From Podarcis vaucheri (taxonomy: Eukaryota): a DNA stretch of 64,000 bases. A program made the position numbers and the translations under genes. The DNA lies in NCBI GenBank assembly GCA_965113315.1, contig OZ220373.1. One strand, written 5' to 3'. The notes under the pieces are model-generated. The model was not told the origin of the DNA, did not search any database, and saw only the letters and a program-made list of their open reading frames with translations. How positions within the stretch are numbered: position 1 is the first letter of the stretch; each line of letters begins with the position of its first letter. Positions 1 through 64,000 of the stretch are shown here, one piece after another.

Positions 1-245
1 TTCGCAAGACGATTTTCCCTATGGGCTTGCTTTGCAAGACGAAAACGTCTTGCGAGTGTTCCGATTTTTTTCCGCTCCCCCCTCCCTTTTTCTAGCCGCT
101 AATAGCCTTTTAGCCGCTAATCCGCTAAGCCTTTAATAGCCGCTAAACCGCTAATAGCGCTAATCGGGTTGCTTCGCAAGACGAAAAAACCGCTAGACGA
201 AGAGACTCGCGGAACGGATTAATTTCGTCTTGCGAGGCACCACTG
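1..245. mobile_element. Tc1/mariner-superfamily (pogo/Tigger-like) MITE, cut by window start
   Basis: Ends in TIR TCGTCTTGCGAGGCACCACTG followed by TA. Same family as 39129-39381. Internal GCCGCTAA-type repeats. Confidence 0.8.
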
Positions 246-1401
246 TAATGTCATGGAGCCCAGAGTAGGCTGAGTAAGCTATGATGTAACAATATTGCTG
301 TGTTGGGTCTACCTGAGCTGGTCCACCAGAAGTAAATCTTTCAAGTATGCAACACGCCCACTGCAGGGAGAGCCAACATGTCAGTATTGACTAGATTTCT
401 GGAATGATGGGGTCTCTGTGCACTGGATTCTAAGGCAGCAGGGTGGGATTTGGCGTGAAAATGGCCGGAATAGCATACGCTGTCATTACCAGTGTGCAAA
501 CTCACAATGCACCTCCTAACTTTTACAGCATTTCCTACTGGTGGCACATACAGCGGTTTGACGCCCCAAGGCTTCCTCCTGGGAACGCAGGAATGCAGCA
601 GCTCAGAGAGGAACAGAATCAGTTTCTCTGCCCTTAAGCTTAAGCATACTTACAGGCAGTAAACCCTATTGAAATAATGTCGAGTTACTTCTAAGTACGC
701 ATTGTTAGGAGGTTACACATTGGAAAGAAGTTTCACTTAAACCAGTAAGTTCTGCAAGGTCTTAGTATCACAATGCAAACTAAGCAGACATGCCTTCCAT
801 TTGGTATGCGGTCTACCTATAAATCCATTTTCTTTTTTGTGTGGCAAGGGCAACAAAATTACATTTTAAAGCTAATAACAGGTTTCTGTGTAAGCGAAGT
901 ACAAACCCTTGGGGTTGTATCATATGTAGTGCTAAGTTAAAGCCATTTAGAGGCATGACTTGTTCCACGGGCAAAATGTTTTGAACCAGTGAAATGCTGT
1001 TGCAAAAGAGCCCTTGCACTGGAAGGGAACATAAGATACAGTCCTTGGTCATCATGTTAGTGACAAAATACATGTGGACTTTTTATTGCTGCTGACTGTT
1101 TCAGCAGATCAGGCTGAGGAAGAGAAAATAAACCGTGTTTCAGATCTATCCCATGGTAAACATTCTTGTGTTTGGTTCAGAGGGATATAGCAACTCCTTG
1201 GCAGGTGTACTGCTTATATTAATTCTACAGGTCTCACTTATCATACAGTATTTGTGCATTTAAGAAGGCATTTTCTTTCTTCTTCTTTTTTTAAAAATAG
1301 CACACACTTCAGATAGTTCAGACATTGATGATAAGACTCTCAAGTGCAACATCTATAAGCCACCAGTGATACCAAGGACCTCAGCTCATGGTCAAGAGAC
1401 C

Positions 1402-1545
1402 CTTCCCCAAGCTGCTGCCCTCCAGATGTGGTGGACCCCAACTCCCACCAGTTCTAGTCATCAAGATGATGATGGGACGATGGCCAGGGCTGATGGAAAT
1501 TATAGTCCAAAATATACGGAGGGCATCAAGCTGGGGAAGGCTGGT
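1402..1545. mobile_element. Degenerate palindromic MER5/Charlie-like hAT MITE
   Basis: CCTTCCCCAAGCTG...AACTCCCA...GATGGAAATTATAGTCC...GGGGAAGGCTG inverted layout. Similar remnants near 5935-6060, 9110-9215 and 10670-10765. Confidence 0.5.
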
Positions 1546-4500
1546 CAATACTATGAGGAGCCACACTTTAAGTAATGAAGTAATTTCAAGGGGGTGGAAC
1601 TTAAGGCTAGCCTACCCTTGTGGGATAAGGATCGTTCTACATAGTGACATGCAGATAATTGAGTCTCAAACGCAGAGGCCAAAGTAGAATTATTATCTCA
1701 CAAAACAACACTGAATGAAAAAACACGCACAACCAACCAAATTAAGATTTAATTAAGCATGTTATAAACAGGCAAACTAAATCCAAGAAAGGGGAGAGAG
1801 AAATGTTTATTCTTCAGTAGCGCTTAAAGCATTGCGCTACAGGTTTGGATTAAGCAGGTACACCCAGAAATTAGACAATTATAATGTTAGCAGAGGTGGA
1901 GCAACCATTAAAAAATAATAATTGTACGCATCTATACCATTCAGAGGGGGAAATGCTCAAATGCTCAAGTGCCCCATGTGTATTACCTGAAAAATTAAAT
2001 ATTTTTTATATTGACGTTTCGTTAGCATATTTATAACCCCCAACTTTACACCAACAATTTCCAACCATGAGACTAATAAGGTAATTCAAACACAACAGAG
2101 CAACGCCTCTTGAAATACTTCATTATTCCTGGCACACTTTCTGCTTCTTATTATCTGTGCACTTCACATAAAAATTCATTCTCCATAAGGGGCAGATTTC
2201 ACTCAGGTGGGTGACTTGAGGTCCCTTGACTGCTTTATTCGGTTAAGGATTAACTTGTACACTGGCTGTACACTCAAAAGTGGGCAGATTTATGCCCTAT
2301 GCCTTATAACCCTGCCCAATTTTGCTACAATACATCTTTTAGCCGTATACTGTCCTCATGCCACAGAAGGCAATGTACAATGCAGGATTCTTTCAACAAG
2401 GAAATGGGCTCACTCTTCCTCATTAGATTAAGAAGGCAGCATTGATAAGGCAGCATTCACCACTGCTGTACTCTAACCGAGATACCACCTCATTTTTCAT
2501 TACTTCACTTGAATGTGTCCACCACAGAGAAGATCTAAATTGCTCAATCATTTTTGAAGCGGCAGTGGGAACCCTAAGATGGACCCTCCCCTTCGGTGTT
2601 CAGACAAGCTGCTGCATCGTATTTCAAAACACACGGCTGCAAAACTGGCTCTCAGCGGATTGAACCATGGGTCCAGATTACAGGGATGTTGGGCACAGGT
2701 TGCCTTGGAGGGCTCCCATGACACAAGTGACAGAGCACACGGTTAAGATGTAGCATCGCCGTTTCAGTGCCTGGATCTTCTCTGGACGATTATCTCAGAG
2801 AGCTGGTGCAAGAAGGGACAACCAACACTGGCCTAAGAAGGCCCCATGGTGATTCTGTTCAGGCAGCTTCACATACGTTATCAGAGGGCAGCTCAACCTT
2901 GAGAGACAGAAAAACCTCCTTGCCTTGAAGAGTCTTCAAAGGCAAGTGCAGGAGCTGTAAAAAAATCCCTATCAGGAAAACTTTAGCCACAGGTCACCCA
3001 GACCAGAGTTGCAGTTGTGAATACAGCAGACCTCTTCGAACTCCGTTACTCACAGTGGATACAGAATGCACAGACGCATAGGTGCAAATAATGAGCTGTC
3101 AGGTGAATTTCTGAAGCATCTAAGCATCTAATAACAGAATGAGATGGCTTTTTGGGGTGGGTGGGACAAAAACAGTGTGCAAAAAAAGATTTTTTTATAT
3201 ATATTTAAAAAATGGTATATTAAAAACAAAGATAAGTCCATGAGAAAGAGAGATTAAAAAAAAGCAAAGAGACCCAGGAAAACCGTCGCAGAGCAGGATA
3301 TGATGGTGCCCCAAGCGATGGAAAGGAGAAGGCAGGTGCTAGATGAGCGGAAGGAGCAGGGGAAAAGGGGCGGTGTGAGGAAAGACCATTTAAGAAACAG
3401 AAATCTTCTGCATTTTTATTTCTTTGGGCCAGGGAAATGCTGAAAAGTAATGAAACAGAGCGTTACAACGAAGCAAAGGAAAAACCGTAGGAAGTGAACA
3501 GGAAGGGATGGAAGCGCCATGCCACAGAAAAGCTGGCTACGTATCTCATGCGATTGCACACCCTGGATGCCCTCCAAGCTAAAGGGAGTGGCAGGAGCTC
3601 TACTGTCGCCCCCCCCCCCATGGACCTAACCTAACATCTGGCATTTCGAATTAGCAATGAAATCTATGCATACGAGAAAGGTCATGCCAAGCCTTACTCT
3701 GACCTAAGCAGCAAAGATTGCTCTCCCTCTCTCTGTCTTCCCGCACACGTCTCTGCATTTTAAGCCTGCAAAGTTTGAGCAACACATGCAGCAAGCAAAG
3801 CATTCCCAGACTTCACTTAATACTATGGTAGCAATGGAAGAACTTACAACAATAAAAATGAAAGCCCTTAGGTGTTACTTCAGGCAGTGTAATTTAAGTC
3901 ATACTTTCAGTTGCCTTTTAGTCTACTCTACATTCCAATTAAAGCAAGAAGGGAGAAGTTAGGACCTTAAGAGATATTAGCAAGGGAAGCTATTTTGAGG
4001 GGGGCAGAAGTTTGGAGAAGTTATCGAACTCACATTCCTCTATGGGGAGCAGGAATAAAGGGCTATAAAGTATCAGTTTTCCTTGCTATTCTGAATACAT
4101 CTGTAAGTCGAAGTCCTTCCATTGCATTAATGATACGATAAAGCTGGTCTTGCATTTTCCAAGGTGCCCCATTCTCAAGTTGAACACAGAATGATGTGGA
4201 GAGCCACAAAATGACCCCTGGGTCTGATGTTCCCTGTCCCAACTTTTCATGCATGCCATGTGGTCAAGCTTTTGCTCTGGAACTTTGGAGGCAATTCAGA
4301 TCTTCTACGTATAGATGCTAAGCTATATCGTAGTGTTGCATATCTCTACGGCTGGAGGGGAAAATGGCAGCCTGATGGCTCTGTCTGGCCTCCAATGGCT
4401 TCTCATCTAGTCACCATTCCCAGGAGTATTCCTCAGTCGTTATTCAGCACATCCGATTCAGAGAGCTCTCTCAGCTCCTCTTCCACCATCACAGCACCAA

Positions 4501-6222
4501 TAACGACAGATACTTCTCTGCTGGGTCTATCTTCTCAGCTATAGCATCAGGACTCCATCCTCAGAGACACAGATGCCACCACTGCTGAAGCAAGGTGAGG
4601 GGGCCACACCAGAAACACTCCAGCCAAGCTAGCTCATCCACTAAGACAAGGGTGTCTAAGAGAAACGAGTTTTCCGTGGAAGAATACTGGGCAACACCTT
4701 GCAGAATCACCCCCTTCTTTTCCAATGCACATTTAACTTAAGTCGCTAAAAAGGAATGCACCTCTTTTAAAAATCTGGATTTAGTTCCATCCCTGCCTTT
4801 AAAAACTTTGGTGTAACTTGCAAAACTTTAAATATTCAGTATTGTTTATTTAATAATGGACCATTAACACCCCAATTAATCTCAGTATGTGCACATAAAA
4901 ACTACAGTTTAGCTAAGCAATATATATTATTTTTCACTACAACGATTTTGGGTGCAATCCTATACAGTACTCCCGAATTGAAATCTACAGGATGTTTTGA
5001 GTCGAAACATATAGAATTGCACTGTTAGTGATCAGATAGATAATTCTACTATCATAAGGACAAGGCTCTTTGCCTTTTAGGATACACAGAAGTAAAAATT
5101 TTAGTAGGTGCAGGTTTTCTCTCTCTCTTGCATGGCAAGCTGCATCCAATAAAATCTATTATTTCCACACACCTATGAAAAGTACAGGAGCCCTGATTTC
5201 CATTGCATCTGTTCTCCTACTGGCTACCCAAAGCTCTTCTATTTCATTATTGTACTCTGTCTTACAGTACCCAGAACACATAATGCTAACACATTTCTCC
5301 TACTTTTGCCCAGTATCTGAAAAAGCTCTTTTGATGGTCCTGACATGGGAGTATAGAATATTTACTGGGCAGACAAACATGAAGACTAAAACACACCATA
5401 AACAGTTAAGAAGTTTTTTGTGGGCAACGCACAGCAACCCAAGTCAACCTTGATCACTTGAGGCAAATGATCAAGTTTTCTGTGCAAAGAGTTTCCTTCG
5501 CTCCGAACATGACTGCATACAAAATACCATGCACATTTGCAATATTTAAATGCACTTCTTAAGTCAGGGATTCCCCAAAATGCCCCTATCACATCTTGTT
5601 TCCTTTCAAAAGCACCATCTAAATTGCACTATACAGGGTGAGTGTGGGGAATCTTTGGCCCGCCAGATGTTTCACAACTACAGCACTGGGCCATGCTTGC
5701 TGGGGCTGGAAGGAAATCTAGTTCAGAAGCATTTGGAAGCATTTGGAAGCCCAAAGGTTCTCCACATCTGGTATAGGCTAATTAATTAACAAGGTGAGAC
5801 CCACTTTCCTCTGCCTTGCAACACTGCCTATTAGGTAGCTGACAACACTTGTTGTCAGCCCAGTATTATTTATCACATCTGTGGGTTTACAGCACAAGCT
5901 AAGAATCTGGGGGAGAAACAGACTGCTACCCTTTATAGCAGCCTCCTCAATCTAGTGTCCTATAGAGGTCCCATCAGCCCCATGAGGCATGGCCAATGGT
6001 CAGGGGTGGTGGAAGGTCTAGTTGAAAATATCTGGAAAACACCAGGTTAGGAAAGGCTGAGAAGCTATAGAGTACCTAAGCAGGGCATCTAAAGATCAAA
6101 GGACTAACACGATTCACAATTTCTCTTATTCCTCCAGTTGTGTTGCTGGCTTTTTATACTCTCCATTGCTACTATCCAGCAGAGCTTCTTATATTCTGCC
6201 ATTACAGAATTGGAGGCAGAAT

Positions 6223-6254
<32 letters not shown>

Positions 6255-6255
6255 T
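6223..6255. repeat. (TCA)n microsatellite
   Basis: Visible trinucleotide run. Confidence 0.9.
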
Positions 6256-6697
6256 ATTATGCATGAAGACATATGTTTTTTATACAGAAAACCGGTTTTC
6301 GTATTTATCTGAACATGGCTCCATATACACTACCATAGAAAAGTAGACTAAAAGCCACAGTTGTCTTCTCCCTCTCCTCTTATCTCTGGCCTCTTGGAGA
6401 TAAAGCAATCAATTCTGGAAAACCCTGGCTTAAGAGGTCATTTGGCTCTGCAAACGTTTTAAAGCAACCGTGCATTCTTTGGACACTTCATAAAGGCAGA
6501 ATATCCAAGACAAATTCCACTCTTCATTTTTTTTAAAGCGAAAAGGCTACATCAGTTGCAGTGGGAATGGAAGACCTTTGAAGAGTCAGAACTCACAATT
6601 TATTACAGTGATGGGGAGCTGTTCAGCTAACACTGTCCCTTGCAGCTTTTAAAAACTGCAATCCAGTCTCCAATTTAAAAGACAGATTTGAACATAC

Positions 6698-6802
6698 CCG
6701 CTTAAAATCATTCATGTTTGTTGCTTGGACTGGTGTTCCAATAAATGTGAAATATGAAATTCTCGTCGTTTCCTCATTACCTTGATTGGACTGGACAAAT
6801 AA
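6698..6802 (-). CDS. TXNL1: Thioredoxin-like protein 1, coding exon 7 (PITH domain C-terminal part)
   Basis: tttcag|TTA TTT GTC...AAG CGG|gtatgt; 105 nt; [35 protein letters not shown]. Confidence 0.96.
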
Positions 6803-7063
6803 CTGAAATGGAAAAGATCAGTACTGAGTTACATGATGTGGAGGGATCCAATAGCCCACAAAATAGTCAACTTATTTGAAGTTCAGGGAAAAGCAAAGTG
6901 AAGGGAAGATGGGACAGGGCTGACTAGTCTACCCCTTCAAGTTTGTTAATGGAAAATGTTTGGGCTGTATTAACTAAGGGATAGGATTCAAGTCCACGGT
7001 GGAGCTTGAACCAAGCAGTTAAAGGATGTCACCACCTTCTGGACAGATGAGTTGAGTTACACT

Positions 7064-7731
7064 AAAGGTAAAGGGATCCCTTGTCACGGCTAAAATGGCC
7101 GCTGTTTCTTTAATGCGAATAAAGCTGGGTCAGCATGACTCAGCGGTCTGCACCAAGTTGTATATATAAGTGAGAAATGTTAGTTTGTTGCTGAGGCTGG
7201 TGTTTGGATTGGTTGGTTGGTTAGTGCTGGTGTGTCTAGTTATTCAGTTGTGTTTTGCACAAAGACTTTTAAGAATAAAACTCTGCAAGGATATTCTCGT
7301 GGACTCTTTTTGTGCCGACAAGGAGACTGAGGAGACAAAGGGAGGTCAGAACCCTTTCCTTCTTTTTTTTTTTTGCTTTTTACAAACACTGACATCCCTG
7401 ACCATTAGGTCCAGTCGTGACCGACTCTGGGGTTGCGGCGCTCATCTCACTTTATTGGCCGAGGGAGTTTGCGTACAGCTTCCGGGTCATGTGGCCAGCA
7501 TGACTAAGCCGCTTCTGGCGAACCAGTGCTGCACATGGAAACGCCGTTTACCTTCCCGCCAGAGTGGTACCTATTTATCTACTTGCACTTTGACGTGCTT
7601 TCGAACTGCTAGGTTGGCAGGAGCAGGGACCGAGCAATGGGAGCTCACCCCGTCACGGGGATTCGAACTGCCGACCTTCTGACCTACGCAAGTCCTAGGC
7701 TCTGTGGTTTAATCCACAGCGCCACCTGCGT
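7064..7731 (-). mobile_element. Sauria SINE interrupted near its 3' end by a solo LTR
   Basis: Tail AAAGGTAAAGGGATCCC at 7064-7080. Body resumes at 7395 (TCCCTGACCATTAGGTCC...) and matches 33619-33968 in reverse. Confidence 0.92.
7082..7394 (+). mobile_element. Solo LTR (313 bp)
   Basis: TGTCA...TGACA termini; perfect 5-bp TSD TCCCT (7077-7081, 7395-7399); TGACTCA 7136, TATA 7161, AATAAA 7274. Confidence 0.85.
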
Positions 7732-7994
7732 ATTCACCAAATCCACTTCTAAGCTTGCTGGGGTCAAGTGTCATTGGTCATCTGGTGAGAAGGATGCCCA
7801 ACTAGTAAGCAATCCGTCCTCTGAGCCTGCATTTGCACTGAGGTTCGAAAAGAATAAGTGTGAGAAGAATCCTGCCAATCCTGACCTCTTGAAACCCTCA
7901 GTGCAAATAAAGGAGATTCCTGCCTCCTTCCCAACCTCTGTTGAAGGGCCAAATAAGACTTTGGGGGAGGTATTGGGGGAACTAGTGATGAGTA

Positions 7995-8252
7995 CAGTGG
8001 TACCTCGGTTTATGAACAGTCTTGTTTATGAACTACTGTATTCGGTTTACGAACTCTGCAAAACCGGAAGTAGTATTCTGGTTTGCAAACTTTGCCTCTG
8101 TCTATGAACAGAAGCAGAACAGTTGAAGGGCACCGGTGGCAGGAGGCCTCATTAGGGAAAGCATGCCTCGGTTTAAGAATGGATTTGGTTTAAGAACGGA
8201 CTGGATTGGACTAAGTGTTCAATGGATTAAGTTCATAAAACGAGTACCACTG
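7995..8252. mobile_element. pogo/Tigger-like MITE
   Basis: TA-CAGTGGTACCTCGGTTTATGAAC ... GTTCATAAAACGAGTACCACTG-TA. Confidence 0.85.
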
Positions 8253-8695
8253 TATTAATACAATCAAGTCAAAGTAACAAGTAGACATCAAGGTAAATAG
8301 CTAGACCTTCAAATAAGCCTCTTGGAAACAACAGATGAAAATAGGCTGTATGGGACTGGATCAGGTTTTCTTGCTAGTCTACAAAACAAAAGGGATTTTT
8401 GCTGCTGCTTGCAAAATAGTGATTTTGTCTGCCCAGACCCATCTTCACTTTGCTCTCCTCTCTCTCAGGCTTGACAGGAGCTGGGTCTGGCAAACCTGAA
8501 TATTCCAGGCTCCCATCCCTACCAGTTGCTGTATCTAAGAGGCAAGAGGGGAAAAAACATAGCTGGGCTTCACTGCATTAAAACTATGGTAGAAGTGGCA
8601 AAAGTTATTGGCGGATCTACCATGCTTTGGAGTCAGCCTTTTATAATGTCATAGGATTCTGTTAACCAGGAATGAATTCGAAGGTTTATACTCAC

Positions 8696-8868
8696 AGTTA
8701 CACTGTTAACATTCTGAAACTTTACATAGCGGAGTTGGATAATACTGTCTTCTTTGATATCATCTGGCGTTAACTCCAGGGCCTGAGTGGGTTCGCTTCT
8801 TTCTGCCTCTTCAAAATCCATTGATCGAGGGAGGTTGATAAACACTTTTATATACTTTGGACCCTGAC
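8696..8868 (-). CDS. TXNL1: TXNL1 coding exon 6 (PITH domain)
   Basis: cgcag|GT CAG GGT...GTA ACT|gtgagt; 173 nt; QGPKYIKVFINLPRSMDFEEAERSEPTQALELTPDDIKEDSIIQLRYVKFQNVNSVT. Confidence 0.96.
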
Positions 8869-9822
8869 CTGCGATTAAAAAAAAATGCCACTGACTCTTT
8901 TAAAAACCCTCAAAACATGATTTTATATACTTGACAGTATTTCAAAGTTCTTCTGTGTACGAAAATTATGTAGATTCAGAAGAACCGAGACAGGGAAATT
9001 ATTATGTCCAATCTGCACCCCAAGGCAAAGAACCTTCTATCAGAAGCAAGCACATCACTTGCTTACATTTTATAACTTTAGTTAGTAAGGGCTGCACTTA
9101 ACACTACTGGCCAGTCTTCTCCAGTCTCCAGAAGTTGTAGGACTTTCAATTCCCATCAGCTCAAGCCACCATGGTCAAGTGTCAGGGATGAGGGGGGTGG
9201 GGGTGGAGAAGGTTGCTACAGGTTGTATGGCTTTTACATGTTATGGGGAGCATTCAAAAGTTCACCCTTAGCAGGCTAAAGCATTAAAGTGACTACACAT
9301 AGCACAATTCCAACCTCAGCTGTGGAGAAAGTTAACTGGACTTGCCCAGACTCCATTCCTATTGCTGAGGAGTGTGTTCCTAGCCTTCTCAGGGCAGAGC
9401 TCATGCTTTCATTTCAATATATGTACCACACCCAATTAAAATAGGTGCAATAGAAATAAATGTTATTAGCAACCACGGTCTTCAGAACAATGATGTCAAA
9501 AGATAGCTATGCTGACATGTCACCTGACAAAAGTGACACAACACATAATTTCGTAAATGCAGATTCTTGGAAATATACCAGCGGTCTCAAAACCGGAGTG
9601 GCCAGCTTGTTTTGCAAAGTTTTGCACTGCCTAGAGTGCATTTGCAGAAACTTGATGGTATGGCGGCAATGTGCTTGATGGTCAGGCCCAGACTTTAAGA
9701 CTTAGGAGCAAGAGAACAGGGTCACAAGCAAGGAACCTGTGTCTTGTGCTTTGTATTTTTAAAATCAACAGTGGCTGCATGCATAGATGGCTTCTCTTGA
9801 AAGAAGAAATATTTTTACTCAC

Positions 9823-9892
9823 CATTATCAGGCCCTTGGAACTTCATAGAATAAAGCTTGACAGGCTGATTAAAAGCTACCGTAATAAGCAG
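9823..9892 (-). CDS. TXNL1: TXNL1 coding exon 5
   Basis: ccacag|CTG CTT...AAT G|gtgagt; 70 nt; LLITVAFNQPVKLYSMKFQGPDN. Confidence 0.96.
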
Positions 9893-10006
9893 CTGTGGAG
9901 AGAGCAAAAGGAAATAAAAAATCTAAGAGTGATCTCAAATGCATTGACCCACAACATTACTGCACTTTTGATTATATAATGCAATATTCTCTGGAAGGCA
10001 AAATAC

Positions 10007-10129
10007 CTGTTCATCACAGTCTGATTCCAGGAAGGTAGAGTCTTTACGTAAACAGTTATCAAACCCGTGTTCATCACTTTCATTAAGGCATTCACAGCCA
10101 GCTTTATTAACGAATGGCATCAAATCCAT
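10007..10129 (-). CDS. TXNL1: TXNL1 coding exon 4
   Basis: ttctag|ATG GAT...GAA CAG|gtattt; 123 nt; MDLMPFVNKAGCECLNESDEHGFDNCLRKDSTFLESDCDEQ. Confidence 0.96.
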
Positions 10130-12039
10130 CTAGAAGTAAGAGACAGTGACAATGATCACCTGGCTGGGCTATACATTTATAAGACATTTACAGGGGATAA
10201 ACATGCAAAACCAAGCGGCACTTATTTTTCCATACAGATTGATCATCCCTTCTCTTCTCTTTCCTACCCACTGTTTTATCATCCCTTATCCCAAACCTGG
10301 TGCCTGTTGGTTTCTGTTTCCCTCACTGAGCAGCTGCTGGTAGTCACAGGACTATGTTTTCATTCCACTGTCTAGATACTGTTGGATTCCCACGGGAAAG
10401 GGAGACGGAATGTGACGTTTCCTGGTTTCCTGTTTCCTTTGTACTGTCATTTCTTTGTTGGAGTTGCTCTCTGCTTCTCAGAGAGACAAGATGTATATTT
10501 GTATGCTCTCAGCATAGCTTGGTAATAAAGCTTAGCAATGTAGCCATACTTGCCTCATCCTTTCGTTGCGGACTCTGGGTTATACTCTGCTGGGCTCAAG
10601 CCAAGATGAGCCATATCAGCTTGGAGGACCAGAGCTGAATTTAATTAACAGTGCCCTTCACATATTTTGGACGACTCCAACCATTCCTGACCATTGGCCA
10701 TGCTGGCTGGGATGGGAGTTGTAGCCAAAAACACGTGGTGGGCACCTGGTTGGAGAAGGCTGCTGTATGTTGTTGTTTCATGTCATAAATTACAATGAGC
10801 GCTTTGGCAAGACGGCAGTTTAGAAACAGAACACTTGAAATAATAAAAACAAAGATAAACACCAAAGGAGGGAAAATCTATTTACCTAATTGAAAAGACA
10901 GTCCAAGTACAATTCTGCAATCCTTCACTTTTGTGTCCTTCAGGACAGTTTTGAAAAGCTTTAGAAGCAAATGCCTCGTTGGAAGTCAAAGCTGCTACAA
11001 CTGCTTATTACATTTAACTATTTGCTTAACTATTTGCATTCACACTAGACGCAATGAACACAGCGGTACAGACAACATTTGTAAATCTGAACTAGTACAA
11101 ATGCAAGTGGCCTTATATTCACGGGGTTATTTACAGGAAAAAGATTCAGCTGCAAAGGTAAACTGGGTAGCAGGGATTGCGTCTATTTAGCTGTGAATTT
11201 AAAGTACTTAACATCTCAAAAGAGATGCATTCTTGCATTTAACATAATTCTAGGTTAGCACGTACAGTTTCCCAGCAAAGTCTAATGGATTGCATTTGCT
11301 AATTTGGAAAACAAACCATCACAGCACTGCAGCAGCTGGGTGTGCTTTTATTGAGCTACTGAACTATTAGCTGCGCTGGCACTTGGCTGAAATATTAAAC
11401 ACTGTACTCTGTCAGGGGTTGTATTAATATTTTGGGCAGGATGCGAAAGCTGACCCCTTTTAAGAGGAATATTATATCAAATGATGCTCAGAAACTGTCA
11501 TGAAGATGACAGCTCCAGTTGAGTGTTTTGTCACATTAAGGTACTCATTTACATGTACGTGTCACTCCAGCTGTCAGACAAGCCCTGATTTGCAACATTC
11601 AGGAGCCCCAAGGTAAAACCTCAACAAGGAAAGATGGTTTTTTTTAAAAAAAAAAAATCTGCTGACAGCTATCTTCTCTTAAGTCAAGGCAAAACCTTGA
11701 AGGTAGTGTTTGACAAAAAGATGATTAGAAATTCTGGTCTCAAGACTTCGAGATCTGGACTAAAAGATTTTAAAACTCCACTCCACTCCACTGCTTAGTG
11801 TAGGATCCTGCCCCAATTAAAAGTTCTAGAGAACTCAAACACCTGCACATGATTTAAGACATTTTGGCTGATCCCAATAGCTATGTGGACTTGCTGTGGA
11901 TTTGACCACTTTTGTTTTTCCTGTGCCTTGGGAAAAACTGTTCCCAGCTCTTAAGGGCAGAATCCATAACCAGGAGAATGTGGGGTTGCTTTTTTAAAAA
12001 ATCACCTGAAAGGGGATTTGTAATTTGAGGGTTATGTGC

Positions 12040-12250
12040 TCCCTAGACACCAAGCAACATTACACATTTTAGTACCCTTTTTTGAACATTTTCCAGGTCT
12101 TCAATAACCTGTTCGGCTACCGGAACTGTATGCAGTTCTGCATACGCACCATATGTTCATATAAAGGTATTATGTTATCACCAGTTTTATTTTCAATCTT
12201 CTTCCTAATAATCCCTAACATAAAATTTCCCCTTTCCACAGCTGCTAGAC
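12040..12250 (-). mobile_element. CR1 LINE ORF2 fragment
   Basis: Translates AAVERGNFMLGIIRKKIENKTGDNIIPLYEHMVR, matching the CR1 motif AAVKKANSMLGIIRKGIENK...PLYKSMVR. Confidence 0.8.
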
Positions 12251-12321
12251 AAGAGGCCTGTTGTGAGCAACAGCTATAAAGACTTTGCATGTGCAGTAAG
12301 AGCAGTAACAGAAAGAGCTCA

Positions 12322-12345
12322 GTGTGTGTGTGTGTGTGTGTGAGT

Positions 12346-12369
<24 letters not shown>
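12322..12369. repeat. (TG)n(AG)n compound microsatellite
   Basis: Visible dinucleotide runs. Confidence 0.9.
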
Positions 12370-12376
<7 letters not shown>

Positions 12377-12722
12377 GGGGTGGAGGGATGGAGAAAGAGA
12401 AATTCAAAATTCTATCATCCGGGACAGGATTCAAAAAGTACTCTCAAATGCATCAATACATTCTGTATCTCTCCCTCCCTCCTGATGCAACAGAGGCTGC
12501 CTGTGATGGAGGTGGAGTTCTAACTTTCAAAGGCATTATTTAAGGGGAGGAGGAGAGCAAGGAGGGACTGCAGTGGAAAGGGGACCCTCAGAAGTCCCAG
12601 ATCATGCGAAGAGCTTTTGCACCTGCATGGAAGCTCCATCCTGATCCTCTGGATCCTTTCGAATGCAAATCTTTTAACACTGCACAGATAATAATCCACT
12701 AGAATAGATAAAATATACATAC

Positions 12723-12896
12723 ATATCCTTTTGGAATATCGGTATCCTCATTATTTCCAGGATCATTTTCTAGGTGCTGTTTGATTTTCTCTTCCAATCC
12801 AGCAGCGTCGGCACCTTGATACTGGTCGATGCGCACTTTGCTCCGGAAGAAAAGAAACGTTGGGGTTGCCGATATATTATTGGTTGCAGCTGTTCC
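12723..12896 (-). CDS. TXNL1: TXNL1 coding exon 3
   Basis: ctag|GGA ACA...GGA TAT|gtatgt; 174 nt; GTAATNNISATPTFLFFRSKVRIDQYQGADAAGLEEKIKQHLENDPGNNEDTDIPKGY. Confidence 0.96.
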
Positions 12897-13103
12897 CTAG
12901 CATTTGAGAAGTCAACAGTTAGCAATGTGCAGCAAGATTTTAGTATTTAATGAACAAAAGAGTACCAATCATCCCAGGTCATCCACATAAACATCAGCAG
13001 CAGAATGTTTGCTGCTTACATGCAAAAATAGTGCTAATTGGAAATACAATTTTCTATGTTGCTCCCCAACAGAGAAAAAGGTTTTCATGATGACTTTTTA
13101 ATA

Positions 13104-13215
13104 CAGTGGTACCTCTACTGAACGTGATCCGTTTCAGGGTGCCGTTCGCACCCCGAAAAGTTCGTAAATAGAGCGCCGCTACTGTACGTGCGCGATAGAG
13201 CACTTCTGCGCATGC
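13104..13215. mobile_element. Truncated pogo/Tigger-like MITE
   Basis: TA-CAGTGGTACCTCTA start; related to the outer element at 34705-35489; no second TIR. Confidence 0.7.
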
Positions 13216-14339
13216 TAAAACACTGTTTGCCTGTTGTATATTATTTGTAAGCTCAAGCCATCGTTAGGCATGGTGCCTGAATTGAGCCATTGGGCTGGTT
13301 CAAACATAATCATCTCAATGCAATAATCCCTGATAGGAACAATGAAGATGATGTGCAAGGGAGGAGCAAAGGGAAACACTAATTCTTAATAAGCCATGAT
13401 TTATTAAGCCACACAGTTTACTGGCCAAGTGTCAAATTTTGCAGCAGTTTTGAAAGCACTGTGAAAAAGTTGACAAGCAGGAGTCACATATCCACTGTTG
13501 AAAGACAAAGACGACACTTAAAAGCTCTCTGAATGTCTTCCCCTCACAAAAGTGAAGCACATTATGATCCTATTAATTACTATCTTTCCATGCACTTTTA
13601 GATGTGGCCAGGATCCCTATATATGTAATCTTGTTTTTGCGCATGAGATGAGATACAGGCTTAAGCCTTAGCCAAGGACTATTAGAGCCAGCTTTCTCCT
13701 GCACAACTAGGGAAAGAACACTGTATTGCCACATTCTTTTTAAAAATTTTGCTTCAAAGACCACTCGCAAGTTTCTTCAGACTCCCTGCACTAAGTTAAA
13801 ACCACCCGAGATGAAACTGCACCAAATGATATTTTCCAAAGTTTTATAACTGTACTGAGAATAAGGATAAGACTCCTATTACTATGTACCCAAGATACTG
13901 TTAGTTCATAAAAGAGCGAATGAACATCAGCTTTTTAATGGCTTAAATTTCATAATGTAAGCCTTATGGTACAACTTGCATTGTTAAATGCCAACAATAG
14001 TTCTGCATAATTAAAAAGCATTTTATTGGTGAATTTAACATCTATACCAGAAAAAACAAACCAAATATGTTCCAAGTAGCCAAATTATACAACACGAGGA
14101 AACAAGAATTTGACATTAAATACTACCAGGCTTCAAGTTAATAGCTGAAAAACATAGCGTTGCTTGCAGAGGGTTGAAGCGGAGTCACTCAAAGGGCCAG
14201 CTGAATTGAACCTTTCTATCCACTGCAGTCACACATCATAAAATGTCACCTCAGCAGAACTTTCTATTCCTAACCCTCGTAATATTGATTATTTAAGATT
14301 TGTGTCGTACTCTAAAAAGATCTGAATTAGGAGAGGCAG

Positions 14340-14490
14340 CACAAGCTTGAATCCTGGCAATACCCCTACTGTGGGTAAGTAGTTTCTGTGCCTGAGAAAT
14401 TGGTCAATTGCCTGCCCTGGGTGGGGTTGCAACCCCTCTGAACAAGCAGCTTCGCAGTTTGAGGGTCCTTTCTGGATCCAGCTCTGTCAA
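14340..14490 (+). mobile_element. Old L2 LINE ORF2 fragment
   Basis: AAGCTTGAATCCTGGCAA...GGGGTTGCAACCCCTCTGAA...CGCAGTTTG...CTGGATCC resembles the KLNPDKTE...GVTVPLKDQVRSLGVILD region of 36342-37145. Confidence 0.55.
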
Positions 14491-15176
14491 CTCTGTATTA
14501 CAAAAGTTTTTTCCAAATTTGGCAATACAATCTGAATAATATTTGATTGGAGTTTTATGTCACCTTCTCTGCATCTCAGTGGAGAAATCATGAGTTAGGA
14601 GAAAGCCCTGAACGTTCATTATATCTGGCCAATATTTGATTCAGACACTGGTATAGGCAAACTGGTAGACTACAGATAAATGTAACCACAACATTCAAAT
14701 AAAAAAATAAAATTTAAATGACCCAATTTACCATGGGATCATTGCATCCATCACATGACAGCTTGCTTGTTTTGAACCACCGACTTAAAATGGTTATCGT
14801 GGATAGATCTGTCTACAGTTGAATGTACCTTCACCCACAGCAGCAAACTTAAACTCTACCAACCTATAACTCAAATTCTTGCCAATAATAACATGAGAAG
14901 CAATAGGTTTATAAAACTTAACCCTTACACATTTACATGGCATTCTGCTCCTGATAAATGCCAATCTTGCCTTTTAGAGGACAATCTACAGCCTATTCCT
15001 TCTCTGAGGTAGGTGTGCCCACTGATTGTTAACAGGCTTCTAGAAAAAATGCTTTAAATATTTATTTTATTTCTGGGCTGCATTTATATCCCACATATCA
15101 AAAAAAATACACCTGTAGGAGTTAAATCTTGTTCACTGACAACATGCTCATGCACACATACACAAACACTACTCAC

Positions 15177-15273
15177 CTGGCATTGATGCACATCAACTTC
15201 TAAAAATGTCGCTTGGGGATATTTATTGCTCAGAGCGTTGAAAGCAGGGGCTATCCTTAAACATGGGCCACAT
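15177..15273 (-). CDS. TXNL1: TXNL1 coding exon 2 (CGPC active site)
   Basis: ctgacag|A TGT GGC CCA TGT...TGC CAG|gtgagt; 97 nt; CGPCLRIAPAFNALSNKYPQATFLEVDVHQCQ. Confidence 0.97.
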
Positions 15274-15620
15274 CTGTCAGGGGGAAGAAAAGGACAACAC
15301 ACATCAGCACGTCCACTTAAATAACTGCAGCCCCCTTGGGATTCACATGGTAAAGTAGGCTAAAGCTAAGGATAACAGAGATTGTGTGGCTTGTACTGAG
15401 AACAGCAACCCTCACACTGCCATCTCTTCTTCCTTCCAGTAGTGTGAAGTGAGATCCATCAAGCTCTGCTGAAGGAAAGTGGGGTGTAAAATAAACCACC
15501 ATTATGCACCTAGCCTTCTCTCCCATTTTCTTTGGCTGCTGATAGCAGCATTGTAAGTTTCATTGCCACCCTAAGTCACAACATGTGTTTTAGCTTGCTA
15601 GATGTTACAGGGAAGGAGAT

Positions 15621-15872
15621 TAGGGCTGGGGGATATCTGGTTTTCAAGTCTGTGATATATCACCAGCTAAACATTGCGATATACTGATATATTACAACAT
15701 CTGAAATAAGGATGGAGCTATGTAGAGGCATTGGCTGGCTTCACAGTTTTCCCCACATTGTGATTTTTGCATAGCATACACACACACATATCATGATTTG
15801 TGCTATATTGCAAAGTCAAAAATTATGAAACTGATACCACGATATGGACTATTGCTATATTGCCCAGCCCTA
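15621..15872. mobile_element. hAT MITE
   Basis: TIR TAGGGCTGGG.../...CCCAGCCCTA; 8-bp TSD AAGGAGAT/GAGGAGAT. Confidence 0.85.
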
Positions 15873-17974
15873 GAGGAGATGCAGGGCTTCTGCTTTTGGC
15901 ACTGGCTGCATGCAATCTCCAAAACATCTAGCTTCAGACCAAGGAGATTGATATCCGACACTTTTTCAAGTCAACTTGACGACATCATCATTTCTCAGCA
16001 AAATGCATAATGAAAGCATACAGGTTAGCCTATGTAAAGCAAAATCCTTTTATACTCAATTGCAATCCCACAGCGATCGCCCTTTCGTAGAAAACCGTCT
16101 CGAAGCTTGGCATTAGAAACACATCTCATAATTTGTGTACTCCACAGTGCTCAGGGACTATAGGTAACAAGAAAACCATGAGAACTTAATGGTTCTCATA
16201 AAGAATACTCCCCAAGCTGTAAGTAAACATCCAGCTTTCTCGTGATGTAATAATTCTTGCTTATTAAAATATATTGCTCTCTGGAGAGTACAACACAGCA
16301 CCTTTTGCTTCATTCCAAGACTTACAAAAGCAAGCATAGGAAAGGAGTTGTGACAATTTGCATCTTCTCTCTCACACACTCCACATGCGAATATTTCTGT
16401 GGCCCACTTTGCACGCACACCAACACAGCATCTCTGATTTATGATTATTTAATATTTCTCTTCATGTTGGGTTCACATTTCCAGTGTCAAGGAGCCACAG
16501 ATTTTGGCTCCACTTAACTGAGCAATCCATTATTTGTGAATGGCCCCAATTCCCTCCCTCTCCTCCCAAAGTCATTCAATTTGCACAGAGAATTCAGCGG
16601 GAGGGAAGAGTGGATAGCTCATCTTCCGCCCTGCTTCAGAGGAAAGCAGAAAGAGTGTGAAAGACTTGTATTGCTTCTGGTCTCCCCAGACCCTAATCAA
16701 TACGTTGATAACTCAAGAGTAAGGGAAATTATTTTTATGCTGGCAGCTGCCAAGGTGGGGGATCCATACACACCATTCCAATATTTTATGTTCCTACTTC
16801 ACATTCCTGAATACAAACAACTTTGCAGAGCCATGCACCTGGCTTAAAAAAAGAAAAATCGTGATTTCCCCCTCCCCTGAAGTCAGCAAAGAAATATGAC
16901 TATCTTCTAATCTATCCATTACAAGGAGGGAGAAAGGTAAAAGTAGTGCAAGAAAAACATCACGAGCAGCTTCAATAATTAGACAAGAACACAATTTTCT
17001 TTGTTTATTGCTTAATCAACTTTGAATCTTCTCTTCATCTATTCACCCAGTATAGTTACAGACTATGTAAAAATACAGCAATAGTAAAAATACATAGTCA
17101 TAACGCTAAAGATGAAATCATTCATCAACAAAGCATCTCAGCAAAATGCACAATTACACTGACCTGGAAATACCTCAGTCTGTCCCAAAGGCCTCTTATC
17201 AAACTGACCGGCATGGGAAGAGAATTCTATGGAAAACACAGCTTGAGCAAAATATGTTCTCCCATCAGCAGAAAAAGCAATACAGCACCATCACTTCTCA
17301 TTGCTCCCCCGCCTTTCATTCCTTATTTACAATGACTTTCTCTCTGCTCAAGTATCCAAATCATTATTTGGGAAAGGGGCAATTTGGTTACAACTAGCAC
17401 TTACGTCTGTGTTTAAAGCTTATTGCTAGCAGGATTAGAGAATTTCAATTACCCCAAACTACTAGGTCTCTCTACTATACAGACCTCTGTAGGTCAGGAT
17501 AATAAGCTTAGTCATTTTCAGTATGTTTGTCAACAGTTTCTCTGCCAGTGGATGACACCAATGATGTCCTACTGATTTTCCACTGTAAAAGCTGACTGCA
17601 GAGAAAATGACTTTGCTACAGAAAATTACCAATCACAACAGTTCAATACTGCAATAGGGCATAACCAAAGAGACAGCTCTGAAAACTTCACATCAGTTAA
17701 TAAGGGGATTTAGGACAAATTCTCTATCTTTACAGGGCTTGATCACAATTCTGGCTTCTACCTCTAGACCTTATTGTAGGCAAGGCAGAAGTATTCTGTG
17801 AGCTGGCACTTATTTACATAGTGGAATCAGGGAGGACAGAACTATACTGATTAAAATGGAAATCTATTCCTGTAGTCACAACAGAATGGGTCCCAGTGAA
17901 AAACAAGATAGCATATTTCAGTGGAGGGTTAGACATCTGACAAAAAAAAAAAGTTAGCTGAAGGCAACTCTGCA

Positions 17975-18092
17975 TTGGGAAATTTTAAATGTCTGATGTT
18001 TTACAATTTCTCGTGTGCTGTAAGCCACCTAGAGTGGCTGGGGAAACCCAACCAGACAGGCAGGGTATAAATAATAAATTGTTATTGTTATT
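17975..18092 (+). mobile_element. L2 LINE 3' end
   Basis: AAGCCACCTAGAGTGGCTGGGGAAACCCA...GGGTATAAATAATAAATT, same 3' UTR as 36237-36340. Confidence 0.75.
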
Positions 18093-19280
18093 TGACCAGA
18101 CAATCACCACCGAATAATGGCCAAGTACTTTAATACTGTTAACTATTATGAAGGCCAAGGTATTATGATGTAGCTAACATAAGCAACTATCAAGAGATAC
18201 AAAAGTTCATTTTGGATCTTGTTAACGACCCCAAGGGAGAGCCTCCATGAGAAATCATCAAAAATTGTCACACAAGACACCATGGCTATGGTAGGGAGAA
18301 AGGGCAATCCTTCCTCCATACCTTCACTATCAGAGGATATGATGATTCAGCGAAGGAAGCTGGGTACCACCATCTTCTTGGCTCCTTACAAAATCTGACT
18401 GTGGCCCAATATCGTCAAATAGCAGGTGACCATTTCACTAGTAGCTCTATCCTATTTTCATTTAAAAACTGATTAGAAGCCAACAGATACCTCCAATAAT
18501 TTCAAGATGAAATATGAGTGTAAATGGCGCCACAAAATAATATTTCTGCAAGTCCAATCAAAATCTAGTGAATATAAAAAAGGACCAGCACGAGGCAAAT
18601 TCAGACCCTAGCTACCAGTTTAGCCATCCTTTCAGTCCACCTTACCAATTTTTAAAACTGAAAGAATTAGCTCTCTCACATAGCCAATAATGCTCAGCTA
18701 ACCAGTACTATTGCTGGTTAGCTTGTTCTCATGCAACATTACAAAAGCTGGTACCAAATGAGTTCTGATCAGGTTCAATCCCGGTTAAGATTAGGTGCAA
18801 GCACGTGGCACCTTACAACTTTCCAAAACTTATTACAGGGCTACCATCCGGCTCTTTAGCTGTTCAGAAATACATCCAGTACCAGTGTCAGTAGACATAC
18901 TAGTTGTGATATTATTTCTTCAGGTCCTACTGAAGTTGCCCCACCCTGACTGATCCACCCAGTACTACCTGCTATTCCCTTCTGCCTGTTACACAGACTG
19001 CCAGCAAATGAACAAACATTAAATGAATAGCTAGAAATCTGCAACCCAACAGTTGGTTGGCTGGTTTAAATAAATAAGTGAAGCTTTCTCTAACTCACAC
19101 ACATCAATGCTGATTGGCTCTAGTTGCAACAATAGCAGAAACCACAACTGCCCAAATTGCCATGACAAGGTCTAGAGTGGGCCTAGCAAACCAATTGCAC
19201 ATATGCTCCTTCCTTGTAACGCACAGTAGATCCCACTTCTGTTGATGGGTCTCAGGTGATGTTTTGTTTCAGGTCCTTTA

Positions 19281-19597
19281 AAAGGCAAAGGTAAAGGGAC
19301 CCCTGACTGTTGGGTCCAGTCGTAGTCAACTCTGGGGTTTCGGCACTCACCTCGCTTTACTGGCCGTGGGAGCCGGCGTACAGCTTCCGGGTCATGTGGC
19401 CAGCATGACTAAGCTGCTTCTGGCAAACCAGAGCAGCACACGGAAACGCTGTTTACCTTCCCGCCAGAGCGGTACCTATTTATCTACTTGCACTTTATGC
19501 TTTTGGAGCGTACCCTGTTGTGGGGATTCGAACTGCTGACCTTCTGATCGGCAAGCACTAGGATCTGTGGTTTAACCCACAGCGCCACCCGCTTCCT
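19281..19597 (-). mobile_element. Sauria SINE with internal deletion
   Basis: AAAGGTAAAGGGACCCCTGAC tail; head ...AACCCACAGCGCCACCCGC. Confidence 0.92.
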
Positions 19598-22156
19598 TTA
19601 CAGTGCCTTTATTCAACCCTATGTCTGCAACATTCCTTTTTTCCTTAGGACCATACTTGTTTGAGCTCCCTTTTCACTTTGTTTTCCCATGTCAAATAAC
19701 ATTTCCCAGACTACCCTGTGTGAGGTTATAATCCCAACCAAACTGCCAACTTTGGACTGTGTACTCTTCTATACCATCACACCAACTTAATGAATCAGAT
19801 CTATTCAAGTGTCCTATTTCTAATCGCCAAACTGTAGTTTAGCAACTGGGAACTCCTACAAACACACATGGTCCTCCTCCACCCTTGTGCATATATACTC
19901 CTTATTTCTCCACTTTCGAAGTTAGTGATAACTATGGTTTACCATGATGCGTACTGCAATTTTCTCTCAAACCAGAGTATGAATCCAGGATTTCACCTTC
20001 AGAATATCTCCTACTAACTGCAAAAGGAGAATTCCTTTCCAAAGCAGGAAGTACAGCAATTAGTCACAGGATATCACTGAAACCCAAATTAGGGTGTGGG
20101 TTTAGTTCCCAGAGAAAGACGAAGTTGTAGTAACAAATCTGGGGAATGATGATGACTCTACAGAGAAACAACAGCTCAGGCTATAACTCTGAAGCAGAGC
20201 CCAGCAGATGTAAAGATATCATTTTGTGAATATCCTGTCACCCAAAAGCACTGTTTAGCCCTCCCTCTTGCAGGCTTAAGCAAACCAGAAGGTCTTTTTA
20301 AAAATTCTGCCAAGTCTTTGTACTGATACTATTGCTGGACCCCTAGAGATTGTTTTGTCTGCTTTATGGTGTTTGTTCAATGGCTGCATTTTTATTGCTA
20401 TAGGGCTTGCCCTAAAAGGCAGAGTAAATAAAACAATGACAGTGCATGCCATTTCAACTATGTGCTTATTGGGGTAGGCAGCTTTGAAAACCTGTTCCCT
20501 CTCCCTTCATCCCCAACTGCTCCCTATCTGGGTCATGCCACAAAACTGTGGTTTTGCACAGGAAATTACATGCTGCTTACTTGTTGTCACACAACTTGGC
20601 TGTGATGGTGGCAAGCTTCCTACACGTGCATGTGCTTGGAACACATGAGCTAACAGTAACTACGTAAAGGCAGGCTGCACACAGAAATTCTGTAATGTGT
20701 GAAGTAGCCTTGAAAAGGGTTCAAGTTGTGAGGACTATCCCACAGAACTCTCACCAGTTGACGCTGGCATTCTGAACACCATATTCAATAGGGCTCCTTC
20801 CTGCTTCTGAACCTGTTGCTTCATTATGTTCTTTTAGAAAGTGAATTAAAAATTAAAGAAGTGTGATAATTGGCGAGACTAGTGAAATCAGACCCACACA
20901 AAAATCAGAATATATCAATGGCTTCTTGTTCACTTCAGATCTTGTCAGGAAAGCAGGCAAGAGAGAACTGTCCTCCCAATATATGGTCAACAGGAGAACT
21001 AGCAATGAACTTGTTTGCAGTGAGACTTCTGGAAATAAAATGAATTACTGGACTGAACATGCACTGAAAGGCACTTTGAGCCTTAATGTTAAAACTATGT
21101 TATGCCGCTCCCAGCCACTATTTCGCACTTAGCTCCAGTTGGTGCACCTCCAGGGTCTAGTCACAAAACCAAACAGCGCAAACAACAACCCTGAAGTACA
21201 TCTGCCCCTACCTCAAGATCTATTCTCACAGTTTGTAATGGACAATATGCTTTCTCTACCGCCACACCCTCCTGCTGCAACTTTGTGACCCACTTACCTA
21301 CGAGTAAGTCCCACTGACCTGAATAGGCCTTACTTATATGATTGTGTGCTTAGGAAAAGAAATAATTTGCTATGCAAAGAAAAAGGAACCATATACAGTA
21401 TATAGCCTCAGACAATTTTGCTTCAGATCCCAGGGGGGAGGCATGTTAGCTGCCTAAGTCACTGAATTCATTACAACTGGTTAACATATTTGCCTTTTAA
21501 ATAATATGAATGAGCAAGCTTAGAAAGTCAAATTAATTGTTATTTATTTCAGTGTTTTAACTTTTGCATGTTGTTATAAAATAATTCCCTGGGTTTTAGC
21601 GTCTTATCTTTCTTGTAAACTGCTTTGAAATTTTGTTTTTCAATCAAGCTGTGTATACATACCTTACGAAACAAATAAAACAATTACATGCCTACACATT
21701 TATTTGTATGCCTCCATCAAACTATGCTCAAGGCGGCTTAAAACGAATAAAATACATAGCTACAACGTAGCAAAAGTAGCCAGAAACAAAAAAGTATGTT
21801 GGGTTTTTTTTAAAATGCGAAACCGAACCGAGTAATTTCCTACAGGAATCGCAGGGAAACCTAAAATAAAGCTACAGAAAGCCAGCAGCAGCAGCAACCC
21901 CCCCCAAAAAAAATCCAAATAACATCCCATAAACAGGCACAACCTCGGAGCGATACAGCTCTGCGTTAAACTAAAACCTGAATGTGGTGATACAATTGGG
22001 ATAACGCCTTTCCCCTCCTCGGGGACCTTTGTGAGGGACCGAGCGGGGGAGGAGGATGAGGAGAGCCTCCTTTCCTTCAGAGAGGGAGTCGTACACGTGT
22101 GTGTGTCCGCTCGTGTGAACGCGCGAAGGGTCCCCGAAGGGGCCCTGCCTACTCAC

Positions 22157-22254
22157 CCCCTCATAGTGAACTTGGCCACGACTAGCCGGGAGCCGGCGGC
22201 GCTGAGCTCGCTCTGGAAGTCCGCGTCGTTGGCGATCACCTTCACCCCGACCAT
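22157..22254 (-). CDS. TXNL1: TXNL1 coding exon 1
   Basis: gccgccaggATGG start at 22254; MVGVKVIANDADFQSELSAAGSRLVVAKFTMRG; donor GG|gtgagt; 98 nt. Confidence 0.97.
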
Positions 22255-23030
22255 CCTGGCGGCGGCAGCAACACGCCCGGTAAGTGCAAAGTCACCGCGG
22301 GAAGAAAAGGAGCGCGGGCGGGGCGGGGCGAGAGGCTGGCCGGCCGCGCCCAGCATGCACCGCTCCCGCGCAGGCGCACACGGCCCCGGCCATCCCTTTC
22401 TTCCGCCTTCCTTCTCCTCCTCTCAGGCACCCTCGGCTGAGAGTTCATCCAGGTTCACGCGCCTAGGGAGAGGGGAGGGGTCAGCGGCTCACACTTCCGG
22501 TTGAAAGACTTAACCAACGGGCGAAAGCCGCCATTGGTCGCGATTCTCTGTTGGGCGCTCTAGGCGATGTCTCGATGCTGAACTCCACATCCACCCTTAA
22601 GGCTCCGCTCACAAATCCATGTTGGGCGCTCTAGGCTTCGACGACTCTATGGTGTAAACCTTCCCCTCTCTCTCCCCTCCCCCCTTACAAACGCACACGA
22701 CGCTGCTTCGTCTTTTGCACTGGGGATAACAAAAAGAGTTCGGGTTTGCGCCGGTAGTAGTGCTTGCGGCGGTGGGAGACTTTTGTTGTGGTTCCACCGC
22801 TATGGGTTTACCCGCTTGACTCCGCCGGCGACATCTTGGAGAAGGGCAAAGTGCGACCTCCGGCTTCGGGGAGGAGCGCTATTGGTTGGCAAGCCTTGTC
22901 GTTTCAGCTTGGTGACCTTTGCGGGCGGAAGTGATTGGCTTTTCAGGGCAGCCGTCATAGTTCAGGGCTCGCGGAAGTGGGGGAAGCATGGGCGGCTGCA
23001 TTGGTTCCGGTTCTGTGCATACCCGGCACC
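22255..23030 (-). promoter_or_regulatory. TXNL1 CpG-island promoter and 5' UTR
   Basis: CpG-rich. GC boxes about 22315-22330; TCT-like pyrimidine tract (minus, 22299-22312); ZNF143/Staf-type CCCAGCATGCACCGC 22349-22363; ETS motifs 22494, 22926, 22971; minus-strand CCAAT at 22533, 22881, 22934, 23000. Confidence 0.8.
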
Positions 23031-23034
23031 CTCC

Positions 23035-23317
23035 TGTTATGTCCTGAGCTGAATAGGATCCAAAATAAAGCAGTCTGATTGGTCCTAGAACAATGCAGCA
23101 GTATGATTGGTCCGCAGGAGCCACCCAATCCAGCTCCAGGTGGAAGTGAATCCACAACCTGATTGGCCTACAGGAGAATCCTGGAATTAGCCAATCACGT
23201 GCGGCCCATTGTGTAAATAATGTATATAATGCAGATATTTTGGGGGAACATTCATTTCTTGCTACTATGAGCTGAATAAAGAGCATGAAATCCACACTTG
23301 ACTCCGAGTATATTTCA
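23035..23317 (+). mobile_element. Solo LTR (283 bp)
   Basis: TG...CA termini; perfect 5-bp TSD CCTCC (23030-23034, 23318-23322); five CCAAT/ATTGG boxes, CACGTG 23196, TATATAA 23223, AATAAA 23275. Confidence 0.88.
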
Positions 23318-23856
23318 CCTCCCATCCCAAAAATTATGAACTAGAATCGTATAATTTGCAGAGTTGGAAGGGTAATCCAGTCCAACTGCCTACAGCGTAG
23401 GGATAGGCTGCTGGCCAAATCGGGGGTTTTATGGATCTAACTGATTCACTAGCATAGCCTTGCAGAGTTGTGTGTTGTTGTGCGACATTTTTTTTGTTTT
23501 TAAATCTTTGCTTCTTGAGGTCATCCAAAGTAAATGCACATAGGGTTGCAATGACACCAAGGTCCCACTGAAATCTATGGGCCAAGGCAGTTGTAATTGA
23601 CTTAAGCGCCATTCATTCCAGTGAGCCACCCACTCCTGCCGAACATTTGTGGGGTTAGGAGTGCGACCACCTCAAAAACTTCTGCAGACAGTAGAGAAAG
23701 TGTGACCTCCCTATAGCATCACGAACACAAATCATTATGAACGCAAAATAAAGTGGAACACCTGGAGAGGCCACAAACCTATGCATCACTTAGATGTCCT
23801 ACTGAACTTGAACAGAGCTGATTACCACTTAACTGCAGTCCTGTATTTCAGGTCTT

Positions 23857-23890
<34 letters not shown>

Positions 23891-24011
23891 TACCAAGTTA
23901 GGAATCCTCTCAAAATACATGTATTTGAAAGGATGTGTGAAATGTCCTGTATTTAAGGTCTGGGTAGCCAAGCACAGACATGTGGTGTCTGCATGCATGT
24001 GTGTGTCTGTG

Positions 24012-24162
24012 CATGGGCATAGCCGGGGGGGGGGGGGCAGGTAGCTGCAGCTCTTCCCCCCAAACAATAATAATAAAAAATACATAGCAAACGGAGGTTC
24101 TGCCCTCCCCCCCCCAACAAAAGGACTGCCCCTTCCTAACAAAAATCCTGGCTATGCCCACG
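24012..24162. mobile_element. GC-rich hAT-type MITE
   Basis: TIR CATGGGCATAGCC.../...GGCTATGCCCACG; degenerate 8-bp TSD (6/8). Confidence 0.65.
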
Positions 24163-24624
24163 TGTGTGAGAGAGGAATTCCACAGGGGCTGTCCTGTTAA
24201 TCTGCAATAGATTGTAATGAATTGCTTTGAAGTCACTTCAGCAGCAGATGAAAAAAAAAGCGCAACACGATGACTATGTACATACGCAATAGACAATCTT
24301 TATAGAATTCCTTCAAACCATAACAGGTACAAAATGAAATCTTTAGTCTCAAAGTCTCTGAAGCAAGGTACCAGACTTTATACGATGAAAGATAAGCTGT
24401 GAAGCTTTGTGTATTCAGCAAATATGTCCAACACTGAAGAGTGATTCCGGATATTGACTACTGTTTCGTAGAATTCTTCGTCAACGTGGTGGGAGGATAT
24501 AGAATTGCTTCATAAACCCATCTTATTTCGAATGAATGTATGTAAATGAAAATATCAAACGCTGTGGAACAGTGCTCATGTAATAATGTAGTCACTGCAG
24601 TACATTTGGCACAAGCAGAGACCA

Positions 24625-24685
24625 ATTCTTAGGGGGCTGGACTAGAGGACCCTCAGGGTCCCTTTCCAGCTCTCCAATTCTATGA
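24625..24685 (+). mobile_element. CR1 3' terminal fragment
   Basis: GGGGGCTGGACTAGAGGACCCTCAGGGTCCCTTTCCAGCTCTCCAATTCTATGA. Confidence 0.6.
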
Positions 24686-24829
24686 CTGGGGTGGGGTGGG
24701 GGAGGTTATTGTTTTTGTTAGTTTTGCAAATGGGGGGAAAAGGCGACAGATACATTTAATAAAAAATGATGATGATAAGGCTGCAACACTTCGCAGGTTT
24801 ACCTGGGCAGGAGGAAGAATAAAGCCCCC

Positions 24830-25249
24830 GACTGAGCGCCTTTTGCAACAAAACTAGCACACCTCCTGCCTGATTTGCACGCATTTCCCCCCATGCATCC
24901 CTCCTGCTGCTTTAAACCCCGCACCCTCTGCACTCCCCGCGCAGCGCCAGGCGAGGGCCGCAGGGAAGCGCGCCGGGGGCCGGGTCGCTGCTCCGTCTCC
25001 CGGGCAACGAGGCCTCCCCCTCCCTCCCTTCCTTCTGCCGCCAAGCGCCGCCCGGGCCTTTTGCGACACTTGCAGCGGGAGTCGCGGCAGCTGGAGGAGC
25101 CCGTCAGCTGATTTCCAGCGCCAGGCGTTGAGGCAGAGAGAGGGAGAGATAGAAGGAGGGCGAGGGGCGGCAGGCGAGCCCGGAGGAAGGTGGGGGGCAA
25201 GCGGGGAGCCCCTTCTGCCGGCGGAGAGGCGGCCCCCGCCCACACCCAG
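24830..25249 (+). promoter_or_regulatory. WDR7: WDR7 CpG-island promoter and probable non-coding exon 1
   Basis: CpG island with no ATG in 25000-25249, ending at strong donor CAG|gtaggt (25249/25250). The start codon lies in the next exon. TSS cannot be determined from sequence. Confidence 0.7.
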
Positions 25250-28200
25250 GTAGGTGCTTCCCTGGGGCGGGGGGCGCAGCAGGACTCTCCCCAGACTCCC
25301 CTTGTCCTCCCCCACTGCTGAGTAATTTTGCTTTTTTGCTGCCTTCCTTCGCAGGTCGACCGAAGCGTCCTTCCTTCCTTAGGGTCTTCTCACCCTCCCT
25401 CTTTATTTTTATTTTTTTTAGTGCTGCTTTCTATTAGTATTGCCTTTGGGTCCTTTCCCCCACCCCACTCTAAGAAGCTCGCGTTGTGTGTGTGGGTTGG
25501 TCCTTTTGGTTTTCAGGACTCAGAGGCAACATCCTCCTATCTTTTCTTAGTTCCCTCTTTTTCAATAAAAAGAAGTAACAGAGGGGCACCCTCTCAACCA
25601 GGCGTCCCTTCTTGCCAACCTCGGCTCCCCCCCCCCCAAACCCACGAGAGGATGCTTGGCAGGCAATGCCCCTCTTGTCAAATCCACCCCACTCACCCAT
25701 TTTGTGCTTATAGCCCCCTTCCTCTCTAGTGTCGCCTATTCTGCCCCTCGTATATTTTTTTGTTTTTGATTGTTATATATCTAAGTGGGATTGCCAGTTG
25801 CTCGGCCTGAGGGGCTTCTAGGCTAGGAAGGGAAATGTCATTTTAAGAATAAATAGAAAAGTCACCAAAAGTCACAGTGTAAGGGGCTGATAAGCTTTTA
25901 GCGGGGGGCCCAGCTCCTTCGTATTCCTGAAACCACTCAAAAAGTGGTCTAAAGTGTGCCATTCCTGCTTTGGCCATTGATGATGGCTGGATTTGCTGTG
26001 GTACACTTTTTGCCCTCTCCTTCAGCAGGAAGGTGCCACCCATATTCCCTCTGTGCCAAGTGCACTGCTGCCCTTCCCTTGACATTGGGGGGCAAGAGTG
26101 CCCCTTTCATAACCTCCAACACATCTTCAGATCCTTCCTTTTAACAATCAACTGCTTTCTGCTTGCTTCTGCCCCCCACCTTGCCTATAATGGCAACTGA
26201 CACCTGTTGCCCAGTCTCCTTTGAGACTGATTTTGCCAGGCCTGTCCTCAGCCCTGGAGTGGAAACTCCTTTATTCTAGCGCCTTAGAATGGCACCGCAT
26301 TGTTTTCTCGTACCATGTGTTGGTGAAAGTGAGGAAGAGCGGGTGACTGCGGAGTACCACAAACAAAACAAACACCTATTATAGAGTTCAACCAGAGTCA
26401 CTGTTATGCCTAGAATACTTCCGGGAAGATACCTCTTCTTTAATGGCTCCTCACAAAACCCTTCTCTCTGGTGGACTGTGACTTGTGACTTGCATCTCCA
26501 CAGCAGGATCTTTTGTTTGTAAATGCTACCTTGGCTCTTTGGTGCCCTGTTGCCCTTGTGGTTTGAAATCCCTTATTCAGAGATGATGGCCACTGAACAT
26601 TTGCTTGGCATGGTCTGGCAGGCTTAGTTGGCCGAGTTTCCACTGCAAGATGAGCAGTGAGTTACTTCATTCTTACTGGTACAAGAAAAAAGCATCTATT
26701 TTCTGTGGGTGATGCAGTTGGGTGGCTGAACTTTCTTGAACTTTCTAGGGCACTGATAGGGTGGCAGACTTTATCAGTACTTTCCAGCTGTTTCTTTTCC
26801 CTGCAAACAATGTGACTCTTACCTCTAGAAAATTGTTGGTTATTTGAAATTTCCCTCACTCCCCAAAGATCAGCTTAAGTGAGTGATAAATAATAAACAA
26901 TTGATACACTTAGAAACTTGTTTTTTGGTAGTTACCTGTCACCTTAAACTTGGCATTCTGGCATTCCCTTTCTCCTTGTTCAAGTGGGTCTGTAGCAGAG
27001 TTTCAACCTACATTGTTACTGAAACCTTTAATCTTATGATTTGAGACCATCATAATGCATTGTAACTTGTTTCTTTACATATTAGCTGTTGATCTCATTA
27101 TGAGACAGACAAATGGGGTGTCTGGAAGAGAGGTATGCAAGGAGCTTGTATGAAAAAGGATAAAATATCAGGGTAAATTACTCTGTGTATGGCTTGAGAG
27201 AGCACAAACATTAGAAATTCAGCAGTTTTATGTTGAAGGTATGTGAGATGCTGTGAAGATGACAGCTTTGTTATTCAGGTGATATAGGAGGAAATCCCAG
27301 GTAGCAGGAAAGTCCTGACAAGACGAAGGTAGGATGGCTCAGGAGGGGATTTAGCAAAGTTTTACAGAAATTGCAAGAGGGACAGAGAGGCATAATGCAT
27401 GCTTCTGGCATTTATGAATAGCTGTTTCATCCATGTCTTCTGTTCTATGGCCTAGCTGCTAGGTGTGTGTAGCCACTATCTACTTCCAAACAGGAGGTGC
27501 ACTTGCACCCCTCAGTAGATTTGTGCAGATCAGTTAGGGATAGTTACCACACCTGTCTGCTGATAAAATAATTAAACTGATGTGTGGGGAGGACCAATTT
27601 GTATTGCTATTAGGGTGCTGGGCTGCTTCCACAGTTCTGTGCCTACTTAATTTCCCCCCTGTTTGCTTCTGCTGTCAAATCAGTGGCTTCTTTAGGAGTG
27701 GGGATATTTGTTTGGGAGGCAGGGATGAGGTCTCTGAACTGAGCTGCGCACCCCTAGTTTAGCAGCTTCTTATTCTCTCCCTATCAAGCCAGCTGGAATT
27801 GGCAAGAAGCAAAATGTGCTGAGAAACTAGCTTGAGTTAATTAACACAAGTGCATTGGAAGAACCTTTTGTTCTATGGCTACTGAATAGTGTGTGATTTA
27901 AATTGTTGCTGTGTAACATCTGAGCATTTTAATCTAAATACAAGTTCATATTTCATACCGCTGAGTTTTGAATTGGTTCAGGTGTTAGTATATAACCTTT
28001 CTGCTATCATGACTGTTACTTAAGTATAGTAAACGCATGGTATAAACATTCAGTTGGTCAATTAGCTAATTTATTTATTATATTTTCAACATCTGTAAGA
28101 TCGCTGTCATTAATACAGGCAGACAATATACATCAAAAGTCGCACTAAGCATAGTGGGGCTTACATCTGTGTAAACATACATAGAATTGCTCTGTAGGTC

Positions 28201-28565
28201 ATTCTTGGAGGAAATGGGATGACAAAGGTGTAATAAACTTCAGATCAATAATATAATCTCTTTGGGAATAGAAGCTTCGGGCAAAGCCTTTAAGTCAGTT
28301 TCTTATAGAACAATGTATTGGTGGCACACCCCAGGACAAATAGATGTAGCACAAATATTTTTGCATGCTTTATTGACAAGAAACCCGTGAATAATCAAGG
28401 TGTAAGGCAGAAGTAGATAAACATGTCACTGTTTAGATTATGATGGGCTACAACTCGCATTATACCTGACTGCTGATGGTACTGGCTGGGGCTGAAGGGA
28501 GCTGATGGCAGCAGTTTTCATGCACCCTTCTGTAAGGTTTCCCAAAATGCCAGTTCCAACCCACA

Positions 28566-28728
28566 CAGTGGCGTAGCGTGGGTTGTCAGCACCTGGGGCA
28601 AGGCAAGTAATTTGCGCCCCCTAACCCGTGGATTTGCACCCCCTGACCCGTGGATTTGCGTACCCTAACCCCCAGATGTTGCGCCCGGTGCGGCCGGCCC
28701 CCCCTGCACCCCCCACGCTACGCCACTG
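28566..28728. mobile_element. Young hAT MITE (163 bp)
   Basis: Perfect 17-bp TIR CAGTGGCGTAGCGTGGG; perfect 8-bp TSD AACCCACA; internal short tandem repeat. Confidence 0.93.
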
Positions 28729-30638
28729 AACCCACAGAATTCAAGCAAAGTTGCAGCTCTCTTGACTCCTGAAGTGCTCAGTTGCATCAGTAGAGAGTTT
28801 GTGGAGAAGAGGCAGAGGATAGTATGTACAGATGGATAGGAAGGTGAATGTGATGGAGGTGTTGTGAGGGTTCAAGGAACAGAGGAGGTGCTGAATCAGT
28901 GCTGCTCATGACATAAGAGCTAGGTGAGCATGATGTATTTCCCAACTGTTAAACCTTGAAATTTCATTGTGTATCCCCCCTCCCAACATAATGTTGATTC
29001 ACCTTTACAAGTGAGAGCACATTTCCAAAAAGTTTGGAAAAACTGTTTCAATTGTGTTGGAGATATTGGGAAACAAGAGCATGCACACACACAACGGAGC
29101 AAAGTACTGATACAAACTGCATATAAAAAAAACCACCCTGACACACAACCTTTAACTGTGTACATATTTCTGCAAACAGCTATTCTATATACATGTTAAC
29201 AGAGCCAACATGGTATATGTAGAGGTTAGAGTGTTGCACTTGAACACAGGAAATCCCACTGAGCTATAAAGCCAACTGTGTGTGCTTGTTGTGCAGTTCA
29301 CAGAGGGGTGGCCTATGACAACCTAGTGATAGGTCAGTGGAGTGTTGCAAGTTGTACTTTCAGGAGTTAGTAATTTCCTTTCACTGCCATGTTTCTGTCT
29401 TTTGGTGAGCAAAAGCCAGTAAATACTGAAGTAATGCTAGACACGAAGAAAAGACTGAGACACTGAGAACTAGTGTGGTAGAATAGCCAGAGTGCTCAGT
29501 TTGAATGGGCCTACCCAGATCCAAATCCTGTCTGAGCCATAAAGCTCATTTGATGTCTTCATCACTTCCTTTCATCCTAGCCTCCGCCACAGAATCTGTA
29601 GTGCAAGAGCATGGCATTGCTGAGCATGCTTACTCTAGTGGACTTCCTCTTGAGGAAGTATGTGTTGAATACAAACTTCAGGGATGGTTATGATGATTAA
29701 TTTTGCCATGGTGAAAAATATCCCTGTGATTCCTTACGGATACAACTCTTTATGTATTAGGGCCATGAAATACAAATCTCTCTGTGTAACGTGTGCCATG
29801 AATATGTGTTTTAAGGTAGTATTCTAGATCCGTTGAGGACCTCTTGAAGAAGCAATGTGAGCTTGCTTTAGAACAGAGATATAACTCAAGATTGTAGGGA
29901 AACTTCCCCTTTTCATTCTTTGGTTAGTAAAACAAATTATGAATGGTATGGGAGCTGTCTTCATGAGCAGAACTTATGATTTTAGAAAACATAAATGATT
30001 ATTTCAAAAAATTATGGATTTGAACTCTGAATTCACAAGTGTGATGAATAATTTGTGTTGTGACAGCTTGAAAGAGTCTCTTTTTTTCGCTTGAAACTAT
30101 GAAGCATGTTTCCAATAGTGTACCTGAATGAGTGTGTGGAGGGAATAATTTTAACAGTAATGTGCTTTTTATAGTAATCTTAAACCAACACGTTGCTTAA
30201 AACGCTGCAGGATAAAAATTCATCTTGGGGATGAATTTTGCAAATATTTGTGTGTGTGTGCCTGTTTTCTTAACAGCAAGTGGAGGTACATGCGTGGGGA
30301 TCCTTGGATCTTGACTGTTTTCACACACTAACACCCCATCCTGTGGAATTATATCCATTATATTTCATCTGCACATTCAGAATGAATGTCAGGAACCAAA
30401 AAGTCGTATTGAAAAATACAACTTTAAAGAAGTCTGGTCCCAAACACGACAACTAGGCATTCCGTTTTGGTGACTGTAACCCTGGTTAAAGGGGGCATTT
30501 GGCACCTAGCTTATATATCAGTTTCTAATGCTGCCTGTGAAAAGGAAGAACAGAAGGAGGGAGGGAGGCAAAGACATAACCAGGGCTTGCTCCAGTTGGA
30601 CTGCCTCCATCCGCCTGGCCAAGTTCATGTTTTATATA

Positions 30639-31128
30639 CCGTATTTTTCTGTGTATAAGATGATGCTTTTTGCTTAAAAAAAACCAGGCAAAATTTGGGT
30701 GCTGTCTTATACACGGATAGGGAATGCAGAGGGGGGACGTGTGATTAATGGCAGCAGCAGGCAGGAGATTGGGCGGGCGATTGGTGGCTGCGGAAAGGCC
30801 TGCTGGTGATTAGCTGTGACTGCAGCAATTGGGCAGGCAGTTGGCGGCTGTGGCAAGGCAGGCAGGTGATTGGCGGCTGAGGCAAGTGGGCATGTGGGCT
30901 GTTGGTGGCGGTGAGCGGGCAGACAATTGGCAGCTGCGGCAAGGTGTGCGATTGGCAGTGGCTGTGGCAAGCGATTGGCAATGGCGGGCAGGTGGGTGAG
31001 CGATTGGCAGAAGTGATCTCCCCCCCCCCAAAAAAACGCTAAACAACTTAATTTCTTAATTTCAGGTTTTTTAAAAATAGGGGTTTTTCTTATACATGGG
31101 GGGCGTTTTATAGCACTTGAAAACTGGG
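30639..31128. mobile_element. Tc2/pogo-like MITE (CCGTATTT type) with internal GC-rich minisatellite
   Basis: TA-CCGTATTTTTC start; GGCAGGTGATTGGCGGCTG-like repeats 30740-31016; right TIR degenerate. Confidence 0.7.
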
Positions 31129-31764
31129 TGCCTTGGCAGAAAGGTGGTCTATAAATGCAATAGATTAATAAATCAGTGCCAGTTATTAACATGGTTCCTT
31201 TTGTCTTTTGCCCCACTCCTCCTCGCATCCTTTGTCCTTTTATATGCCTCTGACATCGCTGAATATATAGTATGGGTTGACCGTACAGTAATGCTGTATG
31301 GAAATCAGAGAGAACAGATTGAACACAATAGACAATATAAAAACCAAAAAGCTGTGCAAAGTGGTGCTGCTATACTTTGCGTGTGTGAATTTTTAATAAA
31401 CTTTTTCAAACGTTTTCACAATAACCTTAAAATCAAATACATTGTTTCGTAAGTTGACTTCCCTGCCTCACCTCCACAGTGTTTTTACTCAAACATTTTC
31501 TACTGCATTATTTCTTTATGTATCACAAAAAGTTTCTCTGTTGCAAATGTTTTGTCATTTTTCTTCTGCTGCTTTTATCTCGAGTCCTGCCCGCGATTTC
31601 ATTTGACTGTAAATTTTTTTAATAGCCCATGAAAGGCCTCCATTCTTCTATGAAAAGTTCATCGTCTCTCAATTTTGCTTTCAGTTTTGCCATTTCTGCA
31701 TTGCTTTCAAAAGCCGCTCCTCCTTTGTTGGAACCTTCCCTTCTTTCCATTTCTGTGCATGTTT

Positions 31765-31867
31765 TGAGATTACAATTCCAATCATCCCTGACCACTGGTC
31801 CTGCTAGCTAGGGATCATGGGAGTTGTAGGCCAAAAACATCTGGAGGGCTGAGGTCGAGGAAGCCTG
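31765..31867. mobile_element. Palindromic hAT (Charlie-like) MITE remnant
   Basis: TACAATTCCAATCATCCCTGACCACTGGTCCTGCTAGCTAGGGATCATGGGAGTTGTAG, shared with 54246-54370. Confidence 0.7.
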
Positions 31868-32134
31868 TTTTAGCTGCTGTTGTCATATGCAAAGTGAGGA
31901 TTTTCTTTGGAACATCTGTCCCTATTACACCTATAAGGAAAGGAAGATGAAGCAAAGGGAGTTAGAACTGTTTACTACCTCATTTCCTCCTAAGGAAGCT
32001 TTGGTTTTGTTGACAAAGGAGTCAACTGGTTTCATTTTCTAAACCAGGGTATCCACTTAGTTTTGGGAACTGCATCAGTCCCCACCACTTCCATATATTC
32101 AGTGAGAAGTTCATGTGAACAGGGGGAAATGTAC

Positions 32135-32354
32135 CCGTATTTTTCGCACCAGACCATAAGACGCACCTAGTTTTTGGAAGAGGAAAACAAGAAAAAAAAA
32201 ATTCTGAATCTCAGAACAGCAAGAGGGATCAATCCCTCTTGCTGTTCTGGCTTCTGTGATAGCTGCACAGCCTGCATTCATTCCATAAGACGCACACACA
32301 TTTCCCCTTACTTTTTAGGAGGGAAAAGTGAGTCTTATAGAGCAAAAAATACGG
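32135..32354. mobile_element. Tc2/pogo-like MITE
   Basis: CCGTATTTTTCGC ... GCAAAAAATACGG-TA; same family as 56283-56522 in the opposite orientation. Confidence 0.85.
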
Positions 32355-33618
32355 TAATTTAACTTGCATCCAAGGTTTCAACTGTGTGCCTTTCTAATGA
32401 AAACAAAGGGAGGCATTTTAATGTTTATTATAAGTTGTATAACTTGCAAAGATCTAAGTTCTTGCATGTTTGGAAAGTATTAAATCCTTCGCAATTTAGT
32501 TTTTCAATTGTTTGAAAAAGATTAAGTTTGCAACTATTGGAAGCCTGAGATACTGCAGGCGGATGAGCCTGCTAGAAGGAAGGCATATGAATGCACAAAT
32601 GAGTTAATGTTTGTGTTTATTGGCACATTATCAGAGTTCTTTCCCTCAGCTGTGTTGAGGGATTACCCTTATAAGTAGTGGCATAGCTAATTTTCCAGGT
32701 CAGTTCAATCTTTGGCCCTCCTGCGGATAATGATAGCCTGATTACTGATCGTTGATGTGGATTGGTCTCCATGGCAACTAGGTCTGAAACTGCCTCCTTA
32801 ATTTCCTAAAAGCCCTCAAACAACCAGGCTCAGAATAGTGATTTGGATTTTTATTTGCAGCACTTTGTCAAAACCAAATAATGTTCAAATCCATTAAATA
32901 CAAGTGCATTGAGTATTATTGCTGTGTGGGCCTTCCGTTTGGCCCTTGTTTTCTCAGCTCCCCCAGCAGAAGTTCCTAACAAATACAGCAAAAAAATAAA
33001 ATAAAATATTTTTTGTCAACATGCATTTCTTCCCAGATAATCTTCTGGTACTTAAAAATTACCAGAGGACTCAACCATTTCCCTCCTAACCTTTTTTGAA
33101 TATAAAGGGCACAGTGGACACAACAATGATCTTCAATAGCGATATAAATGAAGCTGAATGTTTCTGAATCCTCGTGTTACCACCAGAATGGAGCACAATT
33201 GCTGCAAAACCGGCTCTAATCATTTGTCTCCACACCAGCTCATTTGGGCATTGCAGGATTCCAAGCTTAATTCTACAGCTATTGATTTTTCAATACAGTT
33301 TTCTCTCTCTCTTTCTCTCTTTCCATACTTTAATACAAGCCTTTACCTGTAGGAAAATATAAGCAATACTGAGATTTCCTCTCAAATATAAAGCTATAAT
33401 CTTGGATATTATTTATTGTGATGATGGTATTATTGTGTATTTATCCTAATTTCCAAGGATATGACTAGTTGTAGTAGATAACACCATGTGATAAGTGCCC
33501 ATGGAGCTGTGTTGTATGGGGCTTATGTACCAGATTAATTTTACTGTCCTGAATGCCATTTGCACTCTTGTTCTAAAACTTTTATCCCTTGCTTTATGTG
33601 TGTACTTATGGTTCATCA

Positions 33619-33968
33619 AGGGACACGGGTGGCGCTGTGGGTTAAACCACAGAGCCTAGGACTTGCCGATCAGAAGGTCGGCGGTTTGAATCCCCGTGAC
33701 GGGGTGAGCTCCCGTTGCTCGGTCCCTGCTCCTGCCAACCTAGCAGTTCGAAAACATGTCAAAGTGCAAGTAGATAAATAGGTACCACTCTGGCGGGAAG
33801 GTAAACGGCGCTTCCGTGCGCTGCTCTGGTTTGCCAGAAGCGGCTTAGTCATGCTGGCCACATGACCCGGAAGCTATATGCTGGCTCACTTGGCCAGTAA
33901 AGCGAGATGAGCGCCGCAACCCCAGAGTCGGCCACGACTGGACCTAATGGTCAGGGGTCCCTTTACCT
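33619..33968 (+). mobile_element. Full-length Sauria SINE
   Basis: GGGACACGGGTGGCGCTGTGG head, B-box-like GGTTTGAATCC, CCTTTACCTTT tail; 13-bp TSD TTATGGTTCATCA. Confidence 0.95.
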
Positions 33969-34490
33969 TTATGGTTCATCAGTTGAGGTTGATGTGCAGA
34001 TGAGTCCCCTTCCAGCCCCCAAAATACCTTGGCTTGACTCTTGAGGTGCAATGCAGTGGGTGTTCAGATCCTAAAACCTTTATTTGTTGGCTCGTTGGTA
34101 TTAAGGTTGCTATGTGATATACAGTACAGTCCATTAGGATAAACTGCGCTGAACCTTGCATCACGCTTCAAAATGCAGTTTTGAGTCATGGCTTGAGCAC
34201 ACAGGTGTATAATTTAGTCTTCTCTAATCACCACCTAGTGCTTGTTTGCTTTAAACAATTATCACTTAAACAGATTAATAATGAATAAAACTTTAACATT
34301 TATTTTGCCCCCTTGTATGCTGTCAAATTACAGTTTATCTAAGTAGCTTTCAGTGTATTCAGACCTGGTTTTTGCCCTTAATTTCAGCTCATTTAAAAAA
34401 GTGTCAGTTTTGCTCTTCATTCCCTTCCTTTCAACCTTTTGGTATCTAAACTTTCCCATTGGCAGTTACATAGGCCATATGTCACCAGGC

Positions 34491-34636
34491 CAGAACCATA
34501 GAATTGTAGAGTTGGAAGGGACCGCAAGGGTGATGTGGTCCAATCCCCTGCAATGCAGGAATCTTTTGCTCAATGTAGGGCTTGAACCTACAACCCTGAG
34601 ATTCAGAGTTTTATGCTCTAGTGACTGAGCCATCCC
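34491..34636 (-). mobile_element. tRNA-Lys-derived SINE with CR1 3' tail
   Basis: Minus strand GGATGGCTCAGTCACTAGAGCATAAAACTCTGAATCTCAGGGTTGTAGGTTCAAGCCCTACATTGAGCA resembles tRNA-Lys(CTT), followed by CR1 tail CCCTTCCAACTCTACAATTCTATG. Confidence 0.85.
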
Positions 34637-34704
34637 TTGAAGGTGGAAACTAGGATTAATTAGGCACAAAAAATTAGCAAGATGAATGATAAATAGGGGC
34701 TGTA

Positions 34705-35489
34705 CAGTGGTACCTCTAGTTGTGGACACGATCCGTTCTGGGGTGCCGTTCACACCCTGAAAAGTCCGCAACTACAAGTGAAACCCGGAAAATTAGAATA
34801 TCGTGGAAAAGTTCATTTATTTCAGTAATTCAACTTAAAAGGTGAAACTAATAGATGAGATAGACTCATGACATGCAAAGTGAGATATGTCAAGCCTTTA
34901 TTTGTTATAATTGTGATGTTCATGGCGTACAGCTGATGAAAACCCCAAATTAACAACCTCAGAAAATAGAATATTAAATGAAATCAGCAAAACAAGGGCT
35001 GCAAATAGAGCAATATTGGACCTCTGAGAAGTAGAAGCATGCATATGTACTCAGTACTTGGTTTGGGCCCCTTTTGCATCAATTACTGCCTCAATGCCGC
35101 GTGGCATGGATGCTATCAGCCTATGGCACTAGTGAGGTGTTATGGAAAACTAGGAAGCTGAGTACATGTGCATATATGCAAATAAAGGCTTGACATATCT
35201 CGCTTTGCATGTCATGAGTCTATCTCATATATTAGTTTCGCCTTTTAAGTTGAATTACTGTAATAAATTAACGTTTCCACGATATTCTAATTTTCCAAGT
35301 TTCATCTGTAGAGCAGCGGTTCTGCACAAGCACGGAGCACGATAGAGCACTTTTACGCATGTGCAAAGCATGCAGAATGCTTCTGCGCATGCGTGTGTGG
35401 CGAAACCCGGAAATATACACTTTTCGGGTTGCTGCGTTTGCAACCCGAAAATCCGCAACATGAAGCAAACACAACTAGAGGTATGACTG
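34705..35489. mobile_element. pogo/Tigger-like MITE hosting a nested Tc1 element
   Basis: TA-CAGTGGTACCTCTAGTTG ... CAACTAGAGGTATGACTG-TA. Confidence 0.85.
34775..35308 (-). mobile_element. Internally deleted Tc1 transposon
   Basis: About 130-bp TIRs (GAAAATTAGAATATCGTGGAAA...), TA TSD; minus strand 35051-35146 reads SITPH*CHRLIASMPRGIEAVIDAKGAQTKY*, the Tc1 transposase C-terminus. Confidence 0.92.
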
Positions 35490-35726
35490 TATATATATTT
35501 AATATCCCAGGCACTTTGAATCTTTCTGTGAATCTGTTTGGTCCTTTTCCTTCTGGTTCTTGGATTCTTCTTTGCTTGTGGTTCCTAGAGTTGAATGGAG
35601 GGCTGAACAGTTATTTTCTTGTTTTGTTAAAGTCCAAGTTTTATGTACTGCGAATGCATTCCGCAGGTAGGAGGATAACATATGGAATGAGGGACTGGGT
35701 AAAAGCGGCTTATTGGTTTAAAAAAA

Positions 35727-36102
35727 AAAAGGTAAAGTACCCCTGGACGGTTAAGTCCAGTCAAAGGCGACTATGGGGTTGCGGCGCTCATCTCGCTTTC
35801 AGGCCAAGGGAGCCGGCGTTTGTCCACAGACAGCTTTCCGGGTCATGTGGCCAGCAGGACTAAACCACTTCTGGCGCAACAAGACACCGTGACAGAAACC
35901 AGAGCACAAGGAAACACCATTTACCTTCCCGCTGCAGCGGTACCTATTTATCTACTTGCACTGTTGTGCTTTGAAACTGCTAGGTTGGCAGGAGCTGGAA
36001 CAGAGCAACGGGAGCTAACTCTGTTGCGGGGATTCGAACCGCCGAACTTCCGATTGGCAAGCCCAAGAGGCTCAGTGGTTTGCACCACAGCGCCACCCGT
36101 GT
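35727..36102 (-). mobile_element. Sauria SINE
   Basis: AAAGGTAAAGTACCCCTGG tail; conserved core GGTACCTATTTATCTACTTGCA; head CACAGCGCCACCCGTG. Confidence 0.92.
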
Positions 36103-36236
36103 GGATAAAGCGGGAGGTGGTTGTTGTAGGAACTGGGGAGGCAAATGCATCACTAGAGTTTTACTTAGAACAATCCCCCTAACCCTGTGACGTTATATTG
36201 TGACATGAGGATTCAGGGCGGGGCTACTTAGATAAG

Positions 36237-37146
36237 TAATAATAATAATAATAATAATTTATTATTTATACCCCGCCCATCTGGCTGGGTCTCCCCAGCC
36301 ACTCTGGGCGGCTTCCACAGAAACCAAAAAACACTAAAATATCATACATTAAAAGCTTCCCTGAATAGGGCCGCCTTAAGATGTTTTCTGAATGTCAGGT
36401 AGTTTTCCATCACCTTGACATCCGATGGGAGGGCATTCCACAGGGCGGGCGCCACCACCGAAAAGGCCCTCTGCCTGGTTCCCTGTAGCTTCGCTTCTCG
36501 CAATGAGGGAACCGCCAGAAGGCCCTCGGCGCTGGACCTCAGTGTCCGGGCAGAACGATGGGGGTGGAGACGCTCCTTCAGGTATACTGGGCCGAAGTCG
36601 TTTAGGGCTTTAAAGGTCAACACCAACACTTTGAATTGTGCTCGGAAACGTACTGGGAGCCAATGTAGGTCTTTCAAGACCGGTGTTATGTGGTCTCGGC
36701 GGCCGCCCCCAGTCACCAGTCTAGCTGCCGCATTCTGGATTAGTTGTAGTTTCCGAGTCACCTTCAAAGGTAGCCCCACGTAGAGCGCATTGCAGTAGTC
36801 CAAGCGGGAGATAACTAGAGCATGCACCACTCTGGCCAGACAGTCAGCGGGCAAGTAGGGTCTCAGCCTGCGTACCAGGTGGAGTTGGTAGACAGCTGCC
36901 CTGGATACAGAATTGACCTGTGCCTCCATGGACAGCTGTGAGTCCAAAATGACTCCCAGGCTACGCACCTGGTCCTTCAGGGGCACAGTTACCCCATTCA
37001 GGACCAGGGAGTCCTCCACACCAGCCCGCCCCCTGTCCCCCAAAAACAGTACTTCTGTCTTGTCAGGATTCAACTTCAATCCATTAGCCGCCATCCATCC
37101 TCCAACCGCCTCCAGGCACTCACACAGGACCTTCACCGCCTTCACT
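36237..37146 (-). mobile_element. 5'-truncated L2-clade LINE (ORF2 C-terminus, 3' UTR, (TTA)n tail)
   Basis: ORF 36342-37145: WMAANGLKLNPDKTE...SRLDYCNALY...QNAAARLV...HITPVLKDLHWLPV...LWNALP. Confidence 0.95.
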
Positions 37147-37493
37147 TGAAATCTCAGAGGTTGGACTCTCTAGGGCCAGTTGAAGCTTCTACTTACTTGA
37201 ATGGTGTTCCCAGGTGTACCCTTTCCCCCTCTTCCCATATAAAGTGAATAGCTGCCATTCATTCACTTGAGGGTGACATTTCCCTGATATCTCAAGCCCT
37301 GCTGAAGGTATTCACATTGGAGTGCTGTGTCTCTTTAGCACAGAGAAATGTTGCTCACTCCCCCTAATCCTGGCAATCTGCAAGAATGATAGGCATTGTA
37401 TTAGTTATATATATAATATATATATAGGAACTTTTATAGGAACTCAAACACCAGATTCTGCTCTGTTCCAGTAACAAGAAGCTGAAAGCACCA

Positions 37494-37531
37494 GCCTGAA
37501 GATGACGAGTGAGACCTCGTCGAAACGTCGC
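37494..37531 (+). ncRNA. Minimal type I hammerhead ribozyme motif, copy 1
   Basis: CTGAAGA-T-GACGAG[TGAGAC]CTCGTC-GAAA-CG-TC; 6-bp stem II; palindromic ACGT in place of stem III; stem I only 2 bp. Confidence 0.7.
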
Positions 37532-37582
37532 CCAGACACCCCGACTCTTACACGGGAAGACACCCGAAGACACCAAAACCTG

Positions 37583-37584
<2 letters not shown>

Positions 37585-37614
<30 letters not shown>
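37585..37614. repeat. (AT)15 microsatellite at the centre of the inverted repeat
   Basis: Visible run between the inverted pLTR arms. Confidence 0.95.
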
Positions 37615-37617
<3 letters not shown>

Positions 37618-37666
37618 GGTTTTGGTGTCTTCGGGTGTCTTCCCGTGTAAGAGTCGGGGTGTCTGT

Positions 37667-37704
37667 GCGACGTTTCGACGAGGTCTCACTCGTCATCTTC
37701 AGGC
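37667..37704 (-). ncRNA. Minimal type I hammerhead ribozyme motif, copy 2
   Basis: Reverse complement of the copy 1 core; core identical. Confidence 0.7.
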
Positions 37705-37876
37705 TGGTGCTTTCGGCTTCTTGTTACTGGAACAGAAGTTTCTCGTAGGTTCTTGTCAGCTGGAAGGTTTCCTCCCCGTAGAGGTGAGATATTTGCTTTC
37801 GTAGATTTTCACGGGTACAGGAATGCAGGTTTTGGTGTCTTCGGGTGTCTTCCCGTGTAAGAGTCGGGGTGTCTGG

Positions 37877-37914
37877 GCGACGTTTCGACGAGGTCTCACT
37901 CGTCATCTTCAGGC
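37877..37914 (-). ncRNA. Minimal type I hammerhead ribozyme motif, copy 3
   Basis: Identical core, exactly 210 nt from copy 2. Confidence 0.7.
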
Positions 37915-38225
37915 TGGTGCTTTCGGCTTCTTGTTACTGGAACAGAGCAGAATCTGGTGTTTGAGTTTCTATAAATACTGTTGAGGGGTGTGGTGTATAG
38001 CCTCCAACGTTCTGGGCAAAGAGGAAGTTCCTAGATTAGTGTGCCTTTTCTTCTTTTGTTCCTTAATTACTTGAGGGATATCTTGAGTGATTTCATGTGT
38101 GATATTCTGAATAGCACTGGGTGGGTCATTAAGTGTAGATTAGTTGCTAAAGCTTTCGTGTCTTGACCTCTTGACCTCAGAAAAACTCTTCACAAGCTCA
38201 AGCCTGAAGATGACGAGTGAGACCA

Positions 38226-38226
38226 C

Positions 38227-38272
<46 letters not shown>
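38226..38272. repeat. (AT)n(GT)n microsatellite
   Basis: Visible run abutting the truncated fourth hammerhead copy (38204-38224). Confidence 0.9.
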
Positions 38273-38274
<2 letters not shown>

Positions 38275-39128
38275 GCCAGCTGAACAAAAAGCTTTTCACT
38301 TGCAGGGGCTTGATGTGGACAGAAATGTGTTTATATGACACTGATAGTAATTAGACATTGGTGAGAGGTCAAGGGGCAAGACCCACATAGCATTTCCAGG
38401 AAAAAGGGATGTTCTTAGTTACCTGGTTTGCTTATAATAAACAATAATTTTCTTTCCTCTTTGTTGTATAACCATTAACCTTCCTTTATCAAAATTTTCC
38501 TTAAAACCATTTCCCCCCGCCCTGCTTTAGGGAGAGACAAATTGCCCTCATTCAAGAAGTAAGCAACCTATCGACTCGTTTTGGCGTAGTGCTCACAGTT
38601 GTAGTTCCTGTTGTCATATTTAGTGAGAGAATTAAGTAAGGGAGTGCACACTGATTGTGTAAATGAGAAACAAAGCATAGGAAATTCTCATTTGGAAGTA
38701 AACTCTTTGTGCTTTAAGTCCAGGAGAGTTAGTATCTTTTAGGTGGCATTGTTCTGCTAATTGAAATTAATTGAGCTAACTTAGTCATGTTTATTAATTT
38801 CAGTGGGTCTTCTCTTAAGTTGAACCTAGTTGTACACACTTTCGTTTAGAGTGATCATGACTGTGTTATTTTGTGTCTGTGGAAATTTACAGAGATAACT
38901 ATAAATAGAAACAATGAAAAGACTAATTTGCTGCTGAAAAAAGCTTGGAAGGCTTAAAGCTTTTTACAGACTCATTGGGAGTTGGATTGAGTTTTCTTTC
39001 AGCAGAACAGAGTGTTGGGGCCTTCTGAAGGTCTGAGAAAGTGATTTCTTAATGATATATTTTCAGGTTCTCCAGGCGGAGGGTTGGGGATCAGCACCAG
39101 TCCTGCAGAAAATATGTGCTTCAGAGTA

Positions 39129-39381
39129 CAGTGGTGCCCCGCAAGACGAATGTCTCGCAAGACGAAAAATTCGCTAGACGAAAGGGTTTTCCGTTTTTGT
39201 GTTGCTTTGCTAGACGAATTTCCCTATGGGCTTGCTTCGCAAGACGAAAACGTCTTGCGCTTTTTTTTTAAAGCCACTTGAAGAGGCGCAGTTGCGACGG
39301 ACCGTGCTTCGCAAGACGAAAAACATCGCAAGACGAAAAGACTCGCGGAACGAATTGTTTTCGTCTTGCAAGGCACCACTG
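39129..39381. mobile_element. pogo/Tigger-like MITE
   Basis: TA-CAGTGGTGCCCCGCAAGACGAA ... TTCGTCTTGCAAGGCACCACTG-TA; repeated GCAAGACGAA motifs. Confidence 0.9.
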
Positions 39382-40953
39382 TATAGTTATTCATAGCCCG
39401 AAAGCTTCAGGACAGTTTGTTAGCAGATTAATATGTTTGTGACTGTACTTTTCCATCATTGATGTGAAAATATTGATTTTTTTTCACTGAGATATATTTG
39501 GTATTCTAAATGTACTGTTAAAGAAGCCTGCACTGTTCCAACCGACCAGCCCTATCCTCTGTCAAAATGAGCCTGTACTTCTTGAAAATGAAGATAGTAC
39601 TAAAAGCGTTCAGATCCCGCGCTAAAAAAACAAAAGGAAACAGGTAGTTGTAGAAACAACATTCCTTCTTGGACTAGATTTAATATTTCCTTTCTGAAAG
39701 CTTGGTGTTGGTTGGTTTTTATGTAGATGTTTATAGCAGCTTATTGGTCCTGTTCATTATGGTATTCCATAATTTTGGGGAATTTTGTGCAATTCTATGC
39801 CGAAATGTGTCTGATAACTTCCATGTATCCTGAATTCTACATGGACAGATATAATGAAGTTTGCAATGCTGTATGAATGAAGGAAGAGTGATATTAAATT
39901 CATTACCTTAAATGTGTTTTGGGAAAGTCGCAGAAGGGCAGTATTTTAATTTTTTTGAAAGCTGAATATATTGATGTTTGCCTCTTGTTTTAAAGAAGTA
40001 ATCTGTTTTTGATGAATATTTATTGTAATTTTATTAGGCAGAAATAAATAAATAAATTGAGGAAATGTGTGCCTTTTTCAGTTGTACTCAGTGCTGCAGT
40101 AGTGCATAGATATCTTGAGCACCTAAAATAGGGTGCTATGAAATTAGAAATAAGTTCTGTTCTGTGCAGGTCTAGTACCTTAAGCGTATGGCGTTTTATT
40201 CTGTACAAATAATACCTGCAGATCATCATTCTGGGACCATTGCCCACTTACGGTATAATACTCTACATATCTCCTCAGATTTGAGTCCTATGTAAGTGAA
40301 TATACTGTATAATTGCAGCCTTGAAGCCGATTCTTGTTTTGTGCGTTTTGCCCTGCTCTCTGTCCAGATTGTGTGGTTCTTTGTATGTGATTGGTTTAAA
40401 CATGTTTTATGCCAAAGGGAAGATGTGTAGTTTAGATAACAGAGGCTGATGTAAACAGAAACTGTTCAGAGGACTGAAATAAATTGGCAAGCTTTGAATA
40501 AGCTATATTCAAAATTTATTGACTTTAAACACTATCAGAGCAGTTGCAGCACAGCACATGAAAGACACACAAAACTTTTTGTATTGGAGAAGGAAGAAAA
40601 CATGGCCATTTTGAAGCAGAAAATAATTTTGGTAGTCCAGCTAGTCCACCAACTTAAGTAACAAAAATTCCCTTCAGCATGCTGTTGGATATTTGTCTTC
40701 CGGCTCAAGACATTTGCAGGTCTTGTCTGAATTACTTCACTGAGAGGCTGAGGTATTGCAGTGTGCTTTGGTGCGATTAACAAACCCTGTTCTTGCAAAT
40801 TTTAGTCCAGCTGCCAATAACACTAACAAATAAATGGCTTCAGGTGACCAGAAATCTTGGAAGGTGGTTTAGCATGATAAATTTTGGGAGTCTGATTTGT
40901 ATGTTGGGTCAGGGCGTGTGAGGGTTAGGAAAAGGACCTAGATTGTCAAAGGG

Positions 40954-41124
40954 CAGGGCCGGCCCTCCAGTGAGGCAAGTTGAGGCAGCTGCCTTGGGGG
41001 ACAGAAACCCCAGAGGCAGCACCTGCTGCATCACCCAAGTATGTGAGGTTTTGGCGGGTGATGGGTGGTGGGGCAGCACCTTCCCGTTTGTCCTCAGGTG
41101 GCGAAATGGGATGGGCCGCCCCTG
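40954..41124. mobile_element. hAT-like MITE, degenerate
   Basis: CAGGGCCGGCCC ... GGGCCGCCCCTG inverted ends; TSD poorly preserved. Confidence 0.55.
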
Positions 41125-41309
41125 TCAGGACTCAGAAGGCGAAGCCTTTGGCAGTCTGGCCAAATCTGTCTGAGGACTGAGGTGAAAGTGAAGGCTGGGG
41201 AGGCAGTGGGATAGGTGAAGACGGGGAAGGTTTTCAGGGCCAGAGAACACACAGGCAAATGATAGCTGGGGAGGGGAAATTGATGGAAAGGTAGGGATTG
41301 GGTAGGAAC

Positions 41310-42016
41310 CAGTGCCGGATTTACGTATAAGCTAGACAAGCTATAGCTTAGGGCCCCACTCTGTTGGGGGCCCCCCAAAAAATTAAAGAAAAAACAACTG
41401 GGTGTACATTTCCAAAATATAAGATAAAAAACAAATAAAATAAAACCTACATGCAGCAACAGTGTTTTGTGTTGTGTAGGCTGCTATGATGTAAGTCATG
41501 AGTCCTGCCTGCTCCCTAAAATACCACTGGTTAGCTCATTTCTATATACAGTCATACCTCGGGTTACAGATGCTTCAGGTTGCATTTTTTCGGGTTACGG
41601 TCCCGCTGAAACCCGGAAGTACCGGAACAGGTTACTTCTGGGTTTTGGGGGCGTGCATGTGCAGAAGCACTAAATTGTGCTTTGCGCATGCGCCGAAGCG
41701 CCAAATTGCAACTCCCGTGTGCGCAGATGTGTCGCTGCGGGTTGCGAACGCTGTGGGTTGCGAACGTGCATCCCACACAGATCACGTTCGCAACCCAAAC
41801 GTCCACTGTATAGGGTGCCTGCATTCTCCATGGACTGGTTGCATGGCAACATGCACAAATGGCTTCAGATACCTATTAGGTCCCTAAATTACCATATAGC
41901 ATACATTCAACACAAAAAACAGCGACAATTTGTTGTTGACAAAGGACAGCTAGACATATAAAGGGCCCCATTAAGTTCAGTAGCGTAGCACCTCATCAAA
42001 CCTAAATCCGGCCCTG
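41310..42016. mobile_element. hAT non-autonomous element with nested MITE
   Basis: TIR CAGTGCCGGATTTA / TAAATCCGGCCCTG; perfect 8-bp TSD GTAGGAAC. Confidence 0.9.
41549..41808. mobile_element. pogo/Tigger-like MITE (nested)
   Basis: TA-CAGTCATACCTCGGGTT ... AACCCAAACGTCCACTG-TA. Confidence 0.85.
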
Positions 42017-43512
42017 GTAGGAACCAGTTGCAGTTTGAGCACGGCCAAGAGCCAGCAAATGTTCTTGGGCACCAGGAAGCTTGTGGCTTTTGATAGGGAG
42101 AAGGACGGCTACATATTTGTCTGTGGCAGATGATCCTGGTGGCATGGTCAGTTATGACAGACAGGGTCATATCTGATAGTGCAGCCTGCCCAAAGCAATA
42201 GGTACGACGCTGTGATATAAGTCAAATTTGTATTGACTTGTACAATGTGTGTTGATCTACTTGGATGTCCTGTGCCCTTATATAATAATTGTTGGCTGCA
42301 TTAAGAATTACTCTGTGTAATGATTTAGAGTAAGAGGGACCATTGTGGTGTTAATCTTAAATAATGAAATAATCTTAAAATCGGGAGGGTGGAAGCTGCT
42401 TCGAAGGTCACATTTTGCTGTGTAATTTTCCTATGGCAGCACAGATTAAGTTTTTTTAAAAGGTTTTTTTATGGCATACCAAATTAGCTGTTTACCACTG
42501 AAGTGATGATGCATTGAAGGGTGAAATAATAGCCAGCTGTTGTCTCTCTTCCTGAAGCACAGGCTCTGTGTGTACTGCAAAAAACCCAGAGAAAATCACA
42601 AAAAGGGAGGCCCATAATTGCCCCACAAACTTAAAGTACAAATGCCAATATTGCAAGACATCACTTACCTCCTACTTCCTATGACTATTTTTTACTTAAT
42701 GGTAAGAAAACCATTTTTAAAATAGTGTACAGACTTTTGTCAAATAGAATCCAAATACTTGTTTTTTTAAAAAGCTTCAGAAAGCATTCAGTTGTAACAG
42801 ATGTAACAAAAAACCAGTCTATGTGTATAGGTTCATTTTTTTGAAATTGTTTTTGTTTCATATCCTGAAGATTTATTTTTAATTTTTACCTCTATATTTG
42901 CCTGCATCTGTCTTTGATTTTAGAAAGCAAACTCTGCCATGGATGCATGACTTCCTCTCTACAAATGCAGTGTGTACAGTTGTATTGGTCTGTATCTATG
43001 GCTCAGTCACAGTCTTAGTGTGTTGTGCAAATGAGGCCTCTGTGTATGCTAAGTGTCGTTTGGAGAAAGAAACTGAACATCATCTTACTTGACTCGAGAA
43101 CTTCTGAAATATTTATTTCCCAATGATGATTTCTCATGGGCCACAGCTGATAATAGACAACATGCACTTTCTTTTCCCTAAATGACTGGTGGAGAAGCAA
43201 GGCAGCAGTGCATTAACACACAAGTTTCTTTAATTAAATATTGAAGAACCCTTCATTACAAACTCAATGTTGAGTATTCCACTGCCCCTCTCCGGGTAAC
43301 CTTAACTCATTTGGAATTTTGCTGGGTGAATAAAAAAGTTAAAGAGCTTTCAAACAGGTTTTTTTGTGTGTGTATTTTTGGTGGCACATGCAATGGTATT
43401 GAATTGAGATGCGTTTCTGTAGAACGCTCTTTGATGTTTAGATGCATCACATATCTTAACTCAATACTAACAAAATTAGTTGGGTTATTCTTTACTTTTG
43501 GAATCGAAATAA

Positions 43513-43749
<237 letters not shown>

Positions 43750-44588
43750 TAACTGTGCACTATACGATGTCTTTCACAATGCCTAGGTTTGTTTAAATGT
43801 AATTAATGCCCTGTTTTGCAGAAACACAATTTAAACACATTTCTGAACATTTATAATCAGATTTGAGTGTGTGTCTGGTAACCTACAGATAAGGCATAGT
43901 TACGGTATGCATGCTTCTTCCAAAGCGAAACCTTGTTGCTTGAGCTGATGCATAACAATCAATATATATTATTGATATTCATAGGGTTGCTTTTGTAGGA
44001 GAGAGTGTTGATTTTTTTTATCATTAGCATGGAAAATCAATGAATTCTGCTGGAAAGCGGCTCTGTTGGGTTCTCCCTTCCCCCTGACCTTTTGGAGGTC
44101 AGCCTGCTAAATCAATTTAACATGAATAACTAATGCAGACGCTGAACCTGGGAATGCATTGTCTCTTGTAAACAATTCTGTTTGTAAAACTGCACTCCTT
44201 ATCCGCTTGTGTTTTTTTTGGTTTGTGGTATAGTTAGGTGGTGGTGGTATTTGCAGTAAGCCTTTAAAGATTGTGGAGGCTTGAATGCCAAATAAATAAA
44301 CTAGAAGCTGAAGTTCACCTCTTCTGTATGCCACGCCATGTTCTTTGTTCTCTTTATGAGGGTGAGCTTTCAAAGCTAATTGCATGTCTATTGCACATAC
44401 ATAGAAAATGACAAGAAGCAATGGAACTTTTAGTTGTTTGAATGATTATTGGTAGCTTAAACAAGCAATCTGCTCTGTGAAGTTCCAGTAACTTTTAAAA
44501 TAAAACATTTTTCTACCAATCGTAGCCTTATGATGTTAGATTAGAAACGCACATAGCAGCTGATTTGGCCAAGGTAACACCGCTTGCA

Positions 44589-44956
44589 AGGGACGCGGGT
44601 GGCGCTGTGGGCTAAAGCCTCAACGCCTAGGGCTTGCCGATCGAAAGGTCGGCGGTTCGAATCCCCGCGGCGGGGTGCGCTCCCGCTGCTCGGTCCCAGC
44701 GCCTGCCCACCTAGCAGTTCGAAAGCACCCCCGGGGGCAAGTAGATAAATAGGTACCGCTTACCAGCGGGAAGGTAAACGGCGTTCCGTGTGCGGCTCTG
44801 GCTCGCCAGAGCAGCGTTGTCACGCTGGCCACGTGACCCGGAAGTGTCCCCGGACAGCGCTGGCCCCTGGCCAATAAATGTGAGATGGGCGCACAAACCC
44901 CAGAATCTGTCAAGACTGGCCCGTTCGGGCAGGGGTACCTTTACCTTTACCTTTTT
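44589..44956 (+). mobile_element. Full-length young Sauria SINE
   Basis: Intact CpGs, B box GGTTCGAATCC, (ACCTTT)n tail; perfect 14-bp TSD TAACACCGCTTGCA. Confidence 0.95.
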
Positions 44957-45351
44957 TAACACCGCTTGCAGCTCCTGGATGCCATTTAAAGCAAGAGACA
45001 CTCATTTTTAAGTGATCTGTTTTAAAGCAAATAGTGATAGGCAATTCTGAAGTGAAAGCAGCAATACAAGGCAGTGTGTTTATGCTGGAATATTTTGTGG
45101 TTCTCTGCCAGTGAAAGGTGTGTACTCCTGACCTGGAATACCTTAAGCATGTGAAGCAAAGCTGTGGAATGCAACAGCAAAAACTTTCCTATACAAATTA
45201 GAAGAAAGGCATCAGCTTGCATAAATTGTAAACTGGTTCTGTATGCAAATAAAACTCTTAAATATGGACTGGTCTTACTGAGAAAGCAAGGCATTGGCCA
45301 CAGAGTGTGAGAGCAATCGTTTGGTATTATGAATAGCAGGCACTTATAGGA

Positions 45352-45494
45352 ATAACTACCTGACGTTTAGAAGACATCTGAAGTCAGGCCTGTTTAGGGA
45401 AGTTTTTAATGACTGATGTTTTAATATATTTTTAATCTTTGTTGGAAGCCGCCCAGAGTGGCTGGGGAGACCCAGCCAGATGGTTGGGGTATAA

Positions 45495-45536
<42 letters not shown>
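45352..45536 (+). mobile_element. L2 LINE 3' end with (TTA)n tail
   Basis: AACTACCTGACGTTTAGAAGACATCTGAAG...GGAAGCCGCCCAGAGTGGCTGGGGAGACCC; reverse complement of 36237-36410. Confidence 0.9.
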
Positions 45537-45537
<1 letters not shown>

Positions 45538-46230
45538 CCAGGAACAGAAATTCTTAGATTTAACTACTGAAAGCCTCCTTGTTTTCGTCTAAAAGAATGG
45601 CTTCCATTTCATTGAATGTGTCATTAAGACTCAACAGCTTAAGCATAACAGAATTTAAGAGGCTGCCTCTTTCTGTGTCTCATTACAAAATTTGAGAACC
45701 ACCAAGAGCACCAACAAAGAAGTAGTCTTAATGGCTGCCCTCATGTTGTAGAACATCTATTGCCAGCTTGCTAAAGTCAAAGCCTGAGCAACTTTCAGAA
45801 GTCTTGCAGGACCTTCTGCTTTGGCAATCAGAACCCAGAGTTAAGGGTGGGGAAGCAGTAGTGCATCTAGGTCATTTGAGACTTTGGGCTGTATCCAGTG
45901 TTCTCTGTCCACTAGCGCAAGGCGTCCTGCAGTAGCAGATGGGTGACTTTTAATGTTATGTAACAGAAGAATCCAATGCAGCAGTTGCACTAGCAGAAAC
46001 TGGTTGTGCAACAGATTGAGTGATTTAAACCGGGAGATGGAGGCACTAGAAGAACCTTTGTTTTCTTTTTGCTACTTCATTGTAAATAAAATAGTTGTGC
46101 CTTACATCATTATAATGCTTTTTTAAAAATAAGATGCTTGTCTCCTGTGCACACTCCCTTGCAAGGCATTGTAAAGGCTTTGGCTTTTACGGAGAGCCAC
46201 CACCTTGTCTGACCAGTAGTTGGCAAAATA

Positions 46231-46641
46231 CCGTATTTTTCGTCCCATAGGACACTCCGTCCCATAGGACGCACCTAGTTTTTTGGGGGGGAAATAAATG
46301 AATTTCCCCCCCTTTATTTCCCCCCCAAAACCAGGTCGGGGAACAGCGGTATGGCGGCGCTGCGCCTCCCTGCTGTCCCCTGAGCTTGTGGGGTTGGCAG
46401 ATGTCTGCCCGGCGCGCGGGGCAGCAGGCTACTATCCGCAGCGTGGGGAGCCCTGTGGGAACTCCCACAGGGCTCCCGACGCTTCGGATGGCTGCCCAGC
46501 GCGAGGGGCGGCAGGCTGCTATCCGACCCCTCTCGCTCTCCCAAACTTCAGCGAAAGCCTGTATTCGCCCTATAGATGCACACAGATTTCCCCTTCATTT
46601 TTGGAGGGGAAATAGTGCGTCCTATAGGGCGAAAAATACGG
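46231..46641. mobile_element. Tc2/pogo-like MITE, CpG-rich
   Basis: TA-CCGTATTTTTCG ... CGAAAAATACGG-TA. Confidence 0.88.
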
Positions 46642-46736
46642 TACTTTCTCCATACCTATGGTAACTTTTGATTCAATGATCAAGCTCGGCAATTCAGGTG
46701 CTTTCTCGTTAATTCTGAATACCTTTGTTTCTCTGA

Positions 46737-46850
<114 letters not shown>

Positions 46851-47269
46851 TAAGTATAGCTCCTTCCCACCCATGTGATTGATTTCTCAATTTTTCATTC
46901 TCTTAAAATATTGACTGCTGTGTAGCATCATTGCCTACTTTCAACCCATGGTGCAAAGGGTCATGAGCACTCATTGAACCTTTGCCCTTCCTCCTCCTTT
47001 CATCAGAAGGAGATGTCAAGAGATCAACCAAGAGATTCAAGGTTGTGGCCAACTGAGCCCTTTGTGCATGCAGAACAACTTCCCAAAGCACATCAGAGCT
47101 TCCTCTGGTTTGCTTCCTTCCCTTCCCACTCACAGCACCCCTAAAATCTACTCCAGAGATTTTGGGGAACCCCAGAGCAGATTTGAGGGTGCGCTAAGAG
47201 GAGAGGGAGGGTTGTTGGATCCTTCTATCTCAAGAGACGAAAGAGCACACCTCTAGGAGTGAAGTCAAA

Positions 47270-47850
47270 CTGCTGTGTTAGCCCGGGACACAAGCCTGGG
47301 CAGTGTGTATGGAGGTCCTGGCCTGCCCAGACAACAAGACCCCTCTCTCAGCCTTGATGACACTGTCCAAAGGAAAGCAGAACAATGCATTTGACACCAG
47401 CTTGGCTGCAGTAGTTGCCGAAAGGAGGCATGCAAGACGCCATCCATCCATCCGTCATAGAGACTCCACTCCAGATTTGTGTAGGGTTTACTCCTGACCC
47501 TTTTCTTTTCCCAAAGATATCCTGTAAGGCAGTGGATGTTTGAGATGAGAGTTTTCCTTCTCCTATATGAGCTCTGTTCCCACTGTTGGACCCACTATTG
47601 GTCCCTTCCACTCAATCAGCCAGACATGCAGGGGAAATCCTCAACTTACTGAGTGTTTGAGAGCCATCAGATACTCTCACTTGGTTTAGCTGGCCAGCCC
47701 AAGGTGTGGCTGCTGTTACCTGCTGACAGCTTCTAGGAGCCACAGCCGAGAGCTGAATGCAAGTGGAGACCAAACGTGGACAAACTGCCCCAAAAGGACC
47801 ACGGTGTGCTACCACCAGAGGTACAACCCCTCCCCTAACATGCCATTGCA
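47270..47850. mobile_element. Interspersed repeat, probably RTE-clade LINE 5' region
   Basis: GGAGGTCCTGG...GGGTTTACTCC...GAGTTTTCCTTCTCCTA resembles recalled reptile RTE-type 5' UTRs; no ORF support. Confidence 0.4.
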
Positions 47851-47904
47851 TTTGCTGAAGTCATTCTGTGCAGACCTGCAGGTATAGGACAGAATGTAAA
47901 TTCA

Positions 47905-47906
<2 letters not shown>

Positions 47907-47941
<35 letters not shown>

Positions 47942-47953
47942 TAATAATAATAA
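47907..47953. repeat. (TAA)n microsatellite
   Basis: Visible run. Confidence 0.9.
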
Positions 47954-47994
47954 ATTTAATTAAATTAGTCGGATACAGTCATTGGTTCATGTGA

Positions 47995-48129
<135 letters not shown>

Positions 48130-48993
48130 TAAATAAAAGCCATAACTGGTTTTGTGTGATACTGCATATATAGGCTTCCCTATAACGGCTTTTTAAGCTA
48201 ACAAAGTTTACAGGAACTCAGTTACCTGTTTTCATACAAGTACGACAGATCAGAGGGTTGAGGTTTTTTGCATTGCGAAACATGTGCACTGTTAATGATG
48301 TGTTAGAAAAACTGGCAAAAATATAAGTTGACTACACTTACATTCTGTGTGGGGTAACTGGAACCAGTTTTTCTGCCTTTCAGTACCAGCTGGAGTGTAG
48401 AAATGATAATTGGCAAGATGTTTCTGTGGTCTGTTATTAGTTTAGTAAATTCTATTATTAGTTGATGAATGGTAATACGGGAACTACAAAGCTAAATAAA
48501 TGCCCAGTTCCTGTAATCTAGTGCAACATATAAGCACAGGTTGTTGCTGTGAAGTGCACGGCACCAAGATTATACTGCTGACCTTTGAAAAACTTGTTCA
48601 GCGTTGATTTCTGGTATTCTTTTAATTACATGTAATGTAATGTTAGCACACAACGTCGTTTCAGAGTTGAAGTTGTTGTGAAAGTGGCAGTACCTGCAGC
48701 TGTGCACAAGCTTAATGGTCAGCAGGGAGGTGAATGCTAATAATAATAATAGCAGTTTTGCTAGGAATTGCTAGGAATTTCCCAATCACAAGGCACCCAC
48801 TGGCTTTGTTAAGAACAAAGCTTGCACTAGCAGAACAACGGTTGTTTGAGTGGGCTACTGCACCCATAGTTTTTATTATGGGATGCTTTTTTAAAAATAA
48901 ATAAAAATCTGTTCTTATACAAAAATAGAGTGTACCTATGGTCTGAAAGCAGATTCTGCATTGTGGATCAAGCACACACATCCAGAGTACTAA

Positions 48994-49540
<547 letters not shown>

Positions 49541-49674
49541 TAAATGCTTCTATTTCTGCTCTGGACAGATGGTGTTTAAAATCTGCTTGCTTAAGGGCTT
49601 TTTCATATGACACGTTTACTATGCCTTGACTTAGTCTGATACAGTACGTGCAGATAGGGAATGTCTAGTTTTTA

Positions 49675-49679
49675 GCGCG

Positions 49680-49713
<34 letters not shown>
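49675..49713. repeat. (GC)n(AC)n alternating purine-pyrimidine tract
   Basis: GCGCGCGCGCGCGC followed by (AC)n. Confidence 0.9.
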
Positions 49714-49717
<4 letters not shown>

Positions 49718-49853
49718 AACCTTTTCCTGGTTTTGTTCCTTCCTTTTGGAAAAGGTGGATTAATACATATTTCTTCCTTAGTTTCATGACCTATCACCAA
49801 TGTTGCTTGTTTAGCATTTCAGCTGCTTTGAGAAGGGGGAATGTCTATTTCTA

Positions 49854-50100
49854 AGCCAGTGTGGTGTAGTGGTTAAGAGCAGTAGACTCGTAATCTGGTG
49901 AATCGGGTTCGCTTCCCCGCTCCTCCACATGCAACTGCTGGGTGACCTTGGGCTAGTCACACTTCTCTGAAGTCCCTCAGCCCCACTCACCTCACAGAGT
50001 GTTTGTTGTGGGGGAGGAAGGAAAAGGAGAATGTTAGCCGCTTTGAGACTCCTTCGGGTAGTGATAAAGTGGGATATCAAATCCAAACTCTTCTTCTCTT
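49854..50100 (+). mobile_element. tRNA-derived SINE, Squam3/MIR-like
   Basis: A box TGGTGTAGTGG, B-box-like GGTTCGCTTCC, core GGGTGACCTTGGGCTAGTCAC, CTT-rich tail. Confidence 0.85.
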
Positions 50101-50618
50101 CAAACATAATTTACTACTTCAGCAAGCGAATGCTAGATGTAACCATCATGCTACATGAAAATTGCTTACTGAAGCTGAAGGCGAGTATGTCCCCCAGCTA
50201 ATTCTTGAAAGGAAGTTATGGTTGGATCCAGACTCTGTCTCTGCAGGTGAACAGTGCGGGAAGTGGTTTTGGGGCCTGCAGGTGGAGAAAGAATTATCTA
50301 AAGTCCCCACGTCCTGTCCCCCCCCCCCAACGCCAGTGGGATCGCTTCACTGGATGAAATTCCTTCTGTGGATAGAATGGAACTTTTTATCCATGGAAGG
50401 CAAGGTCTGGATCCAGCCCAATATGAGTTTAAAATCAGTTCCTCTCAAGCTAAGTTTTAAAGCTACAAAAAAGTTCATGTGGCAGGAAAAAACAATAAGA
50501 AAAAAAGAACAGTCTGATTAGTTGTATTAATTATAGGAGTGATAAGGAGGAGTTGAGGAATTTAATGTATTGGAGATCATTGCATGAGTGACTGAAATGC
50601 TTTCCTCTCTCTTTATAG

Positions 50619-50753
<135 letters not shown>

Positions 50754-51471
50754 TAAGTAAAAGCTGGATTTTCTTTATACTGCAAGCTACAACTACTGTC
50801 AGTGAGACACGTATGCAAGGAAGTTTAGGATAGTCAGATTATAAATCAACTGGATTTTGATTTCATCAAACACATAATCTCTTCAGTGCATGTGAGCTCA
50901 CCCTGTTGCTGGCGTGTTGCTTTTGTTTTATAATACTACAGGCTTTATTCAAATGATAAGGTAAATTTTGATGCAGGAGTGGTAAATCTATGGCTTGGAT
51001 CCGGTCCACCAGGCTACTTCAAGTACCAGCAAAATTGTGTATCTGTTTACTTTGGAAACGTGCCTTTTCTCCCTCTGGTCCAGCACCAGTTTTAGGAGGT
51101 TTTAGTTTTCAGAAAGCAGGAACGTGTGCTCCATTCTGTTTCCTGAGCAAAACAACTTCTAGCAGTGGTGCTGTAACAGAGGGACAAAAAGTTCTTTTCC
51201 AGAGTAAGCATAGGCTGTTCTAAGCGTTGAGCTGAGAAGAGAAGTCTTCCCTTCTTTGCCGTGTGCTGCAATTGGGAGGAAAACTGCTGTCTCTGGGACC
51301 ATTGGTGATATCAGGGAGGGGTTCTAATTTGGGACACAGAGGAAGAGTTCTACTTCTCTCTCTCTTTCTGTCTCTCTCATCTCTCTCTTGGGCAGGGGGG
51401 GACAATGAATGTGTGATGTGCTGGCATGCATCCCTCAGAGAATTGCCTAACCGTGAATGCGACCCTAAGGC

Positions 51472-51512
<41 letters not shown>

Positions 51513-51943
51513 TTATTATTTATACCCCACCCATCTGGCTGGGTTTCCCCAGCCACTCTGGGTGGCTTCCAATAAAACACTAAAATACAATAACCTATTA
51601 AACATTAAAAACTTCCCTGAACAGGGCTGCCTTCAGATGACTTCTAAATGTCAGGTAGTTGTTTATCTCTTTGACATCTGGTGGGAGGGTGTTCCACAGG
51701 GTAGGTGCCACTACCGAGAAGGCCCTCTGCCTGCTTCCCTGTAGCTTCACTTCTTGCAATGAGGGAACCGCCAGAATGAGGGAACCGCTGGACCTCAGTG
51801 TCCAGGCAGAACGATGGGGGTGGAGACGCTCCTTCAGGTATACTGGAGCGAGCCCATTTAGGGCTTTAAAGGTCAGTACCAACACTTTGAATTGTGCTCG
51901 GAAACGTACTGGGAGCCAGTGTAGTTCTTTCAAGACCGGTGAA
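51472..51943 (-). mobile_element. 5'-truncated L2 LINE
   Basis: ORF 51598-51957 PVLKELHWLPVRFRAQFKVL...REVFNV; same family as 36237-37146. Confidence 0.93.
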
Positions 51944-52531
51944 TGAAAGTTAGCCATCCCTACTTTAGTAGAATTACTAAGATCCCCAATATGACCTTTG
52001 CTTTCCCAGGTTTTTTTTCCTTACAAAAAGGAAAAGGGGAAAGAATTGCTTCTGGTATGGATTATACAATATTTGCAGGCCTTTGTCTCCTATGTAGAGA
52101 GTTCCTCTTGTACCTTCTCTGATGGCTTTCAGACACAAAGCTAAAACATTCATTTTCCACCAGGCTTCTGACCCAATGAGCCGAAAAGTTTCACAAATCC
52201 CTTTATTTATGTCTCTCCATTGACTGTGACCTTTTTTTATCTAGTGTTTTTAAGATAATTTGTATCTTAAAGATGTGTGCTGTCTTGGGCAGTTTGCCTT
52301 TAAATGGAAAGATGGGATATAGATCTTTTAATAAACAAAATATTTCTTTTAGTTACTAGTAAGATCAGCTGGAGTCAATTACAGTTCATTCTATATTTAG
52401 GGAATGCGTTTATAATTTGTTCCCTTTGTATCTAAAAAGTACAGGGAGTTGCTGAGTTCTCAACTATCCAACTACAGGACAGAATTTATGATACAGTGAT
52501 GGGTTTTTTGTTATGTGATTATTTTCTTTAG

Positions 52532-52678
<147 letters not shown>

Positions 52679-52722
52679 TAAACAGGGACAAAGGGTTTCA
52701 CTTTTAAACATTTCCTTTAAAG

Positions 52723-53044
52723 CAGGGGTCAGCAAACTTTTTCAGCAGGGGGCCGGTCCACTGTCCCTCAGACCTTGTGGGGGGCTGGACTATATTTTGA
52801 AAAATATATATGAATGAATTACTATGCCCCACAAATAACCCAGAGATGCATTTTAAATAAAAGGACACATTCTACTCATGTAAAAACACCAGGCAGGCCC
52901 CACAAATAACCCAGAGATGCATTTTAAATAAAAGGACACATTCTACTCATGTAAAAACACGCTGATTCCCAGACTCTCCATGGGCCAGATTTAGAAGGCG
53001 ATTGGGCCGGATCCGGCCCCCAGGCCTTAGTTTGCCTACCCATG
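52723..53044. mobile_element. hAT-Charlie-like MITE with internal 64-bp duplication
   Basis: CAGGGGTCAGCAAACT ... AGTTTGCCTACCCATG; TSD CTTTAAAG/ATTTAAAG. Confidence 0.9.
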
Positions 53045-53851
53045 ATTTAAAGAGACATTCCTCCATGGTATTGGTTTAGAACAAAAGTAGGTGATGTTAA
53101 CAAACAGAATACCAAAGCATGGTCGCATCTTGGCTTCTCTAAACTAAATTGTGGCTGGGAAAAACCACAGTTCCCTCACTTTGGAAATTGTGGGGAACTG
53201 TGGTTAGTTCTAAAACGGAAGGTTTCAAACTATTTGCATGTGGGACGGGAGGGGAAGCATAATTGGGCACGCTTTCCTTCAATGCTAAATGAAGGTTGAA
53301 TGTAAATGGAATTTACAATTAAAAGGCTGAAAGACGGAAGAAGTTCATGCTGTCCATATGTTTGCATTCGTGAAGGCTCTTCCTTGCTCAGTAAAACATA
53401 TGGACTGCTCTCACTTATACCCCCCTGCCAAGATAAGGCTTTCTGATTCAGTGGAGTCTTCTGTTAACAGAAGTAGGGAAGGAGGTATTTTCCCTGATTT
53501 TCCCCTATGCCTTACTACATGTATTCTAAAGGGTTGGGGGAACTATATGAGAACAGTTGGTAATTGGCAAGGAGGGCTGCAAGCGAGAGGGTGGAATTTG
53601 TAAAAAATACATTTCCCTACCCACCACTTCTTAGCTCTTTGAAGCCTCTGCTGGAGGAACACAATTGGATGCAACACTATGTGATTTGCCTCTGTGGATT
53701 CTTTTGGCATAAAATGACAGGGACAAGCATTCTGTGCGAGAAGTTGGCCAGTTAAATAAGTATAAGAACTTGAAGGAGGTTCTACCTCCTTCTACCTCTA
53801 CCTACCATTCTACCTCTGAGCCACTGATGTCGACCTAGTAGGTCAAACTAG

Positions 53852-54151
<300 letters not shown>

Positions 54152-54245
54152 TAATTAAACGCTGTGTGGACAGTCTTGCAGTGAACATATTGAAACTGAC
54201 TTTCCTAGCATCAAGTCTCTTATGACTGGAAGGGTCTGTCTAAGC

Positions 54246-54370
54246 CAGGGTTTCCTCAAACTCTTTTTGGACTACAATTCCCATCATCCCTGACCACTGG
54301 TCCTGCTAGCTAGGGATGATGGGAGTTGTAGTCCAGAAAACCAGCTGGAGCCTCAAGTTTTGGAAACTCC
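54246..54370. mobile_element. Palindromic hAT (Charlie-like) MITE
   Basis: CAGGGTTTCCTCAAACT...GGACTACAATTCCCATCATCCCT/AGGGATGATGGGAGTTGTAGTCC...AGTTTTGGAAAC. Confidence 0.75.
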
Positions 54371-54534
54371 AATCGCAGCGCTCAGGTGTGGCTTGCCCCA
54401 ACCCATTCTACCTTAAATTGTTTAACTGCAGATGCTGAGGATCATACGTGAGACCTCCATGTATTCACCAAGAGCTGTGTAAAACTGGGATTCTGATCCT
54501 CAAGGTTGCCCTCTAGTTCTTCCTTTTTCTCTGA

Positions 54535-54795
<261 letters not shown>

Positions 54796-55880
54796 TAAAA
54801 TCTAGCAAGTCTCTAAAAATCCTGGAAAAGCTTCAGCATGCGTTGTTGCCATCCCTGTGGGAGTGTGTCGCTAAATTCCCCTGGACACAATTTAATCGCT
54901 CATCCTCTCTGTTTCAGTTACAAAGCAATTCATAAAAACCAGGCTCTAAAAGAATGGCTGTGTTTAGGCAGTTGTGATGTCTTGTGACACTTCAGATCTG
55001 AAAAAAGGAAGATTCTGGAATGAACATACTCTCTTGTGAGATGTTATTTGAAAATCACTCCTGTTGAAAATAAGTATTCTTTATCATATGTGCAAAGTAA
55101 GAAATCTGCCAAGTGTAATACATGCAGGCAGGCGTGGTGAGAATAAAGGATAGAAACACATCCTGAAATGAAGGGTAGCATACATGAGAAATGCACTTAG
55201 ATGAAGAAGTAATTAAACTTTATTCTAATAAGCCTTTCTGAGGTGTAACAATGAGTTCTGAATTTTCAAGATTAAAAAATCAGCCTCTCTTTCATGGTAA
55301 TCTAATGTTAGTATGAACTTGGGTCTGCGATAATTAGCCTGTTTTATAGGTTAGATTAAGTTATAGATGGGTAGCATGATTTAAAAAGGTCACTCCAATT
55401 AATCAGGCCATAGAGGAGCTGTTGTTTTAGAAAACCCACCTTATTCTTAATAGGGGAGCTCTTTGCAAAAACATATCGGAAGAGGCATTCTAATGGTGTG
55501 CGAAAGGGAAGGCATATAGCAGGACAGTGTCCGCGATGACTTTTGCAGTCATCTAAAATAATGTGCCTTTTTCTTCACAGTTGTTTTTCGTGTGCAAAGG
55601 TATGCAGATTTAATAGATTAAATTCCAAATGATGAATTGATTAAGATTTCTTTAATCAGAGCGCAATTCTAATTGTAGATCGCAGTGTTCTGCCTCCCAC
55701 TTTCCCTAACCAGCACCTCTCTTTTAAAGTGTGGTGGGGGTGATATTTGTGTGTGTGTTTCAGGTTTACCTATAACCCTCTGGAGTAGATTGGGCAAGGG
55801 GGTTGTGTTGGGAGGGGAAAGGAAATCCTCTTGCACAGGCAGAAGTCCTTGTGCTAATGGGATGACTTCATTGGGTACAC

Positions 55881-56109
55881 TAGAGATAGGAAGGCCTGGG
55901 GGAAAACTGGGAAAATTGGGGGGGGGGCAGGTTTTTCCCAGTTTTTCCCAATGCAGTTTTTTCCCCAGAAAAAACCCCCAAAACCCCACACCCCCAACAA
56001 TTTGATATAGTTTGAATATTCCACACACTTCTTTCCCAATTTTGGCTATGGAAAAAATCTGCCCCCCCCCATTTTTTTTCTGGGGTTTTTCCAGGCCTTC
56101 CCATCTCTA
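55881..56109. mobile_element. hAT (Ac-like) MITE
   Basis: TIR TAGAGATAGGAAGGCCTGG / CCAGGCCTTCCCATCTCTA; flanked by GGTACA on both sides. Confidence 0.75.
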
Positions 56110-56282
56110 GGTACAATCAAATATGTCCACTCTGAGTATTACAATATTGTTTGTTGTGATTTTACTAAATCTTCAAAATAATCCCACAAGCATGGCTAGC
56201 CCAGAAATATTTTTACTAGTGTACATGCCAATATTGGTAACCTGCAGCATCATAGAAAGGAAGAAGCCCCAGTTCGTGAATA

Positions 56283-56522
56283 CCGTATTTTTCGCTCTAC
56301 AAGACGCACTTTCCCCCTCCTAAAAAGTAAGGGGAAATGTGTTTGCGTCTTATGGAGCGAATGCAGGCTGCGCAGCTTTCGCTTAAGCTAGGAGAGCAAG
56401 AGGGATCGGTGTGCACCGATCCCTCTTGCTCTCCTGGCTTCAGGGATAGCTGCCCAAAGCCTCCTTCTCTAAAACTAGGTGCGTCTTATGGCCAGGTGCG
56501 TCTTATAGAGCGAAAAATACGG
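56283..56522. mobile_element. Tc2/pogo-like MITE
   Basis: TA-CCGTATTTTTCGCTCTACAAGACGCAC ... GTGCGTCTTATAGAGCGAAAAATACGG-TA. Confidence 0.9.
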
Positions 56523-56630
56523 TAATTTCCCAGATTTGTCACCAATATGTGATCCTTGCTGTAGACAACCAGGCAGGGGCCGTTTCCAAACATGGTTTTG
56601 TAAGGGGTAGCTTAACTGAAAAGCATTTAG

Positions 56631-56954
<324 letters not shown>

Positions 56955-57400
56955 TGAGCAATCGTTAATAGTGTGCCTTGAAATGTAGTGTTGAAGCATT
57001 TTATTTGCTCTGCTGATGTTTGAAGAGGGCATTGCGATGTAGTGGCTCTTCTGGCTTAGGGGTGTCTTCCTGCATCTGTTAAAATAGTTAAACAAACACA
57101 GGCACTTACTTTCAAAATCAAATGATAGATGTGAGTGCTTTTGGTCCTACTTCTGAATTATGTTACTGTGCTCTAGAATGTGGAAGATCTAAACGTTGCA
57201 TTTACAAATGCAGAGTGTTGGAGTGCAGTTGGCAACTGCTGGTAAAACCACCCAAAGATTCCCTAAATGGACCATAAAACGGTCTACTATGGGTGTGTGT
57301 TTCGCTGAATGGATGTGACAACAGTTTGTTTTGCATTATCAGTAGTAATTATCATGGGCCTGCCGCTATGTAGCTCTTTTTCTAATACTGAAATCCTTAA

Positions 57401-57688
<288 letters not shown>

Positions 57689-57698
57689 TGAATGCTTG

Positions 57699-59007
57699 TG
57701 TGACGGACAGCAGAGCCAGACCAGAGTCTGGTGGCGCAGCCTCCCCCCCCCCCATTACACCAGAGCGCTGTAACCCATTGCTGATTGGCTACAAAGTCAG
57801 CGAGTCACAGAAGGGGGAGGAGCAGCACTTAGGGAGGGAGGATAAAAAGGGGAAGTTTTTGAGGGAGAGAGTTAGATAGGGCTACGGTTCAGGTTAAGAG
57901 AGAGGGCTCGATTTGAGATGAGAGATAGGGAGTAGGATAGGATTTGACTGAGGCAGAACTGGTTCTGGGTTAAGTTAAGCATCTACTATCCATTGTGAGA
58001 GGACAGAGCCTCTCAGCTTAGAAAGGGAGACCAGGTTATACTGGGAAGGTTATACAGACTGGAGTGTCCTGGGAGGGCTGAGACTGAGCCAGGAGAGGTA
58101 GAACCTGTGGGAATTCAGGCTACCAGGGTCTCATACTAGCCAGGAGGGGAGAGTTCTTCTAGGTACAGAAGACTCCCAAGTCACTAACAAGGGGTTAGGG
58201 GTGAGGTCATCCCCTGGGTCTGTTATACCATTTGGAAAAGCTCAGGAGTTGGATGGCATAGAGCAGGGGTCAGCAAACTTTTTCAGCAGGGGACTGGTTC
58301 ACTGTCCCTCAGACCTTGTGGAGGGCCGAACTATATTTTTTGGGGGAAATCAACGAATTCCTATGCCCCACAAATAACCCAGAGATGCATTTTAAATAAA
58401 AGCACACATTCTGCTCATATAAAAACACGCTGATTCTTGGACCATCCGCCGGCCGGATTTAGAAGGCGATTGGACCGGATCTGGCCCCCGGGCCTTAGTT
58501 TGCCTACCCATGGCATAGAGAGTGGGTAACTTGAGGAAAAGTGTCCCTTGCTCATGAACCAAGGTATTAATTGGCAAAGGAAGCTGTATGGTGTTAAAAG
58601 TATTTAACTGTCAGTATTAGAAACTGAAGTGTAGCCACTGATTTTGAGAGGTTAAGAGAAGCTGTCACTGTAACACTGTGTTTGGGCCTAAGACTTCTTA
58701 TAGTTACCGTAGTTAAAGCAAATAAGTTAACTTCTACCTGAAAGAACGCATTTCCTGACTCAGTTTATTTCAAAAACTTCTTTTTGTTTAATGAAACTTT
58801 TGTTGTTTGTTTGGTCATTTTCTGCCTGAGACTCTAATCACTTAAGTATTCCCTCACACAAGATCCCCCACAAGATAAACTGTGGTAAATTGTAGAAATT
58901 TGTGTAATTGGTGTGCAGTTAGGTGTGTGCACTAAAATTAATTGGGGGCAGTTAGCGGGGTGAGTCCACTGCACTATGAATTGGTGGTAAGCGGTGGACC
59001 CGCTACA
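57699..59007 (+). mobile_element. Long solo LTR (about 1.05 kb without the nested MITE)
   Basis: TGTGAC...GCTACA termini; 5-bp TSD GCTTG/GCCTG (one mismatch); CTGATTGG 57781 and TATA-like GATAAAA 57841. Confidence 0.78.
58264..58512. mobile_element. hAT-Charlie-like MITE nested in the LTR
   Basis: Same family as 52723-53044; perfect 8-bp TSD GCATAGAG. Confidence 0.92.
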
Positions 59008-59328
59008 GCCTGCTTGGATTATGGCCTCTTGTATTATGGTTAATATAGAATTGGTATTTTTAAATTACAGAACTGTTATTGCCTTTGCTCTGGTTCATGT
59101 GATGGCTTTTTGTGTTGGTAAATGCTTGCGGGCATTCTAGGTGAACGCTTCTTAAAACTCGTTTAGAAAGTTATATAAATAGTTCAAGGTAACCGAGAGC
59201 ATCCATTGTGTTGCGTGATCCTTTGAAATGCTGTGCGTAGGTAGAAAATCGTAGAATTTGACATAGGTGTTTATCCTTCAACACTGCTGAGCTTCCACGG
59301 TTTTTCCCATTCAGCCTCTGCAGGTATA

Positions 59329-59655
59329 TAGAATCATAGAACTGTAGAGTTGGAAGGGTTCCAATGGTCATCTATCCCAACCCTGTGCAATGCAGGAATC
59401 TCAACTAGATTATACATGATAGGTGGCCATCCAATCTCTCTGTAAAAACCTCCAAGGAAGGAGAACCCACTACCTTTTGTGGGAGTATGTTCCACGGTCA
59501 AACAGCTCTTGCTGTCAGAAAGTTCTTTCTGATGTTTAGCTGGAATCTCCTTTATTGTAACTTAGATCCATTGGTTCAGGTCCTACCCTCTGGAGCAGGA
59601 GAAAACAAGCATGCTCCATTTTCCATGTTGACAGCCTTTTAGATGTTTGAAGATG
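59329..59655 (-). mobile_element. CR1 LINE 3' end
   Basis: TAGAATCATAGAACTGTAGAGTTGGAAGGG tail plus ORF2 end (AGAAAGTTCTTTCTGATGTTTAGC...CCCTCTGGAGCAGGAGAAAACAAG). Confidence 0.9.
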
Positions 59656-60088
59656 AGATATTTTGAAAACAAAGCAAGAGAATAGGAGCTTCTTGGGCAT
59701 ATGATGGAAACTCAGGGGCGGTAGCTCAGTTGGTCTCCAGGTTCAATCCCCAGCCTGGCAAAGACTCCTGGAAAGCTCACTGGAAAGTGAGTCAGAACTA
59801 AGCATAGAATCGTGCTTGAATTGTAATGGCGGACATTGCTGTTTTCTCTTCGGCTGTTTCCACTTTGGCTTAAGCCAGTGCGCAATGCAAAGGCTTTTAA
59901 ACATAGGTGGTTTGGGTTTCAACTGTACAGTATTTGGGATTCACGTGCATCTCTCTCCTGCTCAAACATTCATGGGGTTCCCATGATATCCAGCTTCTTG
60001 CATCCGATGGCTTACTGACTAAATAAAAGACAAGTACATTGTTTTTAAGATCCAATGGATTTGCAACTAAAAGATCTGTGCCAATTGA

Positions 60089-60343
<255 letters not shown>

Positions 60344-60832
60344 TAGCAATGTAGAAGGTAGCTCAGCAGCTCCATCCAATTTTAAATTTTGGAAAGGTTA
60401 TTACTTGTGCATTATCCTGCCAAATAAATCTACTTCGGGAAACATATATGCAAAGCTGCAGTGAATTAGGGGTTATTTGGCTATGGAATGCATTATAAAA
60501 GGGGAAATGGCTGACTTGTCCCATTTTGTTGCCTTTCTGCTTTTATTATAGAAGATAAATCATTCGTTAGTAACTTTGGATAGGTTTCTTTGGATAGTTC
60601 TGTCACCCAAACCCCCTGCACAAGGGCTTCTGCTTATGCAATGGGACTTCCTCCTGTGCTCCCCAGTTTGCCCCTGTTCCCTCCAAAATTGGCTCTGAAG
60701 GAATTGTAATACTAACTCAAGAGTTTTGAGCAAGCACAAAATTGCCTAGAGCTCATTCTTCATAGTGTAGTTTACAAAGTATGCTGCCTTGCAAGAAAAT
60801 CATGGGAAGTGCATTGCTGAACATCTAGCCCA

Positions 60833-60909
60833 TACTGAGCCAAAACTTCATAAGAGAAGGAAAGTTAGCTACTCTAACTTTCCTTCTCTTGTGAAGTTTT
60901 GGCTCAGTA
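60833..60909. repeat. Near-perfect inverted repeat (36-bp arms, 5-nt loop)
   Basis: TACTGAGCCAAAACTTCATAAGAGAAGGAAAGTTAG-CTACT-CTAACTTTCCTTCTCTTGTGAAGTTTTGGCTCAGTA. Confidence 0.92.
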
Positions 60910-61013
60910 CGGCCTAGCTGCTCCTATTCCATTAACTTCAATATACCTTTGTAATGTTTTGAATGCATTTTAACTACAGCCAGTTCGCCCCTCGCCCCTT
61001 TATATCTTCTTAA

Positions 61014-61298
<285 letters not shown>

Positions 61299-62221
61299 TG
61301 AGGGAGGCCCTGTGTATTGCAAGGAATCCATAAGATGGTGGTCACAAAGGACTTGGCAGCATCCCAGCTACATCATTCGCCTTTGGCTTCGGGTGAAGTG
61401 ACTGAAGAGGAGACAGAATCAGCCTGGGACCATCTGGGCTTGCTGTCCTCCTTGTCCTTGGCTTGTGCTTCCTTTGCAGTAGCAGAATGTGTGGTGGCCG
61501 GCTGCCATGGCCAGACTCCTTGGCCAGCTGCAGCTCTGAGGAGGAGATTTGAAAAGTGGCCTGAGGTGGTTGTGGGGCTCTGAACGTCTGCCCAGAGCTC
61601 CACCGATAACAGCATCACTGATTGCCATTCATTGATGTGGGATGAAATGAAGGGGCACATAGCCCTCTGTGCATGGTAGCAGTCATAAATCCCTATCTGG
61701 ATGTGTGTGGAGGAATGTTTTCTAGGAACAAAGGAGGCTGCCATATACTCAGTCAGACCATTGATCCAGTGTTGCCTACACCGTCTTTGGCTATGCTTGT
61801 GGTTAGTGGGGAGAGAGATTAACCATGAGTCTGGGTACAGATAGCATACTTACCCAAACTTTGGCTTAGCCCAGTGTGGCATGTGAATTCTTCTCCAGCA
61901 GCCTGCATGTTCTCACTTTTGTTTGGCTCCATCTTTTGTACCTTGCTTTCCAAGGCTCAAGGCAGCTTCTAACAGGAAATAAACCATAAAAGCAATCAAA
62001 GAAGCAGCAAAACAAATTTTAAAAATGCAGTACGAAAAGTGTATCCAGCATCAATTGTTAACTTGACAGTTACACCAAGCACTGAAATGACTAGTAAACA
62101 GGCGATAACTGAACATTCTTGTCTGATGGATTAAAGATTTGGAGTATCCCTGAAATGGTGAAATGAAAAACTTCTACTAAGGTTTTGAGAAGTTAGAGAG
62201 TTCAGTACTCAGCTCGTGTTT

Positions 62222-62607
62222 TAGGGTTGCTGCATTTCAAAGAGCAAAAAAGAGGACACATTTGCTGACTTCTACTTTTAACTGTGGATCACTATGACGA
62301 CTCAACCAATTACAGTCATACCTCGGGTTGAAGTTGCTTCAGGTTAAGCCTTTTCGGGTTGCACTCTGCGACGACCCAGAAGTATTGGAGTGCATTACTT
62401 CTGGGTTTCACCACTTGTGCATGCGCAGACGCTCAAAATGACGTCACGCGCATGCGCGGAAGTGGCAAATCGCGACCCGCGCAGACACGCAGATTGCATT
62501 TGCTTTAGGATGCGAACGGGGCTCTGGAACGGATCCCGTTCGCATCCAGAGGTATCACTGTAAAAAGAGGATGTGTCCTGGAAAAAGAGGACATATGGCA
62601 ATACTTA
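62222..62607. mobile_element. Degenerate hAT (Blackjack-like) MITE hosting a nested MITE
   Basis: TAGGGTTGC...AAGAGGACA repeats...ATGGCAATACTTA. Confidence 0.55.
62313..62560. mobile_element. pogo/Tigger-like MITE (nested)
   Basis: TA-CAGTCATACCTCGGGTTG ... CATCCAGAGGTATCACTG-TA. Confidence 0.85.
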
Positions 62608-63784
62608 ATGTTTCTACACTGAAACGGTTGATGCTGTAAGCATGGGCCTCTAAATTATGTACTAGGTGCTTTCACACCCAGTCTGTCTTCCCACTACCAC
62701 CCTGTGGTTAAAGTGTTTTACTTGATATATGGTTTTTCACTTGAAAGTGAAAACTTTCAAGTATGGAAAGTGATATTCCAGCTGCATCTGTCCCTTTTGA
62801 GAAGTACTTTGTGATAGCGATTGAAGCCAGGATCTGAGAGTGAGTCCTACATATGGCTTGCAACTGTTATTGTTCCTTAGTTCACAAGGAAAACCATTGC
62901 AGAAGGAGGTCTGTATGTAGGGATCACAGCTTCATGAAAAATGCATTCCAAGTGAGCCACTAGGGATCAGCTTTGCCACTTTCCTTGCAGTGGGGGATTT
63001 GTCTTGCTACTGTGGTGTAGAAATTTCTCATCTCTTTTTTTTGAGGGGGTGGAATTGGGCAAGAGAAACTTCCCTTAATGGCTTTGGCTTTTGGCTACAG
63101 TAAAGGAGCAGTTGTAGATGGGAGTAGATGGAGGATCCTAATAGCTAGTTTTATGGGCAGTTTTAAAGTGAGAAAACTGTTCATAAATATTACAAATTAT
63201 ATATAAATATATTTTGCTGGAAATTGACTTCATGGCACAATGTCGTGCAACTCCAAAAGGCAAAATCCCAGGCAAAATCTTTACAGTGTTCTAAATAAGG
63301 TTTCCTAACATGAGAGAGTAAAAATACAGAAGATGAGAAGATAAAACTGGAAAGTGATTTGATATGCTGCCGTAGGCAAGCTTTTTATTAGTAAGGCAGC
63401 TTGTAGATGATATATTAAGATTAAAAAAGTTACTTGTTTTAAAGTATTATAGGAAGTTTTATATACTTTAGAATGCACCAAGCAAATTCCCTGTCTCATT
63501 CCCCGCACCCCTCTACCCTTGTTTATTATCCCACATTCCACTGACTGCTGGCTGTTTATTGTAGTTCCGCCTTGAATTTCTACTATCAGATAGTGACATG
63601 GACCTTGCCTGTTAAACATTTTAATTATTATTTTTCCAAACAATAGATATTTTCCCTCCCCAAGCCAGTACCTTTTTTCGCTAAGCTGGAAATTCAAGGG
63701 CAGTCCTGCACAGAATGCATTACAGCTTGAATTTCCAGCTTCAAGTGGCACAGAACCTGATCTGGTTTATTCAGACGGAACCAC

Positions 63785-64000
63785 AGTACATCAGTTCTGC
63801 CTATGACCACATTATGGTGTTGATGCTTACCTTTTAAGCCTAAATGGTGTGAGGTCTAGATACCTGAAGGAGTGACGTCTCCCCTATTGATCTTCCTCAG
63901 CGTTAAGATTATCAGAGGCAACGCTTCTCCATGATTCATCTATTGACACTATGCATGTACCAAACAGAGGGCCTTCTCTGTAGTGGCACACCAACTTTGG
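63785..64000 (+). mobile_element. Old L2 LINE fragment, cut by window end
   Basis: GGTGTTGATGCTTACCTTTTAAGCCTAAATGG...TACCTGAAGGAG...AGGGCCTTCTCTGTAGTGGCAC matches L2 VLTFKALNG...YLKE...RAFSVVAP. Confidence 0.75.

Follow-up and report, generated by a model that had tools for sequence, protein, structure and literature searches.

Amniotes have conserved intronic hammerhead ribozymes, HH9 and HH10. In metazoan Penelope-like elements (PLEs), minimal hammerhead ribozymes (min-HHRs) were described, which combine a type I core with an extra nucleotide between A9 and G10.1, a G10.1-C11.1 pair, a long stem II, a stem I of usually 4-5 bp and a palindromic minimal helix III, and which are located in the pseudo-LTRs, where close neighbours on opposite strands occur (Cervera and de la Pena, 2014, PMC4209133). 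They were reported from fish Poseidon and Neptune elements as well as from frog, turtle and snakes. In Schistosoma, single copies show no cleavage and dimers or trimers have a low activity (PMC4209133), and a review agrees on the very low activity of min-HHRs (PMC6765202).

In the Poseidon element PAc of Anolis carolinensis, the ORF begins at stem II of the hammerhead and the cut site follows 26 nt on. Its reverse transcriptase (RT) starts inside the ORF at approximately +111-118, the targets are AT-rich, and the hammerhead shows no cleavage without protein (Frangieh et al., 2024, PMC11167929). Partial tandems, inverted 5′-truncated copies and a 30-40-bp tail were described for such PLEs (PMC8557442). 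Furthermore, non-LTR retrozymes consist of type I hammerhead repeats from Penelope pseudo-LTRs, and 42-44% of their Xenopus copies overlap introns (bioRxiv 10.64898/2026.07.22.740005). Finally, more than 40,000 editing sites are known from lizard Penelope, where inverted copies in one pre-mRNA form double-stranded RNA (dsRNA) that is edited by ADAR (Porath et al., 2017, PMC5625713).

The cassette analyzed here lies in the window, the whole stretch of 64,000 nucleotides, and adds a further intronic copy to a known class, the min-HHRs in Penelope ends. PLE-end min-HHRs, including those of reptiles and close opposite-strand pairs, were already published in 2014 (PMC4209133), and the heavy editing of lizard Penelope in 2017 (PMC5625713). 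With the metazoan PLE min-HHRs the cassette shares the type I core, the extra nucleotide, the G10.1-C11.1 pair, the long stem II, the palindromic minimal helix III, the location in pseudo-LTRs and the close pairs on opposite strands. Unlike the usual form, stem I has 2 bp, as it does in Drosophila virilis; the sequence of the window's family is absent from the discussion in excerpts of that paper (PMC4209133).

Like in PAc, the ORF begins in the ribozyme, with the predicted cut site 28 nt (PAc: 26 nt) after its start, one family end lies at +118 (PAc RT start: +111-118), and the optional tail and AT-rich targets recur. Unlike PAc, the locus comprises only truncated ends without RT or endonuclease, and a by-eye comparison of the sequence downstream of the cut site with Fig. 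S1 of PMC11167929 points to another family. The inverted copies in one pre-mRNA resemble the hyper-edited lizard Penelope of Porath et al. (2017), compared to which edited positions were here mapped onto the hammerhead nucleotides A14 and A15.1. The type I hammerhead repeats from Penelope pseudo-LTRs are shared with the retrozymes; however, instead of a regular tandem there is one partial tandem with unequal units and mixed orientation. HH9 and HH10 have in common with the cassette that a hammerhead motif lies in an intron of an amniote gene, but the latter has no Rfam hammerhead match and, rather than being one conserved locus, belongs to a young repeat with many copies and a minimal fold.

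We consider it very likely that the cassette consists of young, 5′-truncated ends of a high-copy PLE, probably Poseidon, in (TA)n upstream of the first coding exon of WDR7, with the hammerheads as standard cargo, and that the sole complete sense copy, which is predicted to be locked in a 123-bp duplex, probably undergoes ADAR editing instead of cutting the host RNA.

Hammerhead cores and layout of the cassette

Three identical 34-nt minimal hammerhead cores and a fourth partial copy, as reported in the preliminary description, were found in the window (Table 1). Each complete copy shows the order CUGAAGA, an extra U, a 6-bp stem II with a 6-nt loop, GAAA, CG and UC, and thereby the type I order CUGANGA ... 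GAAA ... UH. In copy 1, U37503 is the extra nucleotide, G37504-C37521 is the G10.1-C11.1 pair and A15.1-C-G-U16.1 at 37525-37528 (ACGU) forms the palindromic minimal helix III, so the classification as minimal type I hammerhead holds. The six Watson-Crick pairs of stem II form in local folds of all three copies. Stem I of copy 1 comprises the Watson-Crick pairs C37495-G37530 and G37494-C37531 with mismatches beyond, next to C17 at 37529. Such a stem I of 2 bp, which had been noted as a caveat before, was confirmed in every copy, whereas 4-5 bp are typical for min-HHRs. The core of copy 4 begins at 38204 (+) and breaks off at 38224 within the stem II hairpin; GAAA, helix III and the cleavage site are missing.

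Table 1. Features of the cassette and of the intron containing it, in positions of the window.
Feature	Position	Strand	Basis or remark
Putative WDR7 first intron	25250..43571	+	donor inferred; acceptor before first conserved coding exon
Remnant of the (TA)n target on the left; its last 10 nt duplicate the 5′ junction of the element	37406..37432	.	sequence
Copy 1: 5′-truncated pseudo-LTR and first 83 nt of the ORF, WDR7-sense (core 37496-37529)	37433..37584	+	ends at family +84
Copy 1 minimal hammerhead including 2-bp stem I	37494..37531	+	core and fold
Copy 1 positions, 5′ half	C3 37496, A9 37502, bulged U 37503, stem II 37504-37509/37516-37521	+	core and fold
Copy 1 positions, 3′ half	A14 37524, A15.1 37525, U16.1 37528, C17 37529	+	core and fold
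Central (TA)n microsatellite, abutted from both sides by the 3′ ends of copies 1 and 2	37585..37613	.	
Copy 2: 5′-truncated unit (core 37702-37669), 123-bp inverted repeat with copy 1	37614..37736	-	
ORF continuation of copy 3 (to +170)	37737..37823	-	translation P0001
Optional 34-nt tail within the ORF continuation of copy 3	37789-37822	-	family ends 37789 and 37823, then (AT)n
Copy 3 (core 37912-37879); ATG at 37906 (A9-U-G10.1) opens the 57-aa ORF start	37824..37975	-	
Upstream part of the element's terminal region, same high-copy family	37976..38174	-	summed contig depth, X1 and X3
Upstream sequence of the element in inverted orientation, 5′ flank of copy 4	38176..38202	+	X5/X23 joint, loose ends
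Copy 4 stub: 5′ core half, stem II 5′ strand and loop	38203..38224	+	sequence
Right (TA)n(TG)n microsatellite flank	38225..38272	.	sequence

A descriptor relaxed to ≥6 bp in stem II and ≥2 bp in stem I matched exactly these three cores in the 64-kb window, compared with a mean of 0.01 in dinucleotide-shuffled windows (3 of 300 shuffles with any match); when stem II was loosened to ≥4 bp, the shuffled mean was 0.083 (23/300 with a match). As duplicates of a single unit, the three cores represent one observation. The hammerhead search that had been suggested for the locus was thus positive with the descriptor but negative with the Rfam models: no hammerhead family was among the 32 matches at E≤1 in 35000-41000, and the whole window gave 0 matches at the gathering score. 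A reading of the cassette as microRNA was rejected, as the Rfam matches at E≤1 are mostly microRNA models which score the long hairpin, all of them below gathering.

The arms 37433-37584 (152 nt) and 37824-37975 are 99% complementary, and 37462-37584 and 37614-37736 are 98% complementary. Copy 2 is the reverse complement of copy 1 and follows 29 nt downstream on the WDR7-sense transcript. The term "array" used earlier does not fit, since the units are not arranged head-to-tail and show the orientations +, -, - and, for the stub, +.

The unit 37737-38224 (488 nt) was compared with four of 24 listed sequencing runs, namely the DNA-like runs X1, X3 and X5 and the RNA run X23, which was chosen for its species label in common with X5 (organism D), the run search itself having listed no RNA run that contains the unit. 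Over 37976-38174 the summed contig depth is as high as over the ribozyme (X1, X3). An opposite-strand joint 38174 -> 38195 (X5, X23) and, behind 38174, loose ends (X1, X3, X5) were found, which identify 38176-38202 as inverted upstream sequence of the element and the flank of copy 4 as chimeric. The truncation of copy 4 was correctly recognized, whereas its "different 5′ flank" is the element's own. For the same reason, copy 4 as a member of a second subfamily with a better stem I was rejected, its flank being an inversion junction.

No common DNA variant of the family affects the core or stem II among the variants listed. Position 1.3 of stem I varies, with the base of copy 2 at 70% of the depth in X1 and 58% in X3, and the listed family variants at 37875 and 37876 leave stem I no longer. 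Copy 2 carries the family-majority base at this position 1.3 and copy 1 does so at 37440; the copies thus carry distinct alleles that occur in the family. Together with copy ends that fall on the true end point of the family and a window without any N, this speaks against the head-to-head layout around the central (TA)n being an assembly artefact of a young repeat. Such an artefact is extremely unlikely, although complex insertions of the PLE type trouble short-read assembly (PMC8557442) and no contig among those listed spans the unit.

Identity of the element and origin of the insertions

The pieces of the cassette are the ends (pseudo-LTR and ORF start) of a young, high-copy PLE. The Penelope-like origin assumed in the preliminary description was substantiated by the ORF start inside the ribozyme, by homologues with RT and GIY-YIG, and by family ends against (AT)n. 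The ATG is built from A9, the extra U and G10.1, and opens a frame of 57 codons in copy 3 (translation P0001). The homology search with P0001 yielded one protein among six candidates, P0002, which is 77% identical, and the search with P0002 yielded 255 representatives at E≤0.001 (150 listed). Of the eight listed homologues with at least 700 aa, seven contain RVT_1, YVDD-type and C-terminal GIY-YIG motifs. RT and GIY-YIG, which Penelope/Poseidon elements carry in a single ORF with GIY-YIG at its C-terminus, are features of homologues reached via P0002, the truncated locus itself carrying neither. By inspection, the seven long homologues have no Cys cluster within 45 residues before GIY and two Cys inside GIY-YIG. 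As the absence of a CX2-5CxxC finger before GIY and two Cys inside GIY-YIG are the pattern of Penelope/Poseidon (PMC8557442), the long homologues show the Poseidon pattern, and Poseidon is the likely clade of the element, two homology steps away from the locus. P0001 and P0002 had no match in Pfam, and the ESM Atlas gave no usable match.

On the 488-nt unit, 5574 contigs were placed in X1, 1403 in X3 and 19074 in X5. At least three organisms thus contain the family dispersed and in high copy number; summed depth does not equal copy number. Family copies stop at 37823 (+84 from the ATG) and at 37789 (+118), followed by (AT)n; among the loose ends listed, those with (AT)n occur at 37789 in all four runs and at 37823 in three of them. 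These fixed ends provide independent genomic support for the internal RT start of PAc, which was shown in vitro. The two ends are 34 nt apart, in agreement with an optional tail of 30-40 nt between two 3′ ends. Further PLE traits found here are 5′-truncated partial tandems with inverted copies, and a targeting of AT-rich or microsatellite sequence, visible in three (TA)n tracts at the cassette and in the (AT)n loose ends of the runs.

The copies differ by only 1-2 nt and, judged by this sequence divergence, are young. For their insertion, it can be assumed that the endonuclease of the element nicked a (TA)n tract upstream of the first coding exon of WDR7 and that the RT started at the fixed internal site of the family (+84 from the ATG) twice, once per strand. 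This would have resulted in copy 1 (+) and the partial tandem of copies 3 and 2 (-), the 3′ ends of which face one (TA)n, and template jumps may have generated the junction 37736/37737 and the inverted chimeric stub 38176-38224. That copies 1 and 2 end at +84 facing the same 29-nt (TA)n, with (TA)n also in the outer flanks, fits two insertions, one per strand, in an order suggested by the geometry only.

Within the family, which is young, no covariation of stem II was seen. An N-terminal pattern like M-x(4-6)-[ASTP]-K-R is present in eight proteins, namely P0001, P0002 and six more (P0066 by pattern only), each of which has one register that allows five stem II pairs, compared with 97 of 2702 background peptides; a ninth pattern match, P0083, is incompatible with five pairs. 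The pattern scan gave 0 loci in viral contigs and at least 103 loci (92 distinct rows) in metagenome contigs, which belong to other, decayed families. Their 90 distinct stem II sequences pair at 0.70 versus 0.643 in shuffled ones (maximum 0.694 in 2000); stem I is also short there, with C-G at position 2 versus G-C in the window's family. Taken from related, decayed copies, this is a weak indication of cross-family stem II covariation in the expected direction.

Predicted folding, cleavage and editing of the RNA

On the sense strand, 37433-37736 is predicted to form one duplex (-269 kcal/mol, z -37.5), in which copy 1 pairs with copy 2 across 123 bp and the whole motif is buried. Forcing the hammerhead helices onto the full sense fold costs 69-73 kcal/mol, and the probability of stem II is 0. 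In the growing transcript, stem II has a probability of 0.76-0.995 until about 37670 and is lost by 37680-37690, the probability of stem I is <0.001 at each transcript length tried, and before copy 2 the hammerhead-compatible fold lies 5.6-7.7 kcal/mol above the minimum. These energies are predictions from nearest-neighbour folding, which ignores tertiary contacts and proteins. The sense strand contains no second complete core, which a cis dimer would need; copy 4 lacks the 3′ core half. RNA polymerase II would thus make copy 1 with a stem II that folds for about 150 nt of further synthesis and a stem I that hardly forms; copy 2 would then emerge and zip the motif into dsRNA, to be removed with the intron. 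Because copy 1 is predicted to pair with its inverted neighbour, it is likely edited rather than cutting the WDR7 RNA. At usual polymerase II speeds, the interval before copy 2 lasts seconds.

The preliminary description had proposed a potential cleavage of the host pre-mRNA after C37529, and this claim is opposed by the duplex of copies 1 and 2, which is 69 kcal/mol more stable once copy 2 is synthesized, by the missing partner in cis on the sense strand and by the 2-bp stem I. Furthermore, the interval before copy 2 is short, published rates are very low (PMC4209133, PMC6765202), and anole RNA-seq showed no read ends at the site (PMC11167929). We therefore regard it as very unlikely that copy 1 cuts the WDR7 pre-mRNA co-transcriptionally before copy 2 appears, be it via the element's protein or as a trans dimer, even though the core is intact and invariant across the family in DNA (among the variants listed), the predicted stability of stem II over about 150 nt leaves a short folding window, the PAc hammerhead is assisted by protein in vitro (PMC11167929), and transcripts of the family from both strands occur in a relative (X23). 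A larger significance of the locus would arise only if cleavage of host RNA were shown. According to the literature, such ribozymes act weakly on the RNA of the element itself, either as dimers or assisted by its protein, which by analogy may apply here.

The active unit could also lie on the opposite strand, where copies 3 and 2 form a partial tandem, 210 nt apart, and might act as a double hammerhead on an antisense or element-driven, retrozyme-like transcript. Such a fold needs no pseudoknots and would have a helix III of 4 bp (ACGU/ACGU), and ribozyme-sense reads are about twice as frequent as antisense reads in X23, if the library is of the usual stranded type. The double hammerhead of copies 3 and 2 on the - strand, however, lies 16.4 kcal/mol above the minimum alone and 82.3 kcal/mol with copy 1, the unit is not a regular tandem array, and the reads of X23 are family-wide, with no RNA from the cassette locus among them, so that this possibility is rated as quite improbable.

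From X23 (organism D), of which about 12% was covered, 304 reads were placed. Of the changed places, 68 of 85 in this RNA run and 12 of 22 in the DNA run X5 are A>G or T>C. The counts by read direction were T>C in 33/90 versus 0/46 at 37883 (A15.1), 34/90 versus 0/46 at 37884 (A14) and 20/82 versus 0/50 at 37908 (N7), and A>G in 0/88 versus 21/47 at 37891; they refer to 11 sites picked from the variants listed, with both mates of a pair counted. Fixed differences occur in both read directions and many other changes in one only, which is the pattern of A-to-I editing on both strands. At A14 and A15.1, the A-to-I-type change affects about 37% of the ribozyme-sense reads, where the counts pool all family copies of organism D, with many fixed differences from the window, and the X5 DNA comes from another individual. 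Editing-type changes at these catalytic nucleotides suggest how hosts neutralise such ribozymes in pre-mRNA. A narrow literature search for hammerhead, A-to-I editing and retrotransposon returned no paper on core editing, which is insufficient for calling this detail unpublished.

One could imagine a switch gated by the Penelope protein, in which copy 1 would cut the nascent WDR7 RNA in the seconds before copy 2 if the protein is present, and would otherwise be disarmed by the inverted copy and ADAR editing of A14 and A15.1. We regard this as very unlikely; if true, inverted insertion plus core editing would be a general off-switch, and ribozymes could persist by the thousands on the sense strand of lizard introns.

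No pile-up of read ends was seen in X23, which is uninformative at 304 reads of a fragmented library. Behind 37915, two bases before the core begins, ten RNA reads of this run leave the element and all continue into the same foreign sequence. They would represent an expressed copy truncated at stem I, for which the host sequence would supply the stem I partner.

The host gene WDR7 and its surroundings

The assignment of the host gene to WDR7 on the + strand, with copy 1 in sense, was verified by the exon 57461-57682, for which 595 proteins were obtained at E≤1e-20 (120 listed), with matches of 92-100% to named WDR7 proteins, and by residue 1 of WDR7, which maps to 43585 (+) with the ATG 43585 in the first conserved coding exon. 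Of the 15 best overall matches, 14 are named proteins, 13 of them from squamates, and the presumed lizard SINE sequence nearby suggests a lizard rather than a snake. A WDR7 coding match upstream of the cassette was not found in the window, and WDR7 is not named among the matches listed from the PDB sequence search. A donor-like site at 25249/25250 in a GC-rich stretch likely marks, from its sequence, the end of a non-coding first exon of WDR7. The earlier placement in "intron 1" is therefore correct with regard to the position upstream of the first coding exon, and likely with regard to the intron number, which depends on this putative exon.

The cassette might also act on WDR7 without cleavage, as a long intronic hairpin or cryptic exon which alters splicing or isoform choice. 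This would be in line with the near-perfect duplex of 123-152 bp, the acceptor 37471 and the donor-like sites 37509, 37647, 37784 and 37857 on the sense strand, and a possible alternative WDR7 exon 1.3 kb downstream. However, the predicted duplex contains or borders the splice-like sites, X23 (304 reads, other species) gave no spliced joints over the unit and thus no sign of an intron within the pseudo-LTR, and inverted pairs of this type are common in introns; an effect of this kind is therefore very unlikely. The acceptor-like site at 37471 (+) is pyrimidine-rich and located within the sense copy 1.

A short frame at 39567-39644 (+) ends at a donor-like site; over 26 aa, its translation shares 69% identity with a WDR7 isoform of Anolis sagrei (P0184), in the N-terminal extension of that protein. 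The frame is possibly an alternative exon or alternative first exon of WDR7, and transcripts starting there would exclude the cassette.

Additionally, the region 39127-39383 resembles a MITE, with terminal inverted repeats of 24 nt (92%) that enclose six repeats of 18 nt. Upstream at ~22150-22420 (-), the first coding exon of a thioredoxin-like gene, which we take to be TXNL1, lies head to head with WDR7, with two GC-rich stretches in between and no Pfam match. Two 3′ LINE ORF fragments, presumably L2/CR1-like, are located at 36342-37169 (-) and 51598-52020 (-), the first being open over 275 codons without a Pfam match. Finally, the SINE copies at ~35840-36100 and ~44550-44950 seem to us to resemble the lizard Sauria SINE.

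Follow-up and report, generated by a model that had tools for sequence, protein, structure and literature searches.

A likely truncated Penelope/Poseidon-type element with two hammerhead motifs 210 nt apart in Podarcis vaucheri

Among the described systems closest to the locus studied here is PAc (Poseidon_Ac), a Penelope-like element (PLE) from Anolis carolinensis. It has been reported that PAc has two internal reverse-transcription starts, the outer one at +111-118, with a 30-40-nt tail between them (Frangieh et al. 2024, PMC11167929). In this element the ATG is located at stem II of the hammerhead ribozyme, AT-rich DNA is cut on both strands, and RNA up to +172 is required; in vitro, the hammerhead is dispensable for insertion, and the ribozyme cuts when the protein is added (PMC11167929). 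PLE insertions are described as comprising partial tandems, truncated copies in inverted orientation and tails, and as targeting microsatellites (PMC8557442, PMC3846280), and dual PLE hammerheads on opposite strands, 100-700 bp apart, are also known (Cervera and de la Pena 2014, PMC4209133). A second group of relevant systems is formed by the retrozymes; according to Cervera and de la Pena (2020, PMC7229834), their circles are stably self-paired. In a 2026 preprint, retrozymes were defined by at least two consecutive TRF units, each with a complete hammerhead, and it was claimed that animal retrozymes derive from the pLTRs of PLEs (Li, Clavereau and Pollet 2026, 10.64898/2026.07.22.740005). 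The same preprint reports retrozymes in four out of five reptiles, the consensus averaging 176 bp, and cleavage in one of nine Xenopus dimers. The link from PLE to retrozyme is thus not new, since it has already been published there as a general claim.

The window, i.e., the whole stretch of 64,000 nt of Podarcis vaucheri DNA that was analysed, contains an insertion of approx. 800 bp (37433-38224) located in a TA microsatellite, between TA tracts. The original prediction for this DNA was that two copies of the element bound a retrozyme monomer of 210 nt, with an ordinary PLE insertion as the fallback; it is the fallback that is favoured here. The insertion and its flanks are composed as follows, with signed numbers giving positions relative to the ORF:

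37405-37432, no strand: left flank, rich in (TA)n; includes a short duplicate of the first part of copy 1
37433-37584, plus strand: copy 1, a 5'-truncated element end (-69 to +83), inverted relative to copies 2 and 3; hammerhead core at 37496-37529
37585-37613, no strand: (TA)n tract, on which copies 1 and 2 both terminate at the +83 site
37614-37736, minus strand: copy 2 (-40 to +83); at the base homologous to 37876 it has the allele that is commonest in sequencing runs X1 and X3
37824-38174, minus strand: copy 3 (-268 to +83), with the end of the RT/endonuclease ORF, the 3' region and the pLTR; it continues into the spacer
38121-38174, minus strand: match to the C-terminal end of the RT + GIY-YIG protein P0020 (17/18 residues)
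38175-38202, plus strand: fold-back, 28 nt of element sequence normally found upstream of 38174, inverted in place; loose ends at 38174 occur in runs X1, X3 and X6
38203-38224, plus strand: inverted hammerhead piece of 22 nt (-7 to +15), identical to copy 3
38227-38272, no strand: right (TA)n(TG)n flank

The 5' truncation, the partial tandem and the inverted copies expected of PLEs are therefore all found in this insertion. Copies 1 and 2 face each other across one TA tract, and the pieces are mutually 98-99% alike. Retrozymes have target-site duplications of more than 4 bp, when present; because both flanks of this insertion are TA tracts, no such duplication can be defined. Copies 1 and 2 (37462-37736) are also nearly perfect inverted repeats of each other over 123 bp, with (TA)n in the middle, and a read-through transcript of this region would form long double-stranded RNA. 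Two candidate histories of the insertion were considered and rejected: a local slippage duplication of copy 3, and an insertion of copy 3 into the pLTR of copy 2, for which the upstream half of the pLTR was not found beyond 38224.

Protein comparisons gave matches for both ends of the ORF. The 60-codon frame present in the insertion matches P0001 with 77% over 57 aa, and the N-terminus of the element shows 61% to the rattlesnake protein P0002 and 64% over 25 aa to the anole protein P0016. P0002 led in turn to 395 longer proteins, and nearly all of the best 120 of these 395 have an RT domain. The opposite end of the ORF is the one that matches P0020, a protein from Podarcis muralis in which RVT_1 was detected at 4e-16 and GIY-YIG at 1e-3, the latter below the cutoff; Pfam contained no family for the 56-aa N-terminus nor for P0001. 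Given that these matches are found at both ORF ends, copy 3 comprises the end of the ORF, the pLTR, and the start of the ORF up to +170. An ORF with RT and C-terminal GIY-YIG, as is characteristic of PLEs, is thus represented here by the matches of its two ends to P0020 on one side and to P0001, P0002 and P0016 on the other. Other PLE features were also found, namely a pLTR with a minimal hammerhead and the ATG at stem II, and two 3' ends 30-40 nt apart at AT-rich targets (37823 and 37789, then TA). From these matches it is likely that the locus is a truncated copy of a Penelope/Poseidon-type PLE, in which only the two ORF ends are present and the clade is assigned by similarity; the Penelope-like origin that had been predicted agrees with the matches of the ORF ends and with the pLTR hammerhead. 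A literature search joining Penelope, hammerhead and Podarcis found no paper.

A repeat search of the window revealed a direct repeat of 124 nt (37613-37736 and 37823-37946) with its starts 210 nt apart and 99% identity, and a third, inverted copy at 37433-37584. Over the common 123 nt, the three copies are one or two letters apart; between copies 2 and 3, 122 of the 123 core positions are equal and the sole mismatch is position 71, three bases past the predicted cut. These results confirmed that minus-strand copies 3 and 2 are direct repeats exactly 210 nt apart, and, judging by length and identity, a chance origin of the repeat is excluded. The features of the repeated region are the following:

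37669-37702, minus strand: core of the minimal type I hammerhead in copy 2, recognized by motif; predicted cut after 37669
37669-37878, minus strand: 210-nt cut-to-cut unit, ORF +29 to +170 joined to -40 to +28
37724-37906, minus strand: 60-codon frame, with 57 codons of the element N-terminus, then 3 codons and the stop from copy 2
37736-37737, minus strand: junction of GAGAAACT with TCTGTTCC, where ORF +170 passes to -40; the join has no common letters (blunt)
37737-37823, minus strand: 87-nt spacer, ORF +84 to +170; 37789-37823 forms the 'tail' of 30-40 nt that separates the two 3' ends of the family
37879-37912, minus strand: core of the minimal type I hammerhead in copy 3, containing the ATG (37906-37904); predicted cut after 37879 (+28)
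37969-37977, minus strand: TATA-like TATTTATAG, first T at 37977, outside the 210-nt unit; putative promoter

Copies 2 and 3 each have a full minimal hammerhead core, CUGAAGA-U-stem II (6 bp)-GAAACGUC, together with the ACGU palindrome, in agreement with the dimer-type hammerheads that had been proposed (37912-37879 and 37702-37669), and the same core is present in copy 1, i.e., in all three copies. Helix I has 2 bp in these hammerheads. On the minus strand, the predicted cut-to-cut interval (37878-37669) is 210 nt. None of 4227 Rfam families matched the window at the gathering score, and for this reason the hammerhead is identified by motif and not by a curated model; sub-threshold matches to hairpin and miRNA models were rejected as reflections of the inverted repeat. 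Dimer-cutting PLE hammerheads are reportedly the subject of Lunse et al. 2017. In the original prediction the unit was divided into 123 nt of pLTR and 87 nt of ORF N-terminus; these lengths are correct, but the ORF does not start in the 87-nt part. Since ATG 37906 is inside the hammerhead, the 123-nt part already contains ORF +1 to +83, and the spacer only +84 to +170. The TATA-like motif expected near 37977 is present, but the pLTR transcript that was called antisense corresponds to the element's own sense strand. Likewise, the 60-codon ORF (37906-37724) that a circle was expected to regenerate is a real frame, but one that the linear DNA already has.

The family to which this copy belongs was followed in four DNA runs (X1, X3, X4 and X6, with three organism labels) assembled in contigs of approx. 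60 nt, using 37690-38226 as reference. Matching contigs were found in all four runs (5534, 1398, 3227 and 564), with deep cover at 37789-38175, and the family is very abundant. Among the best 23 of 220 rows of break-point ends, 3' ends followed by TA occur at 37789 (+118) in the four runs (42, 18, 64 and 15 contigs) and at 37823 (+83/84) in three of them (23, 9 and 8 contigs; X4 is not among these rows). At base 37876, the letter of copy 2 accounts for 70% of the depth in X1 (72 contigs), 58% in X3, 4% in X4 and none in X6. Copies 2 and 3 thus differ at a polymorphic site of the family; the odds that an independent mutation gave this letter are near 1 in 370, and two template variants are therefore likely.

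Joints between distant parts of the element are also frequent in these runs. Among the best 12 of 19 joints, nine are go-back joins from a truncated pLTR to an ORF-side end (periods 105-191), a count that omits 10 long-skip joints ('between: not known') and three joint rows in the 3' region. The break points of these nine are all different: six end at the two main 3' sites with TA-type letters between, and the other three at +156, +176 and +182, although joints are visible only within approx. 40 letters of the point where the ORF of the reference stops, which bears on the apparent clustering near +170. Contigs of approx. 60 nt leave the joints silent on whether the upstream copy carries a hammerhead, and the reference includes the 37736/37737 junction, hence this junction lies outside the joint listing. 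None of the break points listed coincides with the hammerhead cut (37878). One X3 joint, of another type, shares its -40 end with copy 2, and further ends are found at -43 and -47, all of them 24-31 nt below the TATA-like box. The corresponding stretch, 37946-37953, contains several family 5' break points, and by this spacing it is a possible transcription start.

Two joints stand out by their depth. In X4 (organism C), a joint from 37913 to 37737, with six letters between, unites ORF +176 with the start of the hammerhead with a period of 183; its depth is 782, versus 66 and 118 for other joints of this run. It is possibly an amplified mini-element or a tandem array, bearing in mind that single-contig depth is a weak measure and that the tandem state is not visible in a contig. 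In X1 and X3, a joint from 38153 to 38041, with eight letters between, goes back approx. 120 nt within the 3' region of the element; its break points are equal in two organisms, with depths of 2186 and 861, and it likely represents a subfamily with an internal duplication.

The contigs also bear on whether the arrangement could be an assembly artefact of a palindromic, repetitive stretch. Inverted arms of 123-152 bp around a TA tract would suit this explanation, and no contig listed bridges the junction or the whole stretch; nevertheless, contigs of approx. 60 nt cannot span the repeats, the three copies can be told apart by their letters, two of these letters occur in other runs as natural variants, and joins of a similar type are common in the reads. 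An artefact is accordingly considered extremely improbable.

If the 210-nt unit were a retrozyme monomer, it would be cut by a dimer hammerhead, circularised, and copied elsewhere by the PLE protein. The geometry could in principle release an RNA of 210 nt, as had been anticipated, since there are two complete cores in one orientation and 210 nt from cut to cut. The released RNA would contain both start sites and the ORF to +170, near the minimal template of PAc (+20 to +172), its size is near the 176-bp mean of the reptile retrozyme families, and a TATA-like box lies upstream of the unit, albeit outside it. However, the repeat has only 1.59 units, with two complete cores, where at least two consecutive TRF units with complete hammerheads would be expected; TRF at the published settings reported two repeats, neither of them with a period of 210 (TA and TG tracts only). 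Upstream of the repeat, copy 3 extends for 228 nt as native element and the junction is not repeated there, which indicates that it was not copied from a 210-nt circle, given that a circle would repeat the junction and cannot template this native sequence. Moreover, copies 2 and 3 carry different family alleles. On these three grounds (1.59 units, junction unrepeated upstream, differing alleles), a rolling-circle origin of the unit was rejected.

Fold predictions gave no support to this reading either. Instead of the stable self-paired circle described for retrozymes, the circular form has a minimum free energy of -35.2 kcal/mol versus -34.2 +/- 4.3 for 200 shuffles (z -0.24; linear form, z 0.05), in a comparison that was run without a known retrozyme as control. 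Relative to the ensemble, the constrained dimer fold is less favourable by approx. 15 kcal/mol, a gap that grows to 84 when the transcript reads 30 nt into copy 1; these energies have no positive control and exclude tertiary contacts and the protein help needed by the PAc ribozyme; such read-through is predicted to pair one ribozyme copy with the inverted copy 1 in a long duplex. Retrozymes usually, although not universally, have a canonical type I hammerhead with a 6-bp helix I and a loop 1-loop 2 contact, and the cores found here are minimal. From the models, the two hammerheads are predicted to cut poorly at this locus. Since the PAc hammerhead cuts once the protein is added, poor folding alone is not fatal to the retrozyme reading; on the other hand, eight of the nine Xenopus dimers remained uncut in vitro in the preprint (10.64898/2026.07.22.740005), and the RNA-seq reported for PAc was without ends at the cut site (PMC11167929). 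Taken together, a retrozyme monomer is very unlikely, and nothing at the locus points to the spread of the 210-nt unit.

We propose instead, with a probability of about 60%, that the 210-nt spacing is a one-off partial tandem in a young 5'-truncated insertion, produced by a template jump of the reverse transcriptase. The element protein would have introduced nicks in both strands of the TA tract, and the two opposing copies 1 and 2 would stem from cDNAs primed there at +83. The cDNA of copy 2 would have been extended to -40, near the likely transcription start and 31 nt below the TATA-like box, where the enzyme may have left its first RNA template at the 5' end and continued on another RNA from +170. 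This second template would have been copied for 438 nt, finishing with the two short inverted pieces, and the 210-nt spacing of the hammerheads would arise as a by-product. The end of copy 2 at -40, shared with the X3 joint and close to those at -43 and -47, is as expected for a cDNA reaching the 5' end of a transcript, and the join of +170 to -40 is blunt. It has been shown that the R2 reverse transcriptase jumps between separate templates, a result obtained for R2 and not for a PLE (PMC8857657); a literature search for template jumping together with pLTR found no paper.

Two observations weigh against the template jump: +170 is not among the two main start sites of the family, and a deletion from a pLTR-ORF-pLTR copy yields an identical sequence. 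In this alternative, the insertion would first have been a canonical partial tandem, made up of a truncated copy, the full ORF and a pLTR ending at +83, and would have lost +171 to -41, during reverse transcription or in later repair, again as a one-off locus. The layout before the deletion is the textbook partial tandem of PLEs (PMC8557442), many Penelope copies are disabled by deletions (PMC3846280), and the two pLTRs of one source locus can differ in their alleles. By eye, 2-4 common letters are present at two related joints of X1 and X4, whereas the join at the locus has none. The recurrence of the -40 end in a joint of another type also speaks against a deletion, and pieces that are 98-99% alike leave little time for a second event. 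We therefore regard the deletion as possible but rather unlikely. Either way, by template jump or by deletion, the spacing would be a by-product.

A broader proposal is that lizard Poseidon elements repeatedly shed units that run from the hammerhead to ORF +156 to +182 (periods 177, 183, 191, and 210 here), and that reptile retrozymes originate from such seeds, the X4 183-period joint having already multiplied and this locus being the step before amplification. Each such unit includes the two reverse-transcription starts together with the stretch that binds the protein. Although we consider this proposal unlikely, if true it would move the link from PLE to retrozyme from a tree-based inference to a mapped molecular event. 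If such units are multi-copy, they would reveal the cis-signals passed on from the parent element to a retrozyme; the 2020 and 2026 papers propose this step without mapping it, as far as their available text indicates (PMC7229834, 10.64898/2026.07.22.740005); the X4 183-period joint, if multi-copy, would be a better retrozyme seed than the 210-nt locus.

Regarding the surroundings, G and T are in excess on the plus strand at 26-64 kb and this is reversed at 1-21 kb, with two blocks of CpG-rich DNA at 21.5-25.5 kb across which the skews reverse; the region 21500-25500 is likely a bidirectional promoter. The base skews suggest a host transcript on the plus strand, in which only copy 1 would be sense, followed by its complement; splice-signal counts (6 vs 7) do not resolve the host strand. 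A frame of 275 codons on the minus strand (36342-37169), with a weak RT match (E 0.026), corresponds to the 3' part of a LINE, which we take to be L2/CR1-like, and ends approx. 260 bp from the Penelope insertion. An interspersed repeat of 350 bp is present in three copies (33617-33971, 35728-36102 and 44587-44949) and presumably resembles the Sauria SINE. MITE-like inverted-repeat pairs were found at 34772-35311 (133 nt) and 39127-39383 (24 nt).

In summary, the locus appears to be a new copy, complex in structure, of an element type already known, and the retrozyme reading is not supported there. It is one of many scrambled insertions of an abundant family, of use for documenting how enzymes of the Penelope type initiate, terminate and change templates. 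With the metazoan non-LTR retrozymes, as described, it shares a unit size in range, a type I hammerhead, pLTR sequence and the need of a PLE protein to move; it differs from them in having less than two units, a minimal instead of a canonical hammerhead, no predicted self-paired circle and no sign of amplification at the locus itself, with the unit still embedded in native element. With the minimal metazoan PLE hammerheads it shares an extra base between A9 and G10.1, a long helix II, the lack of loop 3 and palindromic 15.2-16.2 (PMC4209133). In these hammerheads helix I usually has 4-5 bp (2 bp in D. virilis), compared with 2 bp at the locus, and same-strand pairs are described approx. 3 kb apart, compared with 210 nt (PMC4209133). 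Regarding PAc, the element belongs to another family (64% over 25 aa to P0016, an Anolis match that may not be PAc itself), its helix I has only 2 bp, and in the copy studied here a third end, at +170, is fused directly to a truncated pLTR. In other respects it resembles what is described for PAc: the ATG is at the start of stem II of the hammerhead, the cut site is at +28 versus +26, the two internal 3' ends are approx. 35 nt apart with the outer one at +118 versus 111-118, the targets are AT-rich, both strands are used, and the protein is related.
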